In this document: positions 1 through 64,000 of the stretch, in pieces
How the letters are laid out: each line of letters begins with the position of its first letter
Numbering within the stretch: position 1 is the stretch's first letter
NCBI GenBank assembly: GCA_038132575.1
Contig: JAYPRP010000002.1
Coordinates: 6,802 to 70,801, forward strand
From: Rhodospirillaceae bacterium
Lineage (GTDB): Bacteria > Pseudomonadota > Alphaproteobacteria > UBA6615
DNA length: 64,000 nucleotides
Direction of reading: 5' to 3'
Made by a program: the position numbers and the translations under genes
The notes under the pieces: model-generated
The model's database searches: none
The model's input: only the letters and a program-made list of their open reading frames with translations
What the model was told of the DNA's origin: nothing

Positions 1-253
1 TCGAGAAGGCGGCGCGCAGGAGTTGGCCGAGCGGATGCGCCGAGCGAAGCGCGGTGCGCCGGTTGGCGACGATCCAGGGCAGGATCAGCAGGAAGAAGAT
101 CAGGGACCGCCAGAACGACACGATCAGCGGGTCCGCACCCTCGCCCACGGCGAACCGGACCCAGACCCCGTGGGTGCCGAAGAAGAGCGACGCGCCGAGC
201 ATCCAGATCGCGCCACGGATCGTGCCGGGAAGCCTGGCGAAGGTCTCAGACAA
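1..253 (-). CDS. Partial (runs off the left edge) N-terminus of an EamA/DMT-like membrane protein. A TTG start near 253 is possible.
   Basis: Minus-strand translation reads ...SETFARLPGTIRGAIWMLGASLFFGTHGVWVRFAVGEGADPLIVSFWRSLIFFLLILPWIV..., which is hydrophobic and helix-like. It is not in the ORF track because it has no ATG and runs off the edge. The start is uncertain. Confidence 0.3.
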   Translation of the reverse strand, partial: MSETFARLPGTIRGAIWMLGASLFFGTHGVWVRFAVGEGADPLIVSFWRSLIFFLLILPWIVANRRTALRSAHPLGQLLRAAFS

Positions 254-1214
254 CGCGGTTCGGGACCGGTTCGCCGGCGAGCAACAGGTCGAGCCCGTCG
301 AGCAGCATGTCGCCCATCGCCGCGCGCGAGCGCTCGGCCCCGCTGCCGATATGCGGCGTCATGAAGACGTTGGGCAATTCGAGATAGGCGGGGTGGATGT
401 CATTCGGCTCGCCGTTGAACACGTCGAGTCCGGCCGCCGCGACCTTGCCGGACCGCAGCGCCGCGACCAGCGCCTCGTCATCGACCAGCTCGCCGCGCGC
501 GATATTCACGATCACGGCCTCGTCGGGCAGCATGGCAATTCGCTCGGCGTTGAGGAAGCCGCGGGTCTCGGGCGTGGCGGGCGCGCAGATCATCAGGAAC
601 GGGCTCGCGGGCAGGAGCGCCTCGACGCTGGTGTAGTAGCTCGCGCTCCTCTCCTCGTCGAAGGAGAGCCGCGACCGGTTGTGGTAGCGGATGGTCATGT
701 CGAAGGCGCGGGCCCGGTCGGCGACGGTGCGGCCGATCCGGCCCATGCCGAAGATGCCGAGCGCGGAGCCCGTGATCTCCTTGCCGATCATCTGGCGCGG
801 CGACCAGCTGGTCCACTCGCCGGCCCGCATCATGGCCGCCCCCTCGGCCGCGCGCCGTGCGGCACCAAGCAGGAGCAACATGCCGATCTCCGCCGTCGGC
901 GCGGTCACGGCGTCGGGCGTGTTCAGGACCGCGATGCCGCGCGCCTTCGCCGCGTCGGTGTCGATATGATCGAGGCCGACGGAGAGTGTCAGGATCGCCC
1001 GAACACTGTCCGGCAGCCGGTCGATGAGGGCCGCGTCCATCGGCTCGGTCACGCAGATCAGGAGCGCGTCCATGCCGTCGGCCGCCGCGACCAGCTCGTC
1101 GGCGGACATGATGTGGTCGTCCTCGTTGATCGCCGCATCGTAGTCGGCGGCGAGCCGCGCCTCGGTCGCCGCGAGATGGCGCCGGGTCACGTAGACCCTC
1201 GGCCTGTCGGTCAT
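246..1214 (-). CDS. D-isomer-specific 2-hydroxyacid dehydrogenase (glyoxylate/hydroxypyruvate reductase-like), 322 aa.
   Basis: Internal Met of track ORF 246..1682. The protein begins MTDRPRVYVTRRH and carries the NAD-binding GxGxxG motif GIFGMGRIGRTVA, RGELVDDEALVAALRSG and PHIGSGAERS motifs. The upstream extension would overlap the SDR gene on the other strand. Confidence 0.8.
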   Translation of the reverse strand: MTDRPRVYVTRRHLAATEARLAADYDAAINEDDHIMSADELVAAADGMDALLICVTEPMDAALIDRLPDSVRAILTLSVGLDHIDTDAAKARGIAVLNTPDAVTAPTAEIGMLLLLGAARRAAEGAAMMRAGEWTSWSPRQMIGKEITGSALGIFGMGRIGRTVADRARAFDMTIRYHNRSRLSFDEERSASYYTSVEALLPASPFLMICAPATPETRGFLNAERIAMLPDEAVIVNIARGELVDDEALVAALRSGKVAAAGLDVFNGEPNDIHPAYLELPNVFMTPHIGSGAERSRAAMGDMLLDGLDLLLAGEPVPNRVV

Positions 1215-1322
1215 CCGCTTCGGCCCTGCTGTTTCCCCCGCCAATGCTGTTAGCACTTTTCGGTGATACCCGCACCCGCCCGGGGCCGATACAGTAAGGG
1301 CATGACACAAGGGAGAACGGGC

Positions 1323-2081
1323 ATGCGCCTCGAGAATAAGACCGCCATCGTGACCGGCGCCGGGTCGGGCTTCGGCGAAGGCATCGCCGGAACTCTGGCC
1401 CGCGAGGGCGCGGCCGTGATCGTCTGCGACGTGAACGCCGACGGCGGCAACCGGGTCGCCGGAGAGATCACCGCCGCCGGAGGGCGAGCGCTCTTCGACG
1501 CCGCCGACGTGACCCGGGCCGACGCGGTGCAGGCCATGGTGGACCGGGCGGTCGCGGAGTTCGGCGGCCTCGACATCCTGGTCAACAACGCCGGCGTGTC
1601 GCATCACCGGAAGCCCATGCTCGACGTGACGGAGGCCGAGCTCGACCGGATTCTCGCGGTGAACGTGAAGGGGTTGTTCCACACCGCCAACGCGGCGATC
1701 CCTGCGATGCGTGCGAGCGAAAAAGGCGGCGCGATCATCAACATCGCCTCGACGGGCGCGGTCCGTCCCCGCCCCGGCCTCACCTGGTACAACGCCACCA
1801 AGGGGGCGGTGACGACCCTCACCAGGTCGATGGCGATCGAGTTGGCCGACGACAAGATCCGGGTCAACGCGGTGAACCCGGTCGCCGGCGACACACCCCT
1901 GCTCGCGACCTTCATGGGCGAGGACACGCCGGAGAACCGCGAGGCGTTCCGCCAGTCGGTGCCGTTGGGCCGGCTTTCGACGCCCGAGGACGTGGCAAAC
2001 GCGGTGCTCTATCTCGCCTCGGACGAGGCGGCGCTGTTGACCGGCGTGTGCCTGGAGGTGGACGGCGGCCGCTGCATCTAG
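1323..2081 (+). CDS. SDR family oxidoreductase (3-oxoacyl-ACP reductase-like), 252 aa.
   Basis: TGAGSGFGEGIA glycine-rich motif and NNAG motif; an active-site Y-x3-K is inferred from family membership, not read directly. Start was chosen at ATG 1323, preceded by a GGGAGAA RBS. Confidence 0.8.
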   Translation: MRLENKTAIVTGAGSGFGEGIAGTLAREGAAVIVCDVNADGGNRVAGEITAAGGRALFDAADVTRADAVQAMVDRAVAEFGGLDILVNNAGVSHHRKPMLDVTEAELDRILAVNVKGLFHTANAAIPAMRASEKGGAIINIASTGAVRPRPGLTWYNATKGAVTTLTRSMAIELADDKIRVNAVNPVAGDTPLLATFMGEDTPENREAFRQSVPLGRLSTPEDVANAVLYLASDEAALLTGVCLEVDGGRCI

Positions 2082-2090
2082 CCGCGCGGG

Positions 2091-2606
2091 CTAGCGCGGC
2101 ATCTGGTCGAGCATCTGGCGAAGCGTGTCGCGCACCCGCCGGTGCATCGCCTCGAACGGCTTGCGGTCGAAGCGTATCCGTGCGCCGCAGCGCGGGCGTT
2201 CGGCCGCGAGGTCCGCGACGATGCTCTCGGGCATGGTGAACATCACGAAGCGGTCGCGCGGCAGGATCTGGGTCTGCGCGCCCGGGTCGTCACCGCCGAA
2301 GCCGAAACGGATGGCGCTCGAGCGAAAATGCTCGAAGCCCGGATGGGGGCTTTCCTCGATATCGGTGTAGGTGGCGCGGATGTCCCCCACCACGCGATCG
2401 GGAATCCGCACGATGAAGGCCTGGGCCGGTCCCGGATCGACCTCGCTCCGCCGCAGCATCACCTCGCGATGCTCGGGCGCGCGGCCGATCACCTCGAAGC
2501 ATTCGACGGCGGAGAGATCGATCGTGTAGACGTTGCGCCGCTCCTTGGCCTGCGCGGGCGCGGCAAGCAGGCCCAGCACCAACGGCATCAGGATCCAGCG
2601 CCCCAT
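2091..2606 (-). CDS. Secreted hypothetical protein, 171 aa.
   Basis: N-terminal signal peptide MGRWILMPLVLGLLAAPAQA. No family recognised. Confidence 0.5.
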   Translation of the reverse strand: MGRWILMPLVLGLLAAPAQAKERRNVYTIDLSAVECFEVIGRAPEHREVMLRRSEVDPGPAQAFIVRIPDRVVGDIRATYTDIEESPHPGFEHFRSSAIRFGFGGDDPGAQTQILPRDRFVMFTMPESIVADLAAERPRCGARIRFDRKPFEAMHRRVRDTLRQMLDQMPR

Positions 2607-2610
2607 CGGT

Positions 2611-3447
2611 CTAGCCCGCGTGGACCGCGGCGGCGAGTTCCTGGTGGGTGGTCATCCAGACCCAGTCCACGTTCATCACCGCCTCGATGGCGGCGCGGAA
2701 CTCGATCGCGCCATAGGGCCGCCCAAACACATGGGCATGGGCCGTGATGTCGATCACCGCCGGCGGCCGGCCGATGGTGTCGTACTTCTCGACGATGCGC
2801 TTGAGCACGTCGGAGTAGGCCTGGGGCGGGTTGCCATAGCGCATGTAGAGCGGGAGATCATTGATCTCCATCGTGAAGGGGATCGCGGCGAGCGGCCCGG
2901 CCGGGGTGTCGAGTTTGTAGGGCAGGTCGGCGTTGAAATAATCGATGTGCCACTCGAAGCCGTTTTCGACCAGGAGCTCGGCAGTGTTCGCGCTCGGCGT
3001 GCCGCGCGGGCTGGCGAAACCCTTGGGCGCCTTGCCGACCACGTCGGCGAAGAGCGCCGCGCCCTTCTTGAGGTCGGCCTCCTCCACCGCGCGTTCCTGG
3101 TAGATCGGCAGGTCGTTCTGCATCCACGCATGGGCGCCGATGAAGTGGCCGTCGGCATCGATCCGGCGGAGCAGCTCGGGCCATTTCTCGGCGATGATGC
3201 CGCTGGCATAGGTGCCGCAGGGCACGCCCAGCTCGCCGACGATGTCGAGCAGGCGCGGGGCGCCGTGGGTCATGCCGTACTCCGCCCAGGAGCGGGACTG
3301 GGTGTCGAGGTTGCCGGACTTGAGCGGGTTGCCCATGGGGCCGATGCCCGGCGCGGCGTCGTCAGTCCACGCCTCGCACATGATGTTGACGGAGACGGCG
3401 AGCGCCTTGCCCTCGGGCCATCCCTTCGGTGCGTCCTGAACGTTCAT
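2611..3447 (-). CDS. Polysaccharide deacetylase family protein (PuuE/allantoinase-like NodB fold).
   Basis: 278 aa. Segments such as DTQSRSWAEYG, GAHAWMQND and FEWHIDYFNADLPY are typical of the NodB-homology deacetylase family. Confidence 0.7.
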   Translation of the reverse strand: MNVQDAPKGWPEGKALAVSVNIMCEAWTDDAAPGIGPMGNPLKSGNLDTQSRSWAEYGMTHGAPRLLDIVGELGVPCGTYASGIIAEKWPELLRRIDADGHFIGAHAWMQNDLPIYQERAVEEADLKKGAALFADVVGKAPKGFASPRGTPSANTAELLVENGFEWHIDYFNADLPYKLDTPAGPLAAIPFTMEINDLPLYMRYGNPPQAYSDVLKRIVEKYDTIGRPPAVIDITAHAHVFGRPYGAIEFRAAIEAVMNVDWVWMTTHQELAAAVHAG

Positions 3448-3589
3448 GCGTCACTCCCTGACGGTCCTGTTGCCCACAGCCGCCCCATATTGCGGGGGGC
3501 GCTGCGTCCTGTGATGATACCGCAACGGAACGATGCGCGCCGCCGCGAAACCCGGCGCGATTCATAATTGGCCGACTGGGGCGAACGCA

Positions 3590-4612
3590 ATGCTCAAGAC
3601 CACGATCACCGGCAGCCTGCCGAAGCCGTCCTGGCTGGCCCAGCCCGAGACCCTGTGGGCGCCCTGGGCCGCCGAGGACCCGGCGAAGCTGGAGGAGGCC
3701 AAGCAGGACGCGGTGCGGCTCGCGATCCGCGACCAGGAGCAGGCGGGCATCGACATCGTCACCGACGGCGAACAGTCGCGCCAGCACTTCGTCCACGGCA
3801 TCCTCGAGAAGATCGAGGGAATCGACTTCGAGAAGAAGACCCGGATCGGCATCCGCGACGACCGCTACGATGCCGACTGCCCGACCGTGACGTCCGCGCT
3901 CAAGCGCATGGGTTCGATCCACGGCGACGAGGTCACCTTCGCGCGCGCCCAGACCGACCGGGCGCTCAAGTTCACCATGCCCGGGCCGATGACGATCGTC
4001 GACACGCTGGCCGACGAGCATTACGGCGACCGGCCGAAGATGGCGATGGCCTTCGCCGAGATCCTCAACGAGGAGGCGAAGGAACTGGTCGCGGCGGGCG
4101 TCGACGCGCTGCAGTTCGACGAGCCGGCCTTCAACGTCTATCTCGACGCCGTGCCGACCTGGGGCGTGGAGGCGCTGAACCGCGCCGTCGAGGGGCTCGA
4201 CTGCACGACGGCCGTCCACATCTGCTACGGCTACGGGATCGAGGCGAACCTGCAGTGGAAGGCGACGCTGGGCGACGTGTGGGAGCAGTATGCGGCGATC
4301 CTGCCGGCGCTGGCGGAGAGCGACATCGACCAGGTCTCGCTCGAGTTCGCGGGATCGCGGGTGCCCATGGAGGTGATCAAGCTGCTCGACGGCAAGAAGG
4401 ACGTGCTGGTCGGCGCGATCGACGTGACGACCCTGACGGCGGAGAGTCCGGAAGAGGTGGCCGCCGTGATCCGCGAGGCCCTGGAGTACACCACGCCCGA
4501 GCGCATCTTCCCCTGCACCAACTGCGGGATGGTGCCCCTGCCCCGCGCGGTCTCCCAGGGCAAGCTCCGGGCGCTCGGCGCCGGCGCGGCGCTGGTCCGC
4601 GCGGAGCTCTAG
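3590..4612 (+). CDS. Cobalamin-independent methionine synthase (MetE C-terminal domain)-like protein, 340 aa.
   Basis: Starts MLKTTITGSLPKPSWL with an RBS before ATG 3590. Contains the MetE-like Zn-binding region HICYGYG and C-terminal FPCTNCGM. Confidence 0.7.
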   Translation: MLKTTITGSLPKPSWLAQPETLWAPWAAEDPAKLEEAKQDAVRLAIRDQEQAGIDIVTDGEQSRQHFVHGILEKIEGIDFEKKTRIGIRDDRYDADCPTVTSALKRMGSIHGDEVTFARAQTDRALKFTMPGPMTIVDTLADEHYGDRPKMAMAFAEILNEEAKELVAAGVDALQFDEPAFNVYLDAVPTWGVEALNRAVEGLDCTTAVHICYGYGIEANLQWKATLGDVWEQYAAILPALAESDIDQVSLEFAGSRVPMEVIKLLDGKKDVLVGAIDVTTLTAESPEEVAAVIREALEYTTPERIFPCTNCGMVPLPRAVSQGKLRALGAGAALVRAEL

Positions 4613-4620
4613 GCGCAAAC

Positions 4621-5511
4621 ATGGCCACTCTCGACATCAACGGCGTCCGGCTCTGGGTCGAGACGGAAGGCCCCGACGACGCGCCGGCGCTGGTGTTCGT
4701 GCACGAGTTCGGCGGCGACCACCGGTCGTGGCGGGGCCAGGTGGATCATTTCCGGGACCGGTTCCGCTGCGTCACCTACAGCGCGCGCGGCTATCCGCCC
4801 TCGGACGTGCCCGACGAGGAGGACGCCTACGGCCAGGACATCGCGACGGCCGACCTGCTGGGCGTGCTCGACGCGCTGGAAATCGACCAAGCGCACCTGG
4901 TCGGGCTCAGCATGGGCGCCTACACCTGCCTGCGCTTCGTGCTGGCCCACCCGGACCGGGTGAACAGCGCCGTGACCGCGAGCGGCGGCTCGGGCTCGTT
5001 CCCGGAGACCCGGGACGGCTTCCTGGCCGAGACGCGCGCGCTCGCCGACCACATCCTCGCGGAAAATTCCCTCGACCTGCCCGGCTTCGCGTCGAGCGCG
5101 ACCCGCATCCAGCTCAAACTGAAGAACCCCGAGGCGTGGCGGGAATTCGCCGATCATTTCGCGGAACATTCGCCCATGGGTTCGGCCTTCACGCTGCGCC
5201 GGGTACAGGCGGGCAGGCCCTCGCTCTACGATTTCGAGGCCGCGCTCGGCGCGGTCACCACGCCCGTCCTGCTGATGATCGGCGACGAGGACGAGCCCTG
5301 CATCGACACCAACATCTTCCTCAAGCGTACGATGCCGTCGGCAGGGCTGGTGACGTTCCCCAAGAGCGGGCACCTGATCAATCTCGAGGACCCGGCGGCT
5401 TTCAACGCCGCGATCGATGCCTTCCACCGCGATGTCGCGGACGACCGCTGGCCGCTGCGCGACGGCGCGACGACCGGTACCAGCGCCTACCTGTCACAAG
5501 AGGACACATGA
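4621..5511 (+). CDS. Alpha/beta hydrolase fold protein, 296 aa.
   Basis: Internal start MATLDINGVRLW of track ORF 3568..5511. GLSMGA nucleophile elbow (GxSxG) and an HEFGGDHRSW oxyanion region. Confidence 0.75.
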   Translation: MATLDINGVRLWVETEGPDDAPALVFVHEFGGDHRSWRGQVDHFRDRFRCVTYSARGYPPSDVPDEEDAYGQDIATADLLGVLDALEIDQAHLVGLSMGAYTCLRFVLAHPDRVNSAVTASGGSGSFPETRDGFLAETRALADHILAENSLDLPGFASSATRIQLKLKNPEAWREFADHFAEHSPMGSAFTLRRVQAGRPSLYDFEAALGAVTTPVLLMIGDEDEPCIDTNIFLKRTMPSAGLVTFPKSGHLINLEDPAAFNAAIDAFHRDVADDRWPLRDGATTGTSAYLSQEDT

Positions 5512-6560
5512 GCAACGACGACCGCATTGTCTCCGCCGAGGCGCTCAAGGACTTCACCAAGGCGCTGCTGCGCACCGCCGACGTATCCGAAGAGCATGCC
5601 GAGACCTGGTCCGACATCCTGGTCTGGGCCAACCTGCGGGGTATGGATTCCCATGGCGTGCTGCGGGTGCCGCGCTACATCGCCTACATGAAGAACGGCA
5701 ACATCCACGCCAAGCCCGACATGAAGCTCGAGAAACGCGCGGGCGCCATCGCGATCCTCGATTCCGACTGGGCACCGGGCCCCGTCGCCATGACCCGGGC
5801 GATGGACGAGGCGATCGACCGGGCCCGGGAGTGCCATGTGGGCTGGTGCATCGTCCGCAACATCACCCATGGCGGCGCCATCGGCTACTACGCGCTGCAG
5901 GCCGCGCGGGCGGGCTTCGCGGGTATCGTGATCACCGCCTCACGGCCGATGATGGCCTATCACGGCTCGAAGGTGGCCGGCGCCTCGACCAACCCGCTGG
6001 CGATCGCCGTTCCCGGCGGCGAGCACCCGCCGCTGGTCCTCGACATGTCCACCGCGACCGTCTCCATGGGCAAGATTCTCGCGGCCCAGGACAGCGGCAC
6101 CCCCATCCCCGACGGCTGGGGAATCGACGCCGAGGGCTTCAACACGAACGACGCGAACGCCGTCGCGACCCTCATGCCGCTGGGCGGCGCCAAGGGCTCG
6201 GGACTGTCGATGATGATCGAGTGCATGGTGAGCCTGTTCGCGAGCAACCCGCTGGTCGAACCGAACATCCGACCCGACGCGAACCCGACCGGCTACCGCC
6301 AGAACGGGCTCGCCGCCGCGATCGACATCTCGGCCTTCACCGACCTCGACACCTACCGGTCGGAGATTGACCAGCTCGCCAAGGGGCTGAAGGCGCTGCC
6401 GAAGGCCGACGGCGTTGACGAAATCTACGCGCCCGGCGAGCGCGGCAACGCGGTACTGGCCGAACGCATGAAAGCCGGCATCCCGCTGCCGCCGGGCACC
6501 TGGGACCGGCTCAAGGCAGAGGCGGACACGCTCGGCATCGCAATGCCGGAGACACGGTAG
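5508..6560 (+). CDS. Ldh2-family (malate/L-lactate/ureidoglycolate dehydrogenase-like) NAD(P)H-dependent oxidoreductase, 350 aa.
   Basis: Internal start MSNDDRIVSAE of track ORF 4728..6560. Its ATG overlaps the preceding stop (ATGA). Typical Ldh_2 segments DSHGVLRVPRY and HGGAIGYY. Confidence 0.75.
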   Translation: MSNDDRIVSAEALKDFTKALLRTADVSEEHAETWSDILVWANLRGMDSHGVLRVPRYIAYMKNGNIHAKPDMKLEKRAGAIAILDSDWAPGPVAMTRAMDEAIDRARECHVGWCIVRNITHGGAIGYYALQAARAGFAGIVITASRPMMAYHGSKVAGASTNPLAIAVPGGEHPPLVLDMSTATVSMGKILAAQDSGTPIPDGWGIDAEGFNTNDANAVATLMPLGGAKGSGLSMMIECMVSLFASNPLVEPNIRPDANPTGYRQNGLAAAIDISAFTDLDTYRSEIDQLAKGLKALPKADGVDEIYAPGERGNAVLAERMKAGIPLPPGTWDRLKAEADTLGIAMPETR

Positions 6561-6563
6561 ACA

Positions 6564-6586
6564 CGGGCGGGTTTGAGACCCGCCCG
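6564..6586 (+). terminator. Hairpin CGGGCGGG-tttgaga-CCCGCCCG immediately after the stop of the 5508..6560 gene.
   Basis: Perfect 8-bp GC stem with a 7-nt loop. No strong U-tract follows. Confidence 0.45.
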
Positions 6587-6607
6587 CTACCTTGACCCGA
6601 ACGAAAT

Positions 6608-6623
6608 GCCCGCTTGCGCGGGC
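6608..6623 (-). terminator. Hairpin GCCCGC-ttgc-GCGGGC downstream of the minus-strand gene ending at 6637.
   Basis: 6-bp GC stem. It lies in a convergent intergenic region. Confidence 0.4.
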
Positions 6624-6636
6624 ATGACGACGAAGG

Positions 6637-7731
6637 TTAACTCGCCGCCGGGACCTCGAGGCCGAGCAGCGCCGCGGCGTTCGCGCCCATCACCAGCGCC
6701 TTGTCATCCTCGGAAAGGTCCTTCACCGAATCCACATGCCCGACCGGGTCGGTCTCGGCCATGTCGTAGGGATAGTCCGTGCCCATGATGATGTGATCCG
6801 CGCCCCAAGTCTCGATGAGGTAACGGAGCTGGTGCTCGGTGAAGACCACCGTGTCGAAGTAGAGCTTCTTTACATACTCGGACGGCGGTTTGGAGATCAC
6901 GGCGCGGCAGTCGTCGCGCAGGTGATAGGGGTGATCGAAGCGTCCGGAATAGGCCGGCACGTAGCCGCCGCCATGGGCGATACAGATCTTCAGCCCCGGA
7001 TAGGTCTCGAGATAACCATCGAACACCAGGTGGCCGACCGCCAGCGCGGATTCGAGCGGGTGGCCAATCGTGTTGCGGAAATAATGGTCGGACATGCGCT
7101 CCTTGTAGGAGGTACCGATGGGATGCATAAAAATCACGACCCCCAGCTCCTCAACCCGAGCGAAGAACCTCTCGAGGCCCGCGCGCGTCAGGTCCTGCCC
7201 GTTTACGTTGGTCGAGATCTCGACGCCGCGCATGCCGAGGTCGTTGACGCAGCGGTCGAGCTCGGCGATCGCAATGTCGGCATCCTGGAGCGGCACTGTA
7301 CACATGCCGACGAAGCGGTCCGGGTGCTGGGCGCAGATCTCGGCGATCCGGTCGTTCACCACATGGGCCGTGTCGCGCGCGAAGCCGACCTCATAGGCAT
7401 AGTTGTAGTGGAACGGCGCCGGCGAGATCGCCTGCACGTCGATACCGGACGCGTCCATATCCGCGATTCGGACCGCCGGATCGGTCAGCTTATCGAGGAT
7501 ATCGAGATGCTGCTGGCGGTTGATCGCCGCCGTCACCTCGTTCGAGTCCACATAGAGGTTCTTCTGATCGGCCGCTTCGGCGTCCTTCAGCATCGCGTCG
7601 GCCTCGGGCACATGCACGTGGCAGTGAATGTCGACGGTGAAGTGTTTCTTGCCGTTTCTAACCGTCTGGCCGTGATCGGCTGTCGGCGCATGGGTGCGCT
7701 TATGGGCAGGATTGGAACAGGTAAAAAGCAT
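6637..7731 (-). CDS. Amidohydrolase-2 family protein (ACMSD/LigW-like metal-dependent decarboxylase/hydratase), 364 aa.
   Basis: Start chosen at MLFTCSNP (RBS GGGAAACC). It parallels the MLFRCGHN start of the tandem paralog. HxH metal-binding motif DIHCHVHV, plus HGGG and TDYPYD motifs. Confidence 0.75.
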   Translation of the reverse strand: MLFTCSNPAHKRTHAPTADHGQTVRNGKKHFTVDIHCHVHVPEADAMLKDAEAADQKNLYVDSNEVTAAINRQQHLDILDKLTDPAVRIADMDASGIDVQAISPAPFHYNYAYEVGFARDTAHVVNDRIAEICAQHPDRFVGMCTVPLQDADIAIAELDRCVNDLGMRGVEISTNVNGQDLTRAGLERFFARVEELGVVIFMHPIGTSYKERMSDHYFRNTIGHPLESALAVGHLVFDGYLETYPGLKICIAHGGGYVPAYSGRFDHPYHLRDDCRAVISKPPSEYVKKLYFDTVVFTEHQLRYLIETWGADHIIMGTDYPYDMAETDPVGHVDSVKDLSEDDKALVMGANAAALLGLEVPAAS

Positions 7732-7758
7732 CGTGGTTTCCCTTTCTTGGGTCCCGTC

Positions 7759-7821
7759 CTTCGACAAGCTCAAGACGAGGACAAACTCAAAACCTCATGC
7801 TGAGCTTGTCGAAGCATGAGG
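7759..7821. repeat. Two adjacent hairpins carrying the 14-mer CTTCGACAAGCTCA/TGAGCTTGTCGAAG. The second is the exact 29-mer CCTCATGCTGAGCTTGTCGAAGCATGAGG (7793..7821). The same 29-mer recurs inverted at 32691..32719.
   Basis: Read directly from the sequence. The element sits between tandem amidohydrolase paralogs. Confidence 0.7.
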
Positions 7822-7829
7822 CAGTTGGA

Positions 7830-8933
7830 TTAGAGCTTCAGCAGCTTCGCCGCGTTCTCACCGAGAATGGCGCGTTTCTGTTCGTCGGACAGGTTCGACC
7901 CCATAACGTGGCCCACCGGATCGGTCTCGGCCATGTCGTAGGGATAGTCGGTGCCCATGATCACATGCTCGGCGCCGTAGTGGTTGGCCAGGAACTCGAG
8001 CTGGTCGTGGGTGAAGACCACGCTGTCAAAGTAGAAGCGCTCCAGATACGAACCCGGCCGCTTGCCTGCAGGCAGCTCGCGCTGCATGTCGGCGCGCAGC
8101 GGATGCGCGTGGTCGATGCGGCCCGGATAGGACCCGAGGAAGCCGCCGCCATGGGCGAGTACCACCTTGAGCCCCGGGTGCCGGTCCATCACACCGTCGA
8201 AGATCAGGTAGTGGACCGCAACCGTGGTCGCCAGCGGATTGCCGATGATGTTGGAGAAGTAGTGGTCCGCCAGCCGGTCGCCTTTGGCGAAGCCCGACGG
8301 GTGGATAAAGACGATGACGTCGAGCTCCTCGCACTTAGCCCAGAACGGATCGAGGCCCGCCCTGGAGAGCTCCTGGCCGGCGACGTCGGCATTGATCTCC
8401 ACGCCGCGCATTCCCATGTCTTTCACGGCGCGCTCAAGCTCGGCAACAGCCATCTGCGAATCCTGCAGGGGCACGGTGCACAGGCCGACGAAACGGTCGG
8501 GATGCTCGCCGACTACCTCGGCCAGCTTATTGTTGACCGTCTGCGCCACCTCGCGGCCCAGGTCCGGCTCCGCCCAGTAGCAGTAATGGTTCGGCGCGGT
8601 GGAGATAGCCTGCACGTCGACCCCGGTCGCGTCCATCTCGGCCAGACGCAGGGACGAGTCCGTGATCTTGGGCATGATGTCCTGGCCGTGGGCCATCTGG
8701 AACTTGCGGGTCTCGTCGTTGGCGAACCAGAGCAGCGGCTCGTTCTGGAGATCGAAGACCTCCTTCACCAGTGCGTCCGCCTCGGGGACATGCAGGTGGC
8801 AGTGTATGTCAACCGTGCGCACGCTGAGTTTCTCGACCTTGACGGTATGCCCGCCCGCGTCGCTGGCGGGGGCGTGGGCGGCATGCCCGTGGGGTTGTCC
8901 CTGAAGATGATTGTGGCCACATCTAAAAAGCAT
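7830..8933 (-). CDS. Amidohydrolase-2 family protein, tandem paralog of 6637..7731, 367 aa.
   Basis: DIHCHLHV, HGGG and TDYPYDMAETDPVGHV motifs. About 55% identical to its neighbour by eye. Confidence 0.75.
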   Translation of the reverse strand: MLFRCGHNHLQGQPHGHAAHAPASDAGGHTVKVEKLSVRTVDIHCHLHVPEADALVKEVFDLQNEPLLWFANDETRKFQMAHGQDIMPKITDSSLRLAEMDATGVDVQAISTAPNHYCYWAEPDLGREVAQTVNNKLAEVVGEHPDRFVGLCTVPLQDSQMAVAELERAVKDMGMRGVEINADVAGQELSRAGLDPFWAKCEELDVIVFIHPSGFAKGDRLADHYFSNIIGNPLATTVAVHYLIFDGVMDRHPGLKVVLAHGGGFLGSYPGRIDHAHPLRADMQRELPAGKRPGSYLERFYFDSVVFTHDQLEFLANHYGAEHVIMGTDYPYDMAETDPVGHVMGSNLSDEQKRAILGENAAKLLKL

Positions 8934-9159
8934 GCGTTTTCCTTCCCGGCTTGACGGGTTTGTTTATGGGTCTCGGCACTTATCAGGAGAAATTCCGGTT
9001 CGCCGGCGGACGCGATTATACAGAAGGAAAACCGTGCGCAAAGTGGCTGAAAACAGCCGCCGCTATTCCATCCCTGCGGGCTTGAATGCTATCGTTTGCC
9101 CAATCGGAAAAACAAAATATCGGCGAATTCGCGCGGGTTTCCCGAAGGAGTATCACACC

Positions 9160-11499
9160 ATGGCATCCGGACAGTTCGGAATTTCCCAGCATGTCACGCG
9201 GCGCGAGGACGCGCGGCTGATCACCGGTGGCGGCGCCTACGCCGACGACACCGGCTTCGAGGGACAGGCGTTCGCCGCCTTCCTGCGCGCGCCTATCGGT
9301 CACGGGGTGATCAAATCGGTCGATACGTCGGCGGCGGCGAGCGCGCCGGGTGTGATCGCCGTCTACATCGGACAGGACCTGCGCAACGCGGGCATCGGCG
9401 CGATCCCCAACGTCACGCCGTTCCCGAACCGGGACGGATCCGAGATGCTGCGAACCCAGCGTCCGGCCGTCGCCGTCGACAAGATCTATCATGTGGGCGA
9501 GATCGTCGCGGTGGTGGTCGCCGAGAGCACGGCGCTGGCCCAGGACGCCGTCGACCTGATCGACCTGGACATGGACACTCTGCCGGCGCTGACCGATGTG
9601 CGCGAGGCGGCGAAAGCCGGCGCACTGCAGCTACATGAGAATATCCCCGGCAACGTCTGCCTCGATTTCCAGATCGGCGACGAGGCGAAGGCGAAGGCCG
9701 CGATCGCGGGTGCCGCCCACGTGGTGGAGCTGACACTGACGACCAACCGGCTGGCCGTGGCGGCGATGGAGCCGCGCAGCGCGGCTGCGCGCTTCGACCC
9801 GGCCGCGAATGAAGGCGCCGGGCGATACGACCTGATCACGGGATCCCAGGGCGTGAACGCCATGCGGAACATGCTCGCCGGCGCGATCTTCGACGTGCCC
9901 CATGAGCAGATGCATGTGATGACCAACGATGTAGGCGGCGGCTTCGGTATGAAGACACAGGCCTATCCGGAGTATGTGGCGATTCTGTTCGCGGCGAAGG
10001 CCTGCGGCAAACCCGTCAAGTGGCAGGGCACGCGATCCGAGGCGTTCCTCGCCGACAACCAGGCCCGCGACGGGGTGATGCACGGCACCATGGCCTTCGA
10101 CGAAGACGGGAAAATCCAGGGCTTCCGGGTCAACATGATCGCGGCGATGGGCGGCTATCTCTCGTCCCATGGCCCGGCCGCGGCGACCCGTAACGTCTGC
10201 AACTGCCTGACTGGCTGCTACGACAACCCGGCGCTGGAATTCCAGGTGAAGTGCCTGATGACCAACAACGTCCCCATCGGCCCCTATCGCGGTGCCGGGC
10301 GGCCCGAAGCGGCTTATATACTGGAGCGGATGATGGACCATGCGGCGCGCCAACTCGGAATCGACCGGGTGGAGCTGCGCCGGCGGAACTTCATCAAGCC
10401 CGACCAGATGCCCTACACTACCTCGCTTTCGCAGGTATATGATTCCGGCGAGTTCGAGGCCGAGATGGACAAGGCCCTCGCGCTGGCCGAATGGGACAGT
10501 TTCGAGGAACGCCGCGCGGCAAGCGCAGCCAATGGCAAGCTGCGCGGCATCGGCATGTCCTGCTTCGTGGAGACCGCGGGCGGCATGTTGCAGGAGGGCG
10601 CCAAGCTTGCCATCGGCGAGGACGACACCGTCGAGGCCCGGCTGGCCGTCCAGTCCAACGGCCAGGGACATGTTACCAGCTTCGCGCAGGTCGTGTCCGA
10701 ACTGCTGCAGGTCCCCTACGAGAAGGTGCGCATCATCGAGGGCGACAGTTTCGAGACCCCGGGCACCGGCTTCGCCTCGGTCGCCTCGCGCTCCATGGCG
10801 CTGGCCAGCGGCGCGATCTCACTGACGGCCGACGCCATGATCGACAAGGGGCGTAAACTCGCCGGCCATGTGCTGGAGGCCGCGGAGGCGGACATCGAGT
10901 ATGCGGATGGCACCTTCACCGTCGCCGGGACCGACCGGTCAGTCGACATCTTCGCGCTCGAAGAACAGGCCCGGTCCTTGGGCGACCTGCCCGAGGGCAT
11001 CCCGGACAGTCTCGCGTCGGAAGAGGATTTCGACTCGCCCGAACAGACCTATCCCAATGGCTGTCACATCTGCGAGGTGGAGATCGAGCCCGAGACCGGC
11101 GTCATCGACGTGTTGAGCTATATCGCCGTCGATGATTGCGGCACGGTCATCAACCCGATGATTGTCCACGGCCAGGTGCATGGCGGCGTCGCCCAGGGCC
11201 TCGGTCAGATTCTCGGCGAGCATGCCGTCTATGACGAGGATGGCCAACTGCTGGCCGGCTCCTTCATGGACTACATGATGCCGCGGGCCGACGACATGCC
11301 CGACATGAAGCTCGGCTTCCACTCGGTGCCCTGCACCACCAACCCGGTGGGCGCCAAGGGCGCCGGCGAGGCCGGCACTACCGGTGCGCTGGCTGCCGGC
11401 ATGAACGCCATCGTCGACGCGCTTTCGGTACACGGCATCACCGAATTCGACATGCCGGCCACGCCGCCGCGGGTCTGGGCAGCGCTGAACCGGAACTAG
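9160..11499 (+). CDS. Xanthine dehydrogenase/CoxL-family molybdopterin-binding subunit (form-II CODH-like large subunit), 779 aa.
   Basis: Internal start MASGQFGISQHVTRREDARL of track ORF 8911..11499, preceded by a GAAGGAG RBS. Active-site loop GPYRGAGRPEA and C-terminal GAKGAGEAGT (catalytic Glu). Confidence 0.8.
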   Translation: MASGQFGISQHVTRREDARLITGGGAYADDTGFEGQAFAAFLRAPIGHGVIKSVDTSAAASAPGVIAVYIGQDLRNAGIGAIPNVTPFPNRDGSEMLRTQRPAVAVDKIYHVGEIVAVVVAESTALAQDAVDLIDLDMDTLPALTDVREAAKAGALQLHENIPGNVCLDFQIGDEAKAKAAIAGAAHVVELTLTTNRLAVAAMEPRSAAARFDPAANEGAGRYDLITGSQGVNAMRNMLAGAIFDVPHEQMHVMTNDVGGGFGMKTQAYPEYVAILFAAKACGKPVKWQGTRSEAFLADNQARDGVMHGTMAFDEDGKIQGFRVNMIAAMGGYLSSHGPAAATRNVCNCLTGCYDNPALEFQVKCLMTNNVPIGPYRGAGRPEAAYILERMMDHAARQLGIDRVELRRRNFIKPDQMPYTTSLSQVYDSGEFEAEMDKALALAEWDSFEERRAASAANGKLRGIGMSCFVETAGGMLQEGAKLAIGEDDTVEARLAVQSNGQGHVTSFAQVVSELLQVPYEKVRIIEGDSFETPGTGFASVASRSMALASGAISLTADAMIDKGRKLAGHVLEAAEADIEYADGTFTVAGTDRSVDIFALEEQARSLGDLPEGIPDSLASEEDFDSPEQTYPNGCHICEVEIEPETGVIDVLSYIAVDDCGTVINPMIVHGQVHGGVAQGLGQILGEHAVYDEDGQLLAGSFMDYMMPRADDMPDMKLGFHSVPCTTNPVGAKGAGEAGTTGALAAGMNAIVDALSVHGITEFDMPATPPRVWAALNRN

Positions 11500-11546
11500 G
11501 TCGGAACCCGGGCTGGTTGGGAACCCGCCCGCCGCACACGAAAAAG

Positions 11547-11576
11547 CGCGGGTCCGAGACCCGCCCTTCTCTATTT
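11547..11576 (+). terminator. Rho-independent terminator GCGGGTC-cga-GACCCGC followed by a T-rich run (ccttctctatttc).
   Basis: 7-bp GC stem plus a U-rich tail 48 nt after the stop of the 9160..11499 gene. Confidence 0.55.
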
Positions 11577-11592
11577 CGGCATCAACCTCGTG

Positions 11593-12132
11593 TCAGGCGG
11601 CGGCAAGCGGCCGCGCATCGAGGGTTTTCATGAAGAGATGCGCGGCGTGGTAGATCGCTAGAAAGGTGCCGATCTCCATGATCTGCGCCTCCGTCCAGTG
11701 TTCGCGCATCTGCTCGTAGAAGATCGCATCGACCTTGTCGGGGTCGAGGAAAAGCTGGTCGGAGAAGCGCAAGGCCATCCGTTCCGCCTCGGTAAAGAGC
11801 TCCGAATCCTCGTAATCATCGCAGCCGGCGTCGATGCGTTCTTCGGTCAGGCCTTCTGCAATCGCCCGTTTGGATCGCAGTGCCGAGAAATAAGGATCCT
11901 CGACGAAGCGCGCGAGCTGGATGCGGATGATCTCCTTGAGCTGGTGATCGACCGTACCCTTGGTGTGCAGCTCGAGCATCACGCCCAAGAGCGTCTTCGC
12001 CTGGGCCGGGACCCGCGCGATGATGCACGGAAACAGCTCGTCCGGCACGCCGAGTTCAACGCACTGAGCCGTGAGATCACGGAGTTCGGGATCCTCGATC
12101 TGGTCGAGTTCGAGAGGTGCGAGACGGGACAT
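11593..12132 (-). CDS. Carboxymuconolactone decarboxylase (CMD/AhpD-like) family protein that lacks the CxYC redox motif, 179 aa.
   Basis: Clear paralog of the upstream gene (LDHKLKEVIRVML vs VDHQLKEIIRIQL). At the motif position it has FVEDPYFSAL. Confidence 0.7.
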   Translation of the reverse strand: MSRLAPLELDQIEDPELRDLTAQCVELGVPDELFPCIIARVPAQAKTLLGVMLELHTKGTVDHQLKEIIRIQLARFVEDPYFSALRSKRAIAEGLTEERIDAGCDDYEDSELFTEAERMALRFSDQLFLDPDKVDAIFYEQMREHWTEAQIMEIGTFLAIYHAAHLFMKTLDARPLAAA

Positions 12133-12752
12133 TATTCGGCCGCCTCCCCCTGGAGCGATTCCGGGGTCGCCCCATAGATCTCCGCCGATTCCTCCTGGCT
12201 CACCAGGCGTCCATCCGGTGCGAACATCGGGTAGAACTTCAGGGATCCGAAAAAGGTGTGGAAGCCGAGGTTACCAACCAGGAACATCCCCAGTTCGGCG
12301 ATCTCGTCCTCGCTCAGGTGGGCGCGCAGATCGTCCCAGTCGTCATCATCAAATGAGTCCGCGTCCGTCGAGATTTTCTCGACATAGCGCATGATCGCCT
12401 TTTCCTTCTCGGAGAAGACATCGCTGCCGGCATGGTTGTTGATGCCGTCGTCGAGGAGTTTTTCGTCAAGTCCTTCCCGCTTCGCCGAAGCAGAACGAAC
12501 GTTGCCTCAGTAACTGCAATGGGCCATGCGCGACAGCATCACCCGGATAACTTCCTTGAGTTTGTGGTCGAGTGCCCCCTCGTTGAACACGCTGGTCCAG
12601 AACAGGTAGGCCTTCTCGGCGAGGTCCACATTGTGGCCCATGACCGCGTGGAAGCCGGGGTCCGGCGCACGCAGCTCAAGGGATTTCTCGATATACGGCT
12701 TGAGCTTGGTCTTCTTCAGCTCTTCGATATCGAGCAGGGTGATATTCGGCAT
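12132..12752 (-). CDS. Candidate selenoprotein of the AhpD-like (CMD) peroxidase-related family: CSYU motif with in-frame TGA at 12507..12509, about 206 aa read-through.
   Basis: Track ORFs 12507..12752 and 12132..12392 are in the same frame and separated by a single TGA. Read by eye: ...RMAHCSY-TGA-GNVRSASAKREGLDEKLLDD.... Homology to the neighbouring CMD paralog continues across the TGA. The TGA occupies the second Cys of the AhpD CxYC motif. A stem-loop candidate lies downstream. selA/selB/selC/selD are in the window. Confidence 0.6.
12476..12494 (-). other. Candidate bacterial SECIS hairpin (mRNA 5'-UCUGCUUC-GGC-GAAGCGGG-3') starting about 13 nt after the UGA of the AhpD-like gene.
   Basis: 8-bp stem including G-U pairs, with an apical loop containing G. 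The spacing fits the bacterial SECIS window. Confidence 0.3.
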
Positions 12753-12807
12753 ATCGCTCTCTCAATCGTTTGGTGCCGGGGCACCGTAGCAAAAACAAGA
12801 TGTGTTC

Positions 12808-13137
12808 TCAGGCATGTTCTTCAATCGCCTTCTTGAGGACCTGGCGGCGATCGACGCCGGTGCGGGTCTCCACGACCTCTCCGTCCTTGAAGAACATGAG
12901 CGTCGGGAAGCCGCGCACACCATAGCGCGACAGCAGGTCGAGATTCTCGTCACCATCGACGGTGCCGATCACCACATTCTCGGGAAGCTCCTCGTTCACC
13001 TGTCCGAGAATCTTCTTGAGCTGCTTGCACGGCACGCAGGTCTTGGACCAGAAGTCGACGACGGTCAGCCCCTCGCGTTCGAGGACCTCGGTGTGGAAGT
13101 TGGAATCGTCGAAAATCGCAAGATCTTCCAGCGCCAT
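12808..13137 (-). CDS. Thioredoxin, 109 aa.
   Basis: Internal Met MALEDLAIFDDSNF of track ORF 12808..13593. WSKTCVPCK active site and the FPTLMFFKDGE motif. It is the first gene of an operon with the AhpD-like genes. Confidence 0.8.
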   Translation of the reverse strand: MALEDLAIFDDSNFHTEVLEREGLTVVDFWSKTCVPCKQLKKILGQVNEELPENVVIGTVDGDENLDLLSRYGVRGFPTLMFFKDGEVVETRTGVDRRQVLKKAIEEHA

Positions 13138-13355
13138 GGCCTCACTCCTCGTGGCGAATGTCCGGCACAATATATAGCGGAGCCCCCGGGCACGGACAAA
13201 CGCGCGCCCGGCACAAATCATATGCATCGTACCAGGACCGAAATCGTGGATTTCCGGGGGTTCGGGGAACGAAACCCCCAGCGGAGCACGAAAATTCACG
13301 CCCGTCGCGCGGTTCAGCCATGCACCCGCTGCAAACGCGCCCGCGCGGCGCGCCT

Positions 13356-14507
13356 CTAACGTGCCGGCACCTGGGAGAGTTCCTGCGCCGCGTCGTCCGC
13401 GCTGCTCTGCGCCGCCTCGAGCGCCTCGTCGAGCGCGCTCTTCGGCGCGACACGCGACCAGTTGCGCAAGAGGTTCACCCCCGCCGCGCGCAGCCGGTTC
13501 ATATACATATCGACCGCCGCCGTCCCCGGCCGGTCCGCCGCGTCGTGTGCCTCGGCCCAGCTCCGTGCAATCGGCGGCAGGCTGTCGGCCCACTGGAAGC
13601 GCCGGGTCTTGAGGAGCTTGGCCGCGCGCACACCCTGCGCCTTCAGATCGGCTACGGCCTGGGCGCCAGCAGCGCAGTATGCCTCGGCAGCGGCGCCGGT
13701 GAACGCCGCGCCCGCCTCGGCGATGGCGGTCCGCACGGCCTCTGGCAGCGCCGCGAGCCGTCTGGAGTTAACAGTCAGAACAAAGGGCACCTGCGCCCCG
13801 AAGCCCGTCCGGGTGTAGTGGTCTGCGAACCGCTTAAGCCCGATCCGGGCGATTTCCGACGTCGGCAAGAGTGCCGCGTCCAGCTCGCCCGCCTCCATGC
13901 GCGCGCCCATCGTGTCGTCGGGCAGGCGCCGGGGAAGACCCTGCACGCCCGCGACCCAGCTCTCCAGCCGGTCGACCATACCGACCCGGAGACCGCGTAG
14001 CTCGTCGGCGTTGCGGATCGAGCAGACCGCGATGAAGTTGTACCCGTCACTGGCGATGCCCGACACGAAGGCCTGGCGCGCCGCCGCGATGTCGTCGGTC
14101 ATGCCCGGCAGTTCCGTATGCATTGCCTGGTAGGCAGCGCCCACGACGGCGCAGTTCTCGGTGGTGAACGGCATCTGGAAGGTCAGGTTCTGGAGCGGCA
14201 GGCGCCGTGACTCGTGGTTGACCGCGACCACGGCGAACAGCGCGAGATTGTCTTCCGCCGCCTCGAGCGCGCCGCCCAAGCGCGCGAGCGTCTCGGCGTG
14301 CAGCTCGTCCCAGACGATCTCGCCACCCCCCGCATCGGCGACGCGGCGCGTGACCTCGTCCTGGAAATGGGTTCGTACAATCCGCGGGACCGCATGATCG
14401 TGCGGCAGCCCGCTCGTCACGGACAGGCGCAGCGGCTCGCCTGCCACGGACGGTGAGATGCTGACGGCGGACAGGAACAGGCCCGCGAAAAGGGTTCGTG
14501 CAATCAT
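13356..14507 (-). CDS. TRAP-transporter-type periplasmic solute-binding protein (DctP family), 383 aa.
   Basis: Start at MIARTLFAGLFLSAVSISPSVAGE (signal peptide), internal to the over-long track ORF 13356..14807. No DctQ/DctM adjacent. Confidence 0.55.
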   Translation of the reverse strand: MIARTLFAGLFLSAVSISPSVAGEPLRLSVTSGLPHDHAVPRIVRTHFQDEVTRRVADAGGGEIVWDELHAETLARLGGALEAAEDNLALFAVVAVNHESRRLPLQNLTFQMPFTTENCAVVGAAYQAMHTELPGMTDDIAAARQAFVSGIASDGYNFIAVCSIRNADELRGLRVGMVDRLESWVAGVQGLPRRLPDDTMGARMEAGELDAALLPTSEIARIGLKRFADHYTRTGFGAQVPFVLTVNSRRLAALPEAVRTAIAEAGAAFTGAAAEAYCAAGAQAVADLKAQGVRAAKLLKTRRFQWADSLPPIARSWAEAHDAADRPGTAAVDMYMNRLRAAGVNLLRNWSRVAPKSALDEALEAAQSSADDAAQELSQVPAR

Positions 14508-14727
14508 TCCGGCGCCTCGATCCTTCTTGGGTCGACCGCACGCGCCCGATCTTCGGGCGCGCGGGTGCGCAACAAGGCGACCATCCTGGCGGGAAAAGGT
14601 TAAGCAACGGCATACATGACGAATTGTTTCGACAGGCAAAACGACGGGCCGGGCACCGTTGAAACCTCGCGGAGACGCGTGATGAAGTGCCCACATCGAA
14701 TATTGCGGGATGCAGGAGAACGCGCAC

Positions 14728-15297
14728 ATGAAGACCATCGACATCGGGCCCGACGGCATGGCCGAACACATCGTGCGCCGCGCGGGATGGCACCCGAAGC
14801 AGGGCAACTACACCGAGCTCGGCATCCCGACCGAGGCCTACGAGATGCTGACGGCGAAGACCCTCTACACCCTGCTCGCACCGGGCAACGCGGCGGGCTC
14901 GCACCAGTTCACCTCGGCGAAGGGACCGGACGGGCTGTCCATCTCCATCGCCGAATGTCCGCCCGGCGACGGCCCGATGCTGCACGCCCACATGGAGACC
15001 CACGAGATCTTCTTCTGCCTCGAGGGGCGCTTCGAGCTGCGCTGGGGCGACGCGGGCGAGCATTCCGATGTGCTCGACCGCTTCGACATGGTCGACGTGC
15101 CGCTCGGCGTGACCCGCGCGTTCCGCAACATCGGCGATGACACAGCGCTGTTGCTGGTGATTATCCTCGGCGGCAACCAGAACGATATCGGATATGCCCG
15201 CTCTGTCGGCGACGAGGTGGCCGCAAAGTACGGCGCGGATGTACGCAACGCGATCGAGGCCCACACCTCGATGAAGTTCAACGTGGGAGCCGAATGA
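14728..15297 (+). CDS. Cupin domain protein, 189 aa.
   Basis: Start MKTIDIGPDG preceded by a CAGGAGAA RBS. Cupin motifs HAHMETHEIFFCLEG. Confidence 0.6.
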   Translation: MKTIDIGPDGMAEHIVRRAGWHPKQGNYTELGIPTEAYEMLTAKTLYTLLAPGNAAGSHQFTSAKGPDGLSISIAECPPGDGPMLHAHMETHEIFFCLEGRFELRWGDAGEHSDVLDRFDMVDVPLGVTRAFRNIGDDTALLLVIILGGNQNDIGYARSVGDEVAAKYGADVRNAIEAHTSMKFNVGAE

Positions 15298-15821
15298 TGG
15301 CGGCGAGGACCGCCTACAAGCGCCGCGCCGGGGAGGGGATCGAGCTGCCGCCCGAGACCGTCGCCCGGTCGATCGCGCCCTTCGAAGCGCTGGAGCTGGA
15401 CCCGGACGCGTTCCGCGACGCGAACAACCCCGACCTGCGCCTGGGCATCCGCTGGGTCATCTCGCCGGACAACATGGCCGGCCCGGCGGCGATCGACGCA
15501 CCGCACTCGTTCCATCTCTGCTACATCCAGTCCGAGCCCGGTCACCACCCGGTGCTGCATGCCCACGAATACACTGAGACCTTCATCTGCATGCGTGGCC
15601 AGTACACGATCCACTGGGGCAACGAAGGCCAGAACAAGGTCGTCCTCAACCCCTACGACACCTTCTCGGTTCCGCCGCACCTGATGCGTTCGGTCGAGAA
15701 CACCGGCGAAGAGGTGGGCATGGTGATGGTGATCTATGGCGACCACCCCGACCCGAACGCCGGGATCGTTGTACCCCAGTCCATCATCGACGCGGACAAG
15801 GCAGCGGGCCGGGATATCTAG
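15294..15821 (+). CDS. Cupin domain protein, 175 aa, tandem to the previous cupin.
   Basis: Start overlaps the upstream stop (ATGA). HAHEYTETFICMRG cupin motif. Confidence 0.6.
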   Translation: MMAARTAYKRRAGEGIELPPETVARSIAPFEALELDPDAFRDANNPDLRLGIRWVISPDNMAGPAAIDAPHSFHLCYIQSEPGHHPVLHAHEYTETFICMRGQYTIHWGNEGQNKVVLNPYDTFSVPPHLMRSVENTGEEVGMVMVIYGDHPDPNAGIVVPQSIIDADKAAGRDI

Positions 15822-15830
15822 GCGGGGCAC

Positions 15831-16853
15831 CTATTCCGCGGCCGCGTCGTGCCGCGCCAGCTCGAACGCATCGGCCAGGAGCTCGTAGGAGCGCAGCCGC
15901 TTCTCGAAGTCATAGGTGATCGTGAGGACGAGCAGTTCCTCGAAGCCATGCTCGTCGGCGAAGGCCGCAAGCTCGTGGCGCAGTTTCTCGGGTGTACCGG
16001 CAAACCGGTTCGCCTTGTTCGCCTCGACGACCCGGCGCTCCTGAGGGTTGTAGACGTAGTCCAGCGCCTCGTCCGGGTGGGGATAGGGCAGATGCTGGCC
16101 ATAGTTGAGTTTGAGCCGCCAGAGATCGCGGCTGGCGGCCAGGTAGTCCGCCTCCTCCTGGGTATCGGCGCAGATCACGAACACGCCGGCATTGGCCCGC
16201 GGGGCGGCGAGATGATCGGACGGCTCGAACTTCTCCCGGTAGTACTTCATCACCGGTCCTGTCGCCTGGGGCGCGATGAAGTGGGCGAAGGAATAGGCGA
16301 GCCCGAAATGGGCCGCGTAGGCTGCGCTCTGGTCGCTGGAGCCGAGCAGCCAGACTTCCGGCGCGTCGGCCACCGACGGGGTGGCGCGGACATCGCGGAA
16401 CGGCTTCGTCGCCGGAACCCCGTCGTCGAGGAAGGCCATCATGTCGGCGATCTTGGTCGGGAAATACTCGATCCCAACCTCGCTGCCATAGGCGAGCGCG
16501 GCGGCGGTGAGCCCGTCGCTGCCCGGCGCGCGACCGATCCCGAGATCGACCCGCCCGGGATAGAGATTCTCGAGCAGCTTGAAGTTCTCCGCCACCTTCA
16601 GTGGTGAGTAGTGGCTGAGCATAACCCCGCCGGAGCCGACGCGGATGCGGTTGGTGGCCGCCGCGACGCGGGTCACCATGATCTCGGGCGAGGAGCCCGC
16701 AAAACCCGCGGTGCCGTGATGCTCGGCGAGCCAGTAGCGCGAATAGCCGAGCCGCTCGGTCGCCTGGGCCAGCGCGATGGTCTCCTCGAGCGCGGTGCGG
16801 GCGTCGCCGCCGGCGCGCACAGGCGACTGGTCGAGAACGGAAAGCTTCACCAT
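15831..16853 (-). CDS. LLM-class (luciferase-like) flavin-dependent oxidoreductase, 340 aa.
   Basis: Begins MVKLSVLDQSPV...YSRYWLAEHHG, a typical luciferase-like monooxygenase N-terminus. Confidence 0.8.
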   Translation of the reverse strand: MVKLSVLDQSPVRAGGDARTALEETIALAQATERLGYSRYWLAEHHGTAGFAGSSPEIMVTRVAAATNRIRVGSGGVMLSHYSPLKVAENFKLLENLYPGRVDLGIGRAPGSDGLTAAALAYGSEVGIEYFPTKIADMMAFLDDGVPATKPFRDVRATPSVADAPEVWLLGSSDQSAAYAAHFGLAYSFAHFIAPQATGPVMKYYREKFEPSDHLAAPRANAGVFVICADTQEEADYLAASRDLWRLKLNYGQHLPYPHPDEALDYVYNPQERRVVEANKANRFAGTPEKLRHELAAFADEHGFEELLVLTITYDFEKRLRSYELLADAFELARHDAAAE

Positions 16854-16895
16854 AGGGATATATCTAGCACGGCCCGGCGGCGTGACAATGCCGCG

Positions 16896-17783
16896 TCACG
16901 ACGGGTCCGCGCGGCGCGGCTGCAGGAAGACCGTCGCCAGGATGCCGGCGGTCACCACCAGCGCGCCGACGATGTTCAGCAGCGTGGGTTCCTCGCCGAG
17001 GGTCGGGATCGCGGCGACCAGCGCGAGCGCCGGCACCCAGGAGCCAACGGCGGCCTGGCGGGTCGGGCCAATGGTCTTTACCGCATAGGCGTGGCCGAAG
17101 ATGCACAGGAATGCGCCGAACACCCCGTGGACGACCGACTGGAGGACGATGTCACCGAAGGGCGCGGTGAAAAGCGTCGAGGGCAGGAACAGGAGCCAGA
17201 TCGGCACATAAACGAGCGCGTTGCCGACCAGCAGGGCGGCAAGCGACTGCATCACGCCGAGCCGGGCGGCCCGCATGCCGCCATACCAGACGGCAACCCA
17301 CAGGGCGGCGCCAAGGAACAGCAGATGTCCGCGCCACTGGCCGGCGACCGTGCCGCCGGCGAACGCATCCCAGCCGACCGCGCCCACGCCCGCGACGATG
17401 GTAGCGATTCCCGCCCATTGCCAGCGCCCCGGGCAGTCGCCTACCCAGGCCCAGGCAACGAACGCGGCGAAAACCGGCAGCGCGCCGTACATGACGACCG
17501 AGGCATGGCCGACGGGCGCGAAGGTCATTCCGCCGAACAGCATCAGGATGAAGGGCGCGCCGCCGAAGAAGGCGACGATCGCGTGGTCGCGCAACCGGAC
17601 GCGCCAGGGGAAGTATCGGATCAGCAGTGGCAGCGCGAGGATCGCGGCGACCCCCATGCGCAGGCCCGCGAGATCGTAGATCGTCAGCGCGTCCGTGGTC
17701 GCGCCGAGCCGTCCCGCGATGAGCATCGCGACGACGCAGACGACCGTGCCGAGCCCGGCGGCGATGCCTCCCCAATCTTTCAT
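16896..17783 (-). CDS. EamA/DMT family transporter, 295 aa.
   Basis: Start MKDWGGIAAG with a GGAGG RBS. About ten hydrophobic segments with duplicated EamA halves. Confidence 0.7.
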   Translation of the reverse strand: MKDWGGIAAGLGTVVCVVAMLIAGRLGATTDALTIYDLAGLRMGVAAILALPLLIRYFPWRVRLRDHAIVAFFGGAPFILMLFGGMTFAPVGHASVVMYGALPVFAAFVAWAWVGDCPGRWQWAGIATIVAGVGAVGWDAFAGGTVAGQWRGHLLFLGAALWVAVWYGGMRAARLGVMQSLAALLVGNALVYVPIWLLFLPSTLFTAPFGDIVLQSVVHGVFGAFLCIFGHAYAVKTIGPTRQAAVGSWVPALALVAAIPTLGEEPTLLNIVGALVVTAGILATVFLQPRRADPS

Positions 17784-17913
17784 ATGTGCTGCCTCCAACC
17801 GTTCGCGCGCCAAGGAAATCCTGTTCGTGACGGTTGTCCATCACAGGTGTTGGTCGCGGAAGGGACTATATCAGTCTTGATCCCGACCGCCCCGACCGGA
17901 ACAATCACGCCCC

Positions 17914-19320
17914 ATGGCCGACCCAAGCCCCGACTTCTCCGCGATCCCCTCGCTCGACCGCCTGTTGCAGGCGCCGTCGGTCGCCACCCTCGTGGAATCG
18001 CACGGACGCGCCGCGACGACGGCGGCACTGCGCGCGGCGCTCGACGGCGCCCGCGGGACGATCGCGGCGGGCGACGCAGCTGACCTCTCGGAAGATGCCT
18101 TCGCGCGAACGGCGGCGGCGCAACTCGCGCGCGCGGCGGCCCCCGGGCTGCGCCGCGTCTTCAACCTGACCGGCACCGTGCTGCACACAAACCTGGGCCG
18201 GGCGCCGCTGGCCGAAGCGGCAATCGAGGCGATGGCCGAGGCCGCGCGCGGCGCGAGCAACCTGGAATACGATCTCGACAGCGGCAAGCGCGGCGACCGG
18301 GACACCCATGTCGAGGAACTGCTCTGTGAGCTGACAGGTGCCGAGGCCGCGACAGTCGTGAACAACAATGCGGGCGCCGTCCTGCTGCTCCTGAACGCGC
18401 TGGCGCTGCGCAAGGAAGTGCCCGTCTCGCGCGGCGAGCTGGTCGAGATCGGCGGCGCCTTCCGGATTCCCGACATCATGGCGCGGGCGGGCGCCAAGCT
18501 GGTCGAGGTCGGTACCACCAACCGGACCCACGCCCGGGACTTCGAGGGTGCGATCGGCGCCAGGACCGCGCTGGTGATGAAGGTCCACACGTCGAACTAC
18601 ACGGTCCAGGGCTTCACCGCCGACGTGCCCGAGGGCGATCTCGCCGGGATCGCCCACGCGGCGGACATTCCCTTCGCCGTCGATCTGGGTGCCGGGGCGC
18701 TGGTGGATCTCGAGCGCTGGGGCCTGCCCCACGAGCCCACCCCGCGCGAGACGCTGGCGGCGGGCGCGGACATCGTCACCTTCTCCGGCGACAAGCTGCT
18801 GGGCGGCCCCCAGGCGGGGCTGATCGTCGGGCGCGCGGACCTGATCGCGCGGCTCAAGAAGAACCCTCTCAAGCGTGCGCTCCGCTGCGACAAGGCAACC
18901 CTCGCCGCGCTGGCCGCGACCCTGATGCTCTACCGCGATCCCGACCGGCTGGCTGAACGGCTGCCCACGCTCAAGCTCCTGGCGCGTGGGGCGGACGATA
19001 TTCGCGCCGTCGCGGGATCGCTGCGCGACGCGGTTGGCGAGGCCGTCGGCGACGCGTTCACGGTCTCGGTCGAGGACTGCGCCGGACAGATCGGATCGGG
19101 CGCGCTCCCGGTCGAGAGCCTGGGCAGCGCCGCACTGGTCATCCGGCCGGCCGCGGTGCGCGGCCAGGGCGCGAAACTCAAACGGCTGGCGGCATCGCTC
19201 CGCGCCTTGCCCGTGCCGGTCATCGGGCGCGTGCATGACGACGCGCTCTGGCTCGACCTGCGCTGCCTCGACGATACCGACGGCTTCTGCGCCCAGCTCC
19301 AAAATCTGCACACATCATGA
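17914..19320 (+). CDS. selA: L-seryl-tRNA(Sec) selenium transferase (selenocysteine synthase), 468 aa.
   Basis: [15 protein letters not shown] and the PLP-lysine motif [13 protein letters not shown]. Size and order match selA; it is followed by selB with a 4-nt overlap. Confidence 0.9.
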
Positions 19321-21227
19321 TCATCGCGACCGCGGGCCATATCGATCACGGCAAGACCCTGCTCGTGAAATCGCTGACGGGCGTCGACGCCGACCGCCTG
19401 CCGGAAGAGAAAAAGCGCGGCATGACGCTCGATCTCGGCTTTGCGTACACCGACCTCGAGAACGGCGCGCGGCTCGGCTTCATCGACGTGCCGGGCCATG
19501 AACGCCTGGTCCACAACATGCTGGCGGGCGTGACCGGCATCGACTGCGCGCTGCTCGTGGTCGCGGCGGACGACGGCCCCATGCCCCAGACGCTCGAACA
19601 CCTGGCGATCCTCGATATCCTGGGCGTCTCGCGCGGGATGGTCGCGCTCACGAAGATCGACCGGGTGGACGCATCCCGCGTGGCCGAGGTCCGGGACGAG
19701 ATCGAACTGCTGATCTGTGAAACTTCGCTGGCGGGCGCGACGGTGTTCCCGGTCTCGGCGGTCACCGGCGACGGGATCGAGGCGCTGCGGGAAGAAATCG
19801 CCGACATGGCCGCGGTCACCGAGGCGCGCTCCGGCGCAGGGCATTTCCGCCTCGCCGTCGACCGGGTGTTCACCGTCGCAGGCGCCGGCCTGGTGGCGAC
19901 CGGCACCGCCTTCGCCGGCACGGTCTCCCGCGAGGACCGGCTGTGGATCGCGGGGCACGACGTGCAGGCGCGCGTCCGCGGCATTCACGCCAACAACACG
20001 GACAGCGAGACAGGCCGGGCCGGAGACCGGCTGGCGCTCAACCTCGCCGGGCTCGACAAGGACGACATCGCGCGCGGCGACTGGTTGGTGGCCGATTCCG
20101 GGCTCGGGCTCTACCGCAAGCTGGATGTCCGGCTGAACGTGGTCGCCGATGCCAAGAGGCCGCTGCGGCACTGGACCCCCGTCCATGTGCATCTCGGCGC
20201 GCGGAACGTCACCGGCCGGGTGGCGATCCTCGGCGCCGACAGCGCCGCGCCGGGGAGCAACGTACCGGCGCAGCTCGTGCTGGACGCGCCCGTCGGCGCG
20301 TGCGTGCGCGACCGGTTCGTCATTCGCGACCAGTCGGCACAGGTCACGCTCGGCGGCGGGCACGTAGTGGATCTGCATCCGCCGCGCCGGGGGCGCGCCA
20401 GGCCGGAACGCCTCGAGCTGCTCGACGCCCTCGACACGCCCGACGCCGAGACGGCACTTGCCAGCGCACTGGCCCGGTCCCCGACCGGCCTGTCGATCGC
20501 CGACTTCGCGGCGGAGCGCAACCTGACCGAGGCCGAGATGTCCGCCGCTCTTTCGGCGACCGGCGCGGCGTCGGCGGGAACCGGCGCGGATGCGCTTGCG
20601 ATCGCGCAAGACGCCTGGGCCGCGCGGCGCGAGGAGTTGCTCGCCGCCCTCGACCAGTTCCACACGCGCTACCCCGACCGGCTGGGGCCCGCCGCGGCAC
20701 AGCTGCGCAAGAGCGTCGGCCGGTTCATCCCGGAGACCCTGTTCGACGCGGTCAGCGCGAAGCTGGTCGCCGACGGCACCATGTCGAGCGACGGGATGCT
20801 GCTGCACCGCCCGGATCACCGGCCGGGCCTGACGGGCGACGACGCGAAGCGCTGGGAAGCGCTGCAGCCCTATCTGAACGAGACGCCGGCAAGCCCGCCG
20901 GTGGTGCATGACCTGGCCCAGGCCGCCGGCCTCCCGGTCAACGGCGTCGGCAAGACGCTGCGCCAGGCGGTGCGCATGGGGCTCGCCGTGCAGATTGCCG
21001 AGAACCGGTTCTTCCTGCCCGCAGCGCTGCGCGCGCACGCACGGACCTTCGAAGCGATGATCGCCGCCGACGGCAGCGTCGGTGTGTCGCCATTCCGCAA
21101 GGAAGCGGGAATCGGACGGAATCTCGCCGTCGAGTTACTGGAGTATTTCGATCGGGTCGGCCTGTCACAGCGCGACGGGAATGTTCGTCACCAGCTCCGG
21201 CCGGTCGAAGAAGTGTTCGGCGCCTAA
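19317..21227 (+). CDS. selB: Selenocysteine-specific translation elongation factor, 636 aa.
   Basis: N-terminus [22 protein letters not shown] with G-domain motifs DVPGHE and TKID. A long C-terminal extension is consistent with SECIS-binding winged-helix domains. Confidence 0.9.
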
Positions 21228-21236
21228 GTCCGGGCT

Positions 21237-21854
21237 TCAGGGGCGCACGAAGGCGTAGCTGACCACCTGGCGGACGTTGTCGGTCGCGCGCACGGTGGCA
21301 ATCGCCTTCTCGAGCTCCTCCCGGGAGCGCGCGCGGCCCATCAGATAGACGGTGCCGAAGGAATCCGCAGCCGTGCGGAAGTTCACGTCGGCGACCCCCC
21401 GGGTCGACACCATCTCGATATCGACCTTGGTTTCCAGTACCAGGACATCGTCCCAGCCCAGGAGCTCATCCTTCCGGCGTTCACGCTCTTCATCGGTGAG
21501 CACATGGGCGTGCCAGAAGAGCTCCTTCACGCCCTCGACCTGCTTCACCTTGTCGTGGAAGGCGTCGTGGGTCGCCTGGTCGGAGAAGATGCCGGTGATC
21601 AGGAGCTTCTGTTCGTAGATCTCGGTCGAGGCCTTGATCGTCCCGACGTCGGCCATGGTGGCATTCACGTCGATGACGATGCGGTTGTCCTTGGCGATGT
21701 CCGCCGCGCTGCGCGCCTCGATCGCGCGGTCGATGAGGGTCTTCGGCGCCTTCAGGATGTCGCCGAGCTGCGCGCCCGAGGGCTGCACGGTCATCGCGAG
21801 AGCGGGTGCGGCAAGCAACGCCGCCACCGTGGCCTTCTGAAAACGCATGAGCAT
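21237..21854 (-). CDS. BON-domain (OsmY-like) periplasmic protein, 205 aa.
   Basis: Start MLMRFQKATVAALLAAPALA (signal peptide, AAAGGA RBS). Two BON-like repeats. Confidence 0.6.
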   Translation of the reverse strand: MLMRFQKATVAALLAAPALAMTVQPSGAQLGDILKAPKTLIDRAIEARSAADIAKDNRIVIDVNATMADVGTIKASTEIYEQKLLITGIFSDQATHDAFHDKVKQVEGVKELFWHAHVLTDEERERRKDELLGWDDVLVLETKVDIEMVSTRGVADVNFRTAADSFGTVYLMGRARSREELEKAIATVRATDNVRQVVSYAFVRP

Positions 21855-22230
21855 TCCTTTCGGTCGTGTCCCCGGTCTGCCCATCATTGGTTTTCTCCTC
21901 GCATTCGATCCCCTTAGCTGCCCGCGGCCCGTGTCGCCCCGAACCTCCCTGCCCTATCGTGTGCGCCGAGAACGGGTCAATGTCAGAGCGCGTCGTCCGG
22001 CGGTAGGCCGCCGGCCCGCAACGCGCCACACCGTCTATCTAGTGCGTGAATGTGGCGGATGTGAGGAGCTTTCGGGAGCGATTGGAGACCGCGCGGCGGC
22101 TGGAACACAGGCGAACACCGCCTTCGGTATCTCACTCGGCTCACTCACAGCCGGCTCCCCGTCAGCGCTTGCGTGGAGAAGTCTAACATCGGACACTCGC
22201 GGACCTTACCAACGGCTTCGGGTCGATGCG

Positions 22231-23112
22231 ATGCAACCCCTGACGATCGGTGCCTTCTCCGTGCAGTCGGTGAACGAGGCGACCGGCGCCTATATCACCC
22301 CGGCGGACATGTTCCCCACGGCGACGCCCGAGGCCGTATCGGAACATCTCGACTGGATGGCGCCGACCTACTTCGACATCGCCAGCGGCAAACTGAAGCT
22401 CACCTTCCAGAGCTTCATTCTCCAGACCCCGAACCACAACATCCTGATCGACACCTGCGTCGGCGAGGACAAGGAGCGCGCAAATCCCGACTTCCACATG
22501 AAGAAGTGGCCGTGGATGGACAACCTCGCGGCCCTGGGCCTGACGCCCGCAGATATCGATATCGTCATGTGCACCCACCTGCACCCGGATCATGTGGGCT
22601 GGAACACCCAGCTCGTGGACGGGCGCTGGGTCCCGACGTTTCCGAACGCGAAGTATGTCTTCGCGCGCGACGAGTACGCCCACTGGGAGGCGGAAAGCAC
22701 GGCGGGCGCGGAACGCGTCGGCCTCACCTTCATCGACAGCGTGCTGCCCGTCATGGAAGCCGGCCAGGCGGTGCTGGTCGATCATGACCACGAGATCGAG
22801 ACCGGCGTCTGGCTCGAGCCGACCCCGGGTCACTCGCCGGGCCATGTAATCGTGAACGTCGAGTCCGACGGCGAACGCGGGGCCTTCATCGGCGATTTGA
22901 TGCACCACCCGATCCAGGTACCGTACCCGGAATGGAGCACCTGTTTCTGCTGGGACATGGAGATGTCGGCAGCGAGCCGCAGCAAGTTCGTCGATGCCCA
23001 GACCGACAGCGGCAACCTTGTGCTGCCGGTCCATTTCGCGGGTGCGACCGCCGGGCATATCGTCGCGGCGGGCGACACCCGCACCTTCAAGTTCCTCGAC
23101 ACCACCAACTGA
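22231..23112 (+). CDS. MBL-fold metallo-hydrolase (lactonase-like), 293 aa.
   Basis: Internal start MQPLTIGAF of track ORF 21847..23112. HLHPDH (HxHxDH) metal-binding motif. The start is uncertain (weak RBS). Confidence 0.65.
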   Translation: MQPLTIGAFSVQSVNEATGAYITPADMFPTATPEAVSEHLDWMAPTYFDIASGKLKLTFQSFILQTPNHNILIDTCVGEDKERANPDFHMKKWPWMDNLAALGLTPADIDIVMCTHLHPDHVGWNTQLVDGRWVPTFPNAKYVFARDEYAHWEAESTAGAERVGLTFIDSVLPVMEAGQAVLVDHDHEIETGVWLEPTPGHSPGHVIVNVESDGERGAFIGDLMHHPIQVPYPEWSTCFCWDMEMSAASRSKFVDAQTDSGNLVLPVHFAGATAGHIVAAGDTRTFKFLDTTN

Positions 23113-23121
23113 GAAAATTCC

Positions 23122-23919
23122 ATGACCATCACCGTGATCCAGACCCTCGACGTGGAGCCCGAACGCATGGAGGAGCGGGACGGCTGGGCAATCTCGGAGT
23201 TCCGGCTGCCGATCACCGGCGAGACCGGGAGCGCGACGACGGTGTTCCACTCGATCTTCCGGCCGGGCTCGACCCACGCCAAGCATCTGCACGAGGTGAG
23301 CGACGAGATCGCGGTGTACCTGTCGGGCCACGGCGTCGTCGGCCAGGGCGAGAGCCGGGCCGTGGTGACCGCCGGGCACTGCCGGCTGATGCCGAAGGGC
23401 TCGGAGCATTTCTTCTATAACGAGACGACCGACGAGGATGCGAAGGTTATCGGCTTCTACATGAATGCGCCGAGCGTCGCGGGCACCGGCTACCAATTCT
23501 GCGGAACGGTGAGCGACGACGACCTGACGCGCGACCGTGACGGCCTCAACGAGGGCATTCTCGTGCGGCTGGAGGAGACCGCGGCACCGGGTGACGGCGT
23601 TCCCGAGGCGTGGCGCGATGCGGCGTTGAAGGCACCCATCGGCGCCCACAACGGCAGCGAGAATTCGCTGGTCCACGCCGCGCTCGCCCCCGGCGCGAAA
23701 ATCGCCGAACACGCGCTGGCCGGGGCCGAGGCGATCTACTACATCGTATCGGGGACCGGGCTGGCCGTGGATGGGGACGGCGAGTCGGCCATCGCGGCCG
23801 ACAGCTTCGTGTTCGTGCCGCGCGGCGCAAGCCACGCGATCCGCAACACCGGCACGGCGGCGCTGGAACTCTATATTGTGCTGACCGGCGCGGGCAGCCT
23901 GGCCGCGGCCGCCGGCTAG
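23122..23919 (+). CDS. Bicupin protein (two cupin domains), 265 aa.
   Basis: Two cupin motif sets (HAKHLHEVSDEIAVYLSGHG and AEHALAGAEAIYYIVSGTG). Confidence 0.6.
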   Translation: MTITVIQTLDVEPERMEERDGWAISEFRLPITGETGSATTVFHSIFRPGSTHAKHLHEVSDEIAVYLSGHGVVGQGESRAVVTAGHCRLMPKGSEHFFYNETTDEDAKVIGFYMNAPSVAGTGYQFCGTVSDDDLTRDRDGLNEGILVRLEETAAPGDGVPEAWRDAALKAPIGAHNGSENSLVHAALAPGAKIAEHALAGAEAIYYIVSGTGLAVDGDGESAIAADSFVFVPRGASHAIRNTGTAALELYIVLTGAGSLAAAAG

Positions 23920-23923
23920 ATAC

Positions 23924-24274
23924 CTAGGCCTTGCTGCGGGTCATCCCGGCCATGCCGCCGATCACGAGCGCCAGCGCATAGCCGAACGGCAGCATCATCA
24001 CGGTCGAAAGGAGCGGCTTCCAGACGAGCACGAAGGGCTCGGGACCGCCGCGCATCACGAAGAGGATGATCGTGACCGCCGCCGCGATGAGAGCGCCGAC
24101 ATAGGCTTCGCGGTGCAGATCGCTGTACCCCTCGAGCCGCCCCGACTTGTGCGAGGTATCCTCGCTCGGGAACACGATCGTGAGCGCAAGGGTTGCGACG
24201 ATCATGACCACCAGCGGCACCACGAACAGAATCAGGTTATCGGGATTGGCGAAAAACTTGGCGACAACTTCCAT
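23924..24274 (-). CDS. Small integral membrane protein, hypothetical, about 116 aa.
   Basis: Start MEVVAKFFANPDN with a GGGGAG RBS. Three to four hydrophobic helices. Confidence 0.45.
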   Translation of the reverse strand: MEVVAKFFANPDNLILFVVPLVVMIVATLALTIVFPSEDTSHKSGRLEGYSDLHREAYVGALIAAAVTIILFVMRGGPEPFVLVWKPLLSTVMMLPFGYALALVIGGMAGMTRSKA

Positions 24275-24300
24275 GACGGCTCCCCTGCCCATACCTCGTC

Positions 24301-24317
24301 GCGTTTCCAAGAAACGC
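24301..24317. promoter_or_regulatory. Perfect palindrome GCGTTTC-caa-GAAACGC in the divergent promoter region between the membrane-protein gene and the redoxin selenoprotein gene.
   Basis: 7-bp inverted repeat with a 3-bp spacer, read directly. Confidence 0.35.
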
Positions 24318-24455
24318 TTGTATACCACTTACAATGCCAGCGTGTGGGGGACAAGCCCAAGCACAATCCGATGATTGCGGCGCATCGCGTTAGGGTGCAC
24401 CATAACTCCGCAATCCGCGCCGGTTTCGGCGCATTTCTCCAGCAAAGGAAGCAAC

Positions 24456-24929
24456 ATGTCAGAGAAACTCGGCATCGGCTCGGCCTTCCCGAAACTGACG
24501 GTTGATCTCGTCGGCGGCGGAACGCTCAGCCTGCCCGATGACCTAGACGCACGGTACCGGGTCATCCTCTTCTACCGTGGCCACTGGTGACCCTACTGTC
24601 GCCGTCAGTTGGTCGGCTTTGCAGAATTGAAAGACGAGTTCGACAAGCTCGGCGCCCAGGTATTCGCCGCCAGCGTCGATCCCGTCGATAAGGCCCAGGA
24701 AGTCGCCGATGAGGTGAACTTCCCCGTCGGACACAGCGTATCCCGGGACATCGCCAACGCGCTCGGCTCCTACTGGGAGGACCGGCGCCGGATCATCCAG
24801 CCTTCGGAATTCATCGTCGGTGCCGACGGCAACGTCGCCGCCTGTTCGTACAGCGACGGCCCGCTGGGCCGGATCGATGCGGCGGACGTCCTCAAGATGG
24901 TGAATTTCTACGATTCCCAGAACAAGTAG
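24456..24929 (+). CDS. Candidate selenoprotein: thioredoxin-fold redoxin (AhpC/TSA/Prx-like) with W-U-P-Y-C active site. TGA at 24588..24590. About 157 aa.
   Basis: Start MSEKLGIGSAFPKL after an AAAGGAAG RBS. Track ORFs 24375..24590 and 24609..24929 share a frame. Read-through: ...RVILFYRGHW-TGA-PYCRRQLVGFAELKDEFDKLGAQVF.... TGA sits at the first Cys of a CxxC motif. Confidence 0.6.
24601..24617 (+). other. Candidate SECIS hairpin GCCG-ucaguuggu-CGGC beginning 10 nt after the UGA of the redoxin gene.
   Basis: Short stem with a G-containing apical loop at the expected spacing. Weak on its own. Confidence 0.25.
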
Positions 24930-24956
24930 GCCGGCACACGCCGGGATAGAAACGAA

Positions 24957-24988
24957 CGCCGCACCGGCCCGCCGGTGCGGCGTTTTTT
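24957..24988 (+). terminator. Rho-independent terminator CGCCGCACCGG-cccg-CCGGTGCGGCG followed by TTTTTT.
   Basis: Perfect 11-bp stem plus T6 tract, 28 nt after the redoxin stop. Confidence 0.8.
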
Positions 24989-25071
24989 CGTACCTGCGAA
25001 ACCAGGACATTTACGCATCCCCGATGGGGGGCTAAGCTCTCAGGAGAACACGGTTCGGGAGGAACAATATA

Positions 25072-25464
25072 ATGATCGCCTATGACCTCAAGGTCGAAGA
25101 GGAATGGAATCCCCAGCGCCACGTCGAGAAAATTCTCGACACGGTGGAGAACGGGGATGTCACCGTCGCCTGCTGGGAGCCGGGACAGGTGAGCCCGAAC
25201 CACTGCCACCCCAACGCGACGGAGATCTACTTCTGCTTCGAGGGTGGCGGCGTGATGCGCACGCCCGACCAGACGATCGACGTCAAGCCGGGTGCCTTCA
25301 TCGTGCACCCCCCGGGCGAACTCCACGAGTATGAGAACGGCCCGCAACGCTCGCTCCTGTTCCGGGTGCGCTACGGCGGCGACTTCTCGACCCGGATCAA
25401 GGACTGGCCCAGCCAGCCCGACTTCGAACGCAGCGACGACGACCGGGCCTACTATCCGGACTGA
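25072..25464 (+). CDS. Cupin domain protein, 130 aa.
   Basis: GGAGGAA RBS. Cupin metal-binding motifs NHCHPNATEIYFCFEGGG. Confidence 0.6.
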   Translation: MIAYDLKVEEEWNPQRHVEKILDTVENGDVTVACWEPGQVSPNHCHPNATEIYFCFEGGGVMRTPDQTIDVKPGAFIVHPPGELHEYENGPQRSLLFRVRYGGDFSTRIKDWPSQPDFERSDDDRAYYPD

Positions 25465-25623
25465 CCAATCGAGGGAGGAATCATACCTGTCCGCAACCCG
25501 AAGCTCGTTGGCATTCTCGCGGCAGCCATAAGCCGAATTTGAGAAAGGCATTCATGAGACTTCGTAAGGCCGGTGTCGGTCCCGCGGCTTGCCCTGCTCT
25601 GCCATCTCGCCGACAATGAAGGT

Positions 25624-25719
25624 GGAGGAGGACCGTTCCCCGGTGGGGCGCCCGGTCTTCAAAACCGGTGAGGGGCGTTAGACGTGCCTGGTGGGTTCGA
25701 CTCCCACCCTCTTCCGCCA
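25624..25719 (+). tRNA. selC: tRNA-Sec (anticodon UCA), 96 nt including encoded CCA.
   Basis: 8-bp acceptor stem GGAGGAGG/CCTCTTCC (one G-U pair). 6-bp D-stem. Anticodon stem CCGGT/ACCGG with loop CTTCAAA (anticodon TCA). Long variable arm. 5-bp T-stem GTGGG/CCCAC with TTCGACT loop. Discriminator G, then CCA. The 8/5 architecture is diagnostic of bacterial tRNA-Sec. Confidence 0.85.
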
Positions 25720-25812
25720 GTTTTCACGCACCCAAGCGCGATCCGGGAAAGACACCCGCCGCCCGGTGTTGATGTTCGCGCGGATGCGAAGCCCGGCAGT
25801 CCCTGAGAGCGC

Positions 25813-28035
25813 ATGACCCCGACCGTCCCGATCACACATGATATTGTCCTGATCGGCGGCGGCCATAGCCATGTGGCCGTCCTCAAGCGGTTCGGCATGA
25901 AGCCCGAGCCCGGGATCCGGCTGACTCTGATCACCCGGGACCTGCTGACACCCTATTCGGGCATGATCCCCGGCTACATCGCCAACCATTACAGCGCGGC
26001 CGAGGCGCATATTGACCTGCGCCCCCTCGCCGCCTTCGCCAACGCCCGGATCATCCACGCGGCGGCGACGGGGCTGGATCTGCAAAACAACTATGTCCAG
26101 GTCGCCGGCCGCCCGTCCGTGGCGTTCGATCTCGTCTCCGTCGACACCGGCTCGACCCCGTCAACGGCAGACATCGTCGGCGCCGGACACGGGTTGCCGG
26201 TGAAACCCATCGACCGCTTCCTTGAAACGTATCACCGCCTGACCGACGAGATCAGGAACCATCGTGGCCCGTTCCACATCACCATTGCGGGTGGCGGCGC
26301 GGGCGGGGTCGAGCTCGCGCTCGCGCTGCGCCACCGGCTGGGGCTGGCGGCACCGGGCCTCGGTAAGCGCCCCGGCGATCTCCGCTTCGCCATCGTCGAG
26401 GCCGCCGATACGCTCTTGCCCGGCTACAACAGGGCGGCCCGCCGCAAGCTCGCCCGCGCGCTCGCGGACCGCGGGATCGCCGTGCAAACCGGCGCGGGCG
26501 TGACACAGGTCGGGCCGGATACGGTGACCCTCGCCGACGGCGGCGTGCTTGACAGTGACAGAACGATCCTGGTGACCTCGGCCGGACCGCCCCACTGGCT
26601 CGCGGACAGCGATGTGGCGCGCGACGACCGCGGCTTCGTGCGGGTCGATGCGACGCTCCGCTCGCCGTCGCATCCGCAACTCTTCGCCACCGGCGACGCC
26701 GCCTCGATGGACGGGCACGCGCTGCCGAAGGCGGGGGTCTATGCCGTCCGCCAGGGGCCTTACCTGGCCGAGAACCTGGGCCGCGCGGCGCGGGGCCGGC
26801 CGCTGCGCAGCTACCGGCCGCAGGGCCAGACCCTGGCGCTCATCACCACGGGCGACAGGTTCGCCATCGCCGCACGCGGCTCGCTCTCCGTTCAGGGCGC
26901 CTGGGTGTGGCGCTGGAAGGACTGGATCGACCGACGCTGGATGCGCAAATACCAGGAGCTGCCGGACATGGATGCGGGCGACGGCGCGGACGGCGACGCA
27001 ACGCTCGAGGCCATGCGCTGTGGGGGCTGCGGCGCCAAGGTGCCGGCCCCGGTGCTCCGCCGCGCGCTCGACCGTTTGCCGCCGCAGGAAATCGAGGGCC
27101 TCGACCAGGGGCTGGATTCACCCGACGACGCAGCGGTCCTCACCCCGCCGCCGGGCAAGGCACTAATCCAGACCGTCGACCAGTTCCGCGCCTTCATCGA
27201 CGATCCCTATCTCTTCGGACGCATCGCGGCCAACCACTGCCTGGGCGATATCTTCGCAATGGGCGCCGAGGCCCATTCAGCACTGGCCGCGGTGATGCTG
27301 CCCCACGGCGAGGACGCGAAGACGTCCGACGATCTCTACCAGCTGCTCGCGGGTGCGACCGAGACCCTTGCAGAGGCCGGCGCGGTTCTCGCCGGCGGCC
27401 ACACCGGCGAGGGTGCGGAGATGGCCTTCGGCCTGACGGTCAACGGCTATGCCGATCCGGACACCATCCTGCGCAAGGGCGGGCTCGCGCCCGGCGACGC
27501 CCTAATCCTCACCAAGCCGCTCGGCACGGGCGTCCTGTTCGCCGCCGACATGCGTGCCAAGGCGGGCGGCGACCATGTGACGGCGGCGTTCGCCTCCATG
27601 CAGCGCTCGCTCGCGCTGGCGATCCCGGTGGTCCGGGACCATGGCGCGCACGCCGCCACCGATGTCACCGGCTTCGGGCTGGCGGGGCACCTGCTGGAGA
27701 TGCTCAACGCATCGGGCGTCGATGCCGAGCTCGAGCTCAACGCGCTGCCGGTCCTGCCGGGCATCGCCGCGCTGGTGGCCGCCGGCCATGAGAGCACGCT
27801 CCGGCCCGGCAACGAGGAGGCGGTCGGCAACGCCGCGCCCGTCTCAGCGCACCCGAACTTCCCGCTGCTGTTCGATCCGCAGACCGCGGGCGGGCTTCTC
27901 GTTGGCGTCCCGAGCGAACGGGCCGAGGCCTGCCTTGACGCGCTCCGCGCCGGCCCCGCGCCGGACGCGACGATTATCGGGCAAGTCACTGCAAGGATGG
28001 GCGACGTCTGCGTGCTGCGCTACGCCGAAACCTGA
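25813..28035 (+). CDS. selD: Bifunctional protein: N-terminal FAD-dependent pyridine-nucleotide-disulfide (NADH dehydrogenase-like) oxidoreductase domain fused to selenide, water dikinase, 740 aa. Cys-type active site.
   Basis: N-terminus DIVLIGGGHSHVAVLK (Rossmann FAD motif) and a second GGGAGGVELA nucleotide-binding motif. C-terminal half has SelD hallmarks: MRCGGCGAKV (catalytic Cys, not Sec) and an AIR-synthase-like fold. Confidence 0.85.
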   Translation: MTPTVPITHDIVLIGGGHSHVAVLKRFGMKPEPGIRLTLITRDLLTPYSGMIPGYIANHYSAAEAHIDLRPLAAFANARIIHAAATGLDLQNNYVQVAGRPSVAFDLVSVDTGSTPSTADIVGAGHGLPVKPIDRFLETYHRLTDEIRNHRGPFHITIAGGGAGGVELALALRHRLGLAAPGLGKRPGDLRFAIVEAADTLLPGYNRAARRKLARALADRGIAVQTGAGVTQVGPDTVTLADGGVLDSDRTILVTSAGPPHWLADSDVARDDRGFVRVDATLRSPSHPQLFATGDAASMDGHALPKAGVYAVRQGPYLAENLGRAARGRPLRSYRPQGQTLALITTGDRFAIAARGSLSVQGAWVWRWKDWIDRRWMRKYQELPDMDAGDGADGDATLEAMRCGGCGAKVPAPVLRRALDRLPPQEIEGLDQGLDSPDDAAVLTPPPGKALIQTVDQFRAFIDDPYLFGRIAANHCLGDIFAMGAEAHSALAAVMLPHGEDAKTSDDLYQLLAGATETLAEAGAVLAGGHTGEGAEMAFGLTVNGYADPDTILRKGGLAPGDALILTKPLGTGVLFAADMRAKAGGDHVTAAFASMQRSLALAIPVVRDHGAHAATDVTGFGLAGHLLEMLNASGVDAELELNALPVLPGIAALVAAGHESTLRPGNEEAVGNAAPVSAHPNFPLLFDPQTAGGLLVGVPSERAEACLDALRAGPAPDATIIGQVTARMGDVCVLRYAET

Positions 28036-28048
28036 CGGCCCGAAACGA

Positions 28049-28074
28049 AAGGCCCTCCCTGACGGGAGGGCCTT
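28049..28074. terminator. Bidirectional terminator hairpin AAGGCCCTCCC-tgac-GGGAGGGCCTT between convergent selD and the grdB-like gene.
   Basis: Perfect 11-bp stem, 14 nt after the selD stop. Confidence 0.6.
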
Positions 28075-28094
28075 CGCGTCAAAGCTGTGTGTAA

Positions 28095-29330
28095 TCAGCC
28101 GTGAATGGTGCGGTGGCGCTGATGGGTCGGAACCATGGCCGTCGGCGCGAGCGCCTTGAAGCCCGGATGCTCGCTCTCCATCGCCCAGTTGCGGATCTCC
28201 ACGAGCACCTTGCCCAGGGTCGTCTCACCCCACAGCCAATTCCCGATGTCCACGTCGGTGACCCGGCCGTCGGGCCGCGCGATCGCCGATTCCATGTAGT
28301 AGTAGCGCATGTCGTCGGCCATCTGCTTGAAGGCCAGATGGACCGGCTTTTCGTCGCCGAACGGTGACGGCGTGTCTTCCCGGTTCACCACGAGGCTGGC
28401 AAGGAACGCGGGAATCTCCTCGGGCGCCTTGCCCGAGATCCCGTAGTTCGTCCGTCCGCCGCGGCTCTGCTTCGATTCCTCGTACCACGGTTTCAGGAGC
28501 GCGATCTCCTGCAACAGCGTCTGCTCGAGCAGTTCCTGATCGCTGACGTCCTCCACCAGTGCCGCGAAGTTGACCGGGCAGGCCCAGCCTTCCTGCTCGA
28601 CGTCCGCGCCCGGCGGGTCGTCGGGGAAGTCTTCCAGGACGGGTCCGGATTCACGCTCCAGCAGGTCCAGGCAATCGCGCAGGACCCGGCGCTGAAACTC
28701 CGGCTCGTTCGGCGCGCCCAGGGGACGGCCGAGCTCGAATGGCACCGCGAGCGCGCGCGGAGGCTTGATTTCCTCGGCATGCTTGCGGATCAGCGCGATC
28801 TGCGTCGTCGGAATGCCTTCGTCTTCGAGATAGTGTGCAAGCCCGCCCACGGCGCGCGTGCATTGGGGTCAGACGGGGACGAGCGCAACCGCGTCGACAT
28901 TGTCCGCCTTGAGGACGCCGGCGAGGTCACGCGCGATGGGTTCCATCACGGTCGGCGGGGTTGCCCCCATGAAGGAGAAGTGCCGGCTCGCGACCGAGCC
29001 GATGACACCCTCTTCGGCCAGTTCGCGCAGGCGGTCGATCGGGAAGGATGTGTTCACGTCCTGATAGAAGCCGCTGCGGTCGAAGTTGGTCGACAGGTGG
29101 CTCATCACCAGGTCGCCCATGTCGTAATCGTCCGGGATGATCCGGTAGTCGCCGGCGCCCGGCGTGAACGGATCGTCCTCGCGCCGGTGCAGACCGGCGG
29201 TCGAGATAAGCGCGACACGGCATTCGTCGAGCGGCTTGGGCGTGACCCATGGCGTGTCGCCGTACTCGGGCAGTTCCTGATTGATCAGCGCCTCGCGCAG
29301 ATGATCAGGCATTTCTCGCAGGTGAACCAT
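28095..29330 (-). CDS. Candidate selenoprotein of the glycine/sarcosine/betaine/D-proline reductase selenoprotein B (GrdB/PrdB) family. UxxC motif with TGA at 28869..28871. About 411 aa read-through.
   Basis: Track ORFs 28869..29597 and 28095..28850 are in the same frame (29597-28850 = 747). Start chosen at MVHLREMPDHL (29330, GGGGAG RBS). Junction ...VDAVALVPV-TGA-PQCTRAVGGLAHYLEDEGIPTTQIALIRKH... gives U-P-Q-C. My by-eye base reading around 28800-28860 differed by one base from the track translation, so the junction follows the track frames. Confidence 0.5.
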
Positions 29331-29443
29331 GAATTCTCCCCTGGTCAGGATTTCCCGAACAGTATCAGCCGCCCAGGCAGCCAACAACGGCGGCCGCCGA
29401 ACATCACCTTTGCTGGGGGCGCATCGGTCGCGGTCGCGTGAAA

Positions 29444-30136
29444 TCAGGCCGCGCGCATGTCCTCGGCGGTGGTGCCGGTCGAGGTGTTCTCGGCGTATTT
29501 GCGCCAGTTCTCGATCAGCACCTCGAGCGACGCAGAGCCCTCCGTCACCGACGGGCGCTGGCCCATGAGCTGCAGCCAACCCTTGAGGAGCACGCATTCG
29601 TCGGGGATCTGGAAGTCGCGGTAGTGGGTGAGCACCGCGACCCGCTGCATGTGCGGCAGGAAGGTCAGGTCGACCAGACTGATGTCGTCGCCGAGCCAGT
29701 AGGAGCCGTCGCCCAGCTTGCCGAGCCCTTCATGCTCCATCATCAGCATCGCCTTCGTCAGCCGCTCAACCTGGAAGGCCTGGGCCTCGGCGTCCTGGGC
29801 CATCATCAGCTTGTAGACATGGGGCGTGAAGCGGACATTCGCGAAATCGATCCAGATGCGCGCCTGGGCCCGGCGGACCGGATCGCGCGGCAGCAACGGA
29901 CGCTCCGGGAACACCTCCTCGAGATACTCGTTGATGACGGCGGATTCGAAGATCACCGCACCGTTGTGACGCAGCACGGGCACCTTGCCGTAGGGCGAGA
30001 TCGCGAGGAACCAATCGGGCTTGTCGTTCAGGTCGATCGCGGTGAGCGTGTGCTCGATCCCCTTCTCGATCAGCGCCATCCGGGTGCGCTGGGCGAACGG
30101 ACAGGTGGACGAACTGATGATCTCGACGTCGCTCAT
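29444..30136 (-). CDS. Glutathione S-transferase (Cys-type, CPFA active site), 230 aa.
   Basis: N-terminus MSDVEIISSSTCPFAQRTRMALIEKGIEH (thioredoxin-like GST N-domain) and a C-terminal helical domain. Confidence 0.75.
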   Translation of the reverse strand: MSDVEIISSSTCPFAQRTRMALIEKGIEHTLTAIDLNDKPDWFLAISPYGKVPVLRHNGAVIFESAVINEYLEEVFPERPLLPRDPVRRAQARIWIDFANVRFTPHVYKLMMAQDAEAQAFQVERLTKAMLMMEHEGLGKLGDGSYWLGDDISLVDLTFLPHMQRVAVLTHYRDFQIPDECVLLKGWLQLMGQRPSVTEGSASLEVLIENWRKYAENTSTGTTAEDMRAA

Positions 30137-30153
30137 GATGTCTCTCCGAATCG

Positions 30154-32550
30154 CTAGTACTTGCCGAGCGCCTTGAGCACCCGCTCGGGCGTGATCGGCT
30201 GGGCGAAGACCGTCGCCCCCAGGGGACTGAGCGCGTCGTTGACGGCGTTCAGGATCGCGCCGGGCGCACCCGCGGTGCCGGCCTCGCCCGCACCCTTAGC
30301 GCCGAGCTCGGATTCCTTCGTCAGCGTCTCCACATGCCCGATCTCGATATCCGGCATCTCGCCCGCCATGGGCACCAGATAGTCGGCCATGTTCGCGTTC
30401 AGGAAGTTGCCGTCCAGGTCATAGCGGCACTCCTCGTAGAGCACGCCGCCGATGCCCTGGACAATCGAGCCGCGCACCTGTTCGTCCACCAGGAGCGGGT
30501 TGATGACCTTGCCGCAATCCTCAACGCAGTAGAACTTGAGCAGCTCGACCGTGCCGAGCTCGGGATCGACCTCGCAGGTCACGGCCTGGAAACTGTTGGT
30601 CATCGCCACGGGATACTTCTTCGGGATGTAGTGGCGCGTCGCCATCATCTCGGACTGGAAATCCTGGGGCAGCGTGTCGGGCCGGAAGTAGGCCACGCGC
30701 GCCACCTCCTCGAGCGGCATGCGCTCCTCGCCGGTCGCCCGGTCAACCACGACGCCGTGGCGGATGTCCAGCGACGCGGCCTCGGACTGGAGCAGGATCG
30801 CGGCCACGTCGAGGACGTTGTGACGCAGCGCCTTGGCCGCCTGGAGCGCTGCCTCGCCGGCAATGCCCGCACCGCCGGAACCGCCCGCGCCCCAGCCGAC
30901 CGGGACGTTGTCCGTGTCGCCCGAGATCACCTTTACCTTGTCCGGCGTGGTGCCGAAGGCGCTGGCCGTCACCTGCTGGATCACGGCCTCCGAGCCCTGG
31001 CCCTGCTCGGTGATCGACGTCTGGACGATCACGGCCCCCGACGCGTCCATCCGCGCTGCCGCGCCGTCCTGGGACGATATGCGCGCCCCGCCCAGCCCGT
31101 AGGTGTGCGGGCCCGGGTTCGTCATCTCGACAAGGGTCGCAAAACCGACGCCGCGGTAGATGCCCTGTTCGCGCAACCGGGCCTGCTCCGCGCGGAAACC
31201 CTGGTAGTCGAACATGGCAAGAAGCTTGTCGAGCGAGGCCTCGTGGGAGAGGGCCTCCATCTTCAGGCCGGTGATGAAATCGCGCGGATAGCTGTCGTCC
31301 GCCATGAGGTTGCGCCGGCGCACATCGACCGGATCGAGCCCGAGCTTGCGCGCACCCTCTTCCATGAGCGTTTCGGTGATCGCGACGGCGACGGGATGGC
31401 CAACCGCGCGATACTGGCTCATCGGCGTCTTGTTCTGGAACACGACGCGCGAGCGCGCCTTGTAGTTCGCGTGGTTGTAGGGCGCGCCGACATAGTTGAT
31501 GACCTGCAGCGCCTCGAGCGCGGAGGTGCGGGGATACATCGAGTAGGGACCGACGCCCGTGAGGTCGTCCATCTCGATGGCGAGCAGTTCGCCATCCTCG
31601 GCAAACGCCGCGCGCACGTGAGCGCGGTGGTCGCGCGCGTGCAGGTCCGTCAGGAAGGATTCAATCCGGTCGGCGATGAACTTCACCGGCCGTTTCATGA
31701 TCTTGGAGATCGCGGCCGTCGCCATCTCGTCGGGATAGGTGTGTCCCTTGACGCCATACGCACCGCCGACGTCGCCGCACACGATCCGGACATTCTGGTT
31801 CGGGATGTCGAGATGCCGGGCGAACAGGTCCTGCATCATGTGCGGGGCCTGGTGCGAATGGTACGAGGTCAGGCGGTTCTCGGAGCTGTGATAGTCGGCG
31901 ATGATCGCGCGCGATTCCGGGCACACGCCGGTGTGACGGCCGAAATGCATGGTGTGCCCGACCACCGCCGCCGCCTCGGCAAACGCCTTTTCGGTGTCGC
32001 CGATATCGTGATTCATCTCGAACAGCAGGTTGTCGCCAAGATCGGCATGCATCACGAGCGTGTCGTCGTCGAGCGCGACCTCGGGATCGGCGAGCACCGG
32101 CAGTTCCTCGAACTCGACCTCCAGCAGTTCGAGCGCGTCCTCGGCTTCCGCCCGGCTGTGGGCGACGATCGCGGCCACCGGCTCGCCCTGCCAGCAGGCC
32201 CGGTCCACTGCCATCGCGTACTGGGGCGCCGACTTCATGCCCTTGAAGTGGGCAAGCGTTCCGACCCAGGGGGTACAGACCTCGGCGATCTCCTTGCCCG
32301 TGAACACCCGGATCACGCCGGGGCTCGCCAGCGCGGCCGCGTCGTCGATCGAGACGATCTTCGCGTGCGCATAGGGCGAACGGAAATAGGCCACATGGAC
32401 CATGCGCGGCAGCGACAGGTCATCGACATACCTGCCCTGGCCGGCCACCAGGCGCGCGGCGTTGGCGCGCGGCACGGTCTTGCCGATGAAGGTTTCCTCG
32501 CGGTCGAGGACGCTTTCCTCGCCCGAATGGTCCGCCACGCTCATGAGCAC
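30154..32550 (-). CDS. Xanthine dehydrogenase/CoxL-family molybdopterin-binding subunit, 798 aa.
   Basis: ELGAKGAGEAGTAGAPGAILNAVNDAL C-terminal active-site Glu region and a QYRAVGHP loop. Paralog of 32735..35125 and 9160..11499. Confidence 0.8.
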   Translation of the reverse strand: MLMSVADHSGEESVLDREETFIGKTVPRANAARLVAGQGRYVDDLSLPRMVHVAYFRSPYAHAKIVSIDDAAALASPGVIRVFTGKEIAEVCTPWVGTLAHFKGMKSAPQYAMAVDRACWQGEPVAAIVAHSRAEAEDALELLEVEFEELPVLADPEVALDDDTLVMHADLGDNLLFEMNHDIGDTEKAFAEAAAVVGHTMHFGRHTGVCPESRAIIADYHSSENRLTSYHSHQAPHMMQDLFARHLDIPNQNVRIVCGDVGGAYGVKGHTYPDEMATAAISKIMKRPVKFIADRIESFLTDLHARDHRAHVRAAFAEDGELLAIEMDDLTGVGPYSMYPRTSALEALQVINYVGAPYNHANYKARSRVVFQNKTPMSQYRAVGHPVAVAITETLMEEGARKLGLDPVDVRRRNLMADDSYPRDFITGLKMEALSHEASLDKLLAMFDYQGFRAEQARLREQGIYRGVGFATLVEMTNPGPHTYGLGGARISSQDGAAARMDASGAVIVQTSITEQGQGSEAVIQQVTASAFGTTPDKVKVISGDTDNVPVGWGAGGSGGAGIAGEAALQAAKALRHNVLDVAAILLQSEAASLDIRHGVVVDRATGEERMPLEEVARVAYFRPDTLPQDFQSEMMATRHYIPKKYPVAMTNSFQAVTCEVDPELGTVELLKFYCVEDCGKVINPLLVDEQVRGSIVQGIGGVLYEECRYDLDGNFLNANMADYLVPMAGEMPDIEIGHVETLTKESELGAKGAGEAGTAGAPGAILNAVNDALSPLGATVFAQPITPERVLKALGKY

Positions 32551-32654
32551 CGTTCCCCTGTGACCTGTTATCGGGGGAACGGTACAGGCCCGGGACCTCT
32601 ACGGCCAGCCCGGCGGGCGTTCACGATCGGGACAGCGGGCGCGACAACAGGCAC

Positions 32655-32719
32655 GCCCTCATCCTGAGCTTGTCGAAGGAGAGGGCGGCCCCTCATGCTT
32701 CGACAAGCTCAGCATGAGG
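32655..32719. repeat. Second copy of the twin-hairpin element. It contains TGAGCTTGTCGAAG (32665..32678) and the inverted exact 29-mer CCTCATGCTTCGACAAGCTCAGCATGAGG (32691..32719).
   Basis: The reverse complement of this 29-mer equals the 29-mer at 7793..7821. It lies between the tandem XDH-family paralogs. Confidence 0.7.
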
Positions 32720-32734
32720 TTCGTGATTCCCCGC

Positions 32735-35125
32735 CTAGAACTTGCCGAGCGCCTTCAGGATTCGTTCCGGCGTGATCGGCTGGTGCGACACGCGGACGTC
32801 GAAGGGCGAGAGCGCATCGTTGATGGCGTTCATGACCACCCCCGGCGCGCCGGCCGTGCCGGCCTCGCCCGCACCCTTGGCGCCGAGTTCCGAATCCGCC
32901 GTCGGCGTCTCCACATGGCCGACATGGATGTCCGGCATCTCGCCGGCCATGGGCACCAGGTAGTCGGCCATATTGGCGTTCACGAGATTGCCCGTATCGT
33001 CGTAGCGGCATTCCTCGAGCAGCGCGCCGCCGAGCCCCTGGATCACGCCGCCGCGCACCTGCTCGTCCACCAGCTGCGGGTTCAGCACCGTGCCGCAATC
33101 CTCGACGACCCAGTAGTCCAGGAACCGCAGGAAACCGGTCTCCGGATCGACCTCGACGTAGCAGGCCTGGATGCCGTTCGTGAACGCGATGTTGTACTCG
33201 CGCGGCACGAAATGGCGGGTCGCCATCAGCTCGGGCTGGAAGCCCTTGGGGATCAGGTCCGAGCGGAAGTAGGAGATCCGCGCCAGCTCGTCGAGCCCCA
33301 TCCGCTCGTTGCCCGTGTCGTCATCGACCACCACGCCCTCGCGGATGTCGAGGGTCTTCGGGTCGGCCTGGAGGAGCTGGCCGGCGATGTCCTTGATGTT
33401 GTAACGCAGCGCCTTGGCCGCCCGGAGCACGGCCTCTCCGCCGATGCCCGCGCCGCGCGAGCCCCAGGTGCCGCCGCCGGTGGGCACGTTGTCCGTGTCG
33501 CCGGTGATGACCTTGACCCGGTCCGGGCTGGTGCCGAACGCGGTGGCCGCGATCTGGCCCATGATCGCGTCGGTGCCCTGTCCCTGCTCGGTCACCGACG
33601 TGTGGACGACGATCGAGCCGCTCGAATCGAGCCGCACCTGCGCGCCGTCCTGGGACGAAATCCGCGCGCCGCCGATGCCGTACATGGCCGCGCCCGGGTT
33701 GGTGAGCTCGATCATCGCCGCGAAGCCGATGCCGCGATAGACGCCCTCGCCGCGCAGCCTGTCGCGCTCGGCCTTCATGCCCTCGTAGTCCATCGCGCCG
33801 AGCAGCTTGTCGAGTGACGCGTGGTGGGAAAGGCCCTCGAAGACGATGCCGCTCGCGCCCTTGGTCGGGTAGGCGTCGTCCGTGATGAGGTTGCGCCGGC
33901 GGATATCGACCGGGTCGATCCCGAGCGCCTGCGCACCCTTGTCCACCATGGCCTCGGTCACGGCGAAGGCGACCGGGTGGCCGACGGCGCGGTACTGGCA
34001 CATGACGTTCTTGTTCTGGAACACGACCTGCGCCTTGGCGCGATAGTGCTCGTGCTTGTAGGGGCCGCCGGTGAAGTTCAGGACCTGGTTCGCCTCCATC
34101 GCGCTCGTGCGCGGGTACATGGAGTAGGGCCCGACGCCGGTCAGGTCGTCGATCTCGATCGCGGTGATGTCACCGTCCCTGGTGAAGCCCATCTTGGCGT
34201 GCACCCGGTGCGCGCGGGCATGGATGTCGGTGAGGAAGGACTCGATCCGGTCGGCGGCGAACTTGACCGGCCGGCCAAGCATCTTCGACAGGGCCACCGT
34301 GGCCATCTCGTCGGCATAGACATGGACCTTGATGCCGAACGACCCGCCGACGTCGCGGCAGACCACGCGAACCTGGCCCTCGGGCACGCCGACATGCTTG
34401 GCGAAGATGTGCTGCATCATGTGCGGCGCCTGGTTCGACATGTGCACGGTCAGCTTGTCGTCGGCCTCGTCATAGTCCGCGACGAGGACGCGCGGCTCCA
34501 GCGTGACGCCGGTGTGGCGGTCGAAGTGGTAGGTCTCCTCGACCACGACGTCCGCGGCGGCAAAGGCCGCGTCCACGTCCCCGGCCTCGACCCCGTTCTC
34601 GAAGGCGATGTTGTCGCCGAGATCGGGATGGATGACCGGCGTTCCGGGGTCGCCCGCCGTCTCGGGATCGGTGACCGCCGGCAGCTCCTCATACTCGACC
34701 GTGATCGCGGCCGCGGCATCCTCGGCCTCGGCCCGGCTGTTCGCGACCACGGCGGCAACCGCCTCGCCCTGCCAGCAGACATGATCGACGGCGATCGCGT
34801 GCTGCGGGGCCGACTTGAGGCCCTTGAAGTGGGTGAGCACGCCGACCCAGGGCTCGCAATACTCCGCCAGTTCGGCGCCGGTGACGACGCGAACGACACC
34901 GGGCATCCCGGCGGCCGCGCTCGTGTCGATCGAGATGATTCTCGCATGGGCGTGGGGCGAGCGGAGATAGACCGCGTGCACCATGCGGGGCAGCTTCAGG
35001 TCATCGACGAACTGGCCCTTGCCGCGCACGAGCTTGCGCACGTTCGGCCGCGGCACCACCTTGCCGATGTAGCTGTTGGGGCGTCCCAGGACGCTCGAAT
35101 CCGGACTCAGGGCTTCGTCGGTCAT
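32735..35125 (-). CDS. Xanthine dehydrogenase/CoxL-family molybdopterin-binding subunit, 796 aa.
   Basis: ELGAKGAGEAGTAGAPGVVMNAINDAL and QYRAVGHPVAFAV. Tandem paralog of the downstream gene. Confidence 0.8.
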   Translation of the reverse strand: MTDEALSPDSSVLGRPNSYIGKVVPRPNVRKLVRGKGQFVDDLKLPRMVHAVYLRSPHAHARIISIDTSAAAGMPGVVRVVTGAELAEYCEPWVGVLTHFKGLKSAPQHAIAVDHVCWQGEAVAAVVANSRAEAEDAAAAITVEYEELPAVTDPETAGDPGTPVIHPDLGDNIAFENGVEAGDVDAAFAAADVVVEETYHFDRHTGVTLEPRVLVADYDEADDKLTVHMSNQAPHMMQHIFAKHVGVPEGQVRVVCRDVGGSFGIKVHVYADEMATVALSKMLGRPVKFAADRIESFLTDIHARAHRVHAKMGFTRDGDITAIEIDDLTGVGPYSMYPRTSAMEANQVLNFTGGPYKHEHYRAKAQVVFQNKNVMCQYRAVGHPVAFAVTEAMVDKGAQALGIDPVDIRRRNLITDDAYPTKGASGIVFEGLSHHASLDKLLGAMDYEGMKAERDRLRGEGVYRGIGFAAMIELTNPGAAMYGIGGARISSQDGAQVRLDSSGSIVVHTSVTEQGQGTDAIMGQIAATAFGTSPDRVKVITGDTDNVPTGGGTWGSRGAGIGGEAVLRAAKALRYNIKDIAGQLLQADPKTLDIREGVVVDDDTGNERMGLDELARISYFRSDLIPKGFQPELMATRHFVPREYNIAFTNGIQACYVEVDPETGFLRFLDYWVVEDCGTVLNPQLVDEQVRGGVIQGLGGALLEECRYDDTGNLVNANMADYLVPMAGEMPDIHVGHVETPTADSELGAKGAGEAGTAGAPGVVMNAINDALSPFDVRVSHQPITPERILKALGKF

Positions 35126-35182
35126 CGTCTCTCTCCACGCGTGTCTTTTCGTCCGCGTCTGGTGCGCGGATTGGTTACCGGA

Positions 35183-36385
35183 TTATTCCACACCCGCGCC
35201 GCGAAGGCGATTGCGGACCGGGTGCCGGTCGGCGTCCTTTATCCCCAGCGCGTCCTCGCCGATCAGGATGCGCTGGACGTTGGCCGTCCCCTCGCCCACA
35301 GCGAGCATGTTCACATAGGCGGTGAATTTCTTGATCGGATATTCGTCGGCAAGCGCGTAGCCGGCAAAGATCTCCGCCGCCCCTGCCGCCGCCTCTTTCG
35401 CCGCCTCGACCGCGAAATACTTCGCCCGGGACGCCGCCCCGGTTGCCGGCCGCCCCTCGTCCATCAGCCAGGCCATGCGCTGCACCATCAGGCGCGCGGC
35501 GTCGGTGTGCGTGGCCATGTCGGCGATCAGGTGCTGCACCATCTGGTATTCCGCGATGGGACGGTCGCGGATGACCCGCGCATTGGCATAAGCGATCGCC
35601 TCGTCAAGGCAGGCCTGGGCCAGCCCCACCGCCCGGGCGGACACGGTGAGCCGCCCGAACTCGAGCGCGTTCATCGCGATCCTGAACCCCTCGCCCTCTT
35701 CGCCGAGACGGTTCTCGACCGGCACGACGAAATCGTCGAGGAAGACGGCGTTCGACGCGAGGCAATTCGACAGGCCGGTCATCGGGATCGGATCGGCCGC
35801 GAAACCCTCGTGGGACTTCGGTTCGACGATAAACGCGGTGATCCCCCGGTGGCCCGCGGACGGATCGGTCTTGGCAAACAGTATCCCCGCGTCGGCGGCG
35901 TTGGCGAAGGTGATCCACTGCTTCGAGCCGTTGAGCCGATAGACATCGCCGTCGCGCGTGGCGGTCGTTTTCATGGACCCGGCCGCATCCGAGCCGCCGC
36001 CGGGCTCGGTCAGGGCGAACATGCCGATCCGCCGCCCGGCGATCAGGTCCGGGACGAAGCGGTCGATCTGGTCGTCGGTGCCCCAGTTGAAGATCGTGAA
36101 CGGGCAGGTCATGGCCTGCATGTTCATGCAGTAGCCGAACTCCGGCGCGATGCGCGAGATCGTCTCGGAGATCGCGGCCACGGCAAGGAACCCGGCGTCC
36201 GTGCCGCCGAGCGCCTCGGGAAAGGCCGCGCCGAAGAAGCCCGCATCGCCCATCTTCGCGACGATCTCGCGCGGGAATTCGCCGGACGCCTCGTAGGTGC
36301 CGATCTCCGGCAGAATCTCTGTTTCCGCGAACCGTGCGACCGCATCCGCGACGGCACCGATTTCCTCGGGCAGGCTGAAGTCCAT
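35183..36385 (-). CDS. Acyl-CoA dehydrogenase, 400 aa.
   Basis: Typical ACAD segments: MTCPFTIFNWGTDDQ, LTEPGGGSDAAG, the FAD/substrate region GEGTANVQRILIG, and a catalytic-base region near the C-terminus. Confidence 0.85.
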   Translation of the reverse strand: MDFSLPEEIGAVADAVARFAETEILPEIGTYEASGEFPREIVAKMGDAGFFGAAFPEALGGTDAGFLAVAAISETISRIAPEFGYCMNMQAMTCPFTIFNWGTDDQIDRFVPDLIAGRRIGMFALTEPGGGSDAAGSMKTTATRDGDVYRLNGSKQWITFANAADAGILFAKTDPSAGHRGITAFIVEPKSHEGFAADPIPMTGLSNCLASNAVFLDDFVVPVENRLGEEGEGFRIAMNALEFGRLTVSARAVGLAQACLDEAIAYANARVIRDRPIAEYQMVQHLIADMATHTDAARLMVQRMAWLMDEGRPATGAASRAKYFAVEAAKEAAAGAAEIFAGYALADEYPIKKFTAYVNMLAVGEGTANVQRILIGEDALGIKDADRHPVRNRLRGAGVE

Positions 36386-36436
36386 CCGCGCGTTTCCTTT
36401 ATTCCTGCGGGCAATCTATTTAACATCGCGCCTTCC

Positions 36437-37285
36437 ATGGAAAGAAAGGTCGAACCGCGCGTGAGCGAGCTTTTCACATCCGTCGAGGACCTGGCCGCCC
36501 GCATTCCCGACGGCGCAAAGGTGGCGCTGGCGCCCGACTATTCGGGCTGCTCGATGGCAACCGTACGCGCGCTGATCGCCCGTGGGGCGAAGGACCTGCA
36601 CCTGGTCGGTGTCCCGTCGGTGGGGTTCCAGGGCGACATGCTGATCGGCGCGGGCTGCGTCGCGACGCTGGAGACAGCGGCGGTGACCCTCGACGAGTAC
36701 GGCCCCGCCCCGCGGTTCATGGCGGCCGTGAAGGCCGGCTCGATCAAGGTGATCGACGGCACCTGCCCTGCGATTCACGCCGGCCTGCAGGCGGCGGAAA
36801 AGGGCATACCCTACATGCCCGTGCGCGGCATCGTCGGCTCCGATCTGCTCGCCCATCGTGACGACTGGACCACGGGCACCGACCCCTTCGGCGAACAGGA
36901 GGGACCGCTCGTGCTGGTAAAGGCGATCCGGCCCGACATAACGCTCATTCACGCGCCGCTTGCCGACCGTAACGGCAATGTCTGGATCGGCGTGCGCCGG
37001 GAGATGATGGTGATGGCCCACGCCGCGCGCCAGACCTTCGTCACCGCGGAGGAAATCTACGACGGCGACCTTCTTGCCGATGCCGTGCGCGCGCCGGGCA
37101 CCATCCCGGGGCTCTACATCTCGGCGCTGGCCGAAGCCGAGAACGGCGCCTGGCCCGTCGGCCTGTTCGGCGCGTACGGACCCGACGACGCGCACCTGCG
37201 CGACTATCTCGAACGCGCGCGCACCGACGAGGGCTTCGCGGGCTATCTCGAGGAATTCGTGTACGCACCCAAGGCCGCCGAATGA
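36437..37285 (+). CDS. CoA-transferase subunit A (glutaconate/3-oxoacid CoA-transferase family I, alpha), about 282 aa.
   Basis: C-terminal part of the artefactual 1154-aa track ORF 33821..37285. SELFTSVEDLAARIPDGAKVAL... is a typical subunit-A N-terminus. Start is uncertain (ATG 36437 or GTG 36461). Confidence 0.7.
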   Translation: MERKVEPRVSELFTSVEDLAARIPDGAKVALAPDYSGCSMATVRALIARGAKDLHLVGVPSVGFQGDMLIGAGCVATLETAAVTLDEYGPAPRFMAAVKAGSIKVIDGTCPAIHAGLQAAEKGIPYMPVRGIVGSDLLAHRDDWTTGTDPFGEQEGPLVLVKAIRPDITLIHAPLADRNGNVWIGVRREMMVMAHAARQTFVTAEEIYDGDLLADAVRAPGTIPGLYISALAEAENGAWPVGLFGAYGPDDAHLRDYLERARTDEGFAGYLEEFVYAPKAAE

Positions 37286-37295
37286 GCGCCCCAAG

Positions 37296-38039
37296 ATGAG
37301 CGCAACGATCGCGCCCGAAGAACTGCTGATCGCGACCGTCGCGGACATGCTCGCCGGGCTCGGCCATGTGGCCGTGGGCGCCCAGTCACCCATCCCGGGT
37401 TCCGCCGCCCTGCTCGCCCGCGCGCGGTCCGGGGGCTCGCTCCGGGTCTCGATGCTCGGCAGCGAGGCCCACAGCCCGTTCACCGACGGCGGGCGCGAGC
37501 TCTTCGACTGTGCCGCCCAGGGCCGGATCGACGCCTTCTTCCTCGGCGGCGGCCAGATCGACGGCCAGGCGAACATCAACCTGGTGGGCATCGGCGACTA
37601 TCCGGACACGAAGGTCCGGTTTCCCGGCTCCTTCGGCTCGGCCTATCTCTACTTCCTCGTGCCCCGGGTGATCCTGTTCCGCGAGGAACACACCGCGCGG
37701 GTGCTGGTGCCCAAGGTCGATTTCGTCAGCGCGCCGGGCGTGAGCGAGGACGATGTCGCACGGACCGGTGGTCCCCACGCGCTGGTCACCGGCCGCTGCG
37801 TCTTCGACTTCGACCGGGACCGCCGCCGCTTCCGGCTCGCCTCGGTGCATCCCGGCCATGATGCCGACGAGGTTCGCGAACATACCGGGTTCGACTACGA
37901 CGCCCCCAACACGGTGCCCAAGACGGCATTGCCGGACGCGGCAACGCTGGAGTTGCTGCGCGGCCGGATCGCCACCGAGGTCGCCGAGACCTATCCGGCC
38001 TTCGCCGCGCGCGTGTTCGGGGCCGCCGACGCCGCCTAA
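37296..38039 (+). CDS. CoA-transferase subunit B (family I, beta), 247 aa.
   Basis: Internal start MSATIAPEELL of track ORF 37074..38039, 10 nt after the subunit-A stop. It contains an ESG-type segment (MLGSEAHS), though I could not place the catalytic Glu with certainty. Confidence 0.7.
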   Translation: MSATIAPEELLIATVADMLAGLGHVAVGAQSPIPGSAALLARARSGGSLRVSMLGSEAHSPFTDGGRELFDCAAQGRIDAFFLGGGQIDGQANINLVGIGDYPDTKVRFPGSFGSAYLYFLVPRVILFREEHTARVLVPKVDFVSAPGVSEDDVARTGGPHALVTGRCVFDFDRDRRRFRLASVHPGHDADEVREHTGFDYDAPNTVPKTALPDAATLELLRGRIATEVAETYPAFAARVFGAADAA

Positions 38040-38065
38040 GGTACGATCACAGGGCCTCTGAAGCC

Positions 38066-39229
38066 TCAGTAGGCCTTGCCGCGCGCCGTCACCGGCCAGA
38101 GGGTCTCGACCCTTCCGTTCCGCACCCCGACATACCAGTCGTGCAGGTTCGCCGTCGGGTCGCAATGGCCGGGAACCAGCCGCAGTTTGTCGCCCACCTT
38201 CAGCACGCCGCCAGGGTCGGACACGACGCCATGTTCGTCGGAGCAGCTGATGTATTCTACGTCATCGCGCCCGAACACGAACGGCAGGCCGCTGTCGACG
38301 GACTGGACCTTCAGGCCGGCATCGACAACCGCCCGGTCGGCCTTCACATGGCTCATCACCTGGGTGAGCAGGAAGAAGGCGTACTCCCATTCGCCGGCGT
38401 CGAGCCGCACACCATCGGCATCGAGGATCTGGCCGTAGTCGGCATCCATGAACGCGTAGGAACCGCACTGCAGCTCGTTGTAGACGCCCGAGTTGCTTTC
38501 GAGCGTGTAGGTGCCGGTGCCGCCACCCGTCACCAGCTCGGGCGATAGTCCGGCCGCCTCCAGGCCGGCGATAACGTTTCTCAACTGGGTGATCGCGACG
38601 TCGAGCTTCTCCGCCCGCGCGGCGTAGCTCTGGAGATGCTGGGCAGAACCCTGGTAAGCCTGGATGCCGGCGAACGTCAGTCCTGCGGCGGCGTTGATAG
38701 TACGGGCCAATTCCACCGCCTCCCCGGTTGCCGCGACGCCGCAGCGACCCTGCCCGCAGTCGATCTCGACCAGCACCTCGAGCGCCGTGCCATGGCGAGA
38801 GGCCGCGTCCGACAGTTCCGCCACATTGTCGGGGTCGTCAACACAGACGATCACCCGCGCGCCGCGTCTCGGAAGCCGCGCTAGCCGATCGATCTTCACG
38901 AGGTCACGAACCTCATTCGACACCAGGACGTCCGTGATCCCGCCGCGGACGAACGCCTCGGCTTCGGAGGGTTTCTGGCAGCACACGCCGACCGCACCGC
39001 CGATGTCTTGCTGCAATTTCGCGATGTCGACCGACTTGTGCATCTTTCCGTGCACGCGCAGCTTCATGCCGTGTGCGGCCGCGTAGTCGCCCATCTTGCG
39101 GATATTCCGCTCCAGCGCATCGAGATCGAGCACAATGCAGGGAGTCTGTATCTCGGTTTCATCCATCCCCGGCAAGGCGGGTACGTCGTAGCCGACCTCG
39201 AGACCGTTCAATTCCGTCACCGCGCTCAT
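38066..39229 (-). CDS. DSD1/alanine-racemase-fold PLP-dependent enzyme (D-serine dehydratase-like, D-threonine aldolase or 3[17 protein letters not shown] dehydratase-like), 387 aa.
   Basis: VHGKMHKSVDIA (PLP-Lys in an HxK context) and a C-terminal metal-binding HCDP region characteristic of the DSD1 family. Confidence 0.7.
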   Translation of the reverse strand: MSAVTELNGLEVGYDVPALPGMDETEIQTPCIVLDLDALERNIRKMGDYAAAHGMKLRVHGKMHKSVDIAKLQQDIGGAVGVCCQKPSEAEAFVRGGITDVLVSNEVRDLVKIDRLARLPRRGARVIVCVDDPDNVAELSDAASRHGTALEVLVEIDCGQGRCGVAATGEAVELARTINAAAGLTFAGIQAYQGSAQHLQSYAARAEKLDVAITQLRNVIAGLEAAGLSPELVTGGGTGTYTLESNSGVYNELQCGSYAFMDADYGQILDADGVRLDAGEWEYAFFLLTQVMSHVKADRAVVDAGLKVQSVDSGLPFVFGRDDVEYISCSDEHGVVSDPGGVLKVGDKLRLVPGHCDPTANLHDWYVGVRNGRVETLWPVTARGKAY

Positions 39230-39370
39230 CCGGGTCCCCCTTTTATCCGTTCCATGGCATGGACGGAGACGGGCGGGGTAACTAGCATCGGCGCATCATT
39301 CTCGCGAGGCACCGGCTGCCCGCCCTTTAGTTTCACTCGCTTCCAACGACAATATCCCAGGCCCAAATCG

Positions 39371-40585
39371 ATGTCCCCCAACACCTCTCGCTTCGGCGCA
39401 CTCAACGGCCTCAAGGTCGTCGATCTGGCCCGCGTTCTCGGCGGCCCCTACTGCACGCAGATCCTCGCGGATCACGGCGCAAACGTAATCAAGGTGGAGC
39501 CACCCCAGGGCGACGAGGTGCGCGACTGGGGGCCGCCGTTCCACGACGGCGACGCGTCCTATTTCACGGGGCTCAACCGCAACAAGCGCTCCATCGGCCT
39601 CGACCTGACCAAGCCCGAGGGGCGGGAAATCCTGTTCCGCCTGCTGGAGGATGCGGACGTGCTGATCGAGAATTACAAGACCGGCACCATGGAGAAGTGG
39701 GGGCTCGGCTACGACGAGATGCTGTCGGAGAAGTATCCGCGCCTGATCCACTGCCGGATCTCCGGATATGGCGCCGACGGCCCGCTGGGCGGCTTTCCCG
39801 GCTACGACGCAATCGTCCAGGCAATGGCCGGCTGGTTCTCGATCAACGGCGGCGAAGACAAGGTGCCGACCCGCGTCGGCATCGCCGCCGTGGACATGGG
39901 CACGGGCCTCTATTCCTGCGTCGGCATCCTGATGGCGCTGTTCGAGCGCCAGGCGTCGGGCCGCGGCCAGTATATCGACATGACGCTCTACGACTGCGCG
40001 GTCTCGCTGATGCACCCACACATTCCCAACTACTACCTGTCGGGCGGCAAGGTCCCCGGGATCACGGGCAACCAACACTCCAACATCGCGCCCTACGACA
40101 AGTTCCCCACGAAGACAGTCGATGTCTTCATCGGCGCAGGTAACAACCGGGCGTTCCAGCGCCTGTGCGATACGCTCGGCCGGCCCAAACTGACCGAGGA
40201 CCCGCGCTTCGTCACCAACTCCGACCGGATTCAGCATCGCGACGAGCTGCGCGAAGAACTGCTCGACGCCTTCGCCGCCGTGGACGGCGAGGAGGTCTCG
40301 ATGAAGCTGCTGGCGGCCGGCGTGCCCTGCGGGCCGGTGCTCGATACCGCCCAGGTGATGGACGCGCCCCACACGAAGCATCGCAACATGGCCGCCAAGC
40401 TCGATTGGTACGAGGGCGCGGGCATTCCCATCAAGTTCGGGCGCACGCCGGGCGAGATCCGCTCGACCCCGCCCGCCTTCGGCGCCCAGGCCGAGGAGAT
40501 TCTTCGCGAGCACGGGTTCGACGACGACGCGGTCGCGGCGCTCGCCGAATCGGGCGGTCTCGTCACCGAACGCCGCAAGCTCTAG
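39371..40585 (+). CDS. CaiB/BaiF family III CoA-transferase, 404 aa.
   Basis: Internal start MSPNTSRFGALNGLKVVDLARVLGGPYCTQILADHGANVIKVEPP of track ORF 39008..40585. Classic family-III N-terminus. A conserved Asp is expected but I did not pinpoint it. Confidence 0.8.
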   Translation: MSPNTSRFGALNGLKVVDLARVLGGPYCTQILADHGANVIKVEPPQGDEVRDWGPPFHDGDASYFTGLNRNKRSIGLDLTKPEGREILFRLLEDADVLIENYKTGTMEKWGLGYDEMLSEKYPRLIHCRISGYGADGPLGGFPGYDAIVQAMAGWFSINGGEDKVPTRVGIAAVDMGTGLYSCVGILMALFERQASGRGQYIDMTLYDCAVSLMHPHIPNYYLSGGKVPGITGNQHSNIAPYDKFPTKTVDVFIGAGNNRAFQRLCDTLGRPKLTEDPRFVTNSDRIQHRDELREELLDAFAAVDGEEVSMKLLAAGVPCGPVLDTAQVMDAPHTKHRNMAAKLDWYEGAGIPIKFGRTPGEIRSTPPAFGAQAEEILREHGFDDDAVAALAESGGLVTERRKL

Positions 40586-40611
40586 CCGAAACAAACCAGA
40601 ACGAGGACACC

Positions 40612-41469
40612 ATGCGCTGGTCCGAACGCCGTAAGAAATTCCGCGCCATCCTGAACGGAGATGCCTGCATCCACCCCGGCTCGGTCGCCGAGCCGATGAC
40701 CGCGCGTATCACACAGGAGATCGGTTTCGAGGTCGGCATCTTCGCCGGCTCCGTCGCTTCGATGTCCGTGCTCGCCGCCCCCGACCTGATCTTGCTCACC
40801 CTGACGGAATTCGCCGACCAGGCGAAGCGCATCGGCCGGGCGACCGAGTTGCCGCTGCTGGTGGATGCCGATCACGGCTATGGCAACGCGCTGAATGTCC
40901 GGCGCACGGTCGAGGAACTCGAGATGGCGGGTGTCGCAGCCCTCTCGATCGAGGACACCGAACTGCCGACGCCCCATGGCAGCGGCGGCAAGGCCCGCCT
41001 GATCAGCATCGAAGAGGGTGTCGGGAAGATGAGGGCCGCGCTCGACGCGCGCATCGACCCGGACCTGGTAATTGCCGGACGCACCAGCGCGCCCGGGGTC
41101 GCGGGCGTCGAGGAAGCGGTCGCGCGCGTTACCGCCTACGAGGCAGCTGGCGTGGACGCGCTCTTCCTGGTCGGGGTGAAGGACCGCGATGACCTGGCCG
41201 CGATTGCGGCAAAGGTCTCGACCCCTATCATCCTGGGCAGCGCGTCGCGCGAGATGATGGACCGCGAATGGCTGGCATCCATCGGCGTGCGCATCTGCCT
41301 GCAAGGCCACAAGGTCCACGCCGCGGCGATGGCGGCGTTTCGAAAAACCCAGCAGGCGCTCGCCGACGGCACCCATCCCGACGACCTGGAGGGCGTCGCG
41401 CCCGGCAGCGACATGAACCGATTTATGCGCGCCGACAACTATGCGCGCTGGAGCGAAGACTACCTCTAG
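40612..41469 (+). CDS. Isocitrate lyase/PEP mutase superfamily enzyme (oxaloacetate decarboxylase or 2-methylisocitrate-lyase-like), 285 aa.
   Basis: Internal start MRWSERRKKFRAILNGDA (GAGGA RBS) of track ORF 40165..41469. VDADHGYGN metal/substrate motif and EDTELP segment. Confidence 0.75.
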   Translation: MRWSERRKKFRAILNGDACIHPGSVAEPMTARITQEIGFEVGIFAGSVASMSVLAAPDLILLTLTEFADQAKRIGRATELPLLVDADHGYGNALNVRRTVEELEMAGVAALSIEDTELPTPHGSGGKARLISIEEGVGKMRAALDARIDPDLVIAGRTSAPGVAGVEEAVARVTAYEAAGVDALFLVGVKDRDDLAAIAAKVSTPIILGSASREMMDREWLASIGVRICLQGHKVHAAAMAAFRKTQQALADGTHPDDLEGVAPGSDMNRFMRADNYARWSEDYL

Positions 41470-41472
41470 GCC

Positions 41473-41829
41473 TCAGCGCCGTGGGCGGATATCCGCTGCG
41501 AACGCACGCAGCCCGTGGAACAGCTCCGGGTCGTTGATGATCCGCGGCACCTTGTGCTGGCCGCCGAGCTGGCCGCGCGCCTTCATCCATTCCGCGAACC
41601 CGCCCGGCGGCAGCACGACCGCGAGGTCGCGGTCGCTCTCAGCCTCGGCAAACGGCACCTGATGTTCATTCCAGTGGATGCGCACCGGCGCAGACAGCGG
41701 CAGACCGGAAACCGGGATGGCATCCAGACGCCGGTCGATATCAACCGGTTCCGGCAGCGGCGTGAGCACGGCGCAGCCGGCAAGAACGACCGCCATTACC
41801 GTACCGGCGAGCAATGTGGTCAGGCGCAT
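41473..41829 (-). CDS. Hypothetical lipoprotein, 118 aa.
   Basis: Signal peptide plus lipobox MRLTTLLAGTVMAVVLAGC. Confidence 0.45.
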   Translation of the reverse strand: MRLTTLLAGTVMAVVLAGCAVLTPLPEPVDIDRRLDAIPVSGLPLSAPVRIHWNEHQVPFAEAESDRDLAVVLPPGGFAEWMKARGQLGGQHKVPRIINDPELFHGLRAFAADIRPRR

Positions 41830-41856
41830 GCGGCCACTCCGGTCACTCCAAACAGG

Positions 41857-42381
41857 TCAGGACCGAAATGTGATCGGGCCGGCGCCTTGTCCAGTTGCAT
41901 TGACGTGATGAAAGGCCAGATACCCGGTGTGTCCGACGCCCGTGACCTTGCGCAGCAGGCGCAGCAGCTCCTCCGCCTCGGCACCGGAGAGATCGGCGGC
42001 GATCGCCGCATCGTGGTCGCGCACTAGGGGTGTGATCCGATCGAAACGCGCGATACCGTCGTCGGCCAGATACAGCTCATGGGACCGGCGATCCGTCTTC
42101 GAGCGCTCCCGGGCGACCCCGCCCCGTGCCTCCATGCGATCGATCATCGCGACCATCGTGGAGCCGTCCACGCCGAGTGCGCGCGCGAGACGGGTCTGGC
42201 TCAAGCCGGGATTCCTCGCGACGATGACGAGCAGGCCGAACCAGCCGAGGCGCATGTCGTCCGCGCCGAGCGTCGCCGCGAGGTGCTGGAACGTCTGAAT
42301 CTGCGCGTGGCGCAGCTGATAGCCAACCAACTCGGGCAGAAACCCCAGGTCGATATCGTTTGTCTTGCCGTTGTCCGCCAC
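41857..42381 (-). CDS. MarR family transcriptional regulator, 174 aa.
   Basis: Winged-helix segment LSQTRLARALGVDGSTMVAMIDRMEARG. Divergent from the reductase-led operon. Confidence 0.75.
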   Translation of the reverse strand: MADNGKTNDIDLGFLPELVGYQLRHAQIQTFQHLAATLGADDMRLGWFGLLVIVARNPGLSQTRLARALGVDGSTMVAMIDRMEARGGVARERSKTDRRSHELYLADDGIARFDRITPLVRDHDAAIAADLSGAEAEELLRLLRKVTGVGHTGYLAFHHVNATGQGAGPITFRS

Positions 42382-42428
42382 GCTAGTTCGTCTTACAAAC
42401 TAATTTCTCGCCAACAATCGGGATCGCG

Positions 42429-43472
42429 ATGAGCTTCTCCGTCAAGATCAGGCAAACTGACGCGTCACTGGCCGTCGAGATGGGCGACACCATCCTGACG
42501 GCCGCGCTGGCGGCGGGCATTTCCTATCCTCATGGCTGCCAGTCGGGCAATTGCGGGGCGTGCAAGTCGCGCCTGTATGCGGGCGAGGTCGAGATGTCCC
42601 CCTACTCCGACTATGCGCTGACCGACGAGGAAAAGGACTCCGGGCTCGTCCTTGCCTGCCGGGCCGTTCCGTGGAGCGATTGCGATGTGGCCTGGCTGGA
42701 GCCCGACGAGGTCGTCTCGCACCCGCTCAGGAAACTCGACTGCAAGGTCGCCGCGCTCGACCGGGTGACCCACGACATCACCCGCGTGCGCCTGTCGATC
42801 GAGGCGGGCGGGCCATTCGACTTCACCGCGGGCCAGTATGCGCGCGTACACTTCGCGGACCTGCCGTCGCGCGATTACTCGATGGCAAACCTACCGCGCG
42901 ACGTGGCTGGCGGGGATGACGGGATCGAGTTTCATATCCGCCAGGTGACCGACGGCGGGGTCAGCACCCATGTGCACGAGGCGCTCAAGGTGGGCGACCC
43001 GGTGCGGGTCGAAGGCCCCTACGGCATTTCCTATCTGCGTGCGAACCACACCGGCCCCATCGTCGCGCTGGCCGGCGGATCGGGAATTGCGCCGGTGAAG
43101 TCGATCATCAAATCCGCGCTGGCCGCGGGTGCGAGCCAGCCGATCCAAATGTATTTCGGCGTCCGCGCCGAACGGGATGTGTATCTTGAAGAACACTTCG
43201 CGGCCCTCGCGGCGAAGCACGAGAACTTCAATTTCGAGATCGTGCTGTCGGAACCCGACGGGGACACCGAGCGCCGCACCGGCTACCTCGCCGACATCGT
43301 GGCCGCGGACTTCGCAAACCTCGACGGCGCGAAGGCCTATCTCGCCGGTCCACCCATCATGGTCGAAACTTGCGTGGAAAAACTGAAGTCCATCGCCGTA
43401 CGCGACGAGGACTGTCACGCGGACGCGTTCTACACCGAGGCCGAAAAGGCCGCGCTGGAGAAAACATCATGA
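42429..43472 (+). CDS. Oxygenase reductase component: N-terminal plant-type [2Fe-2S] ferredoxin plus C-terminal FAD/NAD(P)-binding FNR-like domain, 347 aa.
   Basis: CQSGNCGACKSRL...C [2Fe-2S] cysteines, then an RxYS-like FAD motif (RDYSMA) and GGSGIAP NAD motif. Same domain order as reductases of soluble diiron monooxygenases. Confidence 0.8.
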   Translation: MSFSVKIRQTDASLAVEMGDTILTAALAAGISYPHGCQSGNCGACKSRLYAGEVEMSPYSDYALTDEEKDSGLVLACRAVPWSDCDVAWLEPDEVVSHPLRKLDCKVAALDRVTHDITRVRLSIEAGGPFDFTAGQYARVHFADLPSRDYSMANLPRDVAGGDDGIEFHIRQVTDGGVSTHVHEALKVGDPVRVEGPYGISYLRANHTGPIVALAGGSGIAPVKSIIKSALAAGASQPIQMYFGVRAERDVYLEEHFAALAAKHENFNFEIVLSEPDGDTERRTGYLADIVAADFANLDGAKAYLAGPPIMVETCVEKLKSIAVRDEDCHADAFYTEAEKAALEKTS

Positions 43473-44425
43473 GCGATGAATCCCGGGACGGACGGCTCGA
43501 CGGTCGCGTGGCGCTGGTGAGCGGCGCCGGGCGGGGGATCGGCCTGGCGATCGCGCGGGCGCTTGCCGCGCGCGGCGCGAAGGTTGTGATCGCCGACACC
43601 GGTAGCGATGTCGGCGGCGGCGACCCAGACCCCTCTGTGGCCGCAGCCGCCGCAGCAGATATAGGTGATAACGCCACCGCCTTCACGGACTCGATCGCGA
43701 GTGCGGACGGCGCCCGCACCGCCGTCGCCTGCGCCACGGAGCGTTTCGGCGGCCTCGACATCCTGGTGAATAACGCAGCCATCCTGCGTGACGGCTTCAT
43801 CTTCAAGTCCGACCCGGACGATTTCCGCGCGGTCATCGAGACCAACCTGTGCGGCGCCTGGTACATGACGAATGTGGCCACGCCGGTTATGCGCGAGCAG
43901 GCCAAGGCCGAGCGCGGCGGCGCGCCCTACGACTGGGGCCGAATCGTCAACATCACCTCGTCGGCGGGCCTGTACGGCAACTTCGGCCAGTCGGCCTACG
44001 CGTCGGCCAAGTCCGGCATGATCGGCCTCACCCGGGTGGCAGCCATGGACCTTGGCCGGGCGGGCATCACCGTCAACGCGATCGCCCCCTTCGCCGCGAC
44101 CCGTGTGACCGAAATGATCGTGCCGGCCAACGACGAGCAGGCAGCCTATAAGGAACGCGCCCTCAAGCTCTCGCCCGATCATGTGGCGACGGCCGTGGCC
44201 TGGCTGTGCCAACCCGAGAGCCAGTCGATCACCGGGCAGATCTTCGGCGTGCGCGGCCGCGAGCTGTTCCTCTTCTCACAGCCGCGCCCGGTCGCCACGC
44301 TATCGCGTGACGACGCCGACTGGGATGTCGCCGGCCTAGTCGCCGCGGCACCGGCCGAGTTTGAAACGCACTACACCGACCTCACCACGGACCTAGAATC
44401 CTTCAATACGGACCCAAAGGTCTAA
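43469..44425 (+). CDS. SDR family oxidoreductase with C-terminal extension (hydroxyacyl-CoA dehydrogenase/MFE-2-like), 318 aa.
   Basis: Internal start MSDESRDGRL overlapping the reductase stop (ATGA). VSGAGRGIGLAIA, NNAA and SAYASAKSG (YxxxK) motifs. Confidence 0.7.
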   Translation: MSDESRDGRLDGRVALVSGAGRGIGLAIARALAARGAKVVIADTGSDVGGGDPDPSVAAAAAADIGDNATAFTDSIASADGARTAVACATERFGGLDILVNNAAILRDGFIFKSDPDDFRAVIETNLCGAWYMTNVATPVMREQAKAERGGAPYDWGRIVNITSSAGLYGNFGQSAYASAKSGMIGLTRVAAMDLGRAGITVNAIAPFAATRVTEMIVPANDEQAAYKERALKLSPDHVATAVAWLCQPESQSITGQIFGVRGRELFLFSQPRPVATLSRDDADWDVAGLVAAAPAEFETHYTDLTTDLESFNTDPKV

Positions 44426-44443
44426 CCGACAGGAGAAGCCGCC

Positions 44444-45157
44444 ATGAGCATCCAACCCGGAGATTCCGTCGAAACCTCCCGCGAGCTGCAGGACGCCCCC
44501 GAGGAGTTCCGGATCGCAGTCGAGAAGATCGTCATCAGCCACGCGGTCAACGAGCTCTATGGCGCGCAGGTGTTCGACGAGCCCGCCATCGCCCTGGCGC
44601 CGACGCCGTATTCCAAGTGGCTCACCTGCCGGGTCGCCATGGAGGAGTACGGCCATCACGTGCGCTTCCGCGAGCTGGGCGAGGAAATCGGGATCGCGCC
44701 GGAGCGCATGGTGCCGGGTGACAAGAAGCCGCTGTCCATCTTCGAGTTCCCGCTCGAATCCTGGGAGGAATTCTGCGTGATCAAGCTGCTGGCCGACCTG
44801 GCGGAAATTCTCCAGGTCGAGGACCTCGCCCAGTGCAAGTTCCTGCCCCTGCGCAACCTGTCGCGCATGACCATGCCGGAGGAGCGCTTCCACGCGCAGT
44901 TCGGCGAGGATTTCTGCAAGGAGCTGATCGAGACCGAGGAGGGCCGCCAGGCCGTCCAGGACGCGATCAACCGCTATTTCCCGATCCTTCCCAAGTTCTT
45001 CGGCCGCGCCGGGTCGAAGAACAACGAGATTTATCGAAAATGGGGGATCAAGCAGCGGACCAATGAGGATATGCTGGCGGACTACATCAAGCGGGCGCGC
45101 GACCTGGTCGAGGGGGAACTCGGCCTGAAGCTGCCCGACGTGGCGGAGGCGGCCTGA
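44444..45157 (+). CDS. Ferritin-like diiron oxygenase subunit of the phenylacetate-CoA oxygenase PaaA/PaaC family, 237 aa.
   Basis: Two ExxH diiron motifs (EEYGHH and EERFH) in helical context. The assignment is to the family only. Confidence 0.5.
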   Translation: MSIQPGDSVETSRELQDAPEEFRIAVEKIVISHAVNELYGAQVFDEPAIALAPTPYSKWLTCRVAMEEYGHHVRFRELGEEIGIAPERMVPGDKKPLSIFEFPLESWEEFCVIKLLADLAEILQVEDLAQCKFLPLRNLSRMTMPEERFHAQFGEDFCKELIETEEGRQAVQDAINRYFPILPKFFGRAGSKNNEIYRKWGIKQRTNEDMLADYIKRARDLVEGELGLKLPDVAEAA

Positions 45158-45197
45158 CCGCACGGCCAGCCACCGGTAAAAAACGAGGAATCCAGAG

Positions 45198-46244
45198 ATG
45201 ACCATCCGATCCGACGTCCGCCCCGACCTGCTGCCCTACTACGAGAATGATTGCGACCCGAAGAATCTCGCGCCGCTGTGGGAGGTGCTGCACACATTCG
45301 CCCGCCGGGAGCCGAAGAGCGACTGCGAACCCTATATCTGGCACTACAACGACATCCGCGAAACGCTCATGAAGTCGGCCGACCTGATCACCGCCGAGGA
45401 GGCGGAGCGCCGGGTTCTGATTCTCGAGAACCCGGGCATGCGCGGCCGCTACCGGGTGACGACGTCGCTGTTTGCAGGCCTGCAGCTGATCATGCCGGGC
45501 GAGATTGCGCCGGCGCACCGCCACACGCAGGCCGCGCTGCGTTTCATCGTCGAGGGGTCGGGTGCCTACACCGCCGTCGACGGTGAGAAGACCATCATGG
45601 AAGAGGGCGACTTCGTCATCACCCCGTCCTGGACCTGGCACGACCATGGCAACGAGAGCAACCGTCCCATGGTCTGGCTCGACGGCCTCGATGTGCCGCT
45701 GGTCGAGACCCTCGACACGACATTCGCGGAGCCCTATGGCGAGAAGAACCAGGGCAAGACCCGCCCGAGCGGCGATTCGCTCGCCCGTTACGGCTCGGGG
45801 CTGCTCCCGGTGGACCACCAGCAGCGGAGCCCGTCCTCGCCGATCTTCAACTACCCCTACGCGCGCACCCGCGAAGCGCTGGAAACGATGCGCAAGACCG
45901 ACGAGTGGGATCCGTGCCACGGGCTGAAGCTCCGCTACGTCAACCCGGACAACGGCGACTCCCCGATGCCGACCATTGGCACCTTCATGCAGCTGTTGCC
46001 GAAGGGCTTCGAGACATCGGGCTATCGCTGCTCCGACGGGACCGTCTATTCCGTCGTCGAGGGTACCGGCAAATCGATCATCGGCGACCAGACCTTCGAG
46101 TGGGGCCCGCGCGACCATTTCGTGGTGCCCTGCTGGGTGCCACAGAAGCATATCGCGAACGAGGACGCCGTCCTGTTCAGCTACTCCGACCGCCCCGCCC
46201 AGCAGAAGCTCGGCCTCTGGCGCGAGGATCGCGGGAACGCCTGA
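45198..46244 (+). CDS. Gentisate 1,2-dioxygenase-like bicupin ring-cleavage dioxygenase, 348 aa.
   Basis: His triad region APAHRHTQAALRFIVEG...HDHGNES and a second cupin domain. Size typical of gentisate/1-hydroxy-2-naphthoate dioxygenases. Confidence 0.7.
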   Translation: MTIRSDVRPDLLPYYENDCDPKNLAPLWEVLHTFARREPKSDCEPYIWHYNDIRETLMKSADLITAEEAERRVLILENPGMRGRYRVTTSLFAGLQLIMPGEIAPAHRHTQAALRFIVEGSGAYTAVDGEKTIMEEGDFVITPSWTWHDHGNESNRPMVWLDGLDVPLVETLDTTFAEPYGEKNQGKTRPSGDSLARYGSGLLPVDHQQRSPSSPIFNYPYARTREALETMRKTDEWDPCHGLKLRYVNPDNGDSPMPTIGTFMQLLPKGFETSGYRCSDGTVYSVVEGTGKSIIGDQTFEWGPRDHFVVPCWVPQKHIANEDAVLFSYSDRPAQQKLGLWREDRGNA

Positions 46245-46808
46245 ATGACCGACGCTGTCGCGGCGCTTGCCGACTTTCCCCAGCGACTGCGCATGGCGTC
46301 ATGGTTCTCGTTCGTCGGCACGCCGTTGAGCGATGCCGAGCGCGCGGACATTTCCGAGTACACGGAATCGCTCGGCCTCGGCCCGTTGCCTGTGACGGAA
46401 CTCGGCGACTGGCGCGCGGCCGAGGACTGTATCAAGCAAACCGACTGGGACACCGGCTGGTGGAACGCCGAGGAGGAACGCCGACAGGCGCTACTCTCCC
46501 GGGCGGAGGCCAGGGTCGGTGATATGGCGCTCACCCGCGCCCTGACCGAGTTGTCGGAGAAGGCGTCCGACATCGTGCATGGTGCGGCGGCGATCGCAGC
46601 GTCACGCGGCGGCGTGGCCGACCAGGGCCTCACGCGTTCCGCCGCCGGCGCCGCGACCATGTCCGCCTACCAGGCCGCCGTGGAGAAGGCTGCCGCTCCG
46701 GATGCGGCGAACGACAACCAGGGGCTACCCTTCGCCGCCAAGTTTCGCCTGTTCGAGGCCGGCCACTGGCCGCTGTGCGTGCGCGGCGGCACGATCTACG
46801 TCTTCTAG
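46245..46808 (+). CDS. Hypothetical protein, 187 aa.
   Basis: ATG immediately after the upstream stop. No recognisable motif. Coding-like composition. Confidence 0.4.
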   Translation: MTDAVAALADFPQRLRMASWFSFVGTPLSDAERADISEYTESLGLGPLPVTELGDWRAAEDCIKQTDWDTGWWNAEEERRQALLSRAEARVGDMALTRALTELSEKASDIVHGAAAIAASRGGVADQGLTRSAAGAATMSAYQAAVEKAAAPDAANDNQGLPFAAKFRLFEAGHWPLCVRGGTIYVF

Positions 46809-46831
46809 CCCCCGATACCGGACACCGATCG

Positions 46832-48226
46832 ATGACCGCACCGCGCGACTGCCGACCCTTTTTCGAGCCCGAGAGCGTCGCCGTCATCGGCGCCGGCGAA
46901 CGGTTGACCAGCTCGGGGGGCGCGGTGCTCCGAAACCTGATCGCCTCGAAATACGCCGGGCGCATCGTGCCGGTGAACCCCAAGGGCGGCGAGATTCTGG
47001 GCCTGCCAGCGGCCGCCTCCCTGTCAGAGCTGGACGAGCCGGTCGATCTCGCGATCGTCGTGATCCGCCCCGACCTCATCCTCGATGTGGTGGACGAGGC
47101 GACGGCCACGGGCCACAAGAACCTGATGATCCTACCCGGCGGATTCCGCGAAGCGGGCGAGGAGGGCGTGGCGCGTGAGGCCGAGCTCCTGCGCAAGGCC
47201 GACGCGGCCGGTATCACGATCTTCGGCCCCAACTGCGCCGGCATTGTCCACCTGGCCGAAGCCGCGCCCTTCGCCGCGACCTTCCTGCGCGACCTGCCAC
47301 CTGGCGGGGGCATCGCCGCCATCTCGCAATCGGGCGCGATCACGGAAGAAATCATCGCGAAGGCGAACCAGGACCGGCTGCCAGTCAGCACGGTCGTTTC
47401 GGTGGGCAACGCAATCCATCTCGAGGTGACGGACTATCTCGAGTATCTGGGCGGCCAGGACAGCTGCCGCTGCGTACTGCTGTACATCGAATCCATCGCG
47501 GACCCCGACAGGTTTCGCGAGGTGGCGCGCCGGGTCGCGGCGAAGAAACCCGTCGTGGCCCTGATGGGCGGCGGCACGGAAAAGGGCGCGGCGGCGGTGC
47601 GCAATCACACCGGCGGCACCGCGATGCCCGACGCGGAGATCGACACCTATCTGCGCGAGTGCGGCGTGATACGGGTTTCCTCCGTCCGGCGCCTGTTGCT
47701 GGCGGGCAAGGGGTTCGGGTTCCACCCGGAGGGCATCGGCTCGCGCGTACTGCTGCTGTCCAACTCGGGCGGTCCCGGCGTGATCACCACCGACCGGCTG
47801 CGCGCGGAGGGACTCGATATGCCCGACCTGCCGGACACCTATGCCGCGAAGCTGCGCGAGATGCTGCCCGGAGAGGCCGCGGTGGCCAATCCCATCGATC
47901 TGCTGGCGGACGCGCGCGAAGACCGGTTTGGTCCGGCCTTCAAAGCCGCCATCGCGCACGGATCGGATGCATTCGACGCGATCCTGATGATCCATGTGGT
48001 GCCTTTCATGGTCGACGCCGGCCCGATCATCGACACGCTGTCGGGGCTCACCGCGAAGGTCGGCATGCCCTGCTTCCACTCGATGATGGGCACGCTCGAA
48101 CACCAGGCGGAATGGTTCGCGAAGATGGAGGCCGCCGGCGTACCGGCATTCGACGATTCCGAATCCATGGCCGAGACCGCCGGCATCCTGGCGCAGTATC
48201 CGCCTTTGCAGTCCGCACTCGGCTGA
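46832..48226 (+). CDS. CoA-binding domain protein related to the alpha part of ADP-forming acyl-CoA synthetases / succinyl-CoA synthetase alpha. The ATP-grasp part is not present here. 464 aa.
   Basis: Internal start MTAPRDCRPFFEPESVAVIGAGER of track ORF 46775..48226. CoA-binding Rossmann N-terminus and ligase-CoA domain. Confidence 0.6.
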   Translation: MTAPRDCRPFFEPESVAVIGAGERLTSSGGAVLRNLIASKYAGRIVPVNPKGGEILGLPAAASLSELDEPVDLAIVVIRPDLILDVVDEATATGHKNLMILPGGFREAGEEGVAREAELLRKADAAGITIFGPNCAGIVHLAEAAPFAATFLRDLPPGGGIAAISQSGAITEEIIAKANQDRLPVSTVVSVGNAIHLEVTDYLEYLGGQDSCRCVLLYIESIADPDRFREVARRVAAKKPVVALMGGGTEKGAAAVRNHTGGTAMPDAEIDTYLRECGVIRVSSVRRLLLAGKGFGFHPEGIGSRVLLLSNSGGPGVITTDRLRAEGLDMPDLPDTYAAKLREMLPGEAAVANPIDLLADAREDRFGPAFKAAIAHGSDAFDAILMIHVVPFMVDAGPIIDTLSGLTAKVGMPCFHSMMGTLEHQAEWFAKMEAAGVPAFDDSESMAETAGILAQYPPLQSALG

Positions 48227-48378
48227 TCCGGCGCGGAGTCATATTGCCATACAGCCGCTGTCTCGCGACTTCCGCCTGTTCCTCTTCGCAGGCGAGAAAC
48301 GGGAACACCGCAACTGCCTGATTGACCTTCCAGCTGGCGGAAGCTGTAGGAAATACCCCGAACCGGACGGGAGATCGG

Positions 48379-48852
48379 ATGTCCAGGAAGTTTCTCATTG
48401 CAGGTGGTTTCGTCGTCGGCCTGGTCGCCGGGGCGGTTTACCTGTCAACCGGCGGTGAGACCGTCGACACGAAGCTCTCGGCAGACCATACGGATGCAGA
48501 TCTCGTCGCCCTGGGACGCGATGTTTACGCGTCGCAATGCGCAGCCTGCCACGGCGCGAATCTGGAGGGCCAGCCCAGGTGGCGCACACGCAAGCCCAAT
48601 GGCCGCCTCCCCGCTCCACCGCATGATGCGAGCGGACATACATGGCACCATGACGATCTGTCCCTGTTCCGGCTGACGAAGTTCGGCCTATCGGCTGTCG
48701 TCGGCCAACCTGTCGAAACGGACATGCCCGCCTACGAGGGGGTACTCTCGGACAGGGAGATTTGGGCCGTGCTCGCGTACATCAAATCACGCTGGCCCGA
48801 GAACATCCGGCAACGCCAGGCCGACATCAACGCGCGCACGCGCCAGGAATAG
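48379..48852 (+). CDS. Class I c-type cytochrome, 157 aa, membrane-anchored or secreted.
   Basis: Start MSRKFLIAGGFVVGLVAGAVYL with a GGGAGA RBS. CAACHG haem-binding motif. Confidence 0.7.
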   Translation: MSRKFLIAGGFVVGLVAGAVYLSTGGETVDTKLSADHTDADLVALGRDVYASQCAACHGANLEGQPRWRTRKPNGRLPAPPHDASGHTWHHDDLSLFRLTKFGLSAVVGQPVETDMPAYEGVLSDREIWAVLAYIKSRWPENIRQRQADINARTRQE

Positions 48853-48855
48853 TCG

Positions 48856-51147
48856 TCAAAGTCTGACCGCCCGCAGGCGAAGCGCGTTCGCAATCACCGA
48901 CACGGAGCTCAGGCTCATGGCGGCGGCCGCCACCATCGGGCTGAGCAGGAGCCCCAGTACCGGATAGAGGATGCCCGCGGCGACGGGAATCCCGGCGGCG
49001 TTATAGACGAAGGCGAAGAAAAGGTTCTGCCGAACATTGCGCAGGGTCGCCGCCGCCAGGCGACGCGCGCGCACCAGCGCCATGAGGTCGCCCGTCACGA
49101 GGGTGATGCCGGCGCTCTCCATCGCGACGTCCGTGCCGGTGCCCATGGCGATGCCGACATCGGCGCCCGCGACCGCCGGCGCGTCGTTGATGCCGTCGCC
49201 TGCCATGGCGACGACATGTCCCTCGGCGCGCCAACGCTCGACGATGGTGACCTTGTCGGCCGGCAGGACATCGGCGACCACCTGCGAGATCCCCAGTTCA
49301 TCGGCGACGGCCGCCGCCGTGACCGCGTTGTCGCCCGTGGCCATGACGATCTCCAGACCCAGCGCGCGCAGCTCCGCCAGGGCCGCCGGAGTCGTGTCCT
49401 TGATCGGGTCAGAAATGGCGATGAAGCCCGCGAGCGCGGCGTCCACCGCCAGGAAGACCGCGGTCGCGCCCGAACGGCGCGCGGTGTCGGCCGCCTCTGC
49501 CAGCGGCGTGACCGGAACCCCGTGACGCGCCATCAGCGCGGCGTTCCCGAACACGACCGGGCATCCATCGACGCTACCCGTGACCCCTTCCCCCGGAACC
49601 ACCTCGAAGTCGGCCGCCGCCGGAACATCGATACCCCGTGCCGCGGCCGCCTCGAGGATCGCCGCGGCGAGCGGATGCTCGCTGCCCCGCTCGAGAGCGG
49701 CGGCGAGGGCAAGGATTGTTCGGGAATCCCCGCCGTCCAGTGACTCGACCCCGGTCACCGCCGGCCGGCCGGCGGTGTCGGTGCCCGGCTTGTCGACGGC
49801 GAGCCCATCCACCCGGGCCCGTGTCTCCAGCGCCGCGGCATTGCGCACCAGCACACCCGCGCCCGCGCCACGGCCCGTCGCGACCATGATCGACATCGGT
49901 GTGGCGAGCCCGAGCGCACACGGGCAGGCGATGATGAGAACGGAAACTGCCGCAATCACCGCGAACGCGGGCGTCGGGCCCCATATCGACCACGCGGCAA
50001 ACGCAAGGATCGCCACCGCGACCACGAGCGGCACAAACCAGACCGCGACCCGGTCCGCCAGGCGCTGGATCGGCGCGCGGGTGCGTTGGGCACGAGAGAC
50101 AAGATCGACGATACGCGCCAGCATCGTCTCACCACCCACATGCTCGGCCCGCATGACGAAGCCACCCGCACCGTTGACGGTTCCGCCGATGACCGGGTCG
50201 CCGCTGCCCTTCTCGACCGGCATCGCCTCGCCGGTGACCATGGACTCATCGACGCTGGCGGTACCCTCGACGATGCTGCCATCCACCGGCACCGCCTCGC
50301 CCGGGCGGACCCGCAACAGGTCCCCGGCTGCCACGTCGTCGAGCGGAACCTCCCGGTCATTTCCATCCTCCACGCGCAGCGCTGTCTTCGGCGCCAGGTC
50401 GAGGAGCGCACGCAGCGCGTCTCCCGTCCGCTCGCGCGCCCGCAGCTCGAGGACCTGGCCGAGCAGCACGAGCACAACGATCACCGCGGCCGATTCAAAG
50501 TAGAGCGCCGTTGCGCCGCCATGACCGCGGAACGCCTCCGGCACAGCATCCGGCGCGATCACCGCGACGACGCTGAAGAGATACGCGGCGCCCGTGCCGA
50601 GTGCGATCAGGGTGAACATGTTCGGGCTGCGCTGGCCGATCGATTGCCATCCACGCACGAAGAACGGCCAACCCGCCCACAGGACAACCGGCGTCGCCAG
50701 CACGAACTGCAACCATTCGAACGCGCCGCCCGGCAGATGTGCGAAAGAGAGGCCCGGAATCATATCGCCCATGGCCATGACGAGAAGCGGTACGGCGAAA
50801 ACCGCGCCGCCCCGGAAACGCCGGGTCATATCGTCCAGTTCCGGGTTCGGCGGCTTCTCGGCCGTGATCTGCATGGGCTCGAGCGCCATCCCGCAAAGGG
50901 GACAGGAATCCGGCCCGTCGCGCACGACCTCCGGATGCATGGGACAGGTGTACTGCGTTCCCGGGGCAACGTCGGGCGCGGGCCGGTCTTCCGGTGGCAG
51001 GAGATAGAAGGCCGGGTCACCGGAAAATTTCGTGGCACAACCCGCCGAGCAGAAATGAAAGGTCTGCCCGTCATGTACATGCTGATGCTTCGACGTCGAT
51101 GGATCGACGTCCATGCCGCAGACCGGATCCTTCACCAGGTCAGACAT
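48856..51147 (-). CDS. copA: Copper-translocating P1B-type ATPase, 764 aa, with N-terminal TRASH/YHS-like and CxxC-type metal-binding segments.
   Basis: Start [16 protein letters not shown]. Transmembrane CPC motif, DKTGT phosphorylation site and GDGINDAPA hinge. Its start overlaps the cueR stop by 1 nt. Confidence 0.85.
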
Positions 51148-51545
51148 CAAACTGTACTCCGGTTCGCGAGGTCTTCGATGATGGGGCAATCCGGGCGGTC
51201 GTCGCCGTGGCAGGTCTCCGCCAGCTCGACCAGGGTCGCGCGCATCGCCCGCAGTTCGGCGATCTTGGAATCGATTTCCTCGACCCGGTTGAGCGCGATC
51301 TCCTTCACGTCCGCGCTCTTCCGGCCCGTGTCGGCGTAAAGCGCGATGAGCGCCCGGCAGTCTGCCACGGAGAATCCGAGCCCGCGGGCACGCGACAGAA
51401 AGCGCAGCATGTGCACATCACGCTCGGCATAATCCCGGTAGCCATTGTCCCGTCGCCGCGCGGGTGCGACCAGGCCGATATCCTCGTAGTAGCGGATGGT
51501 CTTGGTTGGAAGACCGGCCTGTTCGGCCGCCTCGCTGATATTCAT
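51147..51545 (-). CDS. cueR: MerR-family Cu(I)-responsive regulator (CueR/HmrR-like), 132 aa.
   Basis: Start [25 protein letters not shown] (MerR HTH). C-terminal [10 protein letters not shown] metal-binding loop. Confidence 0.75.
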
Positions 51546-51620
51546 CGTCCGCCTCCGATCCTTCCGGGATGACGGAGTCAAGGTAAACCTTCCAGCAACT
51601 AGAAGGTCAAGCGCGACGCG

Positions 51621-52496
51621 TTACGCGTGGGCCCGCACGGGCACGTACATGGCACCGACCCCCTCGATCCAGGCGTGCATGACGTCCCCCGGCGCGACCG
51701 GCGCGACGCCCTCGGGCGTACCGGTCATGATGACATCACCGGGATAGAGGGTCATGAACGAAGAGGCGTAGGCGATGAGCCTCGGAATATCGAAGATCAG
51801 ATGTTCCGTGTTCGATTTCTGCCGAACCTCGTCGTTCACCTTGATCTCGAAGTCGAGATGGCCCGGATCGTCGATCTCGTCGGCGGTGACAAGCCAGGGT
51901 CCCAGCACCGAGTAACTGTCGATCCCCTTGCGCAGGCTCCGGTCCTCGGTCCCGCGCACCGTCATGTCCAGCCCGATTGCATAGCCGCAGATGTGGCGCA
52001 TGGCGTCGGCCTCTGCAATATCGGAACCGCCCGCGCCGATGATGACGGCGAGTTCGACCTCGTGATCGTTGCGCCGGTCGCCGAAGCGCAGTTCGACTCC
52101 CTCGCCCGGTCCGACCAGCGAACTGTTGGCCTTCATGAACAGGCCGTAGGTGTCGATCGTCTTGATGTCGCGGCCAAGGTTGATCTCCCGGTCCGCCTGC
52201 GCTTCCGCCTGGTGTTTATGGTAGTTGACCGGCGCTCCGATGATCTTGCTCGGGTTCGCGACCGGGCTCTTCAGGATGACCGATTCGACCGGCACGGGGT
52301 GGGAATCGCCCGCGGCATGTTCGATCGCCGGCCGCAGCGCATCCAGGTTGGCGATCAGCTGGTCGCCGTGGGGGGCAGGCCAGCTCTGCGGGGGCAGGCT
52401 TCCGAGCGCGGCGGTGGCATCGAAAAGCATCTCGCCCTGCACGAGTCCCAGCTGGTCTTCGCCCAGGTCGCTGTCGGTGTAACGGCAGATACGCAT
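51621..52496 (-). CDS. Fumarylacetoacetate hydrolase (FAH) family protein, 291 aa.
   Basis: Start MRICRYTD with an AGGAG RBS. Metal-binding residues in the EVELAVIIG segment (the alignment to ExE is approximate) and a C-terminal GTPEGV segment. Confidence 0.75.
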   Translation of the reverse strand: MRICRYTDSDLGEDQLGLVQGEMLFDATAALGSLPPQSWPAPHGDQLIANLDALRPAIEHAAGDSHPVPVESVILKSPVANPSKIIGAPVNYHKHQAEAQADREINLGRDIKTIDTYGLFMKANSSLVGPGEGVELRFGDRRNDHEVELAVIIGAGGSDIAEADAMRHICGYAIGLDMTVRGTEDRSLRKGIDSYSVLGPWLVTADEIDDPGHLDFEIKVNDEVRQKSNTEHLIFDIPRLIAYASSFMTLYPGDVIMTGTPEGVAPVAPGDVMHAWIEGVGAMYVPVRAHA

Positions 52497-52509
52497 GCGC
52501 TGCTCCTGG

Positions 52510-53289
52510 TTAGACGAACGCCGCGCCGCCATCGACGCACAGCGACTGACCCGTCATGAATTCCGACGCCGGCGACGCGAGGAACAGGAGTGTCCCGACC
52601 ATGTCCGCAGGCTCCTGCTGACGCTTCAGGGACTGGTGGCCGATGACGGTCGCACGTCCCTCGTCCGTCCGGCCGGCATTCTCGATCTCGGTCTCGATCA
52701 TCCCCGGCAGCACGGCATTTACCGCGATGTTGGCATCGCCCAGTTCGCGCGCCATGCATCGCGTCATCCCGATCAGCGCGGACTTCGACGTCACATAGTG
52801 CGTAAAGCCGGGGATGCCCTGGGGCACTGTGGACGAGGAGATGTTGATGATCCGTCCGCCTCCGGCCTCGCGCATGGGGCCTGCGACCGCGGCCGCGCAG
52901 ATGAAGCAGCCGGTGATATTCACGTCCATCACCGCGCGCCATTCCTCGAGGTCGATTTCCCAGAACGGCCGCCGGCCGAGGGTCACGAATATGGCCGCGT
53001 TGTTGACGAGCACGTCGACCCGGCCGAACCGCTCAAGCGTGGCATCGACGGCCGCCTTGACCGAGGCGGGGTCGGTGACGTCCATGCGGATCGCCAGCGC
53101 TGTGCCGCCCGCGGCCTCGATCTCCGCGGCCACCGCGTCGCCCTTCGCACCATCGATTTCGGCGATCACCGGAACGGCACCCGCTTCGGCAAACGCCAGT
53201 GCATAGGCGCGGCCGATGCCCTGGCCGGCACCGGTGATTATCACGACGCGCCCTTCGACGGACGCGGGGCTGTCGGTCATGTTCGGCAC
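52510..53289 (-). CDS. SDR family oxidoreductase, 259 aa (true start may be the internal MTDSP).
   Basis: ITGAGQGIGRAYA and NNAA motifs. A YxxxK catalytic motif is assumed by family; the nearby segment reads HYVTSKSALIG. Confidence 0.8.
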   Translation of the reverse strand: MPNMTDSPASVEGRVVIITGAGQGIGRAYALAFAEAGAVPVIAEIDGAKGDAVAAEIEAAGGTALAIRMDVTDPASVKAAVDATLERFGRVDVLVNNAAIFVTLGRRPFWEIDLEEWRAVMDVNITGCFICAAAVAGPMREAGGGRIINISSSTVPQGIPGFTHYVTSKSALIGMTRCMARELGDANIAVNAVLPGMIETEIENAGRTDEGRATVIGHQSLKRQQEPADMVGTLLFLASPASEFMTGQSLCVDGGAAFV

Positions 53290-53345
53290 TCCCCGAAACA
53301 GGCTTCTGATGCCGGAGAGTGCAGCGCGTCAGGCGATCGAAATAA

Positions 53346-53963
53346 TCAACTGCTCGCCGGCGCAAGGGGCGCTGCGGAGAACAGGACCCCGAACGCCTTG
53401 CACCAGACGACGACGCTTCCAAAGCTTGCCGGGTCGATGCCCGGCGGGACGGCATAGTTCTGGTTGCCGATGTTGCCCTTGAGGGGCCCGAGGTCGATGT
53501 AGTTCCCGTCGGTTACATCGGACGAGGATTCCGGTCCGGGATGGCGCACCAGGAACACATGCAGGTCCGGACCGTTGGTGACATCCAGATTCTCGAGCCG
53601 GAGCACATGGTTGCCGTCCGCCAAGCGATAGAGACCCGCATTCCCGCTGCCCTTGTGCACGGCGTCCGCGTCGCGGAAAGCACCCGCCGCGAGTGCCACC
53701 GGCGTGCCGGGGGCCATCATCTCGTCCTTGGCGTCCTGCATGGCCTTGTCGGGCATCCCGCGGGCCGCCTCGAGAACCTCGTCCGCCATGGCGGCCTTCT
53801 TCTCATCCGACATCTCGGACAGGGCCTGGGGTGTCGGCACGCCCGGGAACTGCTCGTCAACGACCTCGTCGATGAACAAGGGCGAAAGCAGGAACCAGCC
53901 GACGACCGCGGTCACCACCACGGAAACGCCGAAGCCGTAAATGAACGCGCGTCGCATGAGCAA
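53346..53963 (-). CDS. DM13 domain-containing protein with N-terminal membrane anchor, 205 aa.
   Basis: N-terminal TM helix, then a beta-rich C-terminal domain (GSGNAGLYRLADGNHVLRLENLDVTNGPDLHVFL) typical of DM13. Confidence 0.55.
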   Translation of the reverse strand: MLMRRAFIYGFGVSVVVTAVVGWFLLSPLFIDEVVDEQFPGVPTPQALSEMSDEKKAAMADEVLEAARGMPDKAMQDAKDEMMAPGTPVALAAGAFRDADAVHKGSGNAGLYRLADGNHVLRLENLDVTNGPDLHVFLVRHPGPESSSDVTDGNYIDLGPLKGNIGNQNYAVPPGIDPASFGSVVVWCKAFGVLFSAAPLAPASS

Positions 53964-54049
53964 TCACCTCTCGATCGATCCGGGGGACAATCGTGGCATG
54001 GCGCACCGGCAATGTCGCGATTGCCAGATCAACACCCGGTGCCGCCGGA

Positions 54050-55180
54050 CTATTCCGTCGCCGGACGGAGCCGGAGCAACTGGCCGTCACTCTCGTCGCT
54101 CAGGAGATAGATCAGGCCATCCGGCCCCTGGCGCACATCGCGGATACGACCGTGTTGTCCGGCGATCAACCGTTCCTCGGCGACCACACGCGTGCCGTCA
54201 AGCGTAAGCCGCGCCAGATAGCGGAACTTGAGCGATCCGACGAACAGGTTTCCGCGCCAGCGCGGGAATGCGTCGCCGTCATAGAACGTCATACCCGAGG
54301 GCGCGATCGACGGTGTCCAGTGATGCAGGGGCGGTTCCATGCCCGCCTTGGACGAACCTTCGCCGATGGGGAAGCCGGCATAGCTGCGCCCGAAGGTCAC
54401 GACTGGCCAGCCGTAGTTCGCCCCGCCGACCAGCCGGTTGATCTCGTCGCCCCCCTGGGGTCCGTGTTCGTGTACCCAGATTTCGTCACGGGTCGGATGG
54501 CGGGCCATGCCCTGGGGATTGCGGTGCCCGTAGGAGAAGATGGACGGCAGCACCTCCGTGCGCCCCGCCTGCGGATTGTCACCCGGGACCGAGCCGTCAT
54601 CGTTGAGCCGAACGACCGTCCCGTTGTGGTTCGAGGGGTCCTGCGCCGCGTCGGCGTCGCCCCGTTCGCCGAAGCTGACATAGAGCTTTCCGTCCGGTCC
54701 GAAGGCGATCCGCGAGCCGAAATGCCGGCCGCCCGATCCCGGGTTCCGCGCCTCGAACACTGTCTCGACGTCTCGCAAGGCCGCGCCGTCGAGCCGGGCC
54801 CGGCTCACGGCCGTAAAGGCACCGCGATCGCCCGGCGCCGCATAGGAGAAATAGATCCAGCCATTGTCCGCGTGGTCCGGATGGAGCGCCAGGTCCAGCA
54901 GCCCGCCCTGGCCGCGCGCAAACACCTCGGGGAGGCCTGCGACCGGCGCGGACAGTCCCTGTCCGGGTACGAAAACGCGCAACCGGCCCGGACGCTCCGT
55001 CACCAGTATGCGTCCGTCCGAAAGGAATGCGAGCGCCCACGGGTTCTGCAAACCGTCGGCCAGAACTTCGACCTCGAACCGGTGCTCGCGGGACTCGTTC
55101 ACCTGCGCGAGCGCGGGCGCCGCCGCCACCGCCGCAGCGCCGAGCGCCAGAATCCCGATCCACTGTGCGCACATACCCAT
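54050..55180 (-). CDS. PQQ-dependent soluble sugar (aldose) dehydrogenase-like beta-propeller protein, secreted, 376 aa.
   Basis: Signal peptide. Segments LQNPWALAFLSDGRILVTERPGRL and HNGTVVRLNDDGSVPGDNP match the YliI/sGDH family. Confidence 0.7.
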   Translation of the reverse strand: MGMCAQWIGILALGAAAVAAAPALAQVNESREHRFEVEVLADGLQNPWALAFLSDGRILVTERPGRLRVFVPGQGLSAPVAGLPEVFARGQGGLLDLALHPDHADNGWIYFSYAAPGDRGAFTAVSRARLDGAALRDVETVFEARNPGSGGRHFGSRIAFGPDGKLYVSFGERGDADAAQDPSNHNGTVVRLNDDGSVPGDNPQAGRTEVLPSIFSYGHRNPQGMARHPTRDEIWVHEHGPQGGDEINRLVGGANYGWPVVTFGRSYAGFPIGEGSSKAGMEPPLHHWTPSIAPSGMTFYDGDAFPRWRGNLFVGSLKFRYLARLTLDGTRVVAEERLIAGQHGRIRDVRQGPDGLIYLLSDESDGQLLRLRPATE

Positions 55181-55244
55181 CGATCTCTCCCTGCAACACG
55201 ATGGAAGTGGGGACGCCGACGCGCACGGGCAAGACCGGCGTCAA

Positions 55245-55562
55245 TCACGAGATCCCGACATGACGCGGGCGCGGCGCGACCAGCTGGCCGGACAGCGCGC
55301 GCGCGAAAAGCTTTAGGGTGTCGGCCGACTGTTCCGGCGGACAGAGGAAACAGACGTCCTTCTTCTGCGCTTCCGCGAAGGTGTACCCGAAAAGCTCCTC
55401 GGCGCCGGCGTTCCAGATAACGACCTCGCCGTCGGCCGAGTACACAATCGCCGAGTCATGTATGTGCGAAAACGCCGCCGCCAGGGGTGCAAACACATCT
55501 TCAGTTTCGTCGATCATGTCGGCGGTCACATCGATTGCGCTTACGTCGAGACTTGATGCCAA
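55245..55562 (-). CDS. Small PAS-domain protein, 105 aa.
   Basis: AIVYSADGEVVIWNAGAEELFGYTFAEAQKKDV resembles a PAS core. No output domain. Confidence 0.4.
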   Translation of the reverse strand: MASSLDVSAIDVTADMIDETEDVFAPLAAAFSHIHDSAIVYSADGEVVIWNAGAEELFGYTFAEAQKKDVCFLCPPEQSADTLKLFARALSGQLVAPRPRHVGIS

Positions 55563-55640
55563 TGCGCACGCCTCGCAGCCGGGATAATAACGGCACGCGC
55601 CCGCACAGGACGCGGCTTTCGGGACTTTCCGAACCTAGAC

Positions 55641-55662
55641 AAGCGTTTCTTAACATACGCTT
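55641..55662. promoter_or_regulatory. Inverted repeat AAGCGT-n10-ACGCTT in the AT-richer region upstream of the tandem dioxygenase genes. Candidate operator.
   Basis: aagcgtttcttaacatacgctt, read directly. Local AT enrichment. Confidence 0.3.
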
Positions 55663-55779
55663 AAAATTGATCGGATCACACGCCCCCGGAAGAGAGGACA
55701 AGGCCGATGCCGGAACCGTGGAACGGTCGTCATCGGGCGCCGAATTCGCTAGAGTACCGGAGAGCTAGGGAGAGACGTC

Positions 55780-56646
55780 ATGATCGAAGTTGTGGGTTTT
55801 CGCTACTGTCGGCTGGGAACGGCCGATCTTGAGGAAACGGTCAAATTCGCCACCGACATGATCGGGCTGGAGGACGTGGGGCGCGAGAACGGTGCCGCCT
55901 ACATGCGCGGCGACGACCGCGACCACAATATCTGCTACTTCCAGGGCGATCCCACCGACCACACGCTGGGCCTGGAGCTCGCGGACTTCGACGCGCTCGA
56001 CGCGGCGGAAAGCAGCCTGTCCGCGGCCGGCCTCGAGGTGTATCGCGGCAGCGACGAGGAGGCCGCTGCGCGCCGGTGCATGGGCTACATCAACTTCAAG
56101 GACCCGAGCGGAAACTCCATCGACCTGACGGTACGGCCGTTCGCCTCCGGACGGCGCTACTTCCCCGGGCGTGACGCCGGCATCGACGAGTTCAGCCATA
56201 TCGGGCTCGCGGTGACCGACCCGCGCGAGGCCGAGAAGTTCTGGTCCGAGATGTTCAACTTCCGGACCAGCGACTGGATCGGCTGGTCCGCCCTCATGAC
56301 CTTCGATGCGGTGCATCACCGCTTCGCCCTGTTCCCGTCGAACAAGCCCGGCATCCAGCACATCAACTTCCAGGTCCACGAGACCGACGACGTGATGCGC
56401 TCGAACTACTTCCTGCGCGATCACCAGGTGCGCATCCAGGCCGGGCCGGGGCGGCATTCGCTTTCCGGTGCACGGTTCCTCTACTTCTACGGCCCGGACG
56501 ACATGATCTACGAATACTCCTGCGGCGTGAGGATGGTCGACGACAGCTGGCGCGCCCGCCAGTTCCCCGTCAACGACGCCTCGTTCTGCGCCTGGGGCTC
56601 GCGCCCCGACCTGAGCGTTCTCGAAGGCGAGAATGCCGCGGAGTGA
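55780..56646 (+). CDS. Type I extradiol ring-cleavage dioxygenase (VOC superfamily, catechol 2,3-dioxygenase-like), 288 aa.
   Basis: Two VOC modules. The second contains FSHIGLAV, HHRFALF and E-containing metal ligands. Confidence 0.7.
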   Translation: MIEVVGFRYCRLGTADLEETVKFATDMIGLEDVGRENGAAYMRGDDRDHNICYFQGDPTDHTLGLELADFDALDAAESSLSAAGLEVYRGSDEEAAARRCMGYINFKDPSGNSIDLTVRPFASGRRYFPGRDAGIDEFSHIGLAVTDPREAEKFWSEMFNFRTSDWIGWSALMTFDAVHHRFALFPSNKPGIQHINFQVHETDDVMRSNYFLRDHQVRIQAGPGRHSLSGARFLYFYGPDDMIYEYSCGVRMVDDSWRARQFPVNDASFCAWGSRPDLSVLEGENAAE

Positions 56647-56675
56647 TCGGCGTCCGGATCCCGTGAGACCGGCTC

Positions 56676-57530
56676 ATGATTGAGATCGTCGATATCCGCT
56701 ACTGCCGCCTCGGCACCGCCGACCTCAAATCGGCGGTCGACTTCGCGACGTCCATGATCGGGCTCGAGGAGGTCGCCCGCGCCGACGGACAGGTCTATCT
56801 CCGCGGCGACGACCGGGATCACAACATCTGCTACTTCGCTGGTGACCCGGCCGACCACACCTTCGGGCTGGAGGTGGAAACGTCCGAAGCGCTCGACGCG
56901 GCAGCGACCACGCTCGAGGCGGCGGGCGTCGCGGTACGCCGCGGCAGCGACGACGAAGCGGCCGCGCGCCGGGTCATGGGGTTCATCAACTTCCGCGACC
57001 CCACGGGCAACTCGGTCGACCTGGTCGTCCGCCCGCACCATTCCGGGCGCCGGTATTTTCCGTCGCGCGACGCGGGTATCACCGAGTTCAGTCACATCGG
57101 GATCAAGACGGACAACCCCGCGCGCGACGAGAAATTCTGGAGCGGCCTGTTCAACATCCAGGCGAACGACCGGATCGGCGATGCGGCGCTAATGTCCTTC
57201 GACGAGGTGCACCACCGCATCGCACTGTTCCCGACCGACCATGCCGGCATCCAACACATCAACTTCCAGGTCGAGAGCATCGACGACATCATGCGCTCGC
57301 ACTATTTCCTGACCGAGCGCCAGGTCCAGATCAGGTTCGGGCCCGGGCGGCACCCGACGTCGGGTGCCATGTTCCTCTACTACGAGGGCCCCGACGGGAT
57401 GACCTACGAGTATTCGTCCGGCGTACGGAACGTGGACGAGAGCTGGCGACCACGCCAATTGCCCTTCAAGGACGAGTCCTTCTGCATGTGGGGCGCGCGC
57501 CCGAACATTCCCGAATTTTCCGACGGCTGA
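56676..57530 (+). CDS. Type I extradiol dioxygenase, tandem paralog, 284 aa.
   Basis: About 60% identical by eye to the previous gene (MIEIVDIRYCRLGTADL vs MIEVVGFRYCRLGTADL). Confidence 0.7.
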   Translation: MIEIVDIRYCRLGTADLKSAVDFATSMIGLEEVARADGQVYLRGDDRDHNICYFAGDPADHTFGLEVETSEALDAAATTLEAAGVAVRRGSDDEAAARRVMGFINFRDPTGNSVDLVVRPHHSGRRYFPSRDAGITEFSHIGIKTDNPARDEKFWSGLFNIQANDRIGDAALMSFDEVHHRIALFPTDHAGIQHINFQVESIDDIMRSHYFLTERQVQIRFGPGRHPTSGAMFLYYEGPDGMTYEYSSGVRNVDESWRPRQLPFKDESFCMWGARPNIPEFSDG

Positions 57531-57564
57531 GCCGGCCATACCGGCGCTGGAAGGACATCCCGCC

Positions 57565-58395
57565 ATGAGCGATCCACGCCCCGGCAAAAGCACCGTGATT
57601 CCACCGAAGGCATACGAGAATCCGGACTTCCTGCACAGCCGCGAGGCGCGGGCGATCCGTATCCTGTCAGAGTATCAGGAGCCGCTGTCCCGCTTCGAGC
57701 ATTACGACATCGACGACACGATCGTGTTCATGGGTTCCGCGCGCATCAAGTCGGCCGAGGACGCCGCCGCCATGGCCGCAGCGGCGGCACGCGGCGAAGC
57801 CGATCCGAGGGAGGCCGAACGTGCGGAACGCATGTCCGCTTACTACGAAGCAGCCCGCAAACTCGCCTTCCGGCTGACCGAATGGTCGAAGGGGCTGGGC
57901 GAGGACAAGCGCCGCTTCGTCGTCTGCACCGGGGGTGGACCCGGCATCATGGAGGCCGCCAACAGGGGGGCGTCCGAGGCCAAGGGCATGAACATCGGGC
58001 TGACGATCTCGTTGCCCTTCGAGGACTTCGAGAACCCCTATGTCAGCCGCGAGCTGAACGTGATGTTCCACTACTTCTTCATGCGGAAGTTCTGGTTCAC
58101 CTACCCCGCGAAGGCCGTCGTCCTGTTCCCGGGCGGCTTCGGCACCCTCGACGAACTGTTCGAGATCCTGACCCTGGTACAGACCCAGAAGATCAAGAAG
58201 CGCCTGCCCGTTGTACTGTTCGGCCACGAGTTCTGGGATCGCGTGATCGACATGGATGCGCTGATCGAGTTCGGCACGATCAGCCCCGGTGACATCGACC
58301 TTTTCCACCGGACCGATTCCGTTGACGACGCCTACGATCACATCACGCGCGAGCTTGCCGCCCACGGGCTCGACGAACCCGGCGTTGCGCTCTAG
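57565..58395 (+). CDS. LOG family protein (TIGR00730 Rossmann-fold nucleotide-binding / cytokinin riboside 5'-monophosphate phosphoribohydrolase-like), 276 aa.
   Basis: FPGGFGTLDELFE (PGGxGTxxE) signature and GGGPGIMEAANRGA. Confidence 0.75.
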   Translation: MSDPRPGKSTVIPPKAYENPDFLHSREARAIRILSEYQEPLSRFEHYDIDDTIVFMGSARIKSAEDAAAMAAAAARGEADPREAERAERMSAYYEAARKLAFRLTEWSKGLGEDKRRFVVCTGGGPGIMEAANRGASEAKGMNIGLTISLPFEDFENPYVSRELNVMFHYFFMRKFWFTYPAKAVVLFPGGFGTLDELFEILTLVQTQKIKKRLPVVLFGHEFWDRVIDMDALIEFGTISPGDIDLFHRTDSVDDAYDHITRELAAHGLDEPGVAL

Positions 58396-58472
58396 CGCGC
58401 ACGGCGGACGGTTGCTCTTTCCCGCGCCGGGCATCATATGTTGGACAACATGCCCGCACACAGGTGAGCCAG

Positions 58473-58691
58473 ATGAGCTTCCGGATCGAATACTGCAAAC
58501 TCTGAAACTACGAGCCGCGTGCGCTCCGTGCGAGGGACCTGCTCGAACAGCTTGGCGAAACCGTCGAGATCGCGCCCGGGCGAACCGGATCGTTCGAAAT
58601 CACGAAGGACGGCGCCCTTCTCTTCTCGAAGCTCGACACCGCGCGTTTCCCCGATGATGACGAGGTTCGGGCTCTCGCCGGCCCGGCCTGA
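58473..58691 (+). CDS. Candidate SelW/Rdx-family selenoprotein, 72 codons, CKLU motif with in-frame TGA at 58503..58505. Absent from the ORF track.
   Basis: AGGTGA RBS 6 nt before ATG 58473. Read by eye: MSFRIEYCKL-TGA-NYEPRALRARDLLEQLGETVEIAPGRTGSFEITKDGALLFSKLDTARFPDDDEVRALAGPA-stop. Matches the Rdx-fold pattern I-E-Y-C-x-x-U...RA..L...FE-like...SK...G-FP. Confidence 0.55.
58509..58545 (+). other. GC-rich region with potential stem-loops (CGAGC...GCUCG outer pairing) 6-40 nt after the UGA of the SelW-like gene. Candidate SECIS.
   Basis: By-eye pairing only. Confidence 0.2.
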
Positions 58692-58705
58692 CGGCCCTGC
58701 AAACG

Positions 58706-59305
58706 ATGACCCATGACCCCTACTTTCCCGCCGGCGAGCCGCGCCGCCTGATCGTCGGCATTTCCGGCGCCACCGGGATCGCCTACGGCATCCGCCTGCT
58801 CGAGGCGCTGCGCGAATGCGAGGTGGAGAGCCACCTGGTCGTCACCCGCCCCGGGCTGATGACCCTCGGTTACGAGACCGACCTCTCGCGTGATCAGCTG
58901 TACGACCTCGCCGACGTCGTCTATGCCGAGAACGACGTGGGGGCGGCCATCTCATCGGGCTCGATGATCACGCTGGGCATGATCGTCGCGCCCTGCGCGG
59001 TGAAATCGGCTGCCGAGATCGCATCGGGCGCGACCCAGACCCTGCTGACCCGCGCGGCCGACGTGACGCTGAAGGAACGCCGGCGGCTGGTGCTGATGGT
59101 TCGCGAGAGCCCGCTGCACACAGGCCATCTGCGTACACTGACGGAAGCCTCGGAGATCGGCGCCATCGTCATGCCGCCCATGCCCGCCTTCTATCCCCGG
59201 CCCGAGACCATCGAGGACATGGTGGACCATACGGTCGGCCGGGCGCTCGATCTGTTCGGGATCGAACACGACCTGCTGAAACGCTGGACCGGCAGGCCTG
59301 ACTAG
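58706..59305 (+). CDS. ubiX: UbiX/Pad1 family flavin prenyltransferase, 199 aa.
   Basis: RLIVGISGATGIAYGIRLLE and downstream conserved segments. No UbiD partner in the window. Confidence 0.85.
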   Translation: MTHDPYFPAGEPRRLIVGISGATGIAYGIRLLEALRECEVESHLVVTRPGLMTLGYETDLSRDQLYDLADVVYAENDVGAAISSGSMITLGMIVAPCAVKSAAEIASGATQTLLTRAADVTLKERRRLVLMVRESPLHTGHLRTLTEASEIGAIVMPPMPAFYPRPETIEDMVDHTVGRALDLFGIEHDLLKRWTGRPD

Positions 59306-59355
59306 AAAGCCGTCTCCGTGATCCGCGCAGCCGCGCGCTGCGTACCGATTTTGAC

Positions 59356-60069
59356 ATGCCGGGACATCCGAAATTCCGCGCCACGCTGTTCGCTTGGTTC
59401 ACAGCACTCCTAATCGCCGTGCCGCCGGCCGCCGCAAACCCGACGGACGGAACGTTGCGCTTCGACGTCGAGCTCGACGGCCGAAACATCGGTGCACACG
59501 CGCTGACGTTCGAAACGCGCCCCGACGGCACCCTGGCTGTCGCGATCGAGATTGACCTGGAGATCACGTTCGGACCGTTCATCGTGTTCGCGTACACGCA
59601 CCGCAACCGAACGTCCTGGCAGGGCGGGCGGTTGGTGGCAATGAACAGCGAAACCGACGACAACGGCGAGCAGCACTGGGTCAAGGCACGCGCCGGGAAC
59701 GACGTCCTGTCCGTCAGCTCGGACCAGGATCCGGGCTCGAAGCTGTCCGCGGCGATGCTGCCGACCACCTACTGGATGGCCTCGACCGTCCGCCAGACCC
59801 GGATGATCAATTCCCAGACCGGCGAACTGCTCGAGGTGAGAACCCGGAAGGTCGGACGGAAAACCGTCCCCGGCCCCGGCGGCGCAATTCCGGCGACACA
59901 TTACCGCCTCGACGGCGATCTCGAGATCGATCTCTGGTACGACGACGCCGGCGTTCTCGTCGGGCTCGCCTTCGTTGCCCGCGGCGCACAGGTCACCTAC
60001 CGCCTGCGCGAGCGCACGGGCGAGATTCCCGTCAGCATGGCCGGCAACATCATGAACGACCGGCGCTGA
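59356..60069 (+). CDS. Secreted hypothetical protein, 237 aa.
   Basis: Signal peptide MPGHPKFRATLFAWFTALLIAVPPAAA. Beta-rich composition. Confidence 0.5.
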   Translation: MPGHPKFRATLFAWFTALLIAVPPAAANPTDGTLRFDVELDGRNIGAHALTFETRPDGTLAVAIEIDLEITFGPFIVFAYTHRNRTSWQGGRLVAMNSETDDNGEQHWVKARAGNDVLSVSSDQDPGSKLSAAMLPTTYWMASTVRQTRMINSQTGELLEVRTRKVGRKTVPGPGGAIPATHYRLDGDLEIDLWYDDAGVLVGLAFVARGAQVTYRLRERTGEIPVSMAGNIMNDRR

Positions 60070-60100
60070 TCGTCGACTCATGGCAACGAACGGCGACTGA

Positions 60101-61393
60101 ATGGTTTCCTCCCGCCTTTCCGCGCTCCAGCTCTTCGCCTACGGTCTGCCGGGCCTGCCGCTGGCCATCCTGCTGCTGCCGCTTTTCATCACGGTACCCA
60201 CCTTCTACGCGGACGATCTCGGCCTCGGCTTTGCGACCGTCGGCCTGATCCTGCTCGGTGCGCGGGTCTGGGATGTCGTGACCGATCCGCTGATCGGGAT
60301 TCTTTCGGACCGCTTCCACACCCGTTTCGGGCGACGGCGGCCGTGGTTGCTGGCCGGTGCGCCACTGATGGTGATCGGCGCCTGGGCGCTGTTCCGCCCG
60401 CCCGACGATGTCGGCGCGCTGCACCTCGCCGGCGCGACATTCGCGCTCTACCTGGGCGGCACGATGGTGATGCTGCCCTACACCGCCTGGGCAGCCGAGC
60501 TGTCGCCCGACTATCACGAGCGCAGCCGGATTGCCGGTGCGCGCGAGGCAGCGCTCGTGTTCGGCACCCTCGGCGCGATGGCCGTACCCGCGCTCTTCGG
60601 AATCGACCGCGCGATCATCATGGACGGAACCGCGATCGCGCTGCTTGTCCTGACCCCTGTGACCGTCGCGGCCGCGCTCGTCGCGCTTCCCGACCCCGGA
60701 GCCGCGCACCACGAGCCAGCGGCCCCGCGGATTGCCGCGCATGTCGGTTTTCGCCGGTTGTGGCGCAACCGGCCCTTTCGGCTCCTGATCTCCGCCTATT
60801 TCGTGAACGGCATCGCCTATGGCCTGCCGGCAACGCTGTTCCTGCTCTACGCAGAGCACGTTCTGGGCCGCCCGGACCGATCATGGGTTCTGCTGATCAT
60901 CTACTTCGCGAGCGCCATCGCGGCCCTGCCGGTCTGGCTCGCCGTCAGCCGGCGGCTCGGGAAACGCCGGACCTGGATCATCGCGATGGTCATGGCGACG
61001 CTGGGGTTCTGGCCCGCCGTTCTGCTCGGTCCGGGCGATCTCATCTGGTTCGTCCTGATCTGCGTCTGGACGGGCATCCCGCTGGGCGCCGAACTCGTCA
61101 TGCCGCCGTCCATGCAGGCCGAGGTCGTGGACCTGGACGCCACCGAGACCGGTTATGGGCGCGCCGGCACGCTGTTCGGGCTCTGGGGGGTCGCCACCAA
61201 GATTCCCCTTGCGCTGGGTGTCGGGATCGCATTTCCCATTCTGGGGCTGGCGGGGTTCAGCGGTGACGCGGAGCGCAACAGCCAGGATGCGCTCCTGATC
61301 CTGGCAATGCTTTACGGCCTGGTTCCGGTCGCCTTCAAGCTGATCGCCATCCGGCTGATCTGGAACTATCCGCTCGATGCCGGCCGGGACTGA
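60101..61393 (+). CDS. MFS transporter, glycoside-pentoside-hexuronide (GPH) cation symporter-like, 430 aa.
   Basis: Twelve hydrophobic segments. SDRFHTRFGRRRPWLLAG is a GPH-family signature loop. Confidence 0.75.
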   Translation: MVSSRLSALQLFAYGLPGLPLAILLLPLFITVPTFYADDLGLGFATVGLILLGARVWDVVTDPLIGILSDRFHTRFGRRRPWLLAGAPLMVIGAWALFRPPDDVGALHLAGATFALYLGGTMVMLPYTAWAAELSPDYHERSRIAGAREAALVFGTLGAMAVPALFGIDRAIIMDGTAIALLVLTPVTVAAALVALPDPGAAHHEPAAPRIAAHVGFRRLWRNRPFRLLISAYFVNGIAYGLPATLFLLYAEHVLGRPDRSWVLLIIYFASAIAALPVWLAVSRRLGKRRTWIIAMVMATLGFWPAVLLGPGDLIWFVLICVWTGIPLGAELVMPPSMQAEVVDLDATETGYGRAGTLFGLWGVATKIPLALGVGIAFPILGLAGFSGDAERNSQDALLILAMLYGLVPVAFKLIAIRLIWNYPLDAGRD

Positions 61394-61773
61394 CGCCGCA
61401 CCAACGAAAGATCGCGCGCGCGGAAACTGATTGTACCCCCGGCCGGGTGACGCAGCACGATCCGCCAGCGGGAGTGGCCACCAAACCCGTCGGCCGGCGG
61501 CTGGCACTCGATGCGCTCGATCACCTGCGCGCGGGTCTCGTCGCCCGGGCTTTGAAGCGACATCTCCAGATCGCGTACATCGTCGAAGACGAGGTCGGTC
61601 GGCGAACGGCGCATCTCCACGGCACCGCCGTCCAAAACGCCGCCCGCCGCGTGATCGATGTCGAGAACGAGGCTGCGCCCGGTCCGCCCGCATCCGTCAA
61701 CGCGCGTCCCAAAGACGGTATCGCCGCGCCAGGCATCGGGATCGTGTTCGGGACGTGTGGAAGTTCGCGCCAT
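61366..61773 (-). CDS. Hypothetical protein, 135 aa. Overlaps the MFS gene 3' end by 28 nt.
   Basis: GC3 about 84% with preferred high-GC codons in this frame, versus about 75% for the competing plus-strand ORF 61447..61845. No family recognised. Confidence 0.3.
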   Translation of the reverse strand: MARTSTRPEHDPDAWRGDTVFGTRVDGCGRTGRSLVLDIDHAAGGVLDGGAVEMRRSPTDLVFDDVRDLEMSLQSPGDETRAQVIERIECQPPADGFGGHSRWRIVLRHPAGGTISFRARDLSLVRRQSRPASSG

Positions 61774-61857
61774 CCCGGCGTGGTAGCGCGATTCGCACTG
61801 AAACTGCGCGAACTATCGCGGCGCATTTGCACCAAAAAAACCTGAAAAGCCGGCCGA

Positions 61858-63108
61858 TCAGTCGAGGATCGCAGCAAACCCCAGGCCGACGACGGAGTTG
61901 TACCATTCGATAATTAGCCGGCGCTCGTCATCCTCCATGAAGGACACGTTCGCCGGCGGCATCGCGCGGGTATGGCCGGCCTGGAGGTAGATCGCGCGCG
62001 CATGGGCGGCGATCTGGCGGTCGGTTTCGAGCTTCACACCCTTCGGCGCCTTGACGATGCCGTCCCATGCCGTCACCGAAGCGTGGCACATGGCGCAGCG
62101 CCCCTGCACGATGTTGCGCACCTCGCCGAAGTGCGGCGATGCGACGAAGCGCTGCTGCGACGGGGTCAGCTCGGTGCTTTCCTCGGCCTCGGATTCGAAC
62201 AGCGGCGAGAAGGCCGAAAGCCACATGACGATGATGAAGATCATCACCGTCGCGCCCCAGGTCCAAAGCGGGCTGCCCTTGCGCGCATGCACCGAGTTGA
62301 AATAGTGGCGGATCGTGACGCCCATCAGGAAGATCAGGCTGGCGATGACCCAGTTGAACTCGGTCGCGAACGCCTGCGGGTAATGATTCGACAGCATCAG
62401 GAACACGACCGGCAGGGTCAGGTAGTTGTTGTGGGTCGAACGTTGCTTGGCGAGAATCCCGTGCTTCGCCTCGGGTTTGCGGCCCGCCTTGAGGTCGGCG
62501 ACCACGATGCGCTGGCTCGGGATGATGGTCAGGAAGACGTTCGCCGACATGATGGTCGCGGTGAACGCGCCGAGATGCAGGAATGCCGCACGCGGCGTGA
62601 ACACCTGCGTGTAGCCCCACGCCATGATCACCAGCAGCACGTAGAGCAGCAGCATCAGGGTCGTGTTGTTACGCCCGAGCGGGCTCCTGCAGATGAGGTC
62701 GTAGGCGAACCAGCCGAACACCAGCGAACCGATCGAGATCGCGATGCCCGCGATCGGAGAGATGTCGAGGACGGCGGGATCGACGAGGTAGAGTTCCGCA
62801 CCGGCGTAGTAGACCAGCGTCATCAGGATGAACCCCGACATCCAGGCCCAGTAGGACTCCCACTTGAACCAGGTCAGGTGCTCCGGCAGCGCAGCCGGGG
62901 CCACCAGGTATTTCTGGATGTGATAGAAGCCGCCGCCATGGACCTGCCATTCCTCCCCGTAGGCGCCCTCGGGCAGGTCCGGGACCTTGCGCAGCCCGAG
63001 GTCGAGCGCGATGAAGTAGAAGGACGAGCCGATCCACGCGATGCCCGCGATGACGTGAAACCATCGCGCCGCGAAGGACAGCCACTCCATGACCAGTGCG
63101 GTTTCCAT
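61858..63108 (-). CDS. Urate hydroxylase PuuD-like membrane protein with C-terminal c-type cytochrome domain, 416 aa.
   Basis: Multiple TM helices. A C-terminal CAMCH haem-binding motif follows a soluble extension. Organisation matches the PuuD family. Confidence 0.65.
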   Translation of the reverse strand: METALVMEWLSFAARWFHVIAGIAWIGSSFYFIALDLGLRKVPDLPEGAYGEEWQVHGGGFYHIQKYLVAPAALPEHLTWFKWESYWAWMSGFILMTLVYYAGAELYLVDPAVLDISPIAGIAISIGSLVFGWFAYDLICRSPLGRNNTTLMLLLYVLLVIMAWGYTQVFTPRAAFLHLGAFTATIMSANVFLTIIPSQRIVVADLKAGRKPEAKHGILAKQRSTHNNYLTLPVVFLMLSNHYPQAFATEFNWVIASLIFLMGVTIRHYFNSVHARKGSPLWTWGATVMIFIIVMWLSAFSPLFESEAEESTELTPSQQRFVASPHFGEVRNIVQGRCAMCHASVTAWDGIVKAPKGVKLETDRQIAAHARAIYLQAGHTRAMPPANVSFMEDDERRLIIEWYNSVVGLGFAAILD

Positions 63109-63205
63109 CCAATCCCCCTGCTTACCCCGTAACGCGCAGCGTCACGCGCCGTGCTCCACAATTGCTTGCCGATCTTGCAGCCATTTCCGATAGATTGCAC
63201 ACACG

Positions 63206-64000
63206 ATGCCGCATGTTGAAAACATCCGCATGTTCGTCCGGGTCTTCGAGCTCGGCAGCATGTCCGAGGCTGCACGCGACCAGCAGGTCTCGCCCGCCGT
63301 CGCGTCGAGCCGCATCTCGCGGCTGGAGAAACATCTTGGTGTGCGCCTGTTCAACCGCACGACTCGTCGGCTGCACCCGACCGAGCACGGCACCACCTAC
63401 TATGACGGCGCGGTCAAAATTCTCCAGGCGATCGAGGAGGCCGAGGCCGCCGTCGCCAGTATCGCCCGAAATCCGCGCGGTTCGATCTACGTCGCCGCGC
63501 CGCTGGGGGTCGGAAAGCGGTTGATCGCGCCCCACGTCCCGGATTTCAAGGACGCCTACCCCGACATCAGCGTGCGCCTGCGCATGTCCGACCGTAACGT
63601 GGACCTGACGCGCGAGGGCGTGGACATCGCGTTCCATCTCGGAAACCTCGCGGACTCGGCGCTGCGCCTGACCAACATCGCGGAATGCCCGCGGGTGCTT
63701 TGTGCCGCGCCCGACTATCTCGCGCGCCGCGGCACGCCGGCGGGCGGCGACGATCTGGTTGCAGACGGACATGATTGCCTGATGCTGCGGTTTCCCGGCG
63801 CCGACGAAACCCGCTGGACGCTGGTGACCGACAACGGGCCGAAGCGTTTCGATGTCTCGGGGCCGTTCGAGTCCGACGACGGCGATGTGCTCACGGCGTG
63901 GGCGCTCGACGGACGGGGCATAGCCATGAAGCCGGTGTTCGAGATCGCCGAGCATCTCCGCGCGGGCACCCTCGTCCCGGTCGCGCGGATGACACCGCCC
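63206..64000 (+). CDS. LysR-family transcriptional regulator, partial (runs off the right edge). Divergent from the PuuD-like gene.
   Basis: Not in the ORF track because there is no stop in the window. By-eye translation: MPHVENIRMFVRVFELGSMSEAARDQQVSPAVASSRISRLEKHLGVRLFNRTTRRLHPTEHG (LysR HTH), then a substrate-binding domain. Confidence 0.7.
   Translation, partial: MPHVENIRMFVRVFELGSMSEAARDQQVSPAVASSRISRLEKHLGVRLFNRTTRRLHPTEHGTTYYDGAVKILQAIEEAEAAVASIARNPRGSIYVAAPLGVGKRLIAPHVPDFKDAYPDISVRLRMSDRNVDLTREGVDIAFHLGNLADSALRLTNIAECPRVLCAAPDYLARRGTPAGGDDLVADGHDCLMLRFPGADETRWTLVTDNGPKRFDVSGPFESDDGDVLTAWALDGRGIAMKPVFEIAEHLRAGTLVPVARMTPP

What the first reader, a model, noticed from the sequence alone, without database searches (positions are those of the whole stretch)
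24456..24990. Redoxin/Prx-like thioredoxin-fold gene with UGA at the first Cys of its CxxC motif (GHW-U-PYC)
Two same-frame ORFs in the track are separated only by TGA at 24588..24590. The junction reads VILFYRGHW-U-PYCRRQL, a textbook thioredoxin-fold active-site turn with Sec replacing the N-terminal nucleophilic Cys. The second ORF would otherwise need a TTG start and has no RBS, whereas the upstream start at 24456 has a strong RBS. A clean intrinsic terminator follows the full-length gene. tRNA-Sec and selD lie less than 1 kb downstream.
Basis: partly seen in the sequence, partly recalled or inferred. Interest (0 to 1): 0.75.

Follow-up and report, generated by a model that had tools for sequence, protein, structure and literature searches.

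The report
Known Prx-like selenoprotein gene, correctly spotted
The stop-like TGA inside this small redox-enzyme gene encodes selenocysteine. The gene belongs to the 'Prx-like 1' selenoprotein family catalogued from ocean metagenomes since 2005, so the call is right but the thing is ordinary.

Summary
ATG 24456 to TAG 24929 is one 157-codon frame, interrupted only by TGA 24588-24590 inside GHW-U-PYC. Read through, it matches Pfam AhpC-TSA (4.6e-22) across the TGA.

Evidence that the UGA encodes Sec:
- All 80 species-level genomes recovered (Alpha- and Betaproteobacteria, one Gemmatimonadaceae) carry TGA at this codon. Rare homologs carry TGC/TGT.
- dN/dS is 0.16 upstream of the TGA and 0.18 downstream.
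- TGA terminates seven other genes checked in the window.
- A hairpin at 24601-24617 (loop AGUUG, 16 nt after UGA) meets the published bacterial SECIS criteria. It is 95% paired across 78 orthologs. It is absent in 21 of 22 Cys-form homologs.
- selA, selB, tRNA-Sec and an Ndh-SelD fusion are all in the window.

The family is already known. Sequences reading 'LFYRGHWuPYCRRQLV' appear in the supplements of the 2005 Sargasso Sea and 2008 GOS selenoproteome papers as 'Prx-like' and 'Prx-like 1' (PF00578, UxxC). It has been predicted but never tested biochemically.

The scaffold is peroxiredoxin-like (TM about 0.8), but the active site is thioredoxin-like. Sec sits at the Prx Thr position, and the Prx Pro and Arg are absent.

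Side findings:
- A second, PrdB-like selenoprotein gene lies on the minus strand (TGA 28871-28869).
- The Prx-like gene lies within 5 kb of Sec machinery in 37 of 80 species.

The parts
24445..24451 (+). Ribosome-binding site AAGGAAG, 4 nt upstream of the ATG (6 nt after its AGGA core)
   Evidence: Read directly. ATG is conserved at the equivalent start in 93 of 95 ortholog loci.
24456..24929 (+). Full-length Prx-like 1 selenoprotein gene: 157 codons including Sec45, stop TAG 24927-24929
   Evidence: Pfam AhpC-TSA 4.6e-22 over residues 7-128, and Redoxin 2.8e-13. dN/dS is 0.156 for codons 1-44 and 0.178 for the 90 codons after the UGA.
24588..24590 (+). UGA codon 45, read as selenocysteine (U of the UPYC motif)
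   Evidence: TGA in 95 of 96 loci in the first tabulation; the one exception is the TGC Cys form L015. It aligns with TGC/TGT Cys codons in L015, L096, L097 and 22 metagenomic Cys forms.
24597..24599 (+). TGT codon for Cys48, the partner of Sec45 in U-P-Y-C. It aligns with the peroxidatic Cys of canonical peroxiredoxins.
   Evidence: phmmer alignments to PDB peroxiredoxins 6q5v, 2cx3 and 5xbs.
24601..24617 (+). SECIS core hairpin. Stem 24601-24606 pairs with 24612-24617, with a U·U mismatch at 24605/24613 in this clade. Apical loop AGUUG at 24607-24611, starting 16 nt after the UGA.
   Evidence: 95.1% of cells paired in 78 distinct orthologs, against 6-55% for slid controls. RNAalifold predicts the same helix. 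Synonymous sites 15, 21 and 22 are invariant and site 27 nearly so (77 of 78), while other wobble sites vary. The hairpin is absent in 21 of 22 Cys forms. Matched-peptide Fisher p = 4.6e-6.
24596..24624 (+). Extended SECIS. Lower helix 24596-24599 pairs with 24621-24624 and flanks the core. The MFE of the extended element is -10.2 kcal/mol.
   Evidence: The full lower helix is present in 16 of 21 sequences with the U·U mismatch, against 12 of 57 without it (not corrected for phylogeny).
24955..24988 (+). Intrinsic terminator: GC-rich hairpin followed by TTTTTT
25624..25719 (+). tRNA-Sec (selC), anticodon UCA
   Evidence: ARAGORN. Rfam RF01852, 71.2 bits, E 1.2e-13.
25813..28035 (+). Ndh-SelD fusion: pyridine-nucleotide-disulfide oxidoreductase domain plus selenophosphate synthetase. 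Cys type, with CxxC (RCGGCGAK).
   Evidence: Pfam. NCBIfam TIGR03169 445.5 bits and TIGR00476 291 bits. The fusion type is described in PMC2398784.
17914..19320 (+). selA (L-seryl-tRNA(Sec) selenium transferase)
   Evidence: TIGR00474, 587.8 bits against a cutoff of 267.9.
19317..21227 (+). selB (Sec-specific elongation factor, the SECIS-binding protein)
   Evidence: TIGR00475, 457.7 bits against a cutoff of 242.25.

Best explanation
Window 24456-24929 is a single gene for a 157-residue cytoplasmic selenoprotein. It belongs to the 'Prx-like thiol:disulfide oxidoreductase' family, called 'Prx-like 1' in the GOS survey.

**Translation (inferred from the standard bacterial mechanism).** The ribosome reaches UGA at 24588. 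SelB, carrying GTP and Sec-tRNA(Sec), binds the mRNA hairpin that begins 10 nt downstream: core 24601-24617, loop AGUUG, plus a lower helix in this clade. SelB delivers selenocysteine instead of allowing termination. The genes for SelA, SelB, tRNA-Sec and SelD are all within 8 kb of this gene.

**Protein (shown by sequence and model).** It has a peroxiredoxin-like thioredoxin fold. The active site is thioredoxin-type: W-U45-P-Y-C48 at the N-terminus of the first helix, and an invariant Gln-Pro116 where peroxiredoxins have their catalytic Arg.

**Chemistry (inferred, not tested).** Sec45 is the attacking nucleophile. It cycles between selenolate and a Sec45-Cys48 selenenylsulfide, so the protein acts as a disulfide, selenenylsulfide or possibly hydroperoxide reductase, and is recycled by a cellular thiol reductant. 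The physiological substrate is unknown.
For: **Reading frame**
- One open frame interrupted only by TGA.
- The Pfam AhpC-TSA match spans the TGA.

**Conservation of the TGA**
- Close homologs in the protein database are either truncated at about 105 aa or show a false 'W' at the Sec position.
- Their DNA has the same in-frame TGA and a conserved N-terminus.
- All 80 species-level genome loci carry TGA at this codon.
- Genuine Cys-codon homologs exist.

**Selection and genetic code**
- Purifying selection is equal on both sides of the UGA: dN/dS 0.156 and 0.178.
- TGA is an ordinary stop for selA, cupin130, Ndh-SelD, the PrdB-like gene, a P-type ATPase, an MFS transporter and a CoA-ligase gene in the window.

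**SECIS**
- The hairpin meets the published criteria taken from PMC13188914: 5-nt loop with G at loop position 2 followed by U, 16-nt spacing, MFE -10.2 kcal/mol.
- It is 95% paired in 78 orthologs, and pair 18:26 occurs as GU, AU, GC, UG and UA.
- RNAalifold finds the same helix independently.
- Among sequences encoding the identical CRRQL peptide, Leu is UUR in 51 of 51 Sec forms and 2 of 7 Cys forms, p = 4.6e-6.

**Machinery and family**
- The Sec machinery is in the window.
- The exact motif is in the published selenoprotein sets.
- The protein is 55% identical to the GOS 'Prx-like 1' read JCVI_READ_286511.
- Fold: pLDDT 92.7, and TM 0.80-0.83 to peroxiredoxins.
Against: - No experimental evidence of selenium incorporation exists for this family. 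The 2026 review lists it as 'predicted with high confidence', not verified.
- In this window the SECIS upper stem carries a U·U mismatch. The 19-nt core alone folds at only -6.8 kcal/mol. Only the extended element passes the -7.5 kcal/mol threshold.
- The 16-nt spacing is at the lower edge of the published 16-37 nt range.
- Single-sequence folding z-scores are unremarkable, from -1.2 to +0.4. The SECIS case therefore rests on comparative data.
- Two Cys-form genes (L096, L149) retain the hairpin, so the hairpin is not perfectly diagnostic of Sec.
- The catalytic chemistry and substrate are inferred from motif and fold only.
- The structure model is of a 66%-identical Cys homolog, not of the window protein itself.
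Confidence: 0.93

Rival explanations
1. The TGA is a genuine stop. The locus is a pseudogene or a split gene that yields a 44-residue peptide, with or without a separate 106-residue protein started at TTG 24609.
For: Gene callers annotate exactly this. About 70 of the top 120 homolog clusters are 105-107-aa products beginning at Leu52. A 44-aa ORF is called upstream in several loci.
Against: - The TGA and both flanks are conserved in 95 loci across two proteobacterial classes.
- dN/dS of the 44 upstream codons is 0.156, the same as downstream. A decaying pseudogene would approach 1.
- There is no RBS before TTG 24609, and that codon sits inside the SECIS apical loop.
- The C-terminal fragment alone would lack the whole active site and the first beta-strands of the fold.
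- The Pfam match spans the TGA.
Confidence: 0.02
2. The UGA is decoded without selenocysteine, either as Trp (code 4/25-style reassignment) or by near-cognate read-through with Trp or Cys.
For: Many database homologs show Trp at this position (GHWWPYC).
Against: - Those Trp residues are artefacts. The DNA has TGA and the callers used code 4 on short contigs.
- TGG never occurs at this codon in the 96 loci tabulated.
- TGA terminates seven other genes checked in this window.
- The genome has about 66% GC, and a dedicated tRNA-Sec, selA, selB and selD lie alongside.
- The conserved, UGA-linked hairpin has no role under this reading.
Confidence: 0.03
3. The TGA is a sequencing or assembly error in place of TGC/TGT or TGG.
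For: Only a single-base difference separates TGA from a Cys or Trp codon.
Against: The identical TGA is found in independent assemblies from many projects, including 80 different species-level genomes and several long-read chromosomes.
Confidence: 0.005
4. Functional rival. The protein is a true peroxidase that uses Cys48, at the position of the Prx peroxidatic Cys, as the peroxide-attacking residue. Sec45 would be the resolving residue. On this view it is not a general thiol:disulfide oxidoreductase.
For: - Cys48 aligns with the peroxidatic Cys of solved peroxiredoxins.
- The closest structures are all peroxiredoxins, TM 0.80-0.83.
Against: - Three of the four residues of the Prx catalytic signature are missing. 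Pro is replaced by Arg41, Thr by Sec45, and Arg by Pro116.
- In known Sec-containing Prx the Sec replaces the peroxidatic Cys (TxxU), not the Thr.
- In CxxC/UxxC thioredoxin-fold enzymes the N-terminal residue is the nucleophile (general knowledge).
Confidence: 0.2

Closest known systems
'Prx-like protein' / 'Prx-like 1' / 'Prx-like thiol:disulfide oxidoreductase' selenoprotein family (Kryukov & Gladyshev 2004; Zhang, Fomenko & Gladyshev 2005, PMC1088965; Zhang & Gladyshev 2008, PMC2398784)
   Same: - PF00578 domain, with a UxxC motif in place of the Prx TxxU.
- Marine and aquatic bacteria.
- Sec forms outnumber Cys forms (22 against 4 in the Sargasso Sea data).
- The supplementary sequences contain the identical active-site string LFYRGHWuPYCRRQLV.
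- One GOS read is 55% identical over 130 residues.
   Different: Nothing substantive; this is an ortholog. The published entries were short reads without genomic context. The linkage to selA/B/C/D and the family-wide SECIS covariation shown here were not visible in them.
Canonical peroxiredoxins (AhpC/Prx1, Prx6, BCP/PrxQ), including the Sec-containing Prx (PxxxTxxU)
   Same: Overall fold: TM 0.80-0.83 to Bcp4 3hjp, Aeropyrum pernix Prx and others. A Cys (C48) sits at the peroxidatic position.
   Different: It lacks the Pro and Thr of PxxxTxxC and the catalytic Arg (R41, U45 and P116 instead). Sec is at the Thr position, not the peroxidatic position. All NCBIfam peroxiredoxin models score far below their cutoffs, for example 43 bits against 211.
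TlpA/ResA/CcmG-type thioredoxin-like thiol:disulfide oxidoreductases (W-C-x-x-C)
   Same: A W-[C/U]-x-x-C active site at the helix N-terminus. A conserved Pro (P116) where thioredoxin-fold oxidoreductases carry their cis-Pro. The cis-Pro equivalence is inferred from alignment and from memory of Copley et al. 2004.
   Different: No signal peptide or membrane anchor, since the N-terminus MSEKLGIGSAFPK is hydrophilic. Weak sequence similarity (ResA model 23.7 bits against a cutoff of 170). The structural neighbours are peroxiredoxins rather than ResA or TlpA.
E. coli fdhF SECIS (the archetypal bacterial SECIS)
   Same: A hairpin immediately 3' of UGA inside the coding sequence, with a small apical loop carrying G-U and a stem starting about 10-11 nt after UGA. 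The fdhF details are from memory. The consensus criteria come from PMC13188914.
   Different: Different sequence. The loop G-U lies 2 nt closer to the UGA. There is no bulged U; this clade has a U·U mismatch instead.

Membership tests
Bacterial selenoprotein gene (UGA recoded as Sec) | In-frame UGA that aligns with Cys in homologs (Sec/Cys pair) | tested here: met
   TGC in L015 and L097, and TGT in L096, at the same codon. A further 22 distinct Cys-form homologs came from the metagenome scan.
Bacterial selenoprotein gene (UGA recoded as Sec) | Protein-coding conservation on both sides of the UGA | tested here: met
   dN/dS 0.156 upstream and 0.178 downstream over 62 pairs. The Pfam match spans the UGA.
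Bacterial selenoprotein gene (UGA recoded as Sec) | bSECIS hairpin: loop 3-9 nt, stem 4-16 bp, G in the first two loop positions, 16-37 nt from UGA, MFE <= -7.5 kcal/mol (criteria from PMC13188914) | tested here: met
   - Loop AGUUG (5 nt, G at position 2 followed by U).
- 6-position stem with one U·U mismatch in this clade.
- Spacing 16 nt.
- Extended MFE -10.2 kcal/mol.
- 77 of 78 orthologs reach <= -7.5 kcal/mol.
- Comparative support.
- Borderline on spacing, and on core-only energy (-6.8 kcal/mol).
Bacterial selenoprotein gene (UGA recoded as Sec) | Genome encodes selA, selB, selC and selD | tested here: met
   All four are in the window.
Bacterial selenoprotein gene (UGA recoded as Sec) | Selenium demonstrably incorporated (75Se labelling or mass spectrometry) | not testable with these tools
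   The family is listed as predicted, not experimentally verified.
Prx-like 1 / Prx-like thiol:disulfide oxidoreductase selenoprotein family | PF00578 (AhpC-TSA) domain | tested here: met
   78.7 bits against a cutoff of 26.
Prx-like 1 / Prx-like thiol:disulfide oxidoreductase selenoprotein family | [quoted passage not shown] | tested here: met
   U45-P-Y-C48. The family definition is in PMC1088965 and PMC2398784.
Prx-like 1 / Prx-like thiol:disulfide oxidoreductase selenoprotein family | Sequence similarity to published members | tested here: met
   The motif string is found 41 times (HWUPYC) in the GOS supplement and 4 times in the Sargasso supplement. 55% identity, E 1e-52, to JCVI_READ_286511.
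Canonical peroxiredoxin | PxxxT/SxxC active-site motif with peroxidatic Cys | tested here: not met
   The aligned segment is R41-G-H-W-U45-P-Y-C48. Pro and Thr are absent and only the Cys is kept.
Canonical peroxiredoxin | Conserved catalytic Arg before the beta-strand 'xFhhD' | tested here: not met
   It aligns with the invariant Pro116 in all three displayed PDB alignments.
Canonical peroxiredoxin | Peroxiredoxin fold | tested here: met
   Foldseek top hits are all peroxiredoxins, TM 0.80-0.83, E about 1e-12. The model used is that of Cys homolog P0001.
TlpA/ResA-like periplasmic thiol:disulfide oxidoreductase | W-C-x-x-C active site | tested here: met
   W44-U45-P-Y-C48.
TlpA/ResA-like periplasmic thiol:disulfide oxidoreductase | Signal peptide or membrane anchor (extracytoplasmic location) | tested here: not met
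   The N-terminus MSEKLGIGSAFPKLTVDLVGGG has no hydrophobic segment (by inspection). No predictor was run.
TlpA/ResA-like periplasmic thiol:disulfide oxidoreductase | Match to family models above cutoff | tested here: not met
   ResA NF002854, 23.7 bits against a cutoff of 170.

The most novel reading that the evidence does not exclude
The Prx-like 1 selenoprotein may be more than a passenger gene. It could be a working part of selenium utilisation in aerobic Alpha- and Betaproteobacteria. One possibility is a selenenylsulfide redox partner of the flavoprotein (Ndh) domain of the Ndh-SelD fusion. Another is a selenium carrier that feeds SelD.

A weaker version is that it is the 'anchor' selenoprotein co-inherited or co-transferred with selA-selB-selC in these lineages, the role so far ascribed to FdhA.

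The basis is linkage. The gene lies within 5 kb of selA, selB, selC or selD in 37 of 80 species, in at least four different arrangements. These include positions 44-240 nt after tRNA-Sec and 98-215 nt before Ndh-SelD. None of 25 Cys-form loci shows such linkage. I found no mention of this in the selenoproteome literature I read.
Probability: 0.15. Interest if true: 0.5.

Novelty: already known. Interest (0 to 1): 0.22.

Why it matters
**Biology.** This adds little. It is one more ortholog of a selenoprotein family catalogued in 2005 and 2008.

**Annotation.** The practical value is larger.
- NCBIfam has no model that reaches its cutoff for this subfamily.
- Public databases hold the protein almost only as a 105-aa active-site-less fragment, or with a false Trp at the Sec position.
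- The neighbouring PrdB-like selenoprotein is truncated in the same way.
- The family-wide SECIS definition obtained here, GCCGNC-AGUUR-GNCGGC starting 10 nt after the UGA, could be used to re-annotate these genes automatically.

**A possible lead.** The recurrent placement of the gene beside selC, selAB and Ndh-SelD is modest but testable. It may point to what this uncharacterised family does.

Tried and rejected
- **Rfam scan of 23500-29000 at E <= 10.** Only tRNA-Sec is significant. Rfam reported no SECIS family match here. The ctRNA_pGA1 and miRNA hits at 24912-25009 are just the terminator hairpin.
- **Single-sequence folding of the region after the UGA.** Z-scores ranged from -1.2 to +0.4, which is uninformative on its own. 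The comparative analysis was needed.
- **Alternative hairpin involving the UGA itself.** This is the GACC..ACUG/CAGU..GGUC centroid, and the small helix at columns 4-17. All of its positions are invariant, so there is no evidence for or against it. I did not adopt it.
- **Structure prediction of the window protein with U replaced by C.** I used the natural Cys homolog P0001 instead.
- **Genuine Trp at the Sec position in homologs.** Rejected at the DNA level.
- **Canonical peroxiredoxin or Sec-Prx (TxxU).** Rejected on active-site residues.
- **NCBIfam SelL-related and PrxU models.** Only 21-25 bits against cutoffs of 120-270.
- **fdhA in the window.** I looked for it as the usual companion of selABC. 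The large molybdopterin ORF at 8911-11499 is of the xanthine-dehydrogenase/aldehyde-oxidase type, not FdhA.
- **The model's coordinates could not be inspected.** The Sec45-Cys48 distance and the cis conformation of Pro116 are therefore unverified.
Full report
**1. The observation**

The sequence is as described.
- ATG 24456 opens a frame that runs to TAG 24927-24929. Its only interruption is TGA at 24588-24590, and the junction reads VILFYRGHW*PYCRRQLVGF.
- The mechanical ORF list shows two same-frame pieces, 24375..24590 and 24609..24929. The second starts at TTG.
- AAGGAAG lies at 24445-24451, 4 nt before the ATG (6 nt after its AGGA core). Nothing resembling a Shine-Dalgarno sequence precedes TTG 24609.
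- A GC-rich hairpin at 24955-24984, followed by six T, ends the gene.
- tRNA-Sec is at 25624-25719 (ARAGORN; Rfam 71.2 bits against a gathering score of 47).
- A SelD-containing fusion gene is at 25813-28035.

**2. Is the UGA read through?**

With U replaced by C, the 157-residue product matches Pfam AhpC-TSA at 4.6e-22 over residues 7-128. The match spans the UGA. It also matches Redoxin at 2.8e-13.

A search of 5.8 billion proteins returned three kinds of close relative.
- Fragments of 105-107 aa, 70-97% identical, covering only the C-terminal two-thirds.
- Proteins of about 156 aa reading GHWWPYC.
- A few reading GHWCPYC.

I checked each kind in the DNA.
- Upstream of the truncated genes in L001-L010 is the same in-frame TGA and a conserved N-terminus.
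- The 'W' forms have TGA in the DNA. The callers had used a TGA=Trp code on short contigs.
- The 'C' forms have real TGC or TGT codons.

A scan of one genome per species returned 80 loci. They come from Rhodospirillaceae, Hyphomicrobiaceae, Defluviicoccus and other Alphaproteobacteria, from Burkholderiales and other Betaproteobacteria, and from one Gemmatimonadaceae MAG. The best match is a marine Rhodospirillaceae MAG at 97% identity. Every one of the 80 has TGA at this codon.

Three further results bear on the rival readings.
- Against the window, the 44 codons before the UGA have dN/dS 0.156 and the 90 codons after it 0.178 (62 pairs). The upstream part is therefore translated and selected as protein.
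- ATG is conserved at the start in 93 of 95 loci.
- TGA terminates selA, the 130-aa cupin gene, Ndh-SelD, the PrdB-like gene, a P-type ATPase, an MFS transporter and a CoA-ligase gene in this window. The organism has about 66% GC.

Together these exclude a pseudogene, a split gene, a TGA=Trp code and a sequencing error.

**3. The SECIS element**

Positions are numbered with the U of UGA as 1. In 78 distinct Sec-type sequences:
- wobble positions 6, 9, 12, 18 and 33 vary freely;
- positions 15 (Arg49 always CGC), 21 (Gln always CAG) and 22 (Leu always UUR, never CUN) are invariant, and position 27 (third base of codon 53) is C in 77 of 78.

These constrained sites define a hairpin: G14-C15-C16-G17-N18-C19, loop A20-G21-U22-U23-R24, then G25-N26-C27-G28-G29-Y30. 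In the window this is 24601-24617.

The comparative evidence is as follows.
- 95.1% of cells form standard pairs, against 6-55% when the 3' partners are slid by 1-3 columns.
- Pair 18:26 occurs as GU 27, AU 14, GC 11, UG 3 and UA 2, with 21 sequences unpaired.
- No shuffle out of 500 reached the observed pairing percentage or covariation score. The tool warns that related sequences inflate that control.
- RNAalifold predicts the same helix independently.

I compared the hairpin with the published bacterial SECIS criteria (PMC13188914).

| Criterion | Published | Window |
|---|---|---|
| Apical loop | 3-9 nt | 5 nt, AGUUG |
| Upper stem | 4-16 bp | 6 positions with one U·U mismatch |
| G in first two loop positions | required | G at position 2, followed by U |
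| Spacing from UGA to loop | 16-37 nt | 16 nt |
| MFE | <= -7.5 kcal/mol | -10.2 kcal/mol for the extended element |

77 of 78 orthologs reach <= -7.5 kcal/mol.

The window's clade has a U·U mismatch at 18:26 (24605/24613). This clade has a full 4-bp lower helix (24596-24599 with 24621-24624) in 16 of 21 sequences, against 12 of 57 elsewhere (Fisher p = 1.3e-5, not corrected for phylogeny).

The key control asks whether the hairpin follows the UGA or merely the amino-acid sequence.
- A metagenome scan for the Cys-codon version gave 22 distinct true homologs. 21 of them lack the hairpin.
- Among sequences that encode the identical [U/C]P[Y/F]CRRQL peptide, Leu is UUR in 51 of 51 Sec forms and 2 of 7 Cys forms (p = 4.6e-6). 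Arg49 is CGC in 51 of 51 against 4 of 7 (p = 0.0011).
- The two Cys forms that keep the hairpin (L096, L149) are the closest Cys relatives. They look like recent Sec-to-Cys conversions with a fossil SECIS.

The TTG that gene callers use as a start (24609) is Leu52 and lies in the SECIS apical loop.

**4. The decoding machinery**

The window carries the full set:
- selA at 17914-19320 (TIGR00474, 588 bits);
- selB at 19317-21227 (TIGR00475, 458 bits), overlapping selA in ATGA;
- selC (tRNA-Sec);
- an Ndh-SelD fusion with the CxxC active site, RCGGCGAK. This is the type described as abundant in marine samples (PMC2398784).

**5. What kind of protein it is**

- An AlphaFold model of the natural Cys homolog P0001 (66% identical) is confident: pLDDT 92.7, pTM 0.88. 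Residue 45 sits immediately before helix 46-57.
- Its nearest solved structures are all peroxiredoxins: Bcp4 3hjp, Aeropyrum pernix Prx, Prx1 and Prx6 types. TM is 0.80-0.83 at 17-23% identity.
- The active site is not a peroxiredoxin's. In the alignments to PDB peroxiredoxins, 'DFTPVC' aligns with 'GHWUPYC'. Sec45 takes the place of the conserved Thr and Cys48 that of the peroxidatic Cys. The Prx Pro is Arg41. The catalytic Arg aligns with the family-invariant Pro116 in the QPSEF motif.
- W-[C/U]-x-x-C plus a conserved Pro at that position is the signature of thioredoxin-like thiol:disulfide oxidoreductases. The cis-Pro equivalence is from my memory of Copley et al. 2004. I could not inspect the model's geometry.
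- There is no signal peptide or membrane anchor by inspection.
- No NCBIfam model reaches its cutoff. The best is 43 bits against 211.

My reading is a cytoplasmic redox enzyme on a peroxiredoxin scaffold. Sec45 is the nucleophile and cycles through a Sec45-Cys48 selenenylsulfide. The substrate is unknown. A peroxidase role that uses Cys48 remains a minority possibility.

**6. Comparison with what is known**

[quoted passage not shown] It reports 22 Sec and 4 Cys sequences (PMC1088965).
- The GOS paper lists 'Prx-like 1, pfam00578, UxxC' with 225 selenoprotein sequences (PMC2398784).
- Searching their supplementary files for the window's motif found it directly, for example 'VLFYRGHWuPYCRRQLVAFEEHK...' and 'EYKVILFYRGHWUPFCRRQLVGFEEQK...'.
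- One GOS read is 55% identical to the window protein over 130 residues, E 1e-52.
- A 2026 review still lists 'Prx-like thiol:disulfide oxidoreductase, PF00578, UxxC' under 'predicted with high confidence' rather than experimentally verified (PMC13188914).

The family, and this subfamily, are therefore already known. What remains unknown is its biochemistry.

**7. Seen along the way**

- **A second selenoprotein gene.** The 251-aa ORF on the minus strand next to selD (28850..28095) is the tail of a 411-codon gene starting at 29330. It has an in-frame TGA at 28871-28869 in ALVPV-U-PQCTR. Read through, it matches the PrdB model at 1.4e-35, well below that model's cutoff. It resembles the GOS 'PrdB' reads.
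- **Linkage to the Sec machinery.** The Prx-like gene lies within 5 kb of selA, selB, selC or selD in 37 of 80 species, in at least four arrangements:
  - the window's island layout;
  - selA-selB-selC followed 44-240 nt later by the Prx-like gene;
  - convergent with selC-selB-selA in Burkholderiales, 93-113 nt away;
  - 98-215 nt upstream of Ndh-SelD in Hyphomicrobiaceae.
- None of 25 Cys-form loci (160 kb in total) has any Sec gene nearby.
- The papers I read name fdhA, or selD where fdhA is absent, as the selenoprotein gene that accompanies selABC. They do not mention this linkage. It may simply reflect co-inheritance of a minimal Sec island. A functional tie to SelD is possible but unsupported.

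**8. Verdict**

The gene is a real but ordinary member of a known selenoprotein family. Its main practical significance is that current annotation pipelines systematically truncate or mistranslate it.

Noticed in passing
window 28095-29330, minus strand (TGA at 28871..28869): A second selenoprotein gene. It is a PrdB-like protein of 411 codons with an in-frame TGA in ALVPV-U-PQCTR. Gene callers report only the 251-aa part after the TGA. Read through, it matches TIGR04483 PrdB at 1.4e-35, 123 bits against a cutoff of 300, so it is PrdB-like rather than a PrdB equivalog. A hairpin follows the TGA. It resembles the GOS 'PrdB' selenoprotein reads.
   Followed up: partly
window 17914-21227 (selA, selB), 25624-25719 (selC), 25813-28035 (Ndh-SelD): A complete selenocysteine island within about 12 kb: selA-selB (ATGA overlap), an MBL-fold gene, a bicupin, a small membrane protein, the Prx-like(U) gene, a cupin, tRNA-Sec, Ndh-SelD (Cys type, CxxC), and the PrdB-like(U) gene on the opposite strand. 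The same order is kept in the related MAG contigs L001-L010, L016-L024 and L079.
   Followed up: yes
loci L016-L095, e.g. L049 4787-5468, L045 5001-5676, L062 5001-5600: The Prx-like(U) gene lies within 5 kb of selA, selB, selC or selD in 37 of 80 species, in at least four different gene orders. Often it is only 44-240 nt from tRNA-Sec or about 100-200 nt upstream of Ndh-SelD. Cys-form loci show no such linkage. I did not find this in the selenoproteome papers read, which name fdhA as the usual companion.
   Followed up: partly
proteins P0004, P0006-P0029 etc.; loci L011-L014: A database artefact. About 40 of the top 120 homolog clusters carry Trp at the Sec position (GHWWPYC) because TGA was translated with code 4 on short contigs. 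About 70 more are 105-107-aa truncations named 'redoxin domain-containing protein' or 'peroxiredoxin'. No NCBIfam model covers the subfamily above its cutoff.
   Followed up: yes
L096 4133-4165 and L149 (Cys-form genes): Two genuine Cys-codon orthologs (TGT and TGC) retain an intact SECIS-like hairpin, CGC CGA CAG TTR GTY GGC. These are probable recent Sec-to-Cys conversions with a fossil SECIS.
   Followed up: partly
window 24605 and 24613: The window's clade has a U·U mismatch inside the SECIS upper stem. 57 of the 78 Sec-type orthologs have a standard pair at this position. The mismatch goes together with an extra 4-bp lower helix (24596-24599 with 24621-24624). Whether the mismatch has a role in SelB recognition, like the bulged U of E. 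coli fdhF, is unknown.
   Followed up: partly
protein P0002 (JGI, 226 aa): A homolog with Arg at the Sec position (GHWRPYC) and an unrelated C-terminal extension. It is probably a sequencing or frameshift artefact, with CGA in place of TGA.
   Followed up: no
window 24609-24611: The TTG that mechanical ORF finders and public gene calls use as the start of the 'second ORF' is Leu52 of the full protein. It lies in the SECIS apical loop. Its UUR form is conserved for the RNA, not as a start codon.
   Followed up: yes
window 48856-51189, minus strand: A heavy-metal P-type ATPase with N-terminal YHS and HMBD domains. Elsewhere in the window are a xanthine-dehydrogenase-type molybdoenzyme (8911-11499) and an Ldh_2 dehydrogenase (4728-6560). 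None of them appears related to the selenium island.
   Followed up: no

What the first reader, a model, noticed from the sequence alone, without database searches (positions are those of the whole stretch)
25813..28035. SelD fused to an N-terminal FAD/NAD(P) pyridine-nucleotide-disulfide oxidoreductase domain
The 740-aa product joins a roughly 370-aa NADH-dehydrogenase-like flavoprotein domain to a Cys-type selenophosphate synthetase. This fusion type is reported but rare. It suggests selenide or selenium-trisulfide reduction is channelled directly to selenophosphate synthesis. The fusion sits directly downstream of tRNA-Sec.
Basis: partly seen in the sequence, partly recalled or inferred. 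Interest (0 to 1): 0.55.

Follow-up and report, generated by a model that had tools for sequence, protein, structure and literature searches.

The report
Known flavoprotein–SelD fusion (Ndh-SelD)
This is a real, uninterrupted gene for the already described "Ndh-SelD" enzyme: a selenophosphate synthetase with an NADH-dehydrogenase-like flavoprotein fused to its front. The fusion is common in marine bacteria, and here it sits in a selenocysteine gene island, so it is an ordinary member of a known family whose flavoprotein half has not been tested biochemically in any paper I could find.

Summary
Window 25813..28035 (+) is one uninterrupted 740-aa ORF, with tRNA-Sec 93 nt upstream. Residues 10-380 pass the curated "N-terminal to SelD" flavoprotein model (TIGR03169). 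Residues 399-703 pass the SelD model, and all catalytic residues checked are present (C406 = E. coli Cys17, K409 = Lys20, four Asp).

The fusion is not an artefact. All 80 species genomes and 70 of 76 evaluable metagenome loci carry the two halves in one ORF.

It is not rare or new. Zhang et al. 2008 described "Ndh-SelD" as about 40% of Cys-type SelDs in ocean metagenomes, always with a CxxC active-site motif. That motif is present here (C403-G-G-C406). They also proposed the same idea of a reductase feeding SelD.

The window also holds selA, selB and two flanking selenoprotein genes with conserved in-frame TGA, so the enzyme serves selenocysteine synthesis here.

New details from this work:
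- The flavoprotein domain has no conserved cysteine and lacks the NDH-2 quinone motif.
- The only invariant cysteines are the CxxC, which sits on a flexible tether.
- A sister clade of the same fusion sits in selenoneine (senA/senB) clusters.

The reductive-channelling mechanism remains inferred. Interest is low.

The parts
25624..25719 (+). tRNA-Sec (selC), anticodon TCA, 93 nt upstream of the fusion gene
   Evidence: ARAGORN and Rfam RF01852 at 71.2 bits against gathering 47. No terminator-like site lies between it and the ORF. In 16 of the 18 closest alphaproteobacterial loci scanned (55-93% identity), tRNA-Sec is 36-190 nt upstream of the gene.
25813..28035 (+). ndh-selD: a single 740-aa ORF encoding the bifunctional flavoprotein / selenide, water dikinase
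   Evidence: The AF2 model has mean pLDDT 90.5 and pTM 0.90.
25813..26955 (+). N-terminal NDH-2-like FAD/NAD(P)H flavoprotein domain (aa 1-381). Motifs: GGGHSH 15-20, PYSGMxPG 47-54, GGGAGG 160-165 plus E167, and K306-x-G-V-x-A-V-R313. It contains no cysteine.
   Evidence: TIGR03169 at 445.5 bits against cutoff 310. Best solved relative by sequence is NDH-2 4nwz at 3.2e-16. Foldseek gives TM 0.86-0.88 to NDH-2. Conservation is shown.
26956..27018 (+). Acidic, low-confidence linker (aa 382-402, LPDMDAGDGADGDATLEAMR)
   Evidence: pLDDT is below 50 for aa 388-400. Linker length across 135 fusions ranges 16-61 aa, and the linker is net acidic in most.
27019..27039 (+). SelD glycine-rich catalytic loop C403-G-G-C406-G-A-K409 (CxxC...K)
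   Evidence: Alignment to E. coli SelD 3u0o gives C406=Cys17, K409=Lys20 and C403=Gly14. C403, C406 and K409 are invariant in 135/135 fusions. Mean pLDDT is about 61 for aa 401-410.
27019..28032 (+). SelD (selenophosphate synthetase) domain, aa 403-740, with AIRS and AIRS_C
   Evidence: TIGR00476 at 291 bits against cutoff 125. E. coli SelD 3u0o matches at 2.4e-44. D439, D456, D479 and D617 correspond to E. coli D51, D68, D91 and D227 and are invariant. Foldseek TM to SelD structures is 0.77-0.86.
17881..19320 (+). selA reading frame (Sec synthase), the consumer of selenophosphate
   Evidence: TIGR00474 at 587.7 bits against cutoff 267.9.
19239..21227 (+). selB reading frame (Sec-specific elongation factor)
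   Evidence: TIGR00475 at 457.5 bits against cutoff 242.
24456..24929 (+). Prx-like (AhpC/TSA) selenoprotein gene with Sec codon TGA at 24588..24590 (HW-U-PYC)
   Evidence: Pfam AhpC-TSA at 4.6e-22. TGA is kept in 10 of 11 homologues, and the 11th has Cys.
28095..29330 (-). PrdB/GrdB-like selenoprotein gene, convergent with ndh-selD, with Sec codon TGA at 28869..28871 (VPV-U-PQC)
   Evidence: Pfam GRDB at 29 bits against cutoff 22. TIGR04483 PrdB at 123 bits is below its cutoff of 300. TGA is kept in 23 of 23 homologues.

Best explanation
The gene encodes a genuine member of the known Ndh-SelD family. SHOWN: the C-terminal half is an intact Cys-type selenophosphate synthetase with every catalytic residue I checked. 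It lies in a selenocysteine island with selA, selB, tRNA-Sec and two UGA-selenoprotein genes. It belongs to a clade of fusions found only in Sec contexts. Its product, selenophosphate, therefore feeds SelA in this organism. SHOWN: the N-terminal half is a well-folded FAD/NAD(P)H flavoprotein of the type II NADH dehydrogenase lineage. It has lost the NDH-2 quinone motif (AQxAxQ has become G-V-x-A-V-R, with invariant K306 and R313) and has no conserved cysteine. The only invariant cysteines in the whole protein are the CxxC pair on the SelD catalytic loop, which hangs on a flexible acidic tether directly after the flavoprotein. INFERRED: the flavoprotein takes electrons from NAD(P)H and passes them, through FAD, to selenium bound at the CxxC loop or to the loop's own disulfide or selenenylsulfide. 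NADH is the likelier donor in this copy, which has Glu196. This would generate or retain selenide at the SelD active site without releasing free selenide in an oxygen-exposed cell. SelD then phosphorylates the selenide with ATP.
For: SelD identity: TIGR00476 at 291 bits against 125, E. coli SelD at 2.4e-44 with C406=Cys17, K409=Lys20 and D439/D456/D479/D617 = D51/D68/D91/D227, all invariant in 135 fusions. Sec context: selA, selB, tRNA-Sec, and two neighbouring genes with conserved in-frame TGA. The window protein clusters with 18 Sec-linked and 0 sen-linked fusions. Fusion stability: 80/80 genome loci and 70/76 evaluable metagenome loci. N-domain: TIGR03169 at 445 bits against 310, NDH-2 by sequence at 3.2e-16 and by structure at TM 0.86-0.88. 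NDH-2 Q317 and Q321 align to V309 and R313. There is no Cys in aa 1-402, and no N-domain column exceeds 43% Cys across 88 diverse fusions. CxxC is present in 135/135 fusions, whereas the literature reports it in under 5% of single-domain SelDs (PMC2398784). The tether has pLDDT below 50. An unfused N-domain gene lies between selB and selA in L122. The reductant hypothesis is published (PMC2432076).
Against: No biochemical test of the flavoprotein domain was found in the searchable literature. Stand-alone N-domain homologues exist (36-38 of 150 cluster representatives). Five of the six stand-alone loci examined show no selenium gene nearby, so the domain may not be restricted to selenium chemistry. 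The residue at the NAD(P)H-specificity position varies across the family (T/S in 86 of 135, E in 18), so the electron donor is uncertain. E. coli-type SelD works without any such domain.
Confidence: 0.7

Rival explanations
1. The flavoprotein does not make the substrate. Instead it keeps the enzyme alive: it re-reduces the CxxC loop when the loop is oxidised to a disulfide in oxygen-rich cells. This makes it a built-in reactivase, replacing the thiol reductant (DTT) that SelD needs in vitro.
For: The CxxC motif is tied strictly to the fusion (135/135; under 5% of single-domain SelDs per PMC2398784). The fusion is enriched in surface-ocean metagenomes and rare in terrestrial genomes. In vitro SelD/SenC assays are run anaerobically with DTT. 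The loop sits on a flexible tether next to the flavoprotein.
Against: Sequence data do not distinguish this from substrate generation, and the two are not exclusive. A flavin acting on a disulfide in another domain, with no cysteine of its own, has few precedents.
Confidence: 0.2
2. The N-domain is a working type II NADH:quinone or sulfide/selenide:quinone oxidoreductase. The fusion merely places SelD at the membrane, or removes excess selenide.
For: The closest solved relatives are NDH-2 and then SQR. The domain ends in a Trp/Arg-rich amphipathic helix (WVWRWKDWIDRRWMRKY).
Against: The NDH-2 quinone motif AQxAxQ is replaced by an invariant GVxAVR. There are no cysteines, so SQR chemistry is impossible. 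The alignment to NDH-2 stops at residue 384 of 405, so most of the C-terminal membrane anchor is replaced by the linker.
Confidence: 0.06
3. The protein is not the housekeeping SelD. It would then be either a SelD-related paralogue (TIGR04369 'fusion_not_SelD') or a SenC dedicated to selenoneine biosynthesis.
For: TIGR04369 gives the numerically highest score (482 bits). The same fusion family sits next to senA/senB in 21/80 genome loci and 29/70 metagenome loci.
Against: The TIGR04369 score is below its cutoff of 700, while the SelD model passes. The catalytic Cys and Lys are present. No senA or senB occurs in the 64-kb window. The window protein falls in the Sec-only clade.
Confidence: 0.03
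4. The fusion is an assembly or sequencing artefact: two genes joined by a frameshift error.
For: None found.
Against: The codon-position GC signal is continuous. An identical protein occurs on independent contigs. The two halves are fused in 80/80 genome loci and 70/76 metagenome loci. The two-domain model is confident, with pTM 0.90.
Confidence: 0.01

Closest known systems
Ndh-SelD fusion proteins (Zhang et al. 2006/2008; Mariotti et al. 2015; NCBIfam TIGR03169 + TIGR00476)
   Same: Same architecture: an N-terminal COG1252-type flavoprotein followed by a Cys-type SelD. Same CxxC motif in the SelD active site, same aquatic/marine alphaproteobacterial setting, and co-occurrence with Sec machinery. 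The window protein passes both curated models.
   Different: Nothing essential; it is a member. This work adds that the flavoprotein has no conserved Cys and lacks the quinone motif.
E. coli / Aquifex aeolicus SelD (PDB 3u0o, 2yye, 2zod)
   Same: PurM-like AIRS and AIRS_C fold, a Gly-rich mobile N-terminal loop with catalytic Cys and Lys, and four metal/ATP-binding Asp.
   Different: E. coli has G-A-G-C17-G-C19-K, whereas this protein has C403-G-G-C406-G-A-K (CxxC instead of CxC). E. coli Asn87 is His475 here, invariant in the fusions. This protein also carries about 400 extra N-terminal residues.
Type II NADH dehydrogenase (NDH-2; Caldalkalibacillus thermarum 4nwz, B. subtilis YjlD)
   Same: Two-Rossmann flavoprotein fold (TM 0.86-0.88, rmsd 2.5 A), an FAD motif and an NAD(P)H motif, and a Glu at the end of the second Rossmann strand in this copy.
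   Different: About 20% identity. The first motif is GGGHSH. The quinone motif AQxAxQ is replaced by GVxAVR. The C-terminal membrane anchor is replaced by the linker and SelD.
SenC of selenoneine (senABC) gene clusters
   Same: A sister clade of the same Ndh-SelD fusion (45-56% identity to the window protein) lies beside senB and senA in many genomes. It has the same CxxC and the same invariant residues.
   Different: The window has no senA or senB and belongs to the Sec-linked clade. The residue numbering in the one SenC engineering paper I read (PMC11929427) fits a single-domain enzyme, and the sen papers read do not mention the flavoprotein domain.
NifS-SelD fusions (Geobacter sp. FRC-32, some protists)
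   Same: Same logic: a selenium-mobilising enzyme fused N-terminally to SelD.
   Different: The partner there is a cysteine/selenocysteine lyase-type enzyme, not a flavoprotein, and the fusion is much rarer.

Membership tests
SelD / selenide, water dikinase (TIGR00476, COG0709) | Score above the curated family cutoff | tested here: met
   291 bits against cutoff 125, aa 399-703.
SelD / selenide, water dikinase | Catalytic Cys or Sec (E. coli position 17) and Lys20 in the Gly-rich N-terminal loop | tested here: met
   C406 and K409 by alignment to 3u0o. Invariant in 135/135 fusions.
SelD / selenide, water dikinase | Metal/ATP-binding [10 protein letters not shown] (E. coli D51, D68, D91, D227) and the PurM-like fold | tested here: met
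   D439, D456, D479 and D617. Pfam AIRS and AIRS_C. Foldseek TM 0.77-0.86 to SelD structures.
SelD / selenide, water dikinase | ATP-dependent formation of selenophosphate from selenide | not testable with these tools
   Needs an enzyme assay or selD complementation.
SelD / selenide, water dikinase | Co-occurrence with a selenophosphate-using pathway | tested here: met
   selA, selB, tRNA-Sec and two TGA-selenoprotein genes lie within 10 kb.
Ndh-SelD fusion (TIGR03169 N-terminal domain family) | N-terminal domain scores above the TIGR03169 cutoff and lies in the same ORF as SelD | tested here: met
   445.5 bits against cutoff 310, aa 10-380. One ORF with a continuous frame.
Ndh-SelD fusion | CxxC motif at the SelD active site (Zhang et al. 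2008) | tested here: met
   C403-G-G-C406.
Type II NADH:quinone oxidoreductase (NDH-2) | Two dinucleotide-binding Rossmann motifs and the NDH-2 fold | tested here: met
   GGGHSH at 15-20 and GGGAGG at 160-165. TM 0.86-0.88.
Type II NADH:quinone oxidoreductase (NDH-2) | Quinone-site motif AQxAxQ (C. thermarum A316-Q317-x-A319-x-Q321) | tested here: not met
   It aligns to G308-V309-Y-A311-V312-R313, which is invariant as GVxAVR in the family.
Type II NADH:quinone oxidoreductase (NDH-2) | C-terminal membrane-anchoring helices | tested here: inconclusive
   The alignment ends at residue 384 of the 405-aa NDH-2, after which the acidic linker follows. One amphipathic Trp/Arg helix (aa 363-381) remains.
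Class I pyridine nucleotide-disulfide oxidoreductases (glutathione/thioredoxin/mercuric reductase type) and SQR | Redox-active cysteine(s) within the flavoprotein domain | tested here: not met
   No Cys in aa 1-402. No N-domain column exceeds 43% Cys in 88 fusions.
TIGR04369 oxidoreductase/SelD-related fusion ('fusion_not_SelD') | Score above the curated cutoff | tested here: not met
   482 bits against cutoff 700.
SenC (selenoneine cluster selenophosphate synthetase) | Adjacency to senB (TIGR04348) and senA (NF041186) | tested here: not met
   No tblastn hit to senA or senB in the window. The window protein is in the Sec-only clade.

The most novel reading that the evidence does not exclude
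The fusion is a 'split' disulfide reductase. A cysteine-free NDH-2-derived flavoprotein would use the CxxC pair on the tethered SelD catalytic loop as its redox-active dithiol. NAD(P)H would then drive formation and retention of enzyme-bound selenide, via a selenenylsulfide or perselenide on C403/C406, so that selenophosphate is made in oxic cells without free selenide. The remodelled acceptor site (invariant K306 and R313 in place of the quinone glutamines) would dock the anionic Se-loaded loop or a selenium donor. The same module would serve both selenocysteine and selenoneine pathways.
Probability: 0.4. Interest if true: 0.5.

Novelty: already known. Interest (0 to 1): 0.2.

Why it matters
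For this window it matters little. It is a correct annotation of a known, widespread enzyme, sitting in a tidy selenocysteine island of a marine Rhodospirillaceae-like alphaproteobacterium.

The family as a whole still holds an open question. How selenide is produced and delivered to SelD in aerobic cells is unresolved, and the flavoprotein half of Ndh-SelD has been the obvious candidate since 2008. I found no biochemical test of it.

Three features seen here give concrete mutants and assays for anyone who takes it up:
- the flavoprotein has no cysteine;
- the quinone motif is lost;
- the CxxC sits on a flexible tether and is strictly conserved.

The same fusion also occurs in selenoneine clusters, which may matter for engineering selenoneine production from selenite.

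Tried and rejected
- **Frameshift or artefact:** rejected by the codon-position GC profile and by comparative data.
- **Split orthologues:** I searched with the N-domain alone, and then scanned metagenome contigs with an alignment of stand-alone N-domain proteins. Stand-alone genes exist, but none of the six examined has a selD gene in the locus. I found no 'split but adjacent' form.
- **Other selenoproteins:** four other pairs of same-frame adjacent ORFs joined by TGA turned out to be ordinary neighbouring genes.
- **Selenoneine cluster in the window:** none.
- **SelU and YqeB/YqeC (the other selenium traits):** not seen among about 40 window ORFs scanned. ORFs beyond 56.7 kb and a few short gaps were not scanned.
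- **Selenium-dependent molybdenum hydroxylase link for the three CoxL-like genes:** the Se-dependent models score far below their cutoffs, so there is no support.
- **Experimental literature on the flavoprotein domain:** four full-text searches and six papers read, nothing found. Subscription-only papers are not covered.
- **Flavin-to-CxxC distance in the AF2 model:** not possible, because model coordinates are not exposed.
- **Promoter scan:** no sigma-70-like site between tRNA-Sec and the gene. This is uninformative for an alphaproteobacterium.
Full report
**Observation.** Only two codons lie between the upstream in-frame stop and the ATG. Pfam places Pyr_redox_2 at aa 10-315 (3.9e-26), AIRS at 438-545 and AIRS_C at 560-729. 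NCBIfam is more specific. TIGR03169, a model defined as the flavoprotein domain found N-terminal to SelD, scores 445.5 bits against a cutoff of 310 over aa 10-380. The SelD equivalog TIGR00476 scores 291 bits against 125 over aa 399-703. The look-alike model TIGR04369 ('fusion_not_SelD') scores 482 bits, below its cutoff of 700. tRNA-Sec is at 25624..25719 on the same strand, 93 nt upstream.

There is no stop in that frame. An identical protein is on record from independent contigs, and the 120 best database hits are nearly all full-length proteins of 730-785 aa with the same three Pfam domains, at 53-95% identity. The two exceptions are partial sequences. In 80 species-representative genomes, the N-domain match is always followed by the SelD match after a 30-96 nt linker-sized gap. 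I also built patterns from an alignment of stand-alone N-domain proteins and scanned metagenome contigs. Of 80 loci, 70 were fused, 4 were cut by a contig end, and 6 were true stand-alone genes. An AlphaFold2 model of the full protein is confident, with mean pLDDT 90.5 and pTM 0.90. The artefact reading is excluded.

**Fused or split?** An unbiased search with the N-domain alone found 2,207 clusters (50% identity) at E<=1e-30. Among the best 150 representatives, 99 are fused-length, 38 are stand-alone length (353-420 aa) and 13 are intermediate or truncated. The stand-alone proteins share the family's invariant motifs. None of the six stand-alone loci examined has selD anywhere in the fetched DNA, so I found no 'split but adjacent' arrangement. 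One stand-alone gene (L122, 5028..6182) lies between tRNA-Sec/selB and selA. That is a single hint that the flavoprotein is tied to selenium metabolism even when unfused.

**The SelD half.** The best solved relative is E. coli SelD (3u0o, 2.4e-44). The alignment puts C406 on catalytic Cys17 and K409 on Lys20. D439, D456, D479 and D617 fall on the metal/ATP [10 protein letters not shown] D51, D68, D91 and D227. All are invariant in 135 near-complete fusions. E. coli Cys19 is Ala408 here, and E. coli Gly14 is Cys403, giving C-G-G-C. This is the CxxC motif that Zhang et al. reported in all Ndh-SelD fusions and in under 5% of single-domain SelDs (PMC2398784). So this is a Cys-type SelD and passes every sequence test of membership.

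**The flavoprotein half.**
- By sequence, the closest solved proteins are type II NADH dehydrogenases (C. thermarum 4nwz at 3.2e-16, and B. subtilis YjlD), followed by AIF/FSP1 and, weakly, SQR.
- By structure, the model superposes on NDH-2 with TM 0.86-0.88 and rmsd 2.5 A, ahead of SQR at 0.72-0.78. No PDB entry covers both halves.
- Both dinucleotide motifs are present: GGGHSH at 15-20 and GGGAGG at 160-165, plus E167.
- The window protein has no cysteine at all in aa 1-402. Across 88 diverse fusions, no N-domain column exceeds 43% Cys. It therefore cannot be a classical disulfide reductase or an SQR.
- The NDH-2 quinone motif A316-Q317-x-A319-x-Q321 aligns to G308-V309-Y-A311-V312-R313. K306 (134/135), G308, V309, A311, V312 (134/135) and R313 are invariant or nearly so in the fusions. 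The electron-acceptor site has been remodelled and carries two basic residues.
- The alignment to NDH-2 ends at residue 384 of 405, so most of the NDH-2 membrane anchor is replaced by the linker.
- The residue at the end of the second Rossmann strand is Glu196 here, which is NADH-like. It is Thr or Ser in 86 of 135 family members, so the electron donor is not uniform.

**The junction.** Residues 388-400 have pLDDT below 50, and the block 401-410, which holds CxxC...K, averages about 61. Both domains are otherwise above 85-90. Linker length varies from 16 to 61 residues across the family, and the linker is usually net acidic. The catalytic loop of SelD is thus on a flexible tether immediately after the flavoprotein.

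**Context.** The window carries a complete Sec system:
- selA (17881..19320; TIGR00474, 588 bits) and selB (19239..21227; TIGR00475, 457 bits).
- A Prx-like gene (24456..24929) with in-frame TGA at 24588 (HW-U-PYC).
- tRNA-Sec, then ndh-selD.
- Convergent with ndh-selD, a PrdB/GrdB-like gene (28095..29330, minus strand) with in-frame TGA at 28869-28871 (VPV-U-PQC).

The TGA is retained in 10 of 11 Prx-like homologues (the remote one has Cys) and in 23 of 23 PrdB-like homologues, so both are genuine selenoprotein genes. This gene order is kept through the alphaproteobacterial clade L001-L018. In 16 of the 18 closest loci scanned, tRNA-Sec lies 36-190 nt upstream of the fusion. No terminator-like site lies between tRNA-Sec and the ORF. 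No SelU, YqeB/YqeC, senA or senB was found in the window.

**A second context for the same family.** Clustering the neighbours of the fusion in the other genomes gave two recurrent genes. They pass the curated models for SenB (405 bits against 300) and SenA (476 bits against 420). Sen genes flank the fusion in 21 of 80 genome loci and 29 of 70 fused metagenome loci, and never together with selA or selB. Sec-linked and sen-linked fusions separate by sequence. The nearest labelled neighbour shares the context in 69 of 73 cases, and the window protein's cluster holds 18 Sec-linked and 0 sen-linked members. The sen papers I could read describe SenC only as a SelD homologue and do not mention a flavoprotein domain.

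**Literature.** The fusion was reported by Zhang and Gladyshev's group in 2006-2008.
- In the GOS ocean data, hundreds of Ndh-SelD proteins made up about 40% of Cys-type SelDs, all with CxxC, while the fusion was rare in terrestrial organisms (PMC2398784).
- Mariotti et al. 2015 call NADH-dehydrogenase-like fusions 'by far the most common' SelD fusion, scattered across bacteria and passed to protists by horizontal transfer (PMC4561486).
- I found no experimental study of the flavoprotein domain.

**Mechanism.** The following are shown: an intact SelD, a Sec context, a folded NDH-2-like flavoprotein with an altered acceptor site and no cysteines, a strictly co-occurring CxxC on a flexible tether, and stable fusion across several phyla. 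The following is inferred: NAD(P)H reduces FAD, and FAD reduces either selenium bound at the CxxC loop or the loop's own disulfide or selenenylsulfide. Selenide is thereby generated or held at the SelD active site and phosphorylated with ATP. The main rival is a pure 'reactivase' role, keeping the CxxC reduced in oxic cells. Sequence data cannot separate the two. A respiratory NDH-2 or SQR-like role is unlikely given the lost quinone motif and the absent cysteines.

**Verdict.** It is an ordinary member of a known, curated family, so novelty is 'already known' and interest is low. The residual interest belongs to the family, whose flavoprotein half I found no biochemical study of, and not to this instance.

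Noticed in passing
window 24456..24929 (+), TGA at 24588..24590: Prx-like (AhpC/TSA) gene with an in-frame TGA at the peroxidatic position (FYRGHW-U-PYC, UxxC). The TGA is kept in 10 of 11 homologues in related loci, and the remote homologue has Cys (TGC). A hairpin follows the TGA. A strong terminator-like hairpin lies at 24955-24984.
   Followed up: yes
window 28095..29330 (-), TGA at 28869..28871: A 411-aa PrdB/GrdB-like selenoprotein (VPV-U-PQC), convergent with ndh-selD. The TGA is kept in 23 of 23 homologues down to 41% identity. The gene stays next to or near the fusion even in distant lineages (L019, L022, L077, L078). It is below every NCBIfam cutoff (PrdB 123 bits against 300), and its C-terminal ~190 aa match no family, so it looks like an uncurated selenoprotein family linked to selD.
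   Followed up: partly
loci L023-L073 (genomes) and L082-L152 (metagenomes): The same Ndh-SelD fusion lies beside senB (TIGR04348) and senA (NF041186) selenoneine genes in 21/80 genome loci and 29/70 fused metagenome loci, in a clade separate from the Sec-linked one. The sen papers read do not mention that many SenC proteins carry this flavoprotein domain.
   Followed up: partly
L122 2498..8586: An unfused N-domain gene (5028..6182) sits between tRNA-Sec/selB (2497..4518) and selA (7129..8586). No selD occurs in the 16-kb locus.
   Followed up: partly
window 17881..21227 (+): selA and selB reading frames overlap and lie 4.4 kb upstream of tRNA-Sec. Together with the two selenoprotein genes, this forms a compact Sec island conserved across loci L001-L018.
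   Followed up: yes
window 8911..11499 (+), 30154..32550 (-), 32735..35182 (-): Three paralogous CoxL-type molybdenum hydroxylase large subunits. None reaches any equivalog cutoff; the best hits are glyceraldehyde DH alpha and group-5 CODH. Two lie just beyond the selD/PrdB-like/GST block, and this arrangement is syntenic in the clade. No yqeB or yqeC was seen, so a selenium-cofactor link is unsupported.
   Followed up: partly
window 29444..30136 (-): A glutathione S-transferase family gene always accompanies the PrdB-like selenoprotein gene in the alphaproteobacterial clade (18 loci).
   Followed up: no
window 38066..39295 (-): 3[17 protein letters not shown] aldolase BhcC passes its equivalog cutoff (709.5 bits against 690). 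This suggests a [20 protein letters not shown] cycle gene, consistent with a marine heterotroph.
   Followed up: no
window protein aa 196 (26398..26400): The residue at the end of the second Rossmann strand is Glu in this clade (18 of 135) but Thr or Ser in most family members. The NADH versus NADPH preference may therefore differ between the Sec-linked and sen-linked clades.
   Followed up: partly

What the first reader, a model, noticed from the sequence alone, without database searches (positions are those of the whole stretch)
28095..29330. GrdB/PrdB-family (selenoprotein B) homolog with UxxC motif in a non-clostridial, aerobic-looking catabolic context and no other glycine-reductase components
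Track ORFs 28869..29597 and 28095..28850 share a frame and are separated by TGA at 28869..28871. The junction is VALVPV-U-PQC-TRAVGGLAHYLEDEGIPT. The UxxC arrangement matches, as far as I recall, the selenocysteine context of the glycine/D-proline reductase B subunits. No GrdA, GrdC/D/E or PrdA is nearby. The neighbours are selD (convergent), a GST and XDH-family genes. That suggests a stand-alone selenoprotein-B-like reductase of unknown substrate. The gene would be annotated as two unrelated fragments or a pseudogene by default pipelines.
Basis: partly seen in the sequence, partly recalled or inferred. Interest (0 to 1): 0.8.

Follow-up and report, generated by a model that had tools for sequence, protein, structure and literature searches.

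The report
Known marine PrdB-like selenoprotein gene
The two "fragments" are one real gene whose internal TGA encodes selenocysteine; it belongs to a PrdB-like selenoprotein family catalogued in ocean metagenomes since 2005, whose function has never been tested.

Summary
One minus-strand gene (29330..28095, 411 codons) carries an in-frame TGA at 28871..28869 (residue 154, motif VPV-U-PQC-TR).

It is a genuine selenoprotein gene:
- All 85 copies in 80 other species' genomes keep the TGA.
- The rare full-length homologues carry Cys there (CPxC[TS]R).
- The bases 9-31 nt after the TGA are frozen even at synonymous sites, as a SECIS element would require.
- selA, selB, tRNA-Sec and selD lie within 11 kb.

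Residues 1-230 are about 36% identical to a real clostridial PrdB, with Sec aligned on Sec and Cys on Cys. It is nevertheless not a D-proline reductase subunit. It fails the NCBIfam PrdB and selenoprotein-B cut-offs. It has an extra helical C-terminal domain of about 185 residues that matches no known family. No PrdA, GrdA or GrdE is found in the window or around 80 homologues.

The same family, with the same motif and C-terminal domain, appears as "Proline reductase PrdB" in the Sargasso Sea (2005) and GOS (2008) selenoproteome papers, among the most abundant marine selenoproteins. Function remains untested, and public annotation splits the gene in two.

The parts
28095..29330 (-). Complete selenoprotein gene: 411 codons including Sec154, with its own stop TGA at 28097..28095. 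Residues ~1-230 are the PrdB-homology alpha/beta domain. Residues ~230-411 are a family-specific helical domain.
   Evidence: single frame. (TIGR04483, residues 31-225, 122.9 bits). (36% identity to a real PrdB). (AF2 model of Cys homologue P0109, pLDDT 87). (C-terminal domain has no Pfam match even at E<=10).
28869..28871 (-). In-frame UGA read as selenocysteine (residue 154 of the U-P-Q-C motif).
   Evidence: TGA at this column in 89 of 94 copies; the other 5 are TGC in Cys-form homologues that were fetched on purpose. Cys sits at this column in full-length homologues.
28840..28862 (-). SECIS-like element inside the coding sequence: conserved block UGCACGCGCGCCGUGGGCG(G/C)GCU. The core hairpin is 28857..28851 paired with 28847..28841, loop GUG at 28850..28848, starting 11 nt after the UGA.
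   Evidence: Third-codon-position information is 1.4-1.9 bits at codons 158, 159, 160 and 162, against a gene median of 0.45; these are 4 of the top 5 of 133 columns. Pair counts include CG->UA compensatory changes in 4 sequences. Caveats: folding energy is not better than shuffles, and RNAalifold prefers a slipped register.
29336..29341 (-). Shine-Dalgarno-like GGGGAG, 5 nt upstream of ATG 29330.
   Evidence: Read directly from the sequence.
28043..28074 (-). GC-rich hairpin (GGCCCUCCC/GGGAGGGCC) plus U-tract, 20 nt after the stop codon. Probable terminator, lying between the convergent gene and selD.
   Evidence: -35.4 kcal/mol, z = -4.6, 0 of 200 shuffles as stable. The simple terminator scan did not report it.
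25624..25719 (+). tRNA-Sec (selC), anticodon UCA.
   Evidence: ARAGORN. Rfam RF01852, 71.2 bits against a gathering score of 47.
25813..28035 (+). SelD (selenophosphate synthetase) fused to an N-terminal pyridine nucleotide-disulfide oxidoreductase domain, convergent with the selenoprotein gene.
   Evidence: TIGR00476 selD 291 bits (cut-off 125); TIGR03169 445.5 bits (cut-off 310). (Pfam).
17914..19320 (+). selA (L-seryl-tRNA(Sec) selenium transferase).
   Evidence: TIGR00474, 587.8 bits (cut-off 267.9).
19317..21227 (+). selB (Sec-specific elongation factor).
   Evidence: TIGR00475, 457.7 bits (cut-off 242.25).
29444..30136 (-). Cys-type GST (C12-P-F motif) immediately upstream on the same strand, 113 nt from the gene. 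Possible thiol reductant partner; this is inference only and the linkage is clade-restricted.
   Evidence: closest solved relatives include GSTO1. GST adjacency is seen only in the close clade L013-L024.

Best explanation
This is one gene for a genuine selenocysteine protein. It belongs to the widespread, mainly marine family that the selenoproteome literature calls 'proline reductase PrdB'.

Shown here:
- The UGA at 28871..28869 is conserved.
- It is followed by a sequence block constrained at the RNA level, as a SECIS would be.
- It is replaced by Cys in rare homologues.
- It sits beside a full selA-selB-selC-selD set.
- The N-terminal ~230 residues are homologous to the whole of clostridial PrdB, with Sec154 and Cys157 aligned on PrdB's Sec and Cys.

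Inferred:
- Sec154 lies between a beta-strand and the N-terminus of a helix. It acts as the attacking nucleophile on an electrophilic atom of a still unknown substrate.
- Cys157 then resolves the adduct to a Sec154-Cys157 selenenylsulfide, as proposed for PrdB.
- A thiol system re-reduces that bond. In this clade the candidate is the adjacent Cys-type GST with glutathione.
- The protein works without the pyruvoyl subunit PrdA. The family-specific helical C-terminal domain, with its conserved Cys251, probably supplies the substrate site.
- It is therefore not a D-proline reductase.
For: - Single frame and motif.
- TGA kept in 85 of 85 copies in 80 species genomes from Alpha-, Beta- and Gammaproteobacteria, Desulfobacterota, Chloroflexota and Actinomycetota.
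- Database fragments confirm the TGA is conserved family-wide. 1875 N-terminal relatives were found and the top 120 nearly all stop at 153 aa; most C-terminal relatives are fragments of about 250 aa.
- Full-length homologues have CPxC[TS]R.
- Synonymous-site freezing at codons 158-162 and a few compensatory pairs.
- Pro155 (CCN) is invariant at positions 1-2 but free at position 3, which shows translation continues past the TGA.
- selA, selB, tRNA-Sec and selD are present.
- The gene itself and the neighbouring GST and selD genes all end in TGA, so UGA is not globally reassigned.
- 36% identity to a real PrdB with U on U and C on C.
- The AF2 model of a Cys homologue places the CxxC at a strand-to-helix junction.
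- No PrdA or Grd partners.
- The PrdB mechanism is taken from the literature (PMC10298544; PMC13188914).
- The same family is in the Sargasso supplement.
Against: - No experiment exists on any member, so the chemistry is entirely inferred from PrdB.
- The hairpin's folding energy is no better than shuffled sequence in this GC-rich context, and its register is not settled.
- No gene neighbour is conserved across the family. GST, XDH and SelD adjacency is limited to the closest clade, so the proposed reductant is weakly supported.
- A PrdA-like partner elsewhere in the genome could not be excluded, because only 64 kb of this genome and 21 kb of each other genome were available.
- The structure model is of a 43%-identical Cys homologue, not this protein, and its coordinates could not be inspected for Sec-Cys251 distances.
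Confidence: 0.85

Rival explanations
1. It is the B subunit of a true D-proline (or glycine/betaine) reductase. The partner subunits (PrdA, or GrdE/GrdA/GrdC/GrdD) would be encoded elsewhere in the genome.
For: 36% identity to PrdB over the whole PrdB length, with the UxxC aligned. JGI and the selenoproteome papers label the family PrdB.
Against: - The score is far below the PrdB equivalog cut-off (122.9 against 300) and below the selenoprotein-B subfamily cut-off (45.6 against 65.45).
- There is an extra 185-residue domain that real PrdB lacks.
- No PrdA homologue at E<1 in 1.4 Mb of flanks of 90 loci, whereas in a real prd operon prdA is 400 bp from prdB.
- The hosts are mostly aerobic marine heterotroph lineages, and the window is full of oxygenase-type genes.
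Confidence: 0.04
2. It is a selenium-handling protein rather than an enzyme for an external substrate. The UxxC site would carry or deliver reduced selenium to the adjacent SelD fusion protein.
For: SelD, SelA or SelB lies within 10 kb in a minority of loci from several subclades (SelD fusion in 15 of 80 loci). The SelD here is fused to a disulfide-oxidoreductase domain.
Against: - Most loci have no Sec machinery nearby.
- Selenoprotein genes often sit next to sel genes for regulatory or transfer reasons.
- Tandem paralogues fit substrate diversification better than a single trafficking role.
- Cys forms occur in contexts without a SelD neighbour.
Confidence: 0.05
3. It is a pseudogene, or two independent genes: a 153-aa PrdB remnant plus a 251-aa unrelated protein, as annotated in public records.
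For: Automatic pipelines call it that way.
Against: - The stop is always TGA, at the same column, in 85 of 85 copies across phyla.
- The codons between the TGA and the first downstream start codon are conserved as codons.
- Cys homologues are single polypeptides.
- Real PrdB covers both sides of the TGA.
- Sec machinery is adjacent.
Confidence: 0.01

Closest known systems
Marine 'Proline reductase PrdB' selenoprotein family of Zhang, Fomenko & Gladyshev 2005 (Sargasso Sea) and Zhang & Gladyshev 2008 (GOS)
   Same: Same family. The Sargasso supplement sequences (e.g. AACY01016836...VFLVPVuPFCTRAVSVLAHFFE...QPPRALWLDFPMGRPLGKPNDPEYQKK...SGPVLKDFPD...) share the VPVuPxCTRA motif, the PPRAL, GRPLG and GPVLxDFP blocks, and the long C-terminal extension. 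The family is listed with UxxC and pfam07355: 42 sequences in the Sargasso Sea, and 235 Sec forms against 110 Cys forms in GOS.
   Different: Nothing substantive. This is another member, 99% identical to a public Rhodospirillaceae MAG. Those papers treated it as PrdB and did not discuss the missing PrdA or the extra domain.
D-proline reductase selenoprotein PrdB (TIGR04483), e.g. Terrisporobacter petrolearius pTP2 prdB
   Same: Homologous over the whole PrdB length (~36% identity). Sec and the resolving Cys are aligned (TAGuGTCHR against VPVuPQCTR). Shared blocks include SH, DxN, FPIDRLxELAxEGxIGxVA, FMG and PRA.
   Different: The score is 122.9 bits against a cut-off of 300. This protein has 411 residues against 241, because of an extra helical domain. 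There is no adjacent prdA. The hosts are proteobacterial, Chloroflexota and similar lineages rather than Stickland fermenters.
Glycine/sarcosine/betaine reductase selenoprotein B (GrdB/GrdF/GrdH; Pfam PF07355, TIGR01918)
   Same: It shares the C-terminal ~150-residue core of GrdB-type proteins, which carries the UxxC (model positions ~272-422). It passes the Pfam GRDB gathering score (29.1 against 22).
   Different: It lacks the ~270-residue N-terminal part of GrdB. It lacks the third Cys of the UxxCxxC motif described for GrdB (PMC13188914). It scores below the TIGR01918 cut-off (45.6 against 65.45). There are no GrdA, GrdC, GrdD or GrdE genes.
Cys-containing 'glycine/sarcosine/betaine reductase selenoprotein B family protein' of Pseudomonadota (e.g. 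WP_168029717.1, Falsiroseomonas selenitidurans)
   Same: Same two-domain architecture and length (405 aa), 43% identity, and CPSC at the Sec position.
   Different: Cys replaces Sec. The gene context is different (LysR regulator, ABC transporter).

Membership tests
Bacterial selenoprotein gene (Sec-decoding UGA) | In-frame UGA conserved in orthologues, with protein conservation on both sides | tested here: met
   TGA at the same column in 85 of 85 copies in 80 species genomes. 50 residues are at least 97% conserved, spread over both sides.
Bacterial selenoprotein gene (Sec-decoding UGA) | Cys-containing homologues align Cys with the UGA | tested here: met
   P0052, P0107, P0109, P0119 and 15 further full-length representatives were aligned. 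All but P0379 have C at that column, in CPxC[TS]R.
Bacterial selenoprotein gene (Sec-decoding UGA) | SECIS stem-loop immediately downstream of the UGA | tested here: inconclusive
   For: strong synonymous-site constraint at +11..+29; complementary arms that are 78% paired against 30-54% when slid; 4 pairs with changes on both sides. Against: folding energy is not better than shuffles; RNAalifold picks a slipped register; no Rfam model exists to test against.
Bacterial selenoprotein gene (Sec-decoding UGA) | Sec machinery (selA, selB, selC, selD) present in the genome | tested here: met
   All four lie within 17914..28035.
Bacterial selenoprotein gene (Sec-decoding UGA) | Selenium actually incorporated in the protein | not testable with these tools
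   Needs 75Se labelling or mass spectrometry.
D-proline reductase PrdB (TIGR04483 equivalog) | Scores above the curated equivalog cut-off | tested here: not met
   122.9 bits against a cut-off of 300.
D-proline reductase PrdB (TIGR04483 equivalog) | U-x-x-C at the homologous position | tested here: met
   Pairwise alignment with Terrisporobacter PrdB puts U on U and C on C.
D-proline reductase PrdB (TIGR04483 equivalog) | Encoded with the pyruvoyl proprotein PrdA (PF09338) | tested here: not met
   tblastn with PrdA found nothing at E<1 in the window or in 90 loci totalling 1.4 Mb; the positive control (L092) was found. Pfam scans of about 45 window genes found no Gly_reductase or GRDA. The rest of the genome was not available.
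D-proline reductase PrdB (TIGR04483 equivalog) | Single-domain protein of about 240 residues | tested here: not met
   411 residues. The extra ~185-residue helical domain is conserved family-wide.
D-proline reductase PrdB (TIGR04483 equivalog) | Reduces D-proline to 5-aminovalerate | not testable with these tools
   Needs an enzyme assay.
Glycine/sarcosine/betaine reductase selenoprotein B (PF07355 / TIGR01918) | Passes the family HMM cut-offs | tested here: inconclusive
   Pfam GRDB scores 29.1 against 22, so it passes, but covers only residues 78-151. TIGR01918 scores 45.6 against 65.45 and fails. The GrdB, GrdF and GrdH equivalogs are far below cut-off.
Glycine/sarcosine/betaine reductase selenoprotein B (PF07355 / TIGR01918) | N-terminal ~270-residue GrdB domain and UxxCxxC motif | tested here: not met
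   Matches start at model position ~271. The motif here is UPQCTRA, with no third Cys. UxxCxxC is as described in PMC13188914.
Glycine/sarcosine/betaine reductase selenoprotein B (PF07355 / TIGR01918) | Clustered with grdA, grdE and grdC/D | tested here: not met
   None found in the window. None of the recurrent neighbour families examined around 80 homologues is a Grd protein, although several of those families have no known domain.
Marine 'PrdB' selenoprotein family (Zhang et al. 2005/2008) | VPVuPxCTRA motif, PPRAL...GRPLG...GPVLxDFP blocks, and a long C-terminal extension after the Sec | tested here: met
   Direct comparison with sequences in the Sargasso supplement and with the family alignment.

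The most novel reading that the evidence does not exclude
The family is not a proline-reductase subunit at all. It would be a self-sufficient Sec-dependent reductase in which the uncharacterised helical C-terminal domain replaces PrdA/GrdE. It would carry out PrdB/GrdH-type reductive cleavage (Sec attack on carbon, then a Se-S bond) on a substrate with a good leaving group that is abundant in seawater, for example a betaine- or sulfonium-type osmolyte. It would also be the main reason these aerobic marine lineages keep, and co-transfer, the Sec machinery.
Probability: 0.15. Interest if true: 0.7.

Novelty: already known. Interest (0 to 1): 0.33.

Why it matters
This is one of the most abundant selenoprotein families in the surface ocean. 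It ranked third in the Sargasso Sea and seventh in GOS. At least 554 species-level genomes carry it.

Nobody has tested what it does. Its literature and JGI name, D-proline reductase PrdB, implies an anaerobic Stickland reaction that the gene content here contradicts.

Pipelines cut it at the UGA into a 153-aa 'PrdB' or 'selenoprotein B' stub and a 251-aa 'hypothetical protein'. Metabolic reconstructions of marine MAGs therefore both miscount it and mislabel it.

For this window specifically, the result is a clean annotation correction, not a discovery.

Tried and rejected
- **Rfam.** A scan of the window at gathering thresholds found only tRNA-Sec. There is no bacterial SECIS family to test against.
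- **SECIS folding energy.** The SECIS region does not fold better than shuffles, so thermodynamics was dropped as evidence in favour of synonymous-site constraint.
- **RNAalifold.** It gave a weak, slipped structure.
- **Submitting the read-through protein.** A Cys homologue (P0109) was modelled instead.
- **C-terminal domain.** It has no Pfam match even at E<=10.
- **Neighbourhood clustering of 80 loci.** No family-wide partner emerged. GST, XDH and SelD are clade-restricted. Other recurrent neighbours (HxlR, an OsmC-like ORF, luciferase-like monooxygenase, FAA hydrolase) belong to other single clades.
- **Other selenoprotein genes in the window.** A crude scan for further in-frame-TGA genes gave only adjacent-gene or antisense artefacts, and it missed the true site at its own thresholds. 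It is therefore uninformative.
- **Terminator scan.** It missed the obvious hairpin, which was confirmed by folding.
- **Literature.** Searches found no functional study of the non-clostridial family.
Full report
**1. The observation**

The minus strand from ATG 29330 to the stop at 28097..28095 is one uninterrupted reading frame of 411 codons, apart from a single TGA at 28871..28869. The Sec is residue 154.

The two mechanical ORFs, 28869..29597(-) and 28095..28850(-), are both listed and share a frame. The biologically sensible start is ATG 29330. It has a GGGGAG 5 nt upstream, and it matches the N-termini of full-length homologues and the 153-residue fragments in databases.

A very stable hairpin with a U-tract lies 20 nt after the stop (28043..28074; -35.4 kcal/mol, z = -4.6). 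The simple terminator scan missed it.

**2. It is a real selenoprotein gene**

In the best 80 loci, all 85 copies have TGA at exactly this column, and tblastn alignments run through it over residues 1-411. The hosts span several groups:
- Rhodospirillales and other Alphaproteobacteria, mostly marine MAGs;
- Beta- and Gammaproteobacteria;
- Desulfobacterota;
- Chloroflexota, including SAR202 and Dehalococcoidia;
- Acidimicrobiales.

L012, a Rhodospirillaceae MAG, is 99% identical and is effectively the source organism.

(b) *Protein databases show the same thing indirectly.* A search with the N-terminal half gave 1875 relatives, and the best 120 nearly all end at residue 153. A search with the whole protein gave mostly fragments of about 250 residues that start just after the TGA. 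Among 50%-identity representatives there are 3622 relatives. The top 150 are about six-to-one such fragments against full-length proteins.

(c) *Cys replaces Sec in the full-length forms.* The rare full-length proteins have Cys at the Sec column, in a CPxC[TS]R motif.

(d) *RNA-level constraint after the TGA.* The 23 nt at +9..+31 after the UGA (UGCACGCGCGCCGUGGGCG[G/C]GCU) are nearly invariant across phyla, in proteins that are only about 48% identical. Third-position information at four-fold sites is 1.42-1.89 bits for codons 158, 159, 160 and 162, against a gene-wide median of 0.45. These are four of the top five of 133 scorable columns.

The block can form a 7-bp GC hairpin with a GUG loop, beginning 11 nt after the UGA. 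From my own knowledge, this is the spacing reported for the minimal E. coli fdhF SECIS; I did not check that here. Pair counting gives 78% paired against 30-54% for slid partners. There are compensatory CG->UA changes in four sequences.

I rate the SECIS test 'inconclusive' rather than 'met' for two reasons. Folding energy is no better than shuffles in this GC-rich sequence. RNAalifold also prefers a slipped register.

(e) *Translation continues past the TGA.* Pro155 (CCN), directly after the UGA, is invariant at codon positions 1-2 and free at position 3.

(f) *The machinery is next door.* All of it lies within 11.5 kb of the gene:
- selA, 17914..19320;
- selB, 19317..21227;
- tRNA-Sec, 25624..25719;
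- a SelD fusion, 25813..28035.

The gene itself and its neighbours GST and selD all end in ordinary TGA stops, so UGA is not reassigned genome-wide.

**3. What the protein is**

NCBIfam's PrdB model matches residues 31-225, across the Sec, at E = 1.4e-35. The score is 122.9 bits against an equivalog cut-off of 300. The broader selenoprotein-B subfamily model also fails, at 45.6 against 65.45. Pfam GRDB passes (29.1 against 22) but covers only residues 78-151, stopping at the Sec.

I fetched a bona fide prd operon for comparison: Terrisporobacter petrolearius plasmid pTP2, arranged prdA, a small ORF, then prdB. Its 241-residue PrdB aligns with residues 1-230 here at 36% identity. Sec lies on Sec and Cys on Cys (TAGuGTCHR against VPVuPQCTR), and several non-redox blocks are shared. 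The N-terminal half is therefore a complete PrdB-homology domain.

The remaining ~185 residues are absent from PrdB but conserved throughout this family, including Cys251, Trp282 and Tyr345. They match no Pfam family even at E<=10. The family profile has no relative among PDB sequences.

**4. Partners and context**

In a real prd operon, prdA lies about 400 bp from prdB. Here tblastn with that PrdA finds nothing at E<1 in the 64-kb window or in 1.4 Mb of flanks around 90 loci, while the positive control is recovered.

Pfam and NCBIfam scans of about 45 window genes show no GRDA or Gly_reductase family. Instead the window is an aerobic-type catabolic region:
- cupins and extradiol-type dioxygenases;
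- luciferase-like monooxygenase and a PaaA-like protein;
- three XDH-family large subunits;
- acyl-CoA dehydrogenase and CoA-transferases.

Upstream on the same strand are two XDH-family genes and a GST with a C12-P-F motif. The GST's closest solved relatives include GSTO1.

This XDH-GST-gene-SelD arrangement is syntenic only in the nearest clade (L013-L024, L004/L018). Unsupervised clustering of neighbours across 80 loci found no family-wide partner: the SelD fusion appears in 15 of 80, XDH in 11 and GST in 9. Other clades have their own neighbours, such as an HxlR regulator, an OsmC-like ORF, luciferase-like monooxygenase and FAA hydrolase. Cys forms sit in yet other contexts. Several genomes carry tandem Sec-containing paralogues: L016, L023, L024, L032 and L071.

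**5. How it most likely works**

*Shown:* a Sec/Cys pair homologous to that of PrdB, no pyruvoyl partner nearby, and an added conserved domain.

*From the literature:* in D-proline reductase the Sec of PrdB is proposed to attack the alpha-carbon of proline bound to the PrdA pyruvoyl group. A Cys thiolate then cleaves the selenoether to give a selenenylsulfide, which a dithiol re-reduces (PMC10298544; PMC13188914).

*Inferred:* this protein uses Sec154 as the attacking nucleophile on an electrophilic atom of an unknown substrate, and Cys157 as the resolving residue. It cycles through a Se-S bond that a thiol system reduces. The adjacent Cys-type GST with glutathione is a candidate reductant in this clade only. 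The C-terminal domain would supply what PrdA supplies in clostridia.

I cannot separate two readings and put them at roughly equal odds:
- C-X reductive cleavage in the PrdB style. This is favoured by the extensive non-redox conservation with PrdA-dependent PrdB and by the tandem paralogues.
- A more generic thiol, peroxide or disulfide reductase role. This is hinted at by recurrent GST, MsrA, AhpD-like and OsmC-like neighbours. These are abundant families, so the hint is weak.

**6. Comparison with what is known, and novelty**

The selenoproteome literature already contains this family. Zhang, Fomenko & Gladyshev (2005) list 'Proline reductase (PrdB)', motif UXXC, as the third most abundant selenoprotein family of the Sargasso Sea. 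It had 42 sequences and only 1 Cys homologue. Zhang & Gladyshev (2008) list it with pfam07355 and UxxC, with 235 Sec forms and 110 Cys forms in GOS. It was among the top three families in many marine samples.

The 2005 supplement prints sequences with the same VPVuPxCTRA, PPRAL, GRPLG and GPVLxDFP blocks and the same long C-terminal extension, for example AACY01016836. It is therefore the same family, not merely a similar one.

Later reviews still file everything under D-proline reductase. I found no functional study of the non-clostridial members.

Public genome records split the gene. MEK9833257.1 (153 aa) is named 'glycine/sarcosine/betaine reductase selenoprotein B family protein', or 'D-proline reductase (dithiol) PrdB' at JGI. 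MEK9833258.1 (251 aa) is 'hypothetical protein'.

**7. Verdict**

This includes the prediction that pipelines would split the gene.

It is not new. It is a further member of a selenoprotein family catalogued twenty years ago, and a near-identical sequence is already public.

Three points remain worth recording:
- The family name (PrdB) is very probably a functional misnomer. It fails the PrdB equivalog cut-off, has an extra domain and lacks PrdA.
- The SECIS block is exceptionally conserved at the nucleotide level across phyla.
- The real substrate of one of the ocean's commonest selenoproteins is still unknown.

Interest is modest: a specialist would not be surprised, and this window adds context but no direct route to the function.

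Noticed in passing
window 17914..29330: A compact selenocysteine island: selA, selB, five small or unknown genes (an MBL-fold protein, cupins), tRNA-Sec and a selD fusion, followed directly by the selenoprotein gene. Sec machinery lies within 10 kb of the homologue in only a minority of other loci, but these come from several subclades.
   Followed up: partly
window 25813..28035 (+): SelD is fused to an N-terminal pyridine nucleotide-disulfide oxidoreductase domain (TIGR03169, 445 bits). It is the Cys type (RCGGCGAK). It scores below the cut-off of the 'fusion_not_SelD' model but well above the selD equivalog cut-off. This is a known fusion type and was not examined further.
   Followed up: no
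window 8911..11499 (+), 30154..32550 (-), 32735..35125 (-): Three xanthine-dehydrogenase/aldehyde-oxidase-family molybdopterin large subunits, with no adjacent 2Fe-2S or FAD small-subunit genes seen in the scans. They sit in a region rich in selenium genes. I did not test whether any is a selenium-dependent molybdenum hydroxylase.
   Followed up: no
window 29444..30136 (-): The GST immediately upstream has the motif SSSTC12PFAQR. By alignment offset, Cys12 corresponds to the catalytic Cys32 of human GSTO1. That would make it a Cys-type, thiol-transferase or reductase-like GST rather than a conjugating one. The residue-level alignment was not displayed.
   Followed up: partly
L016:10001-12493, L023:3771-6275, L024:10001-12487, L032:6124-8306, L071:10001-12435; also L057 and L072 on one contig: Tandem or multiple paralogous copies of the selenoprotein gene in one genome. 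Each copy has its own TGA and SECIS-like block.
   Followed up: partly
residues 78-151 of the protein (window ~28878..29099): The Pfam GRDB (PF07355) match ends at profile position 345 of 347, three residues before the Sec. The Pfam model seems to stop at the selenocysteine. That would explain why the C-terminal halves of these genes carry no Pfam annotation in databases.
   Followed up: no
L033-L044 (e.g. L036:11381-11857, L033:5711-6175): In a Rhodospirillales clade about 48% identical to the window protein, the gene is flanked by an HxlR-type regulator and by an OsmC-like ORF. The OsmC-like ORF matches the 'OsmC-related (seleno)protein' model weakly (35 bits, below the cut-off of 95).
   Followed up: partly
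P0081, P0181, P0222 (database hits): Both halves of the gene also appear as 'unnamed protein product, partial [Discosporangium mesarthrocarpum]', a brown alga. This is most likely bacterial contamination of the algal assembly.
   Followed up: no
window 28043..28074: A strong GC hairpin with a U-tract lies between the convergent selD and selenoprotein genes (z = -4.6). The consensus terminator scan did not detect it.
   Followed up: yes
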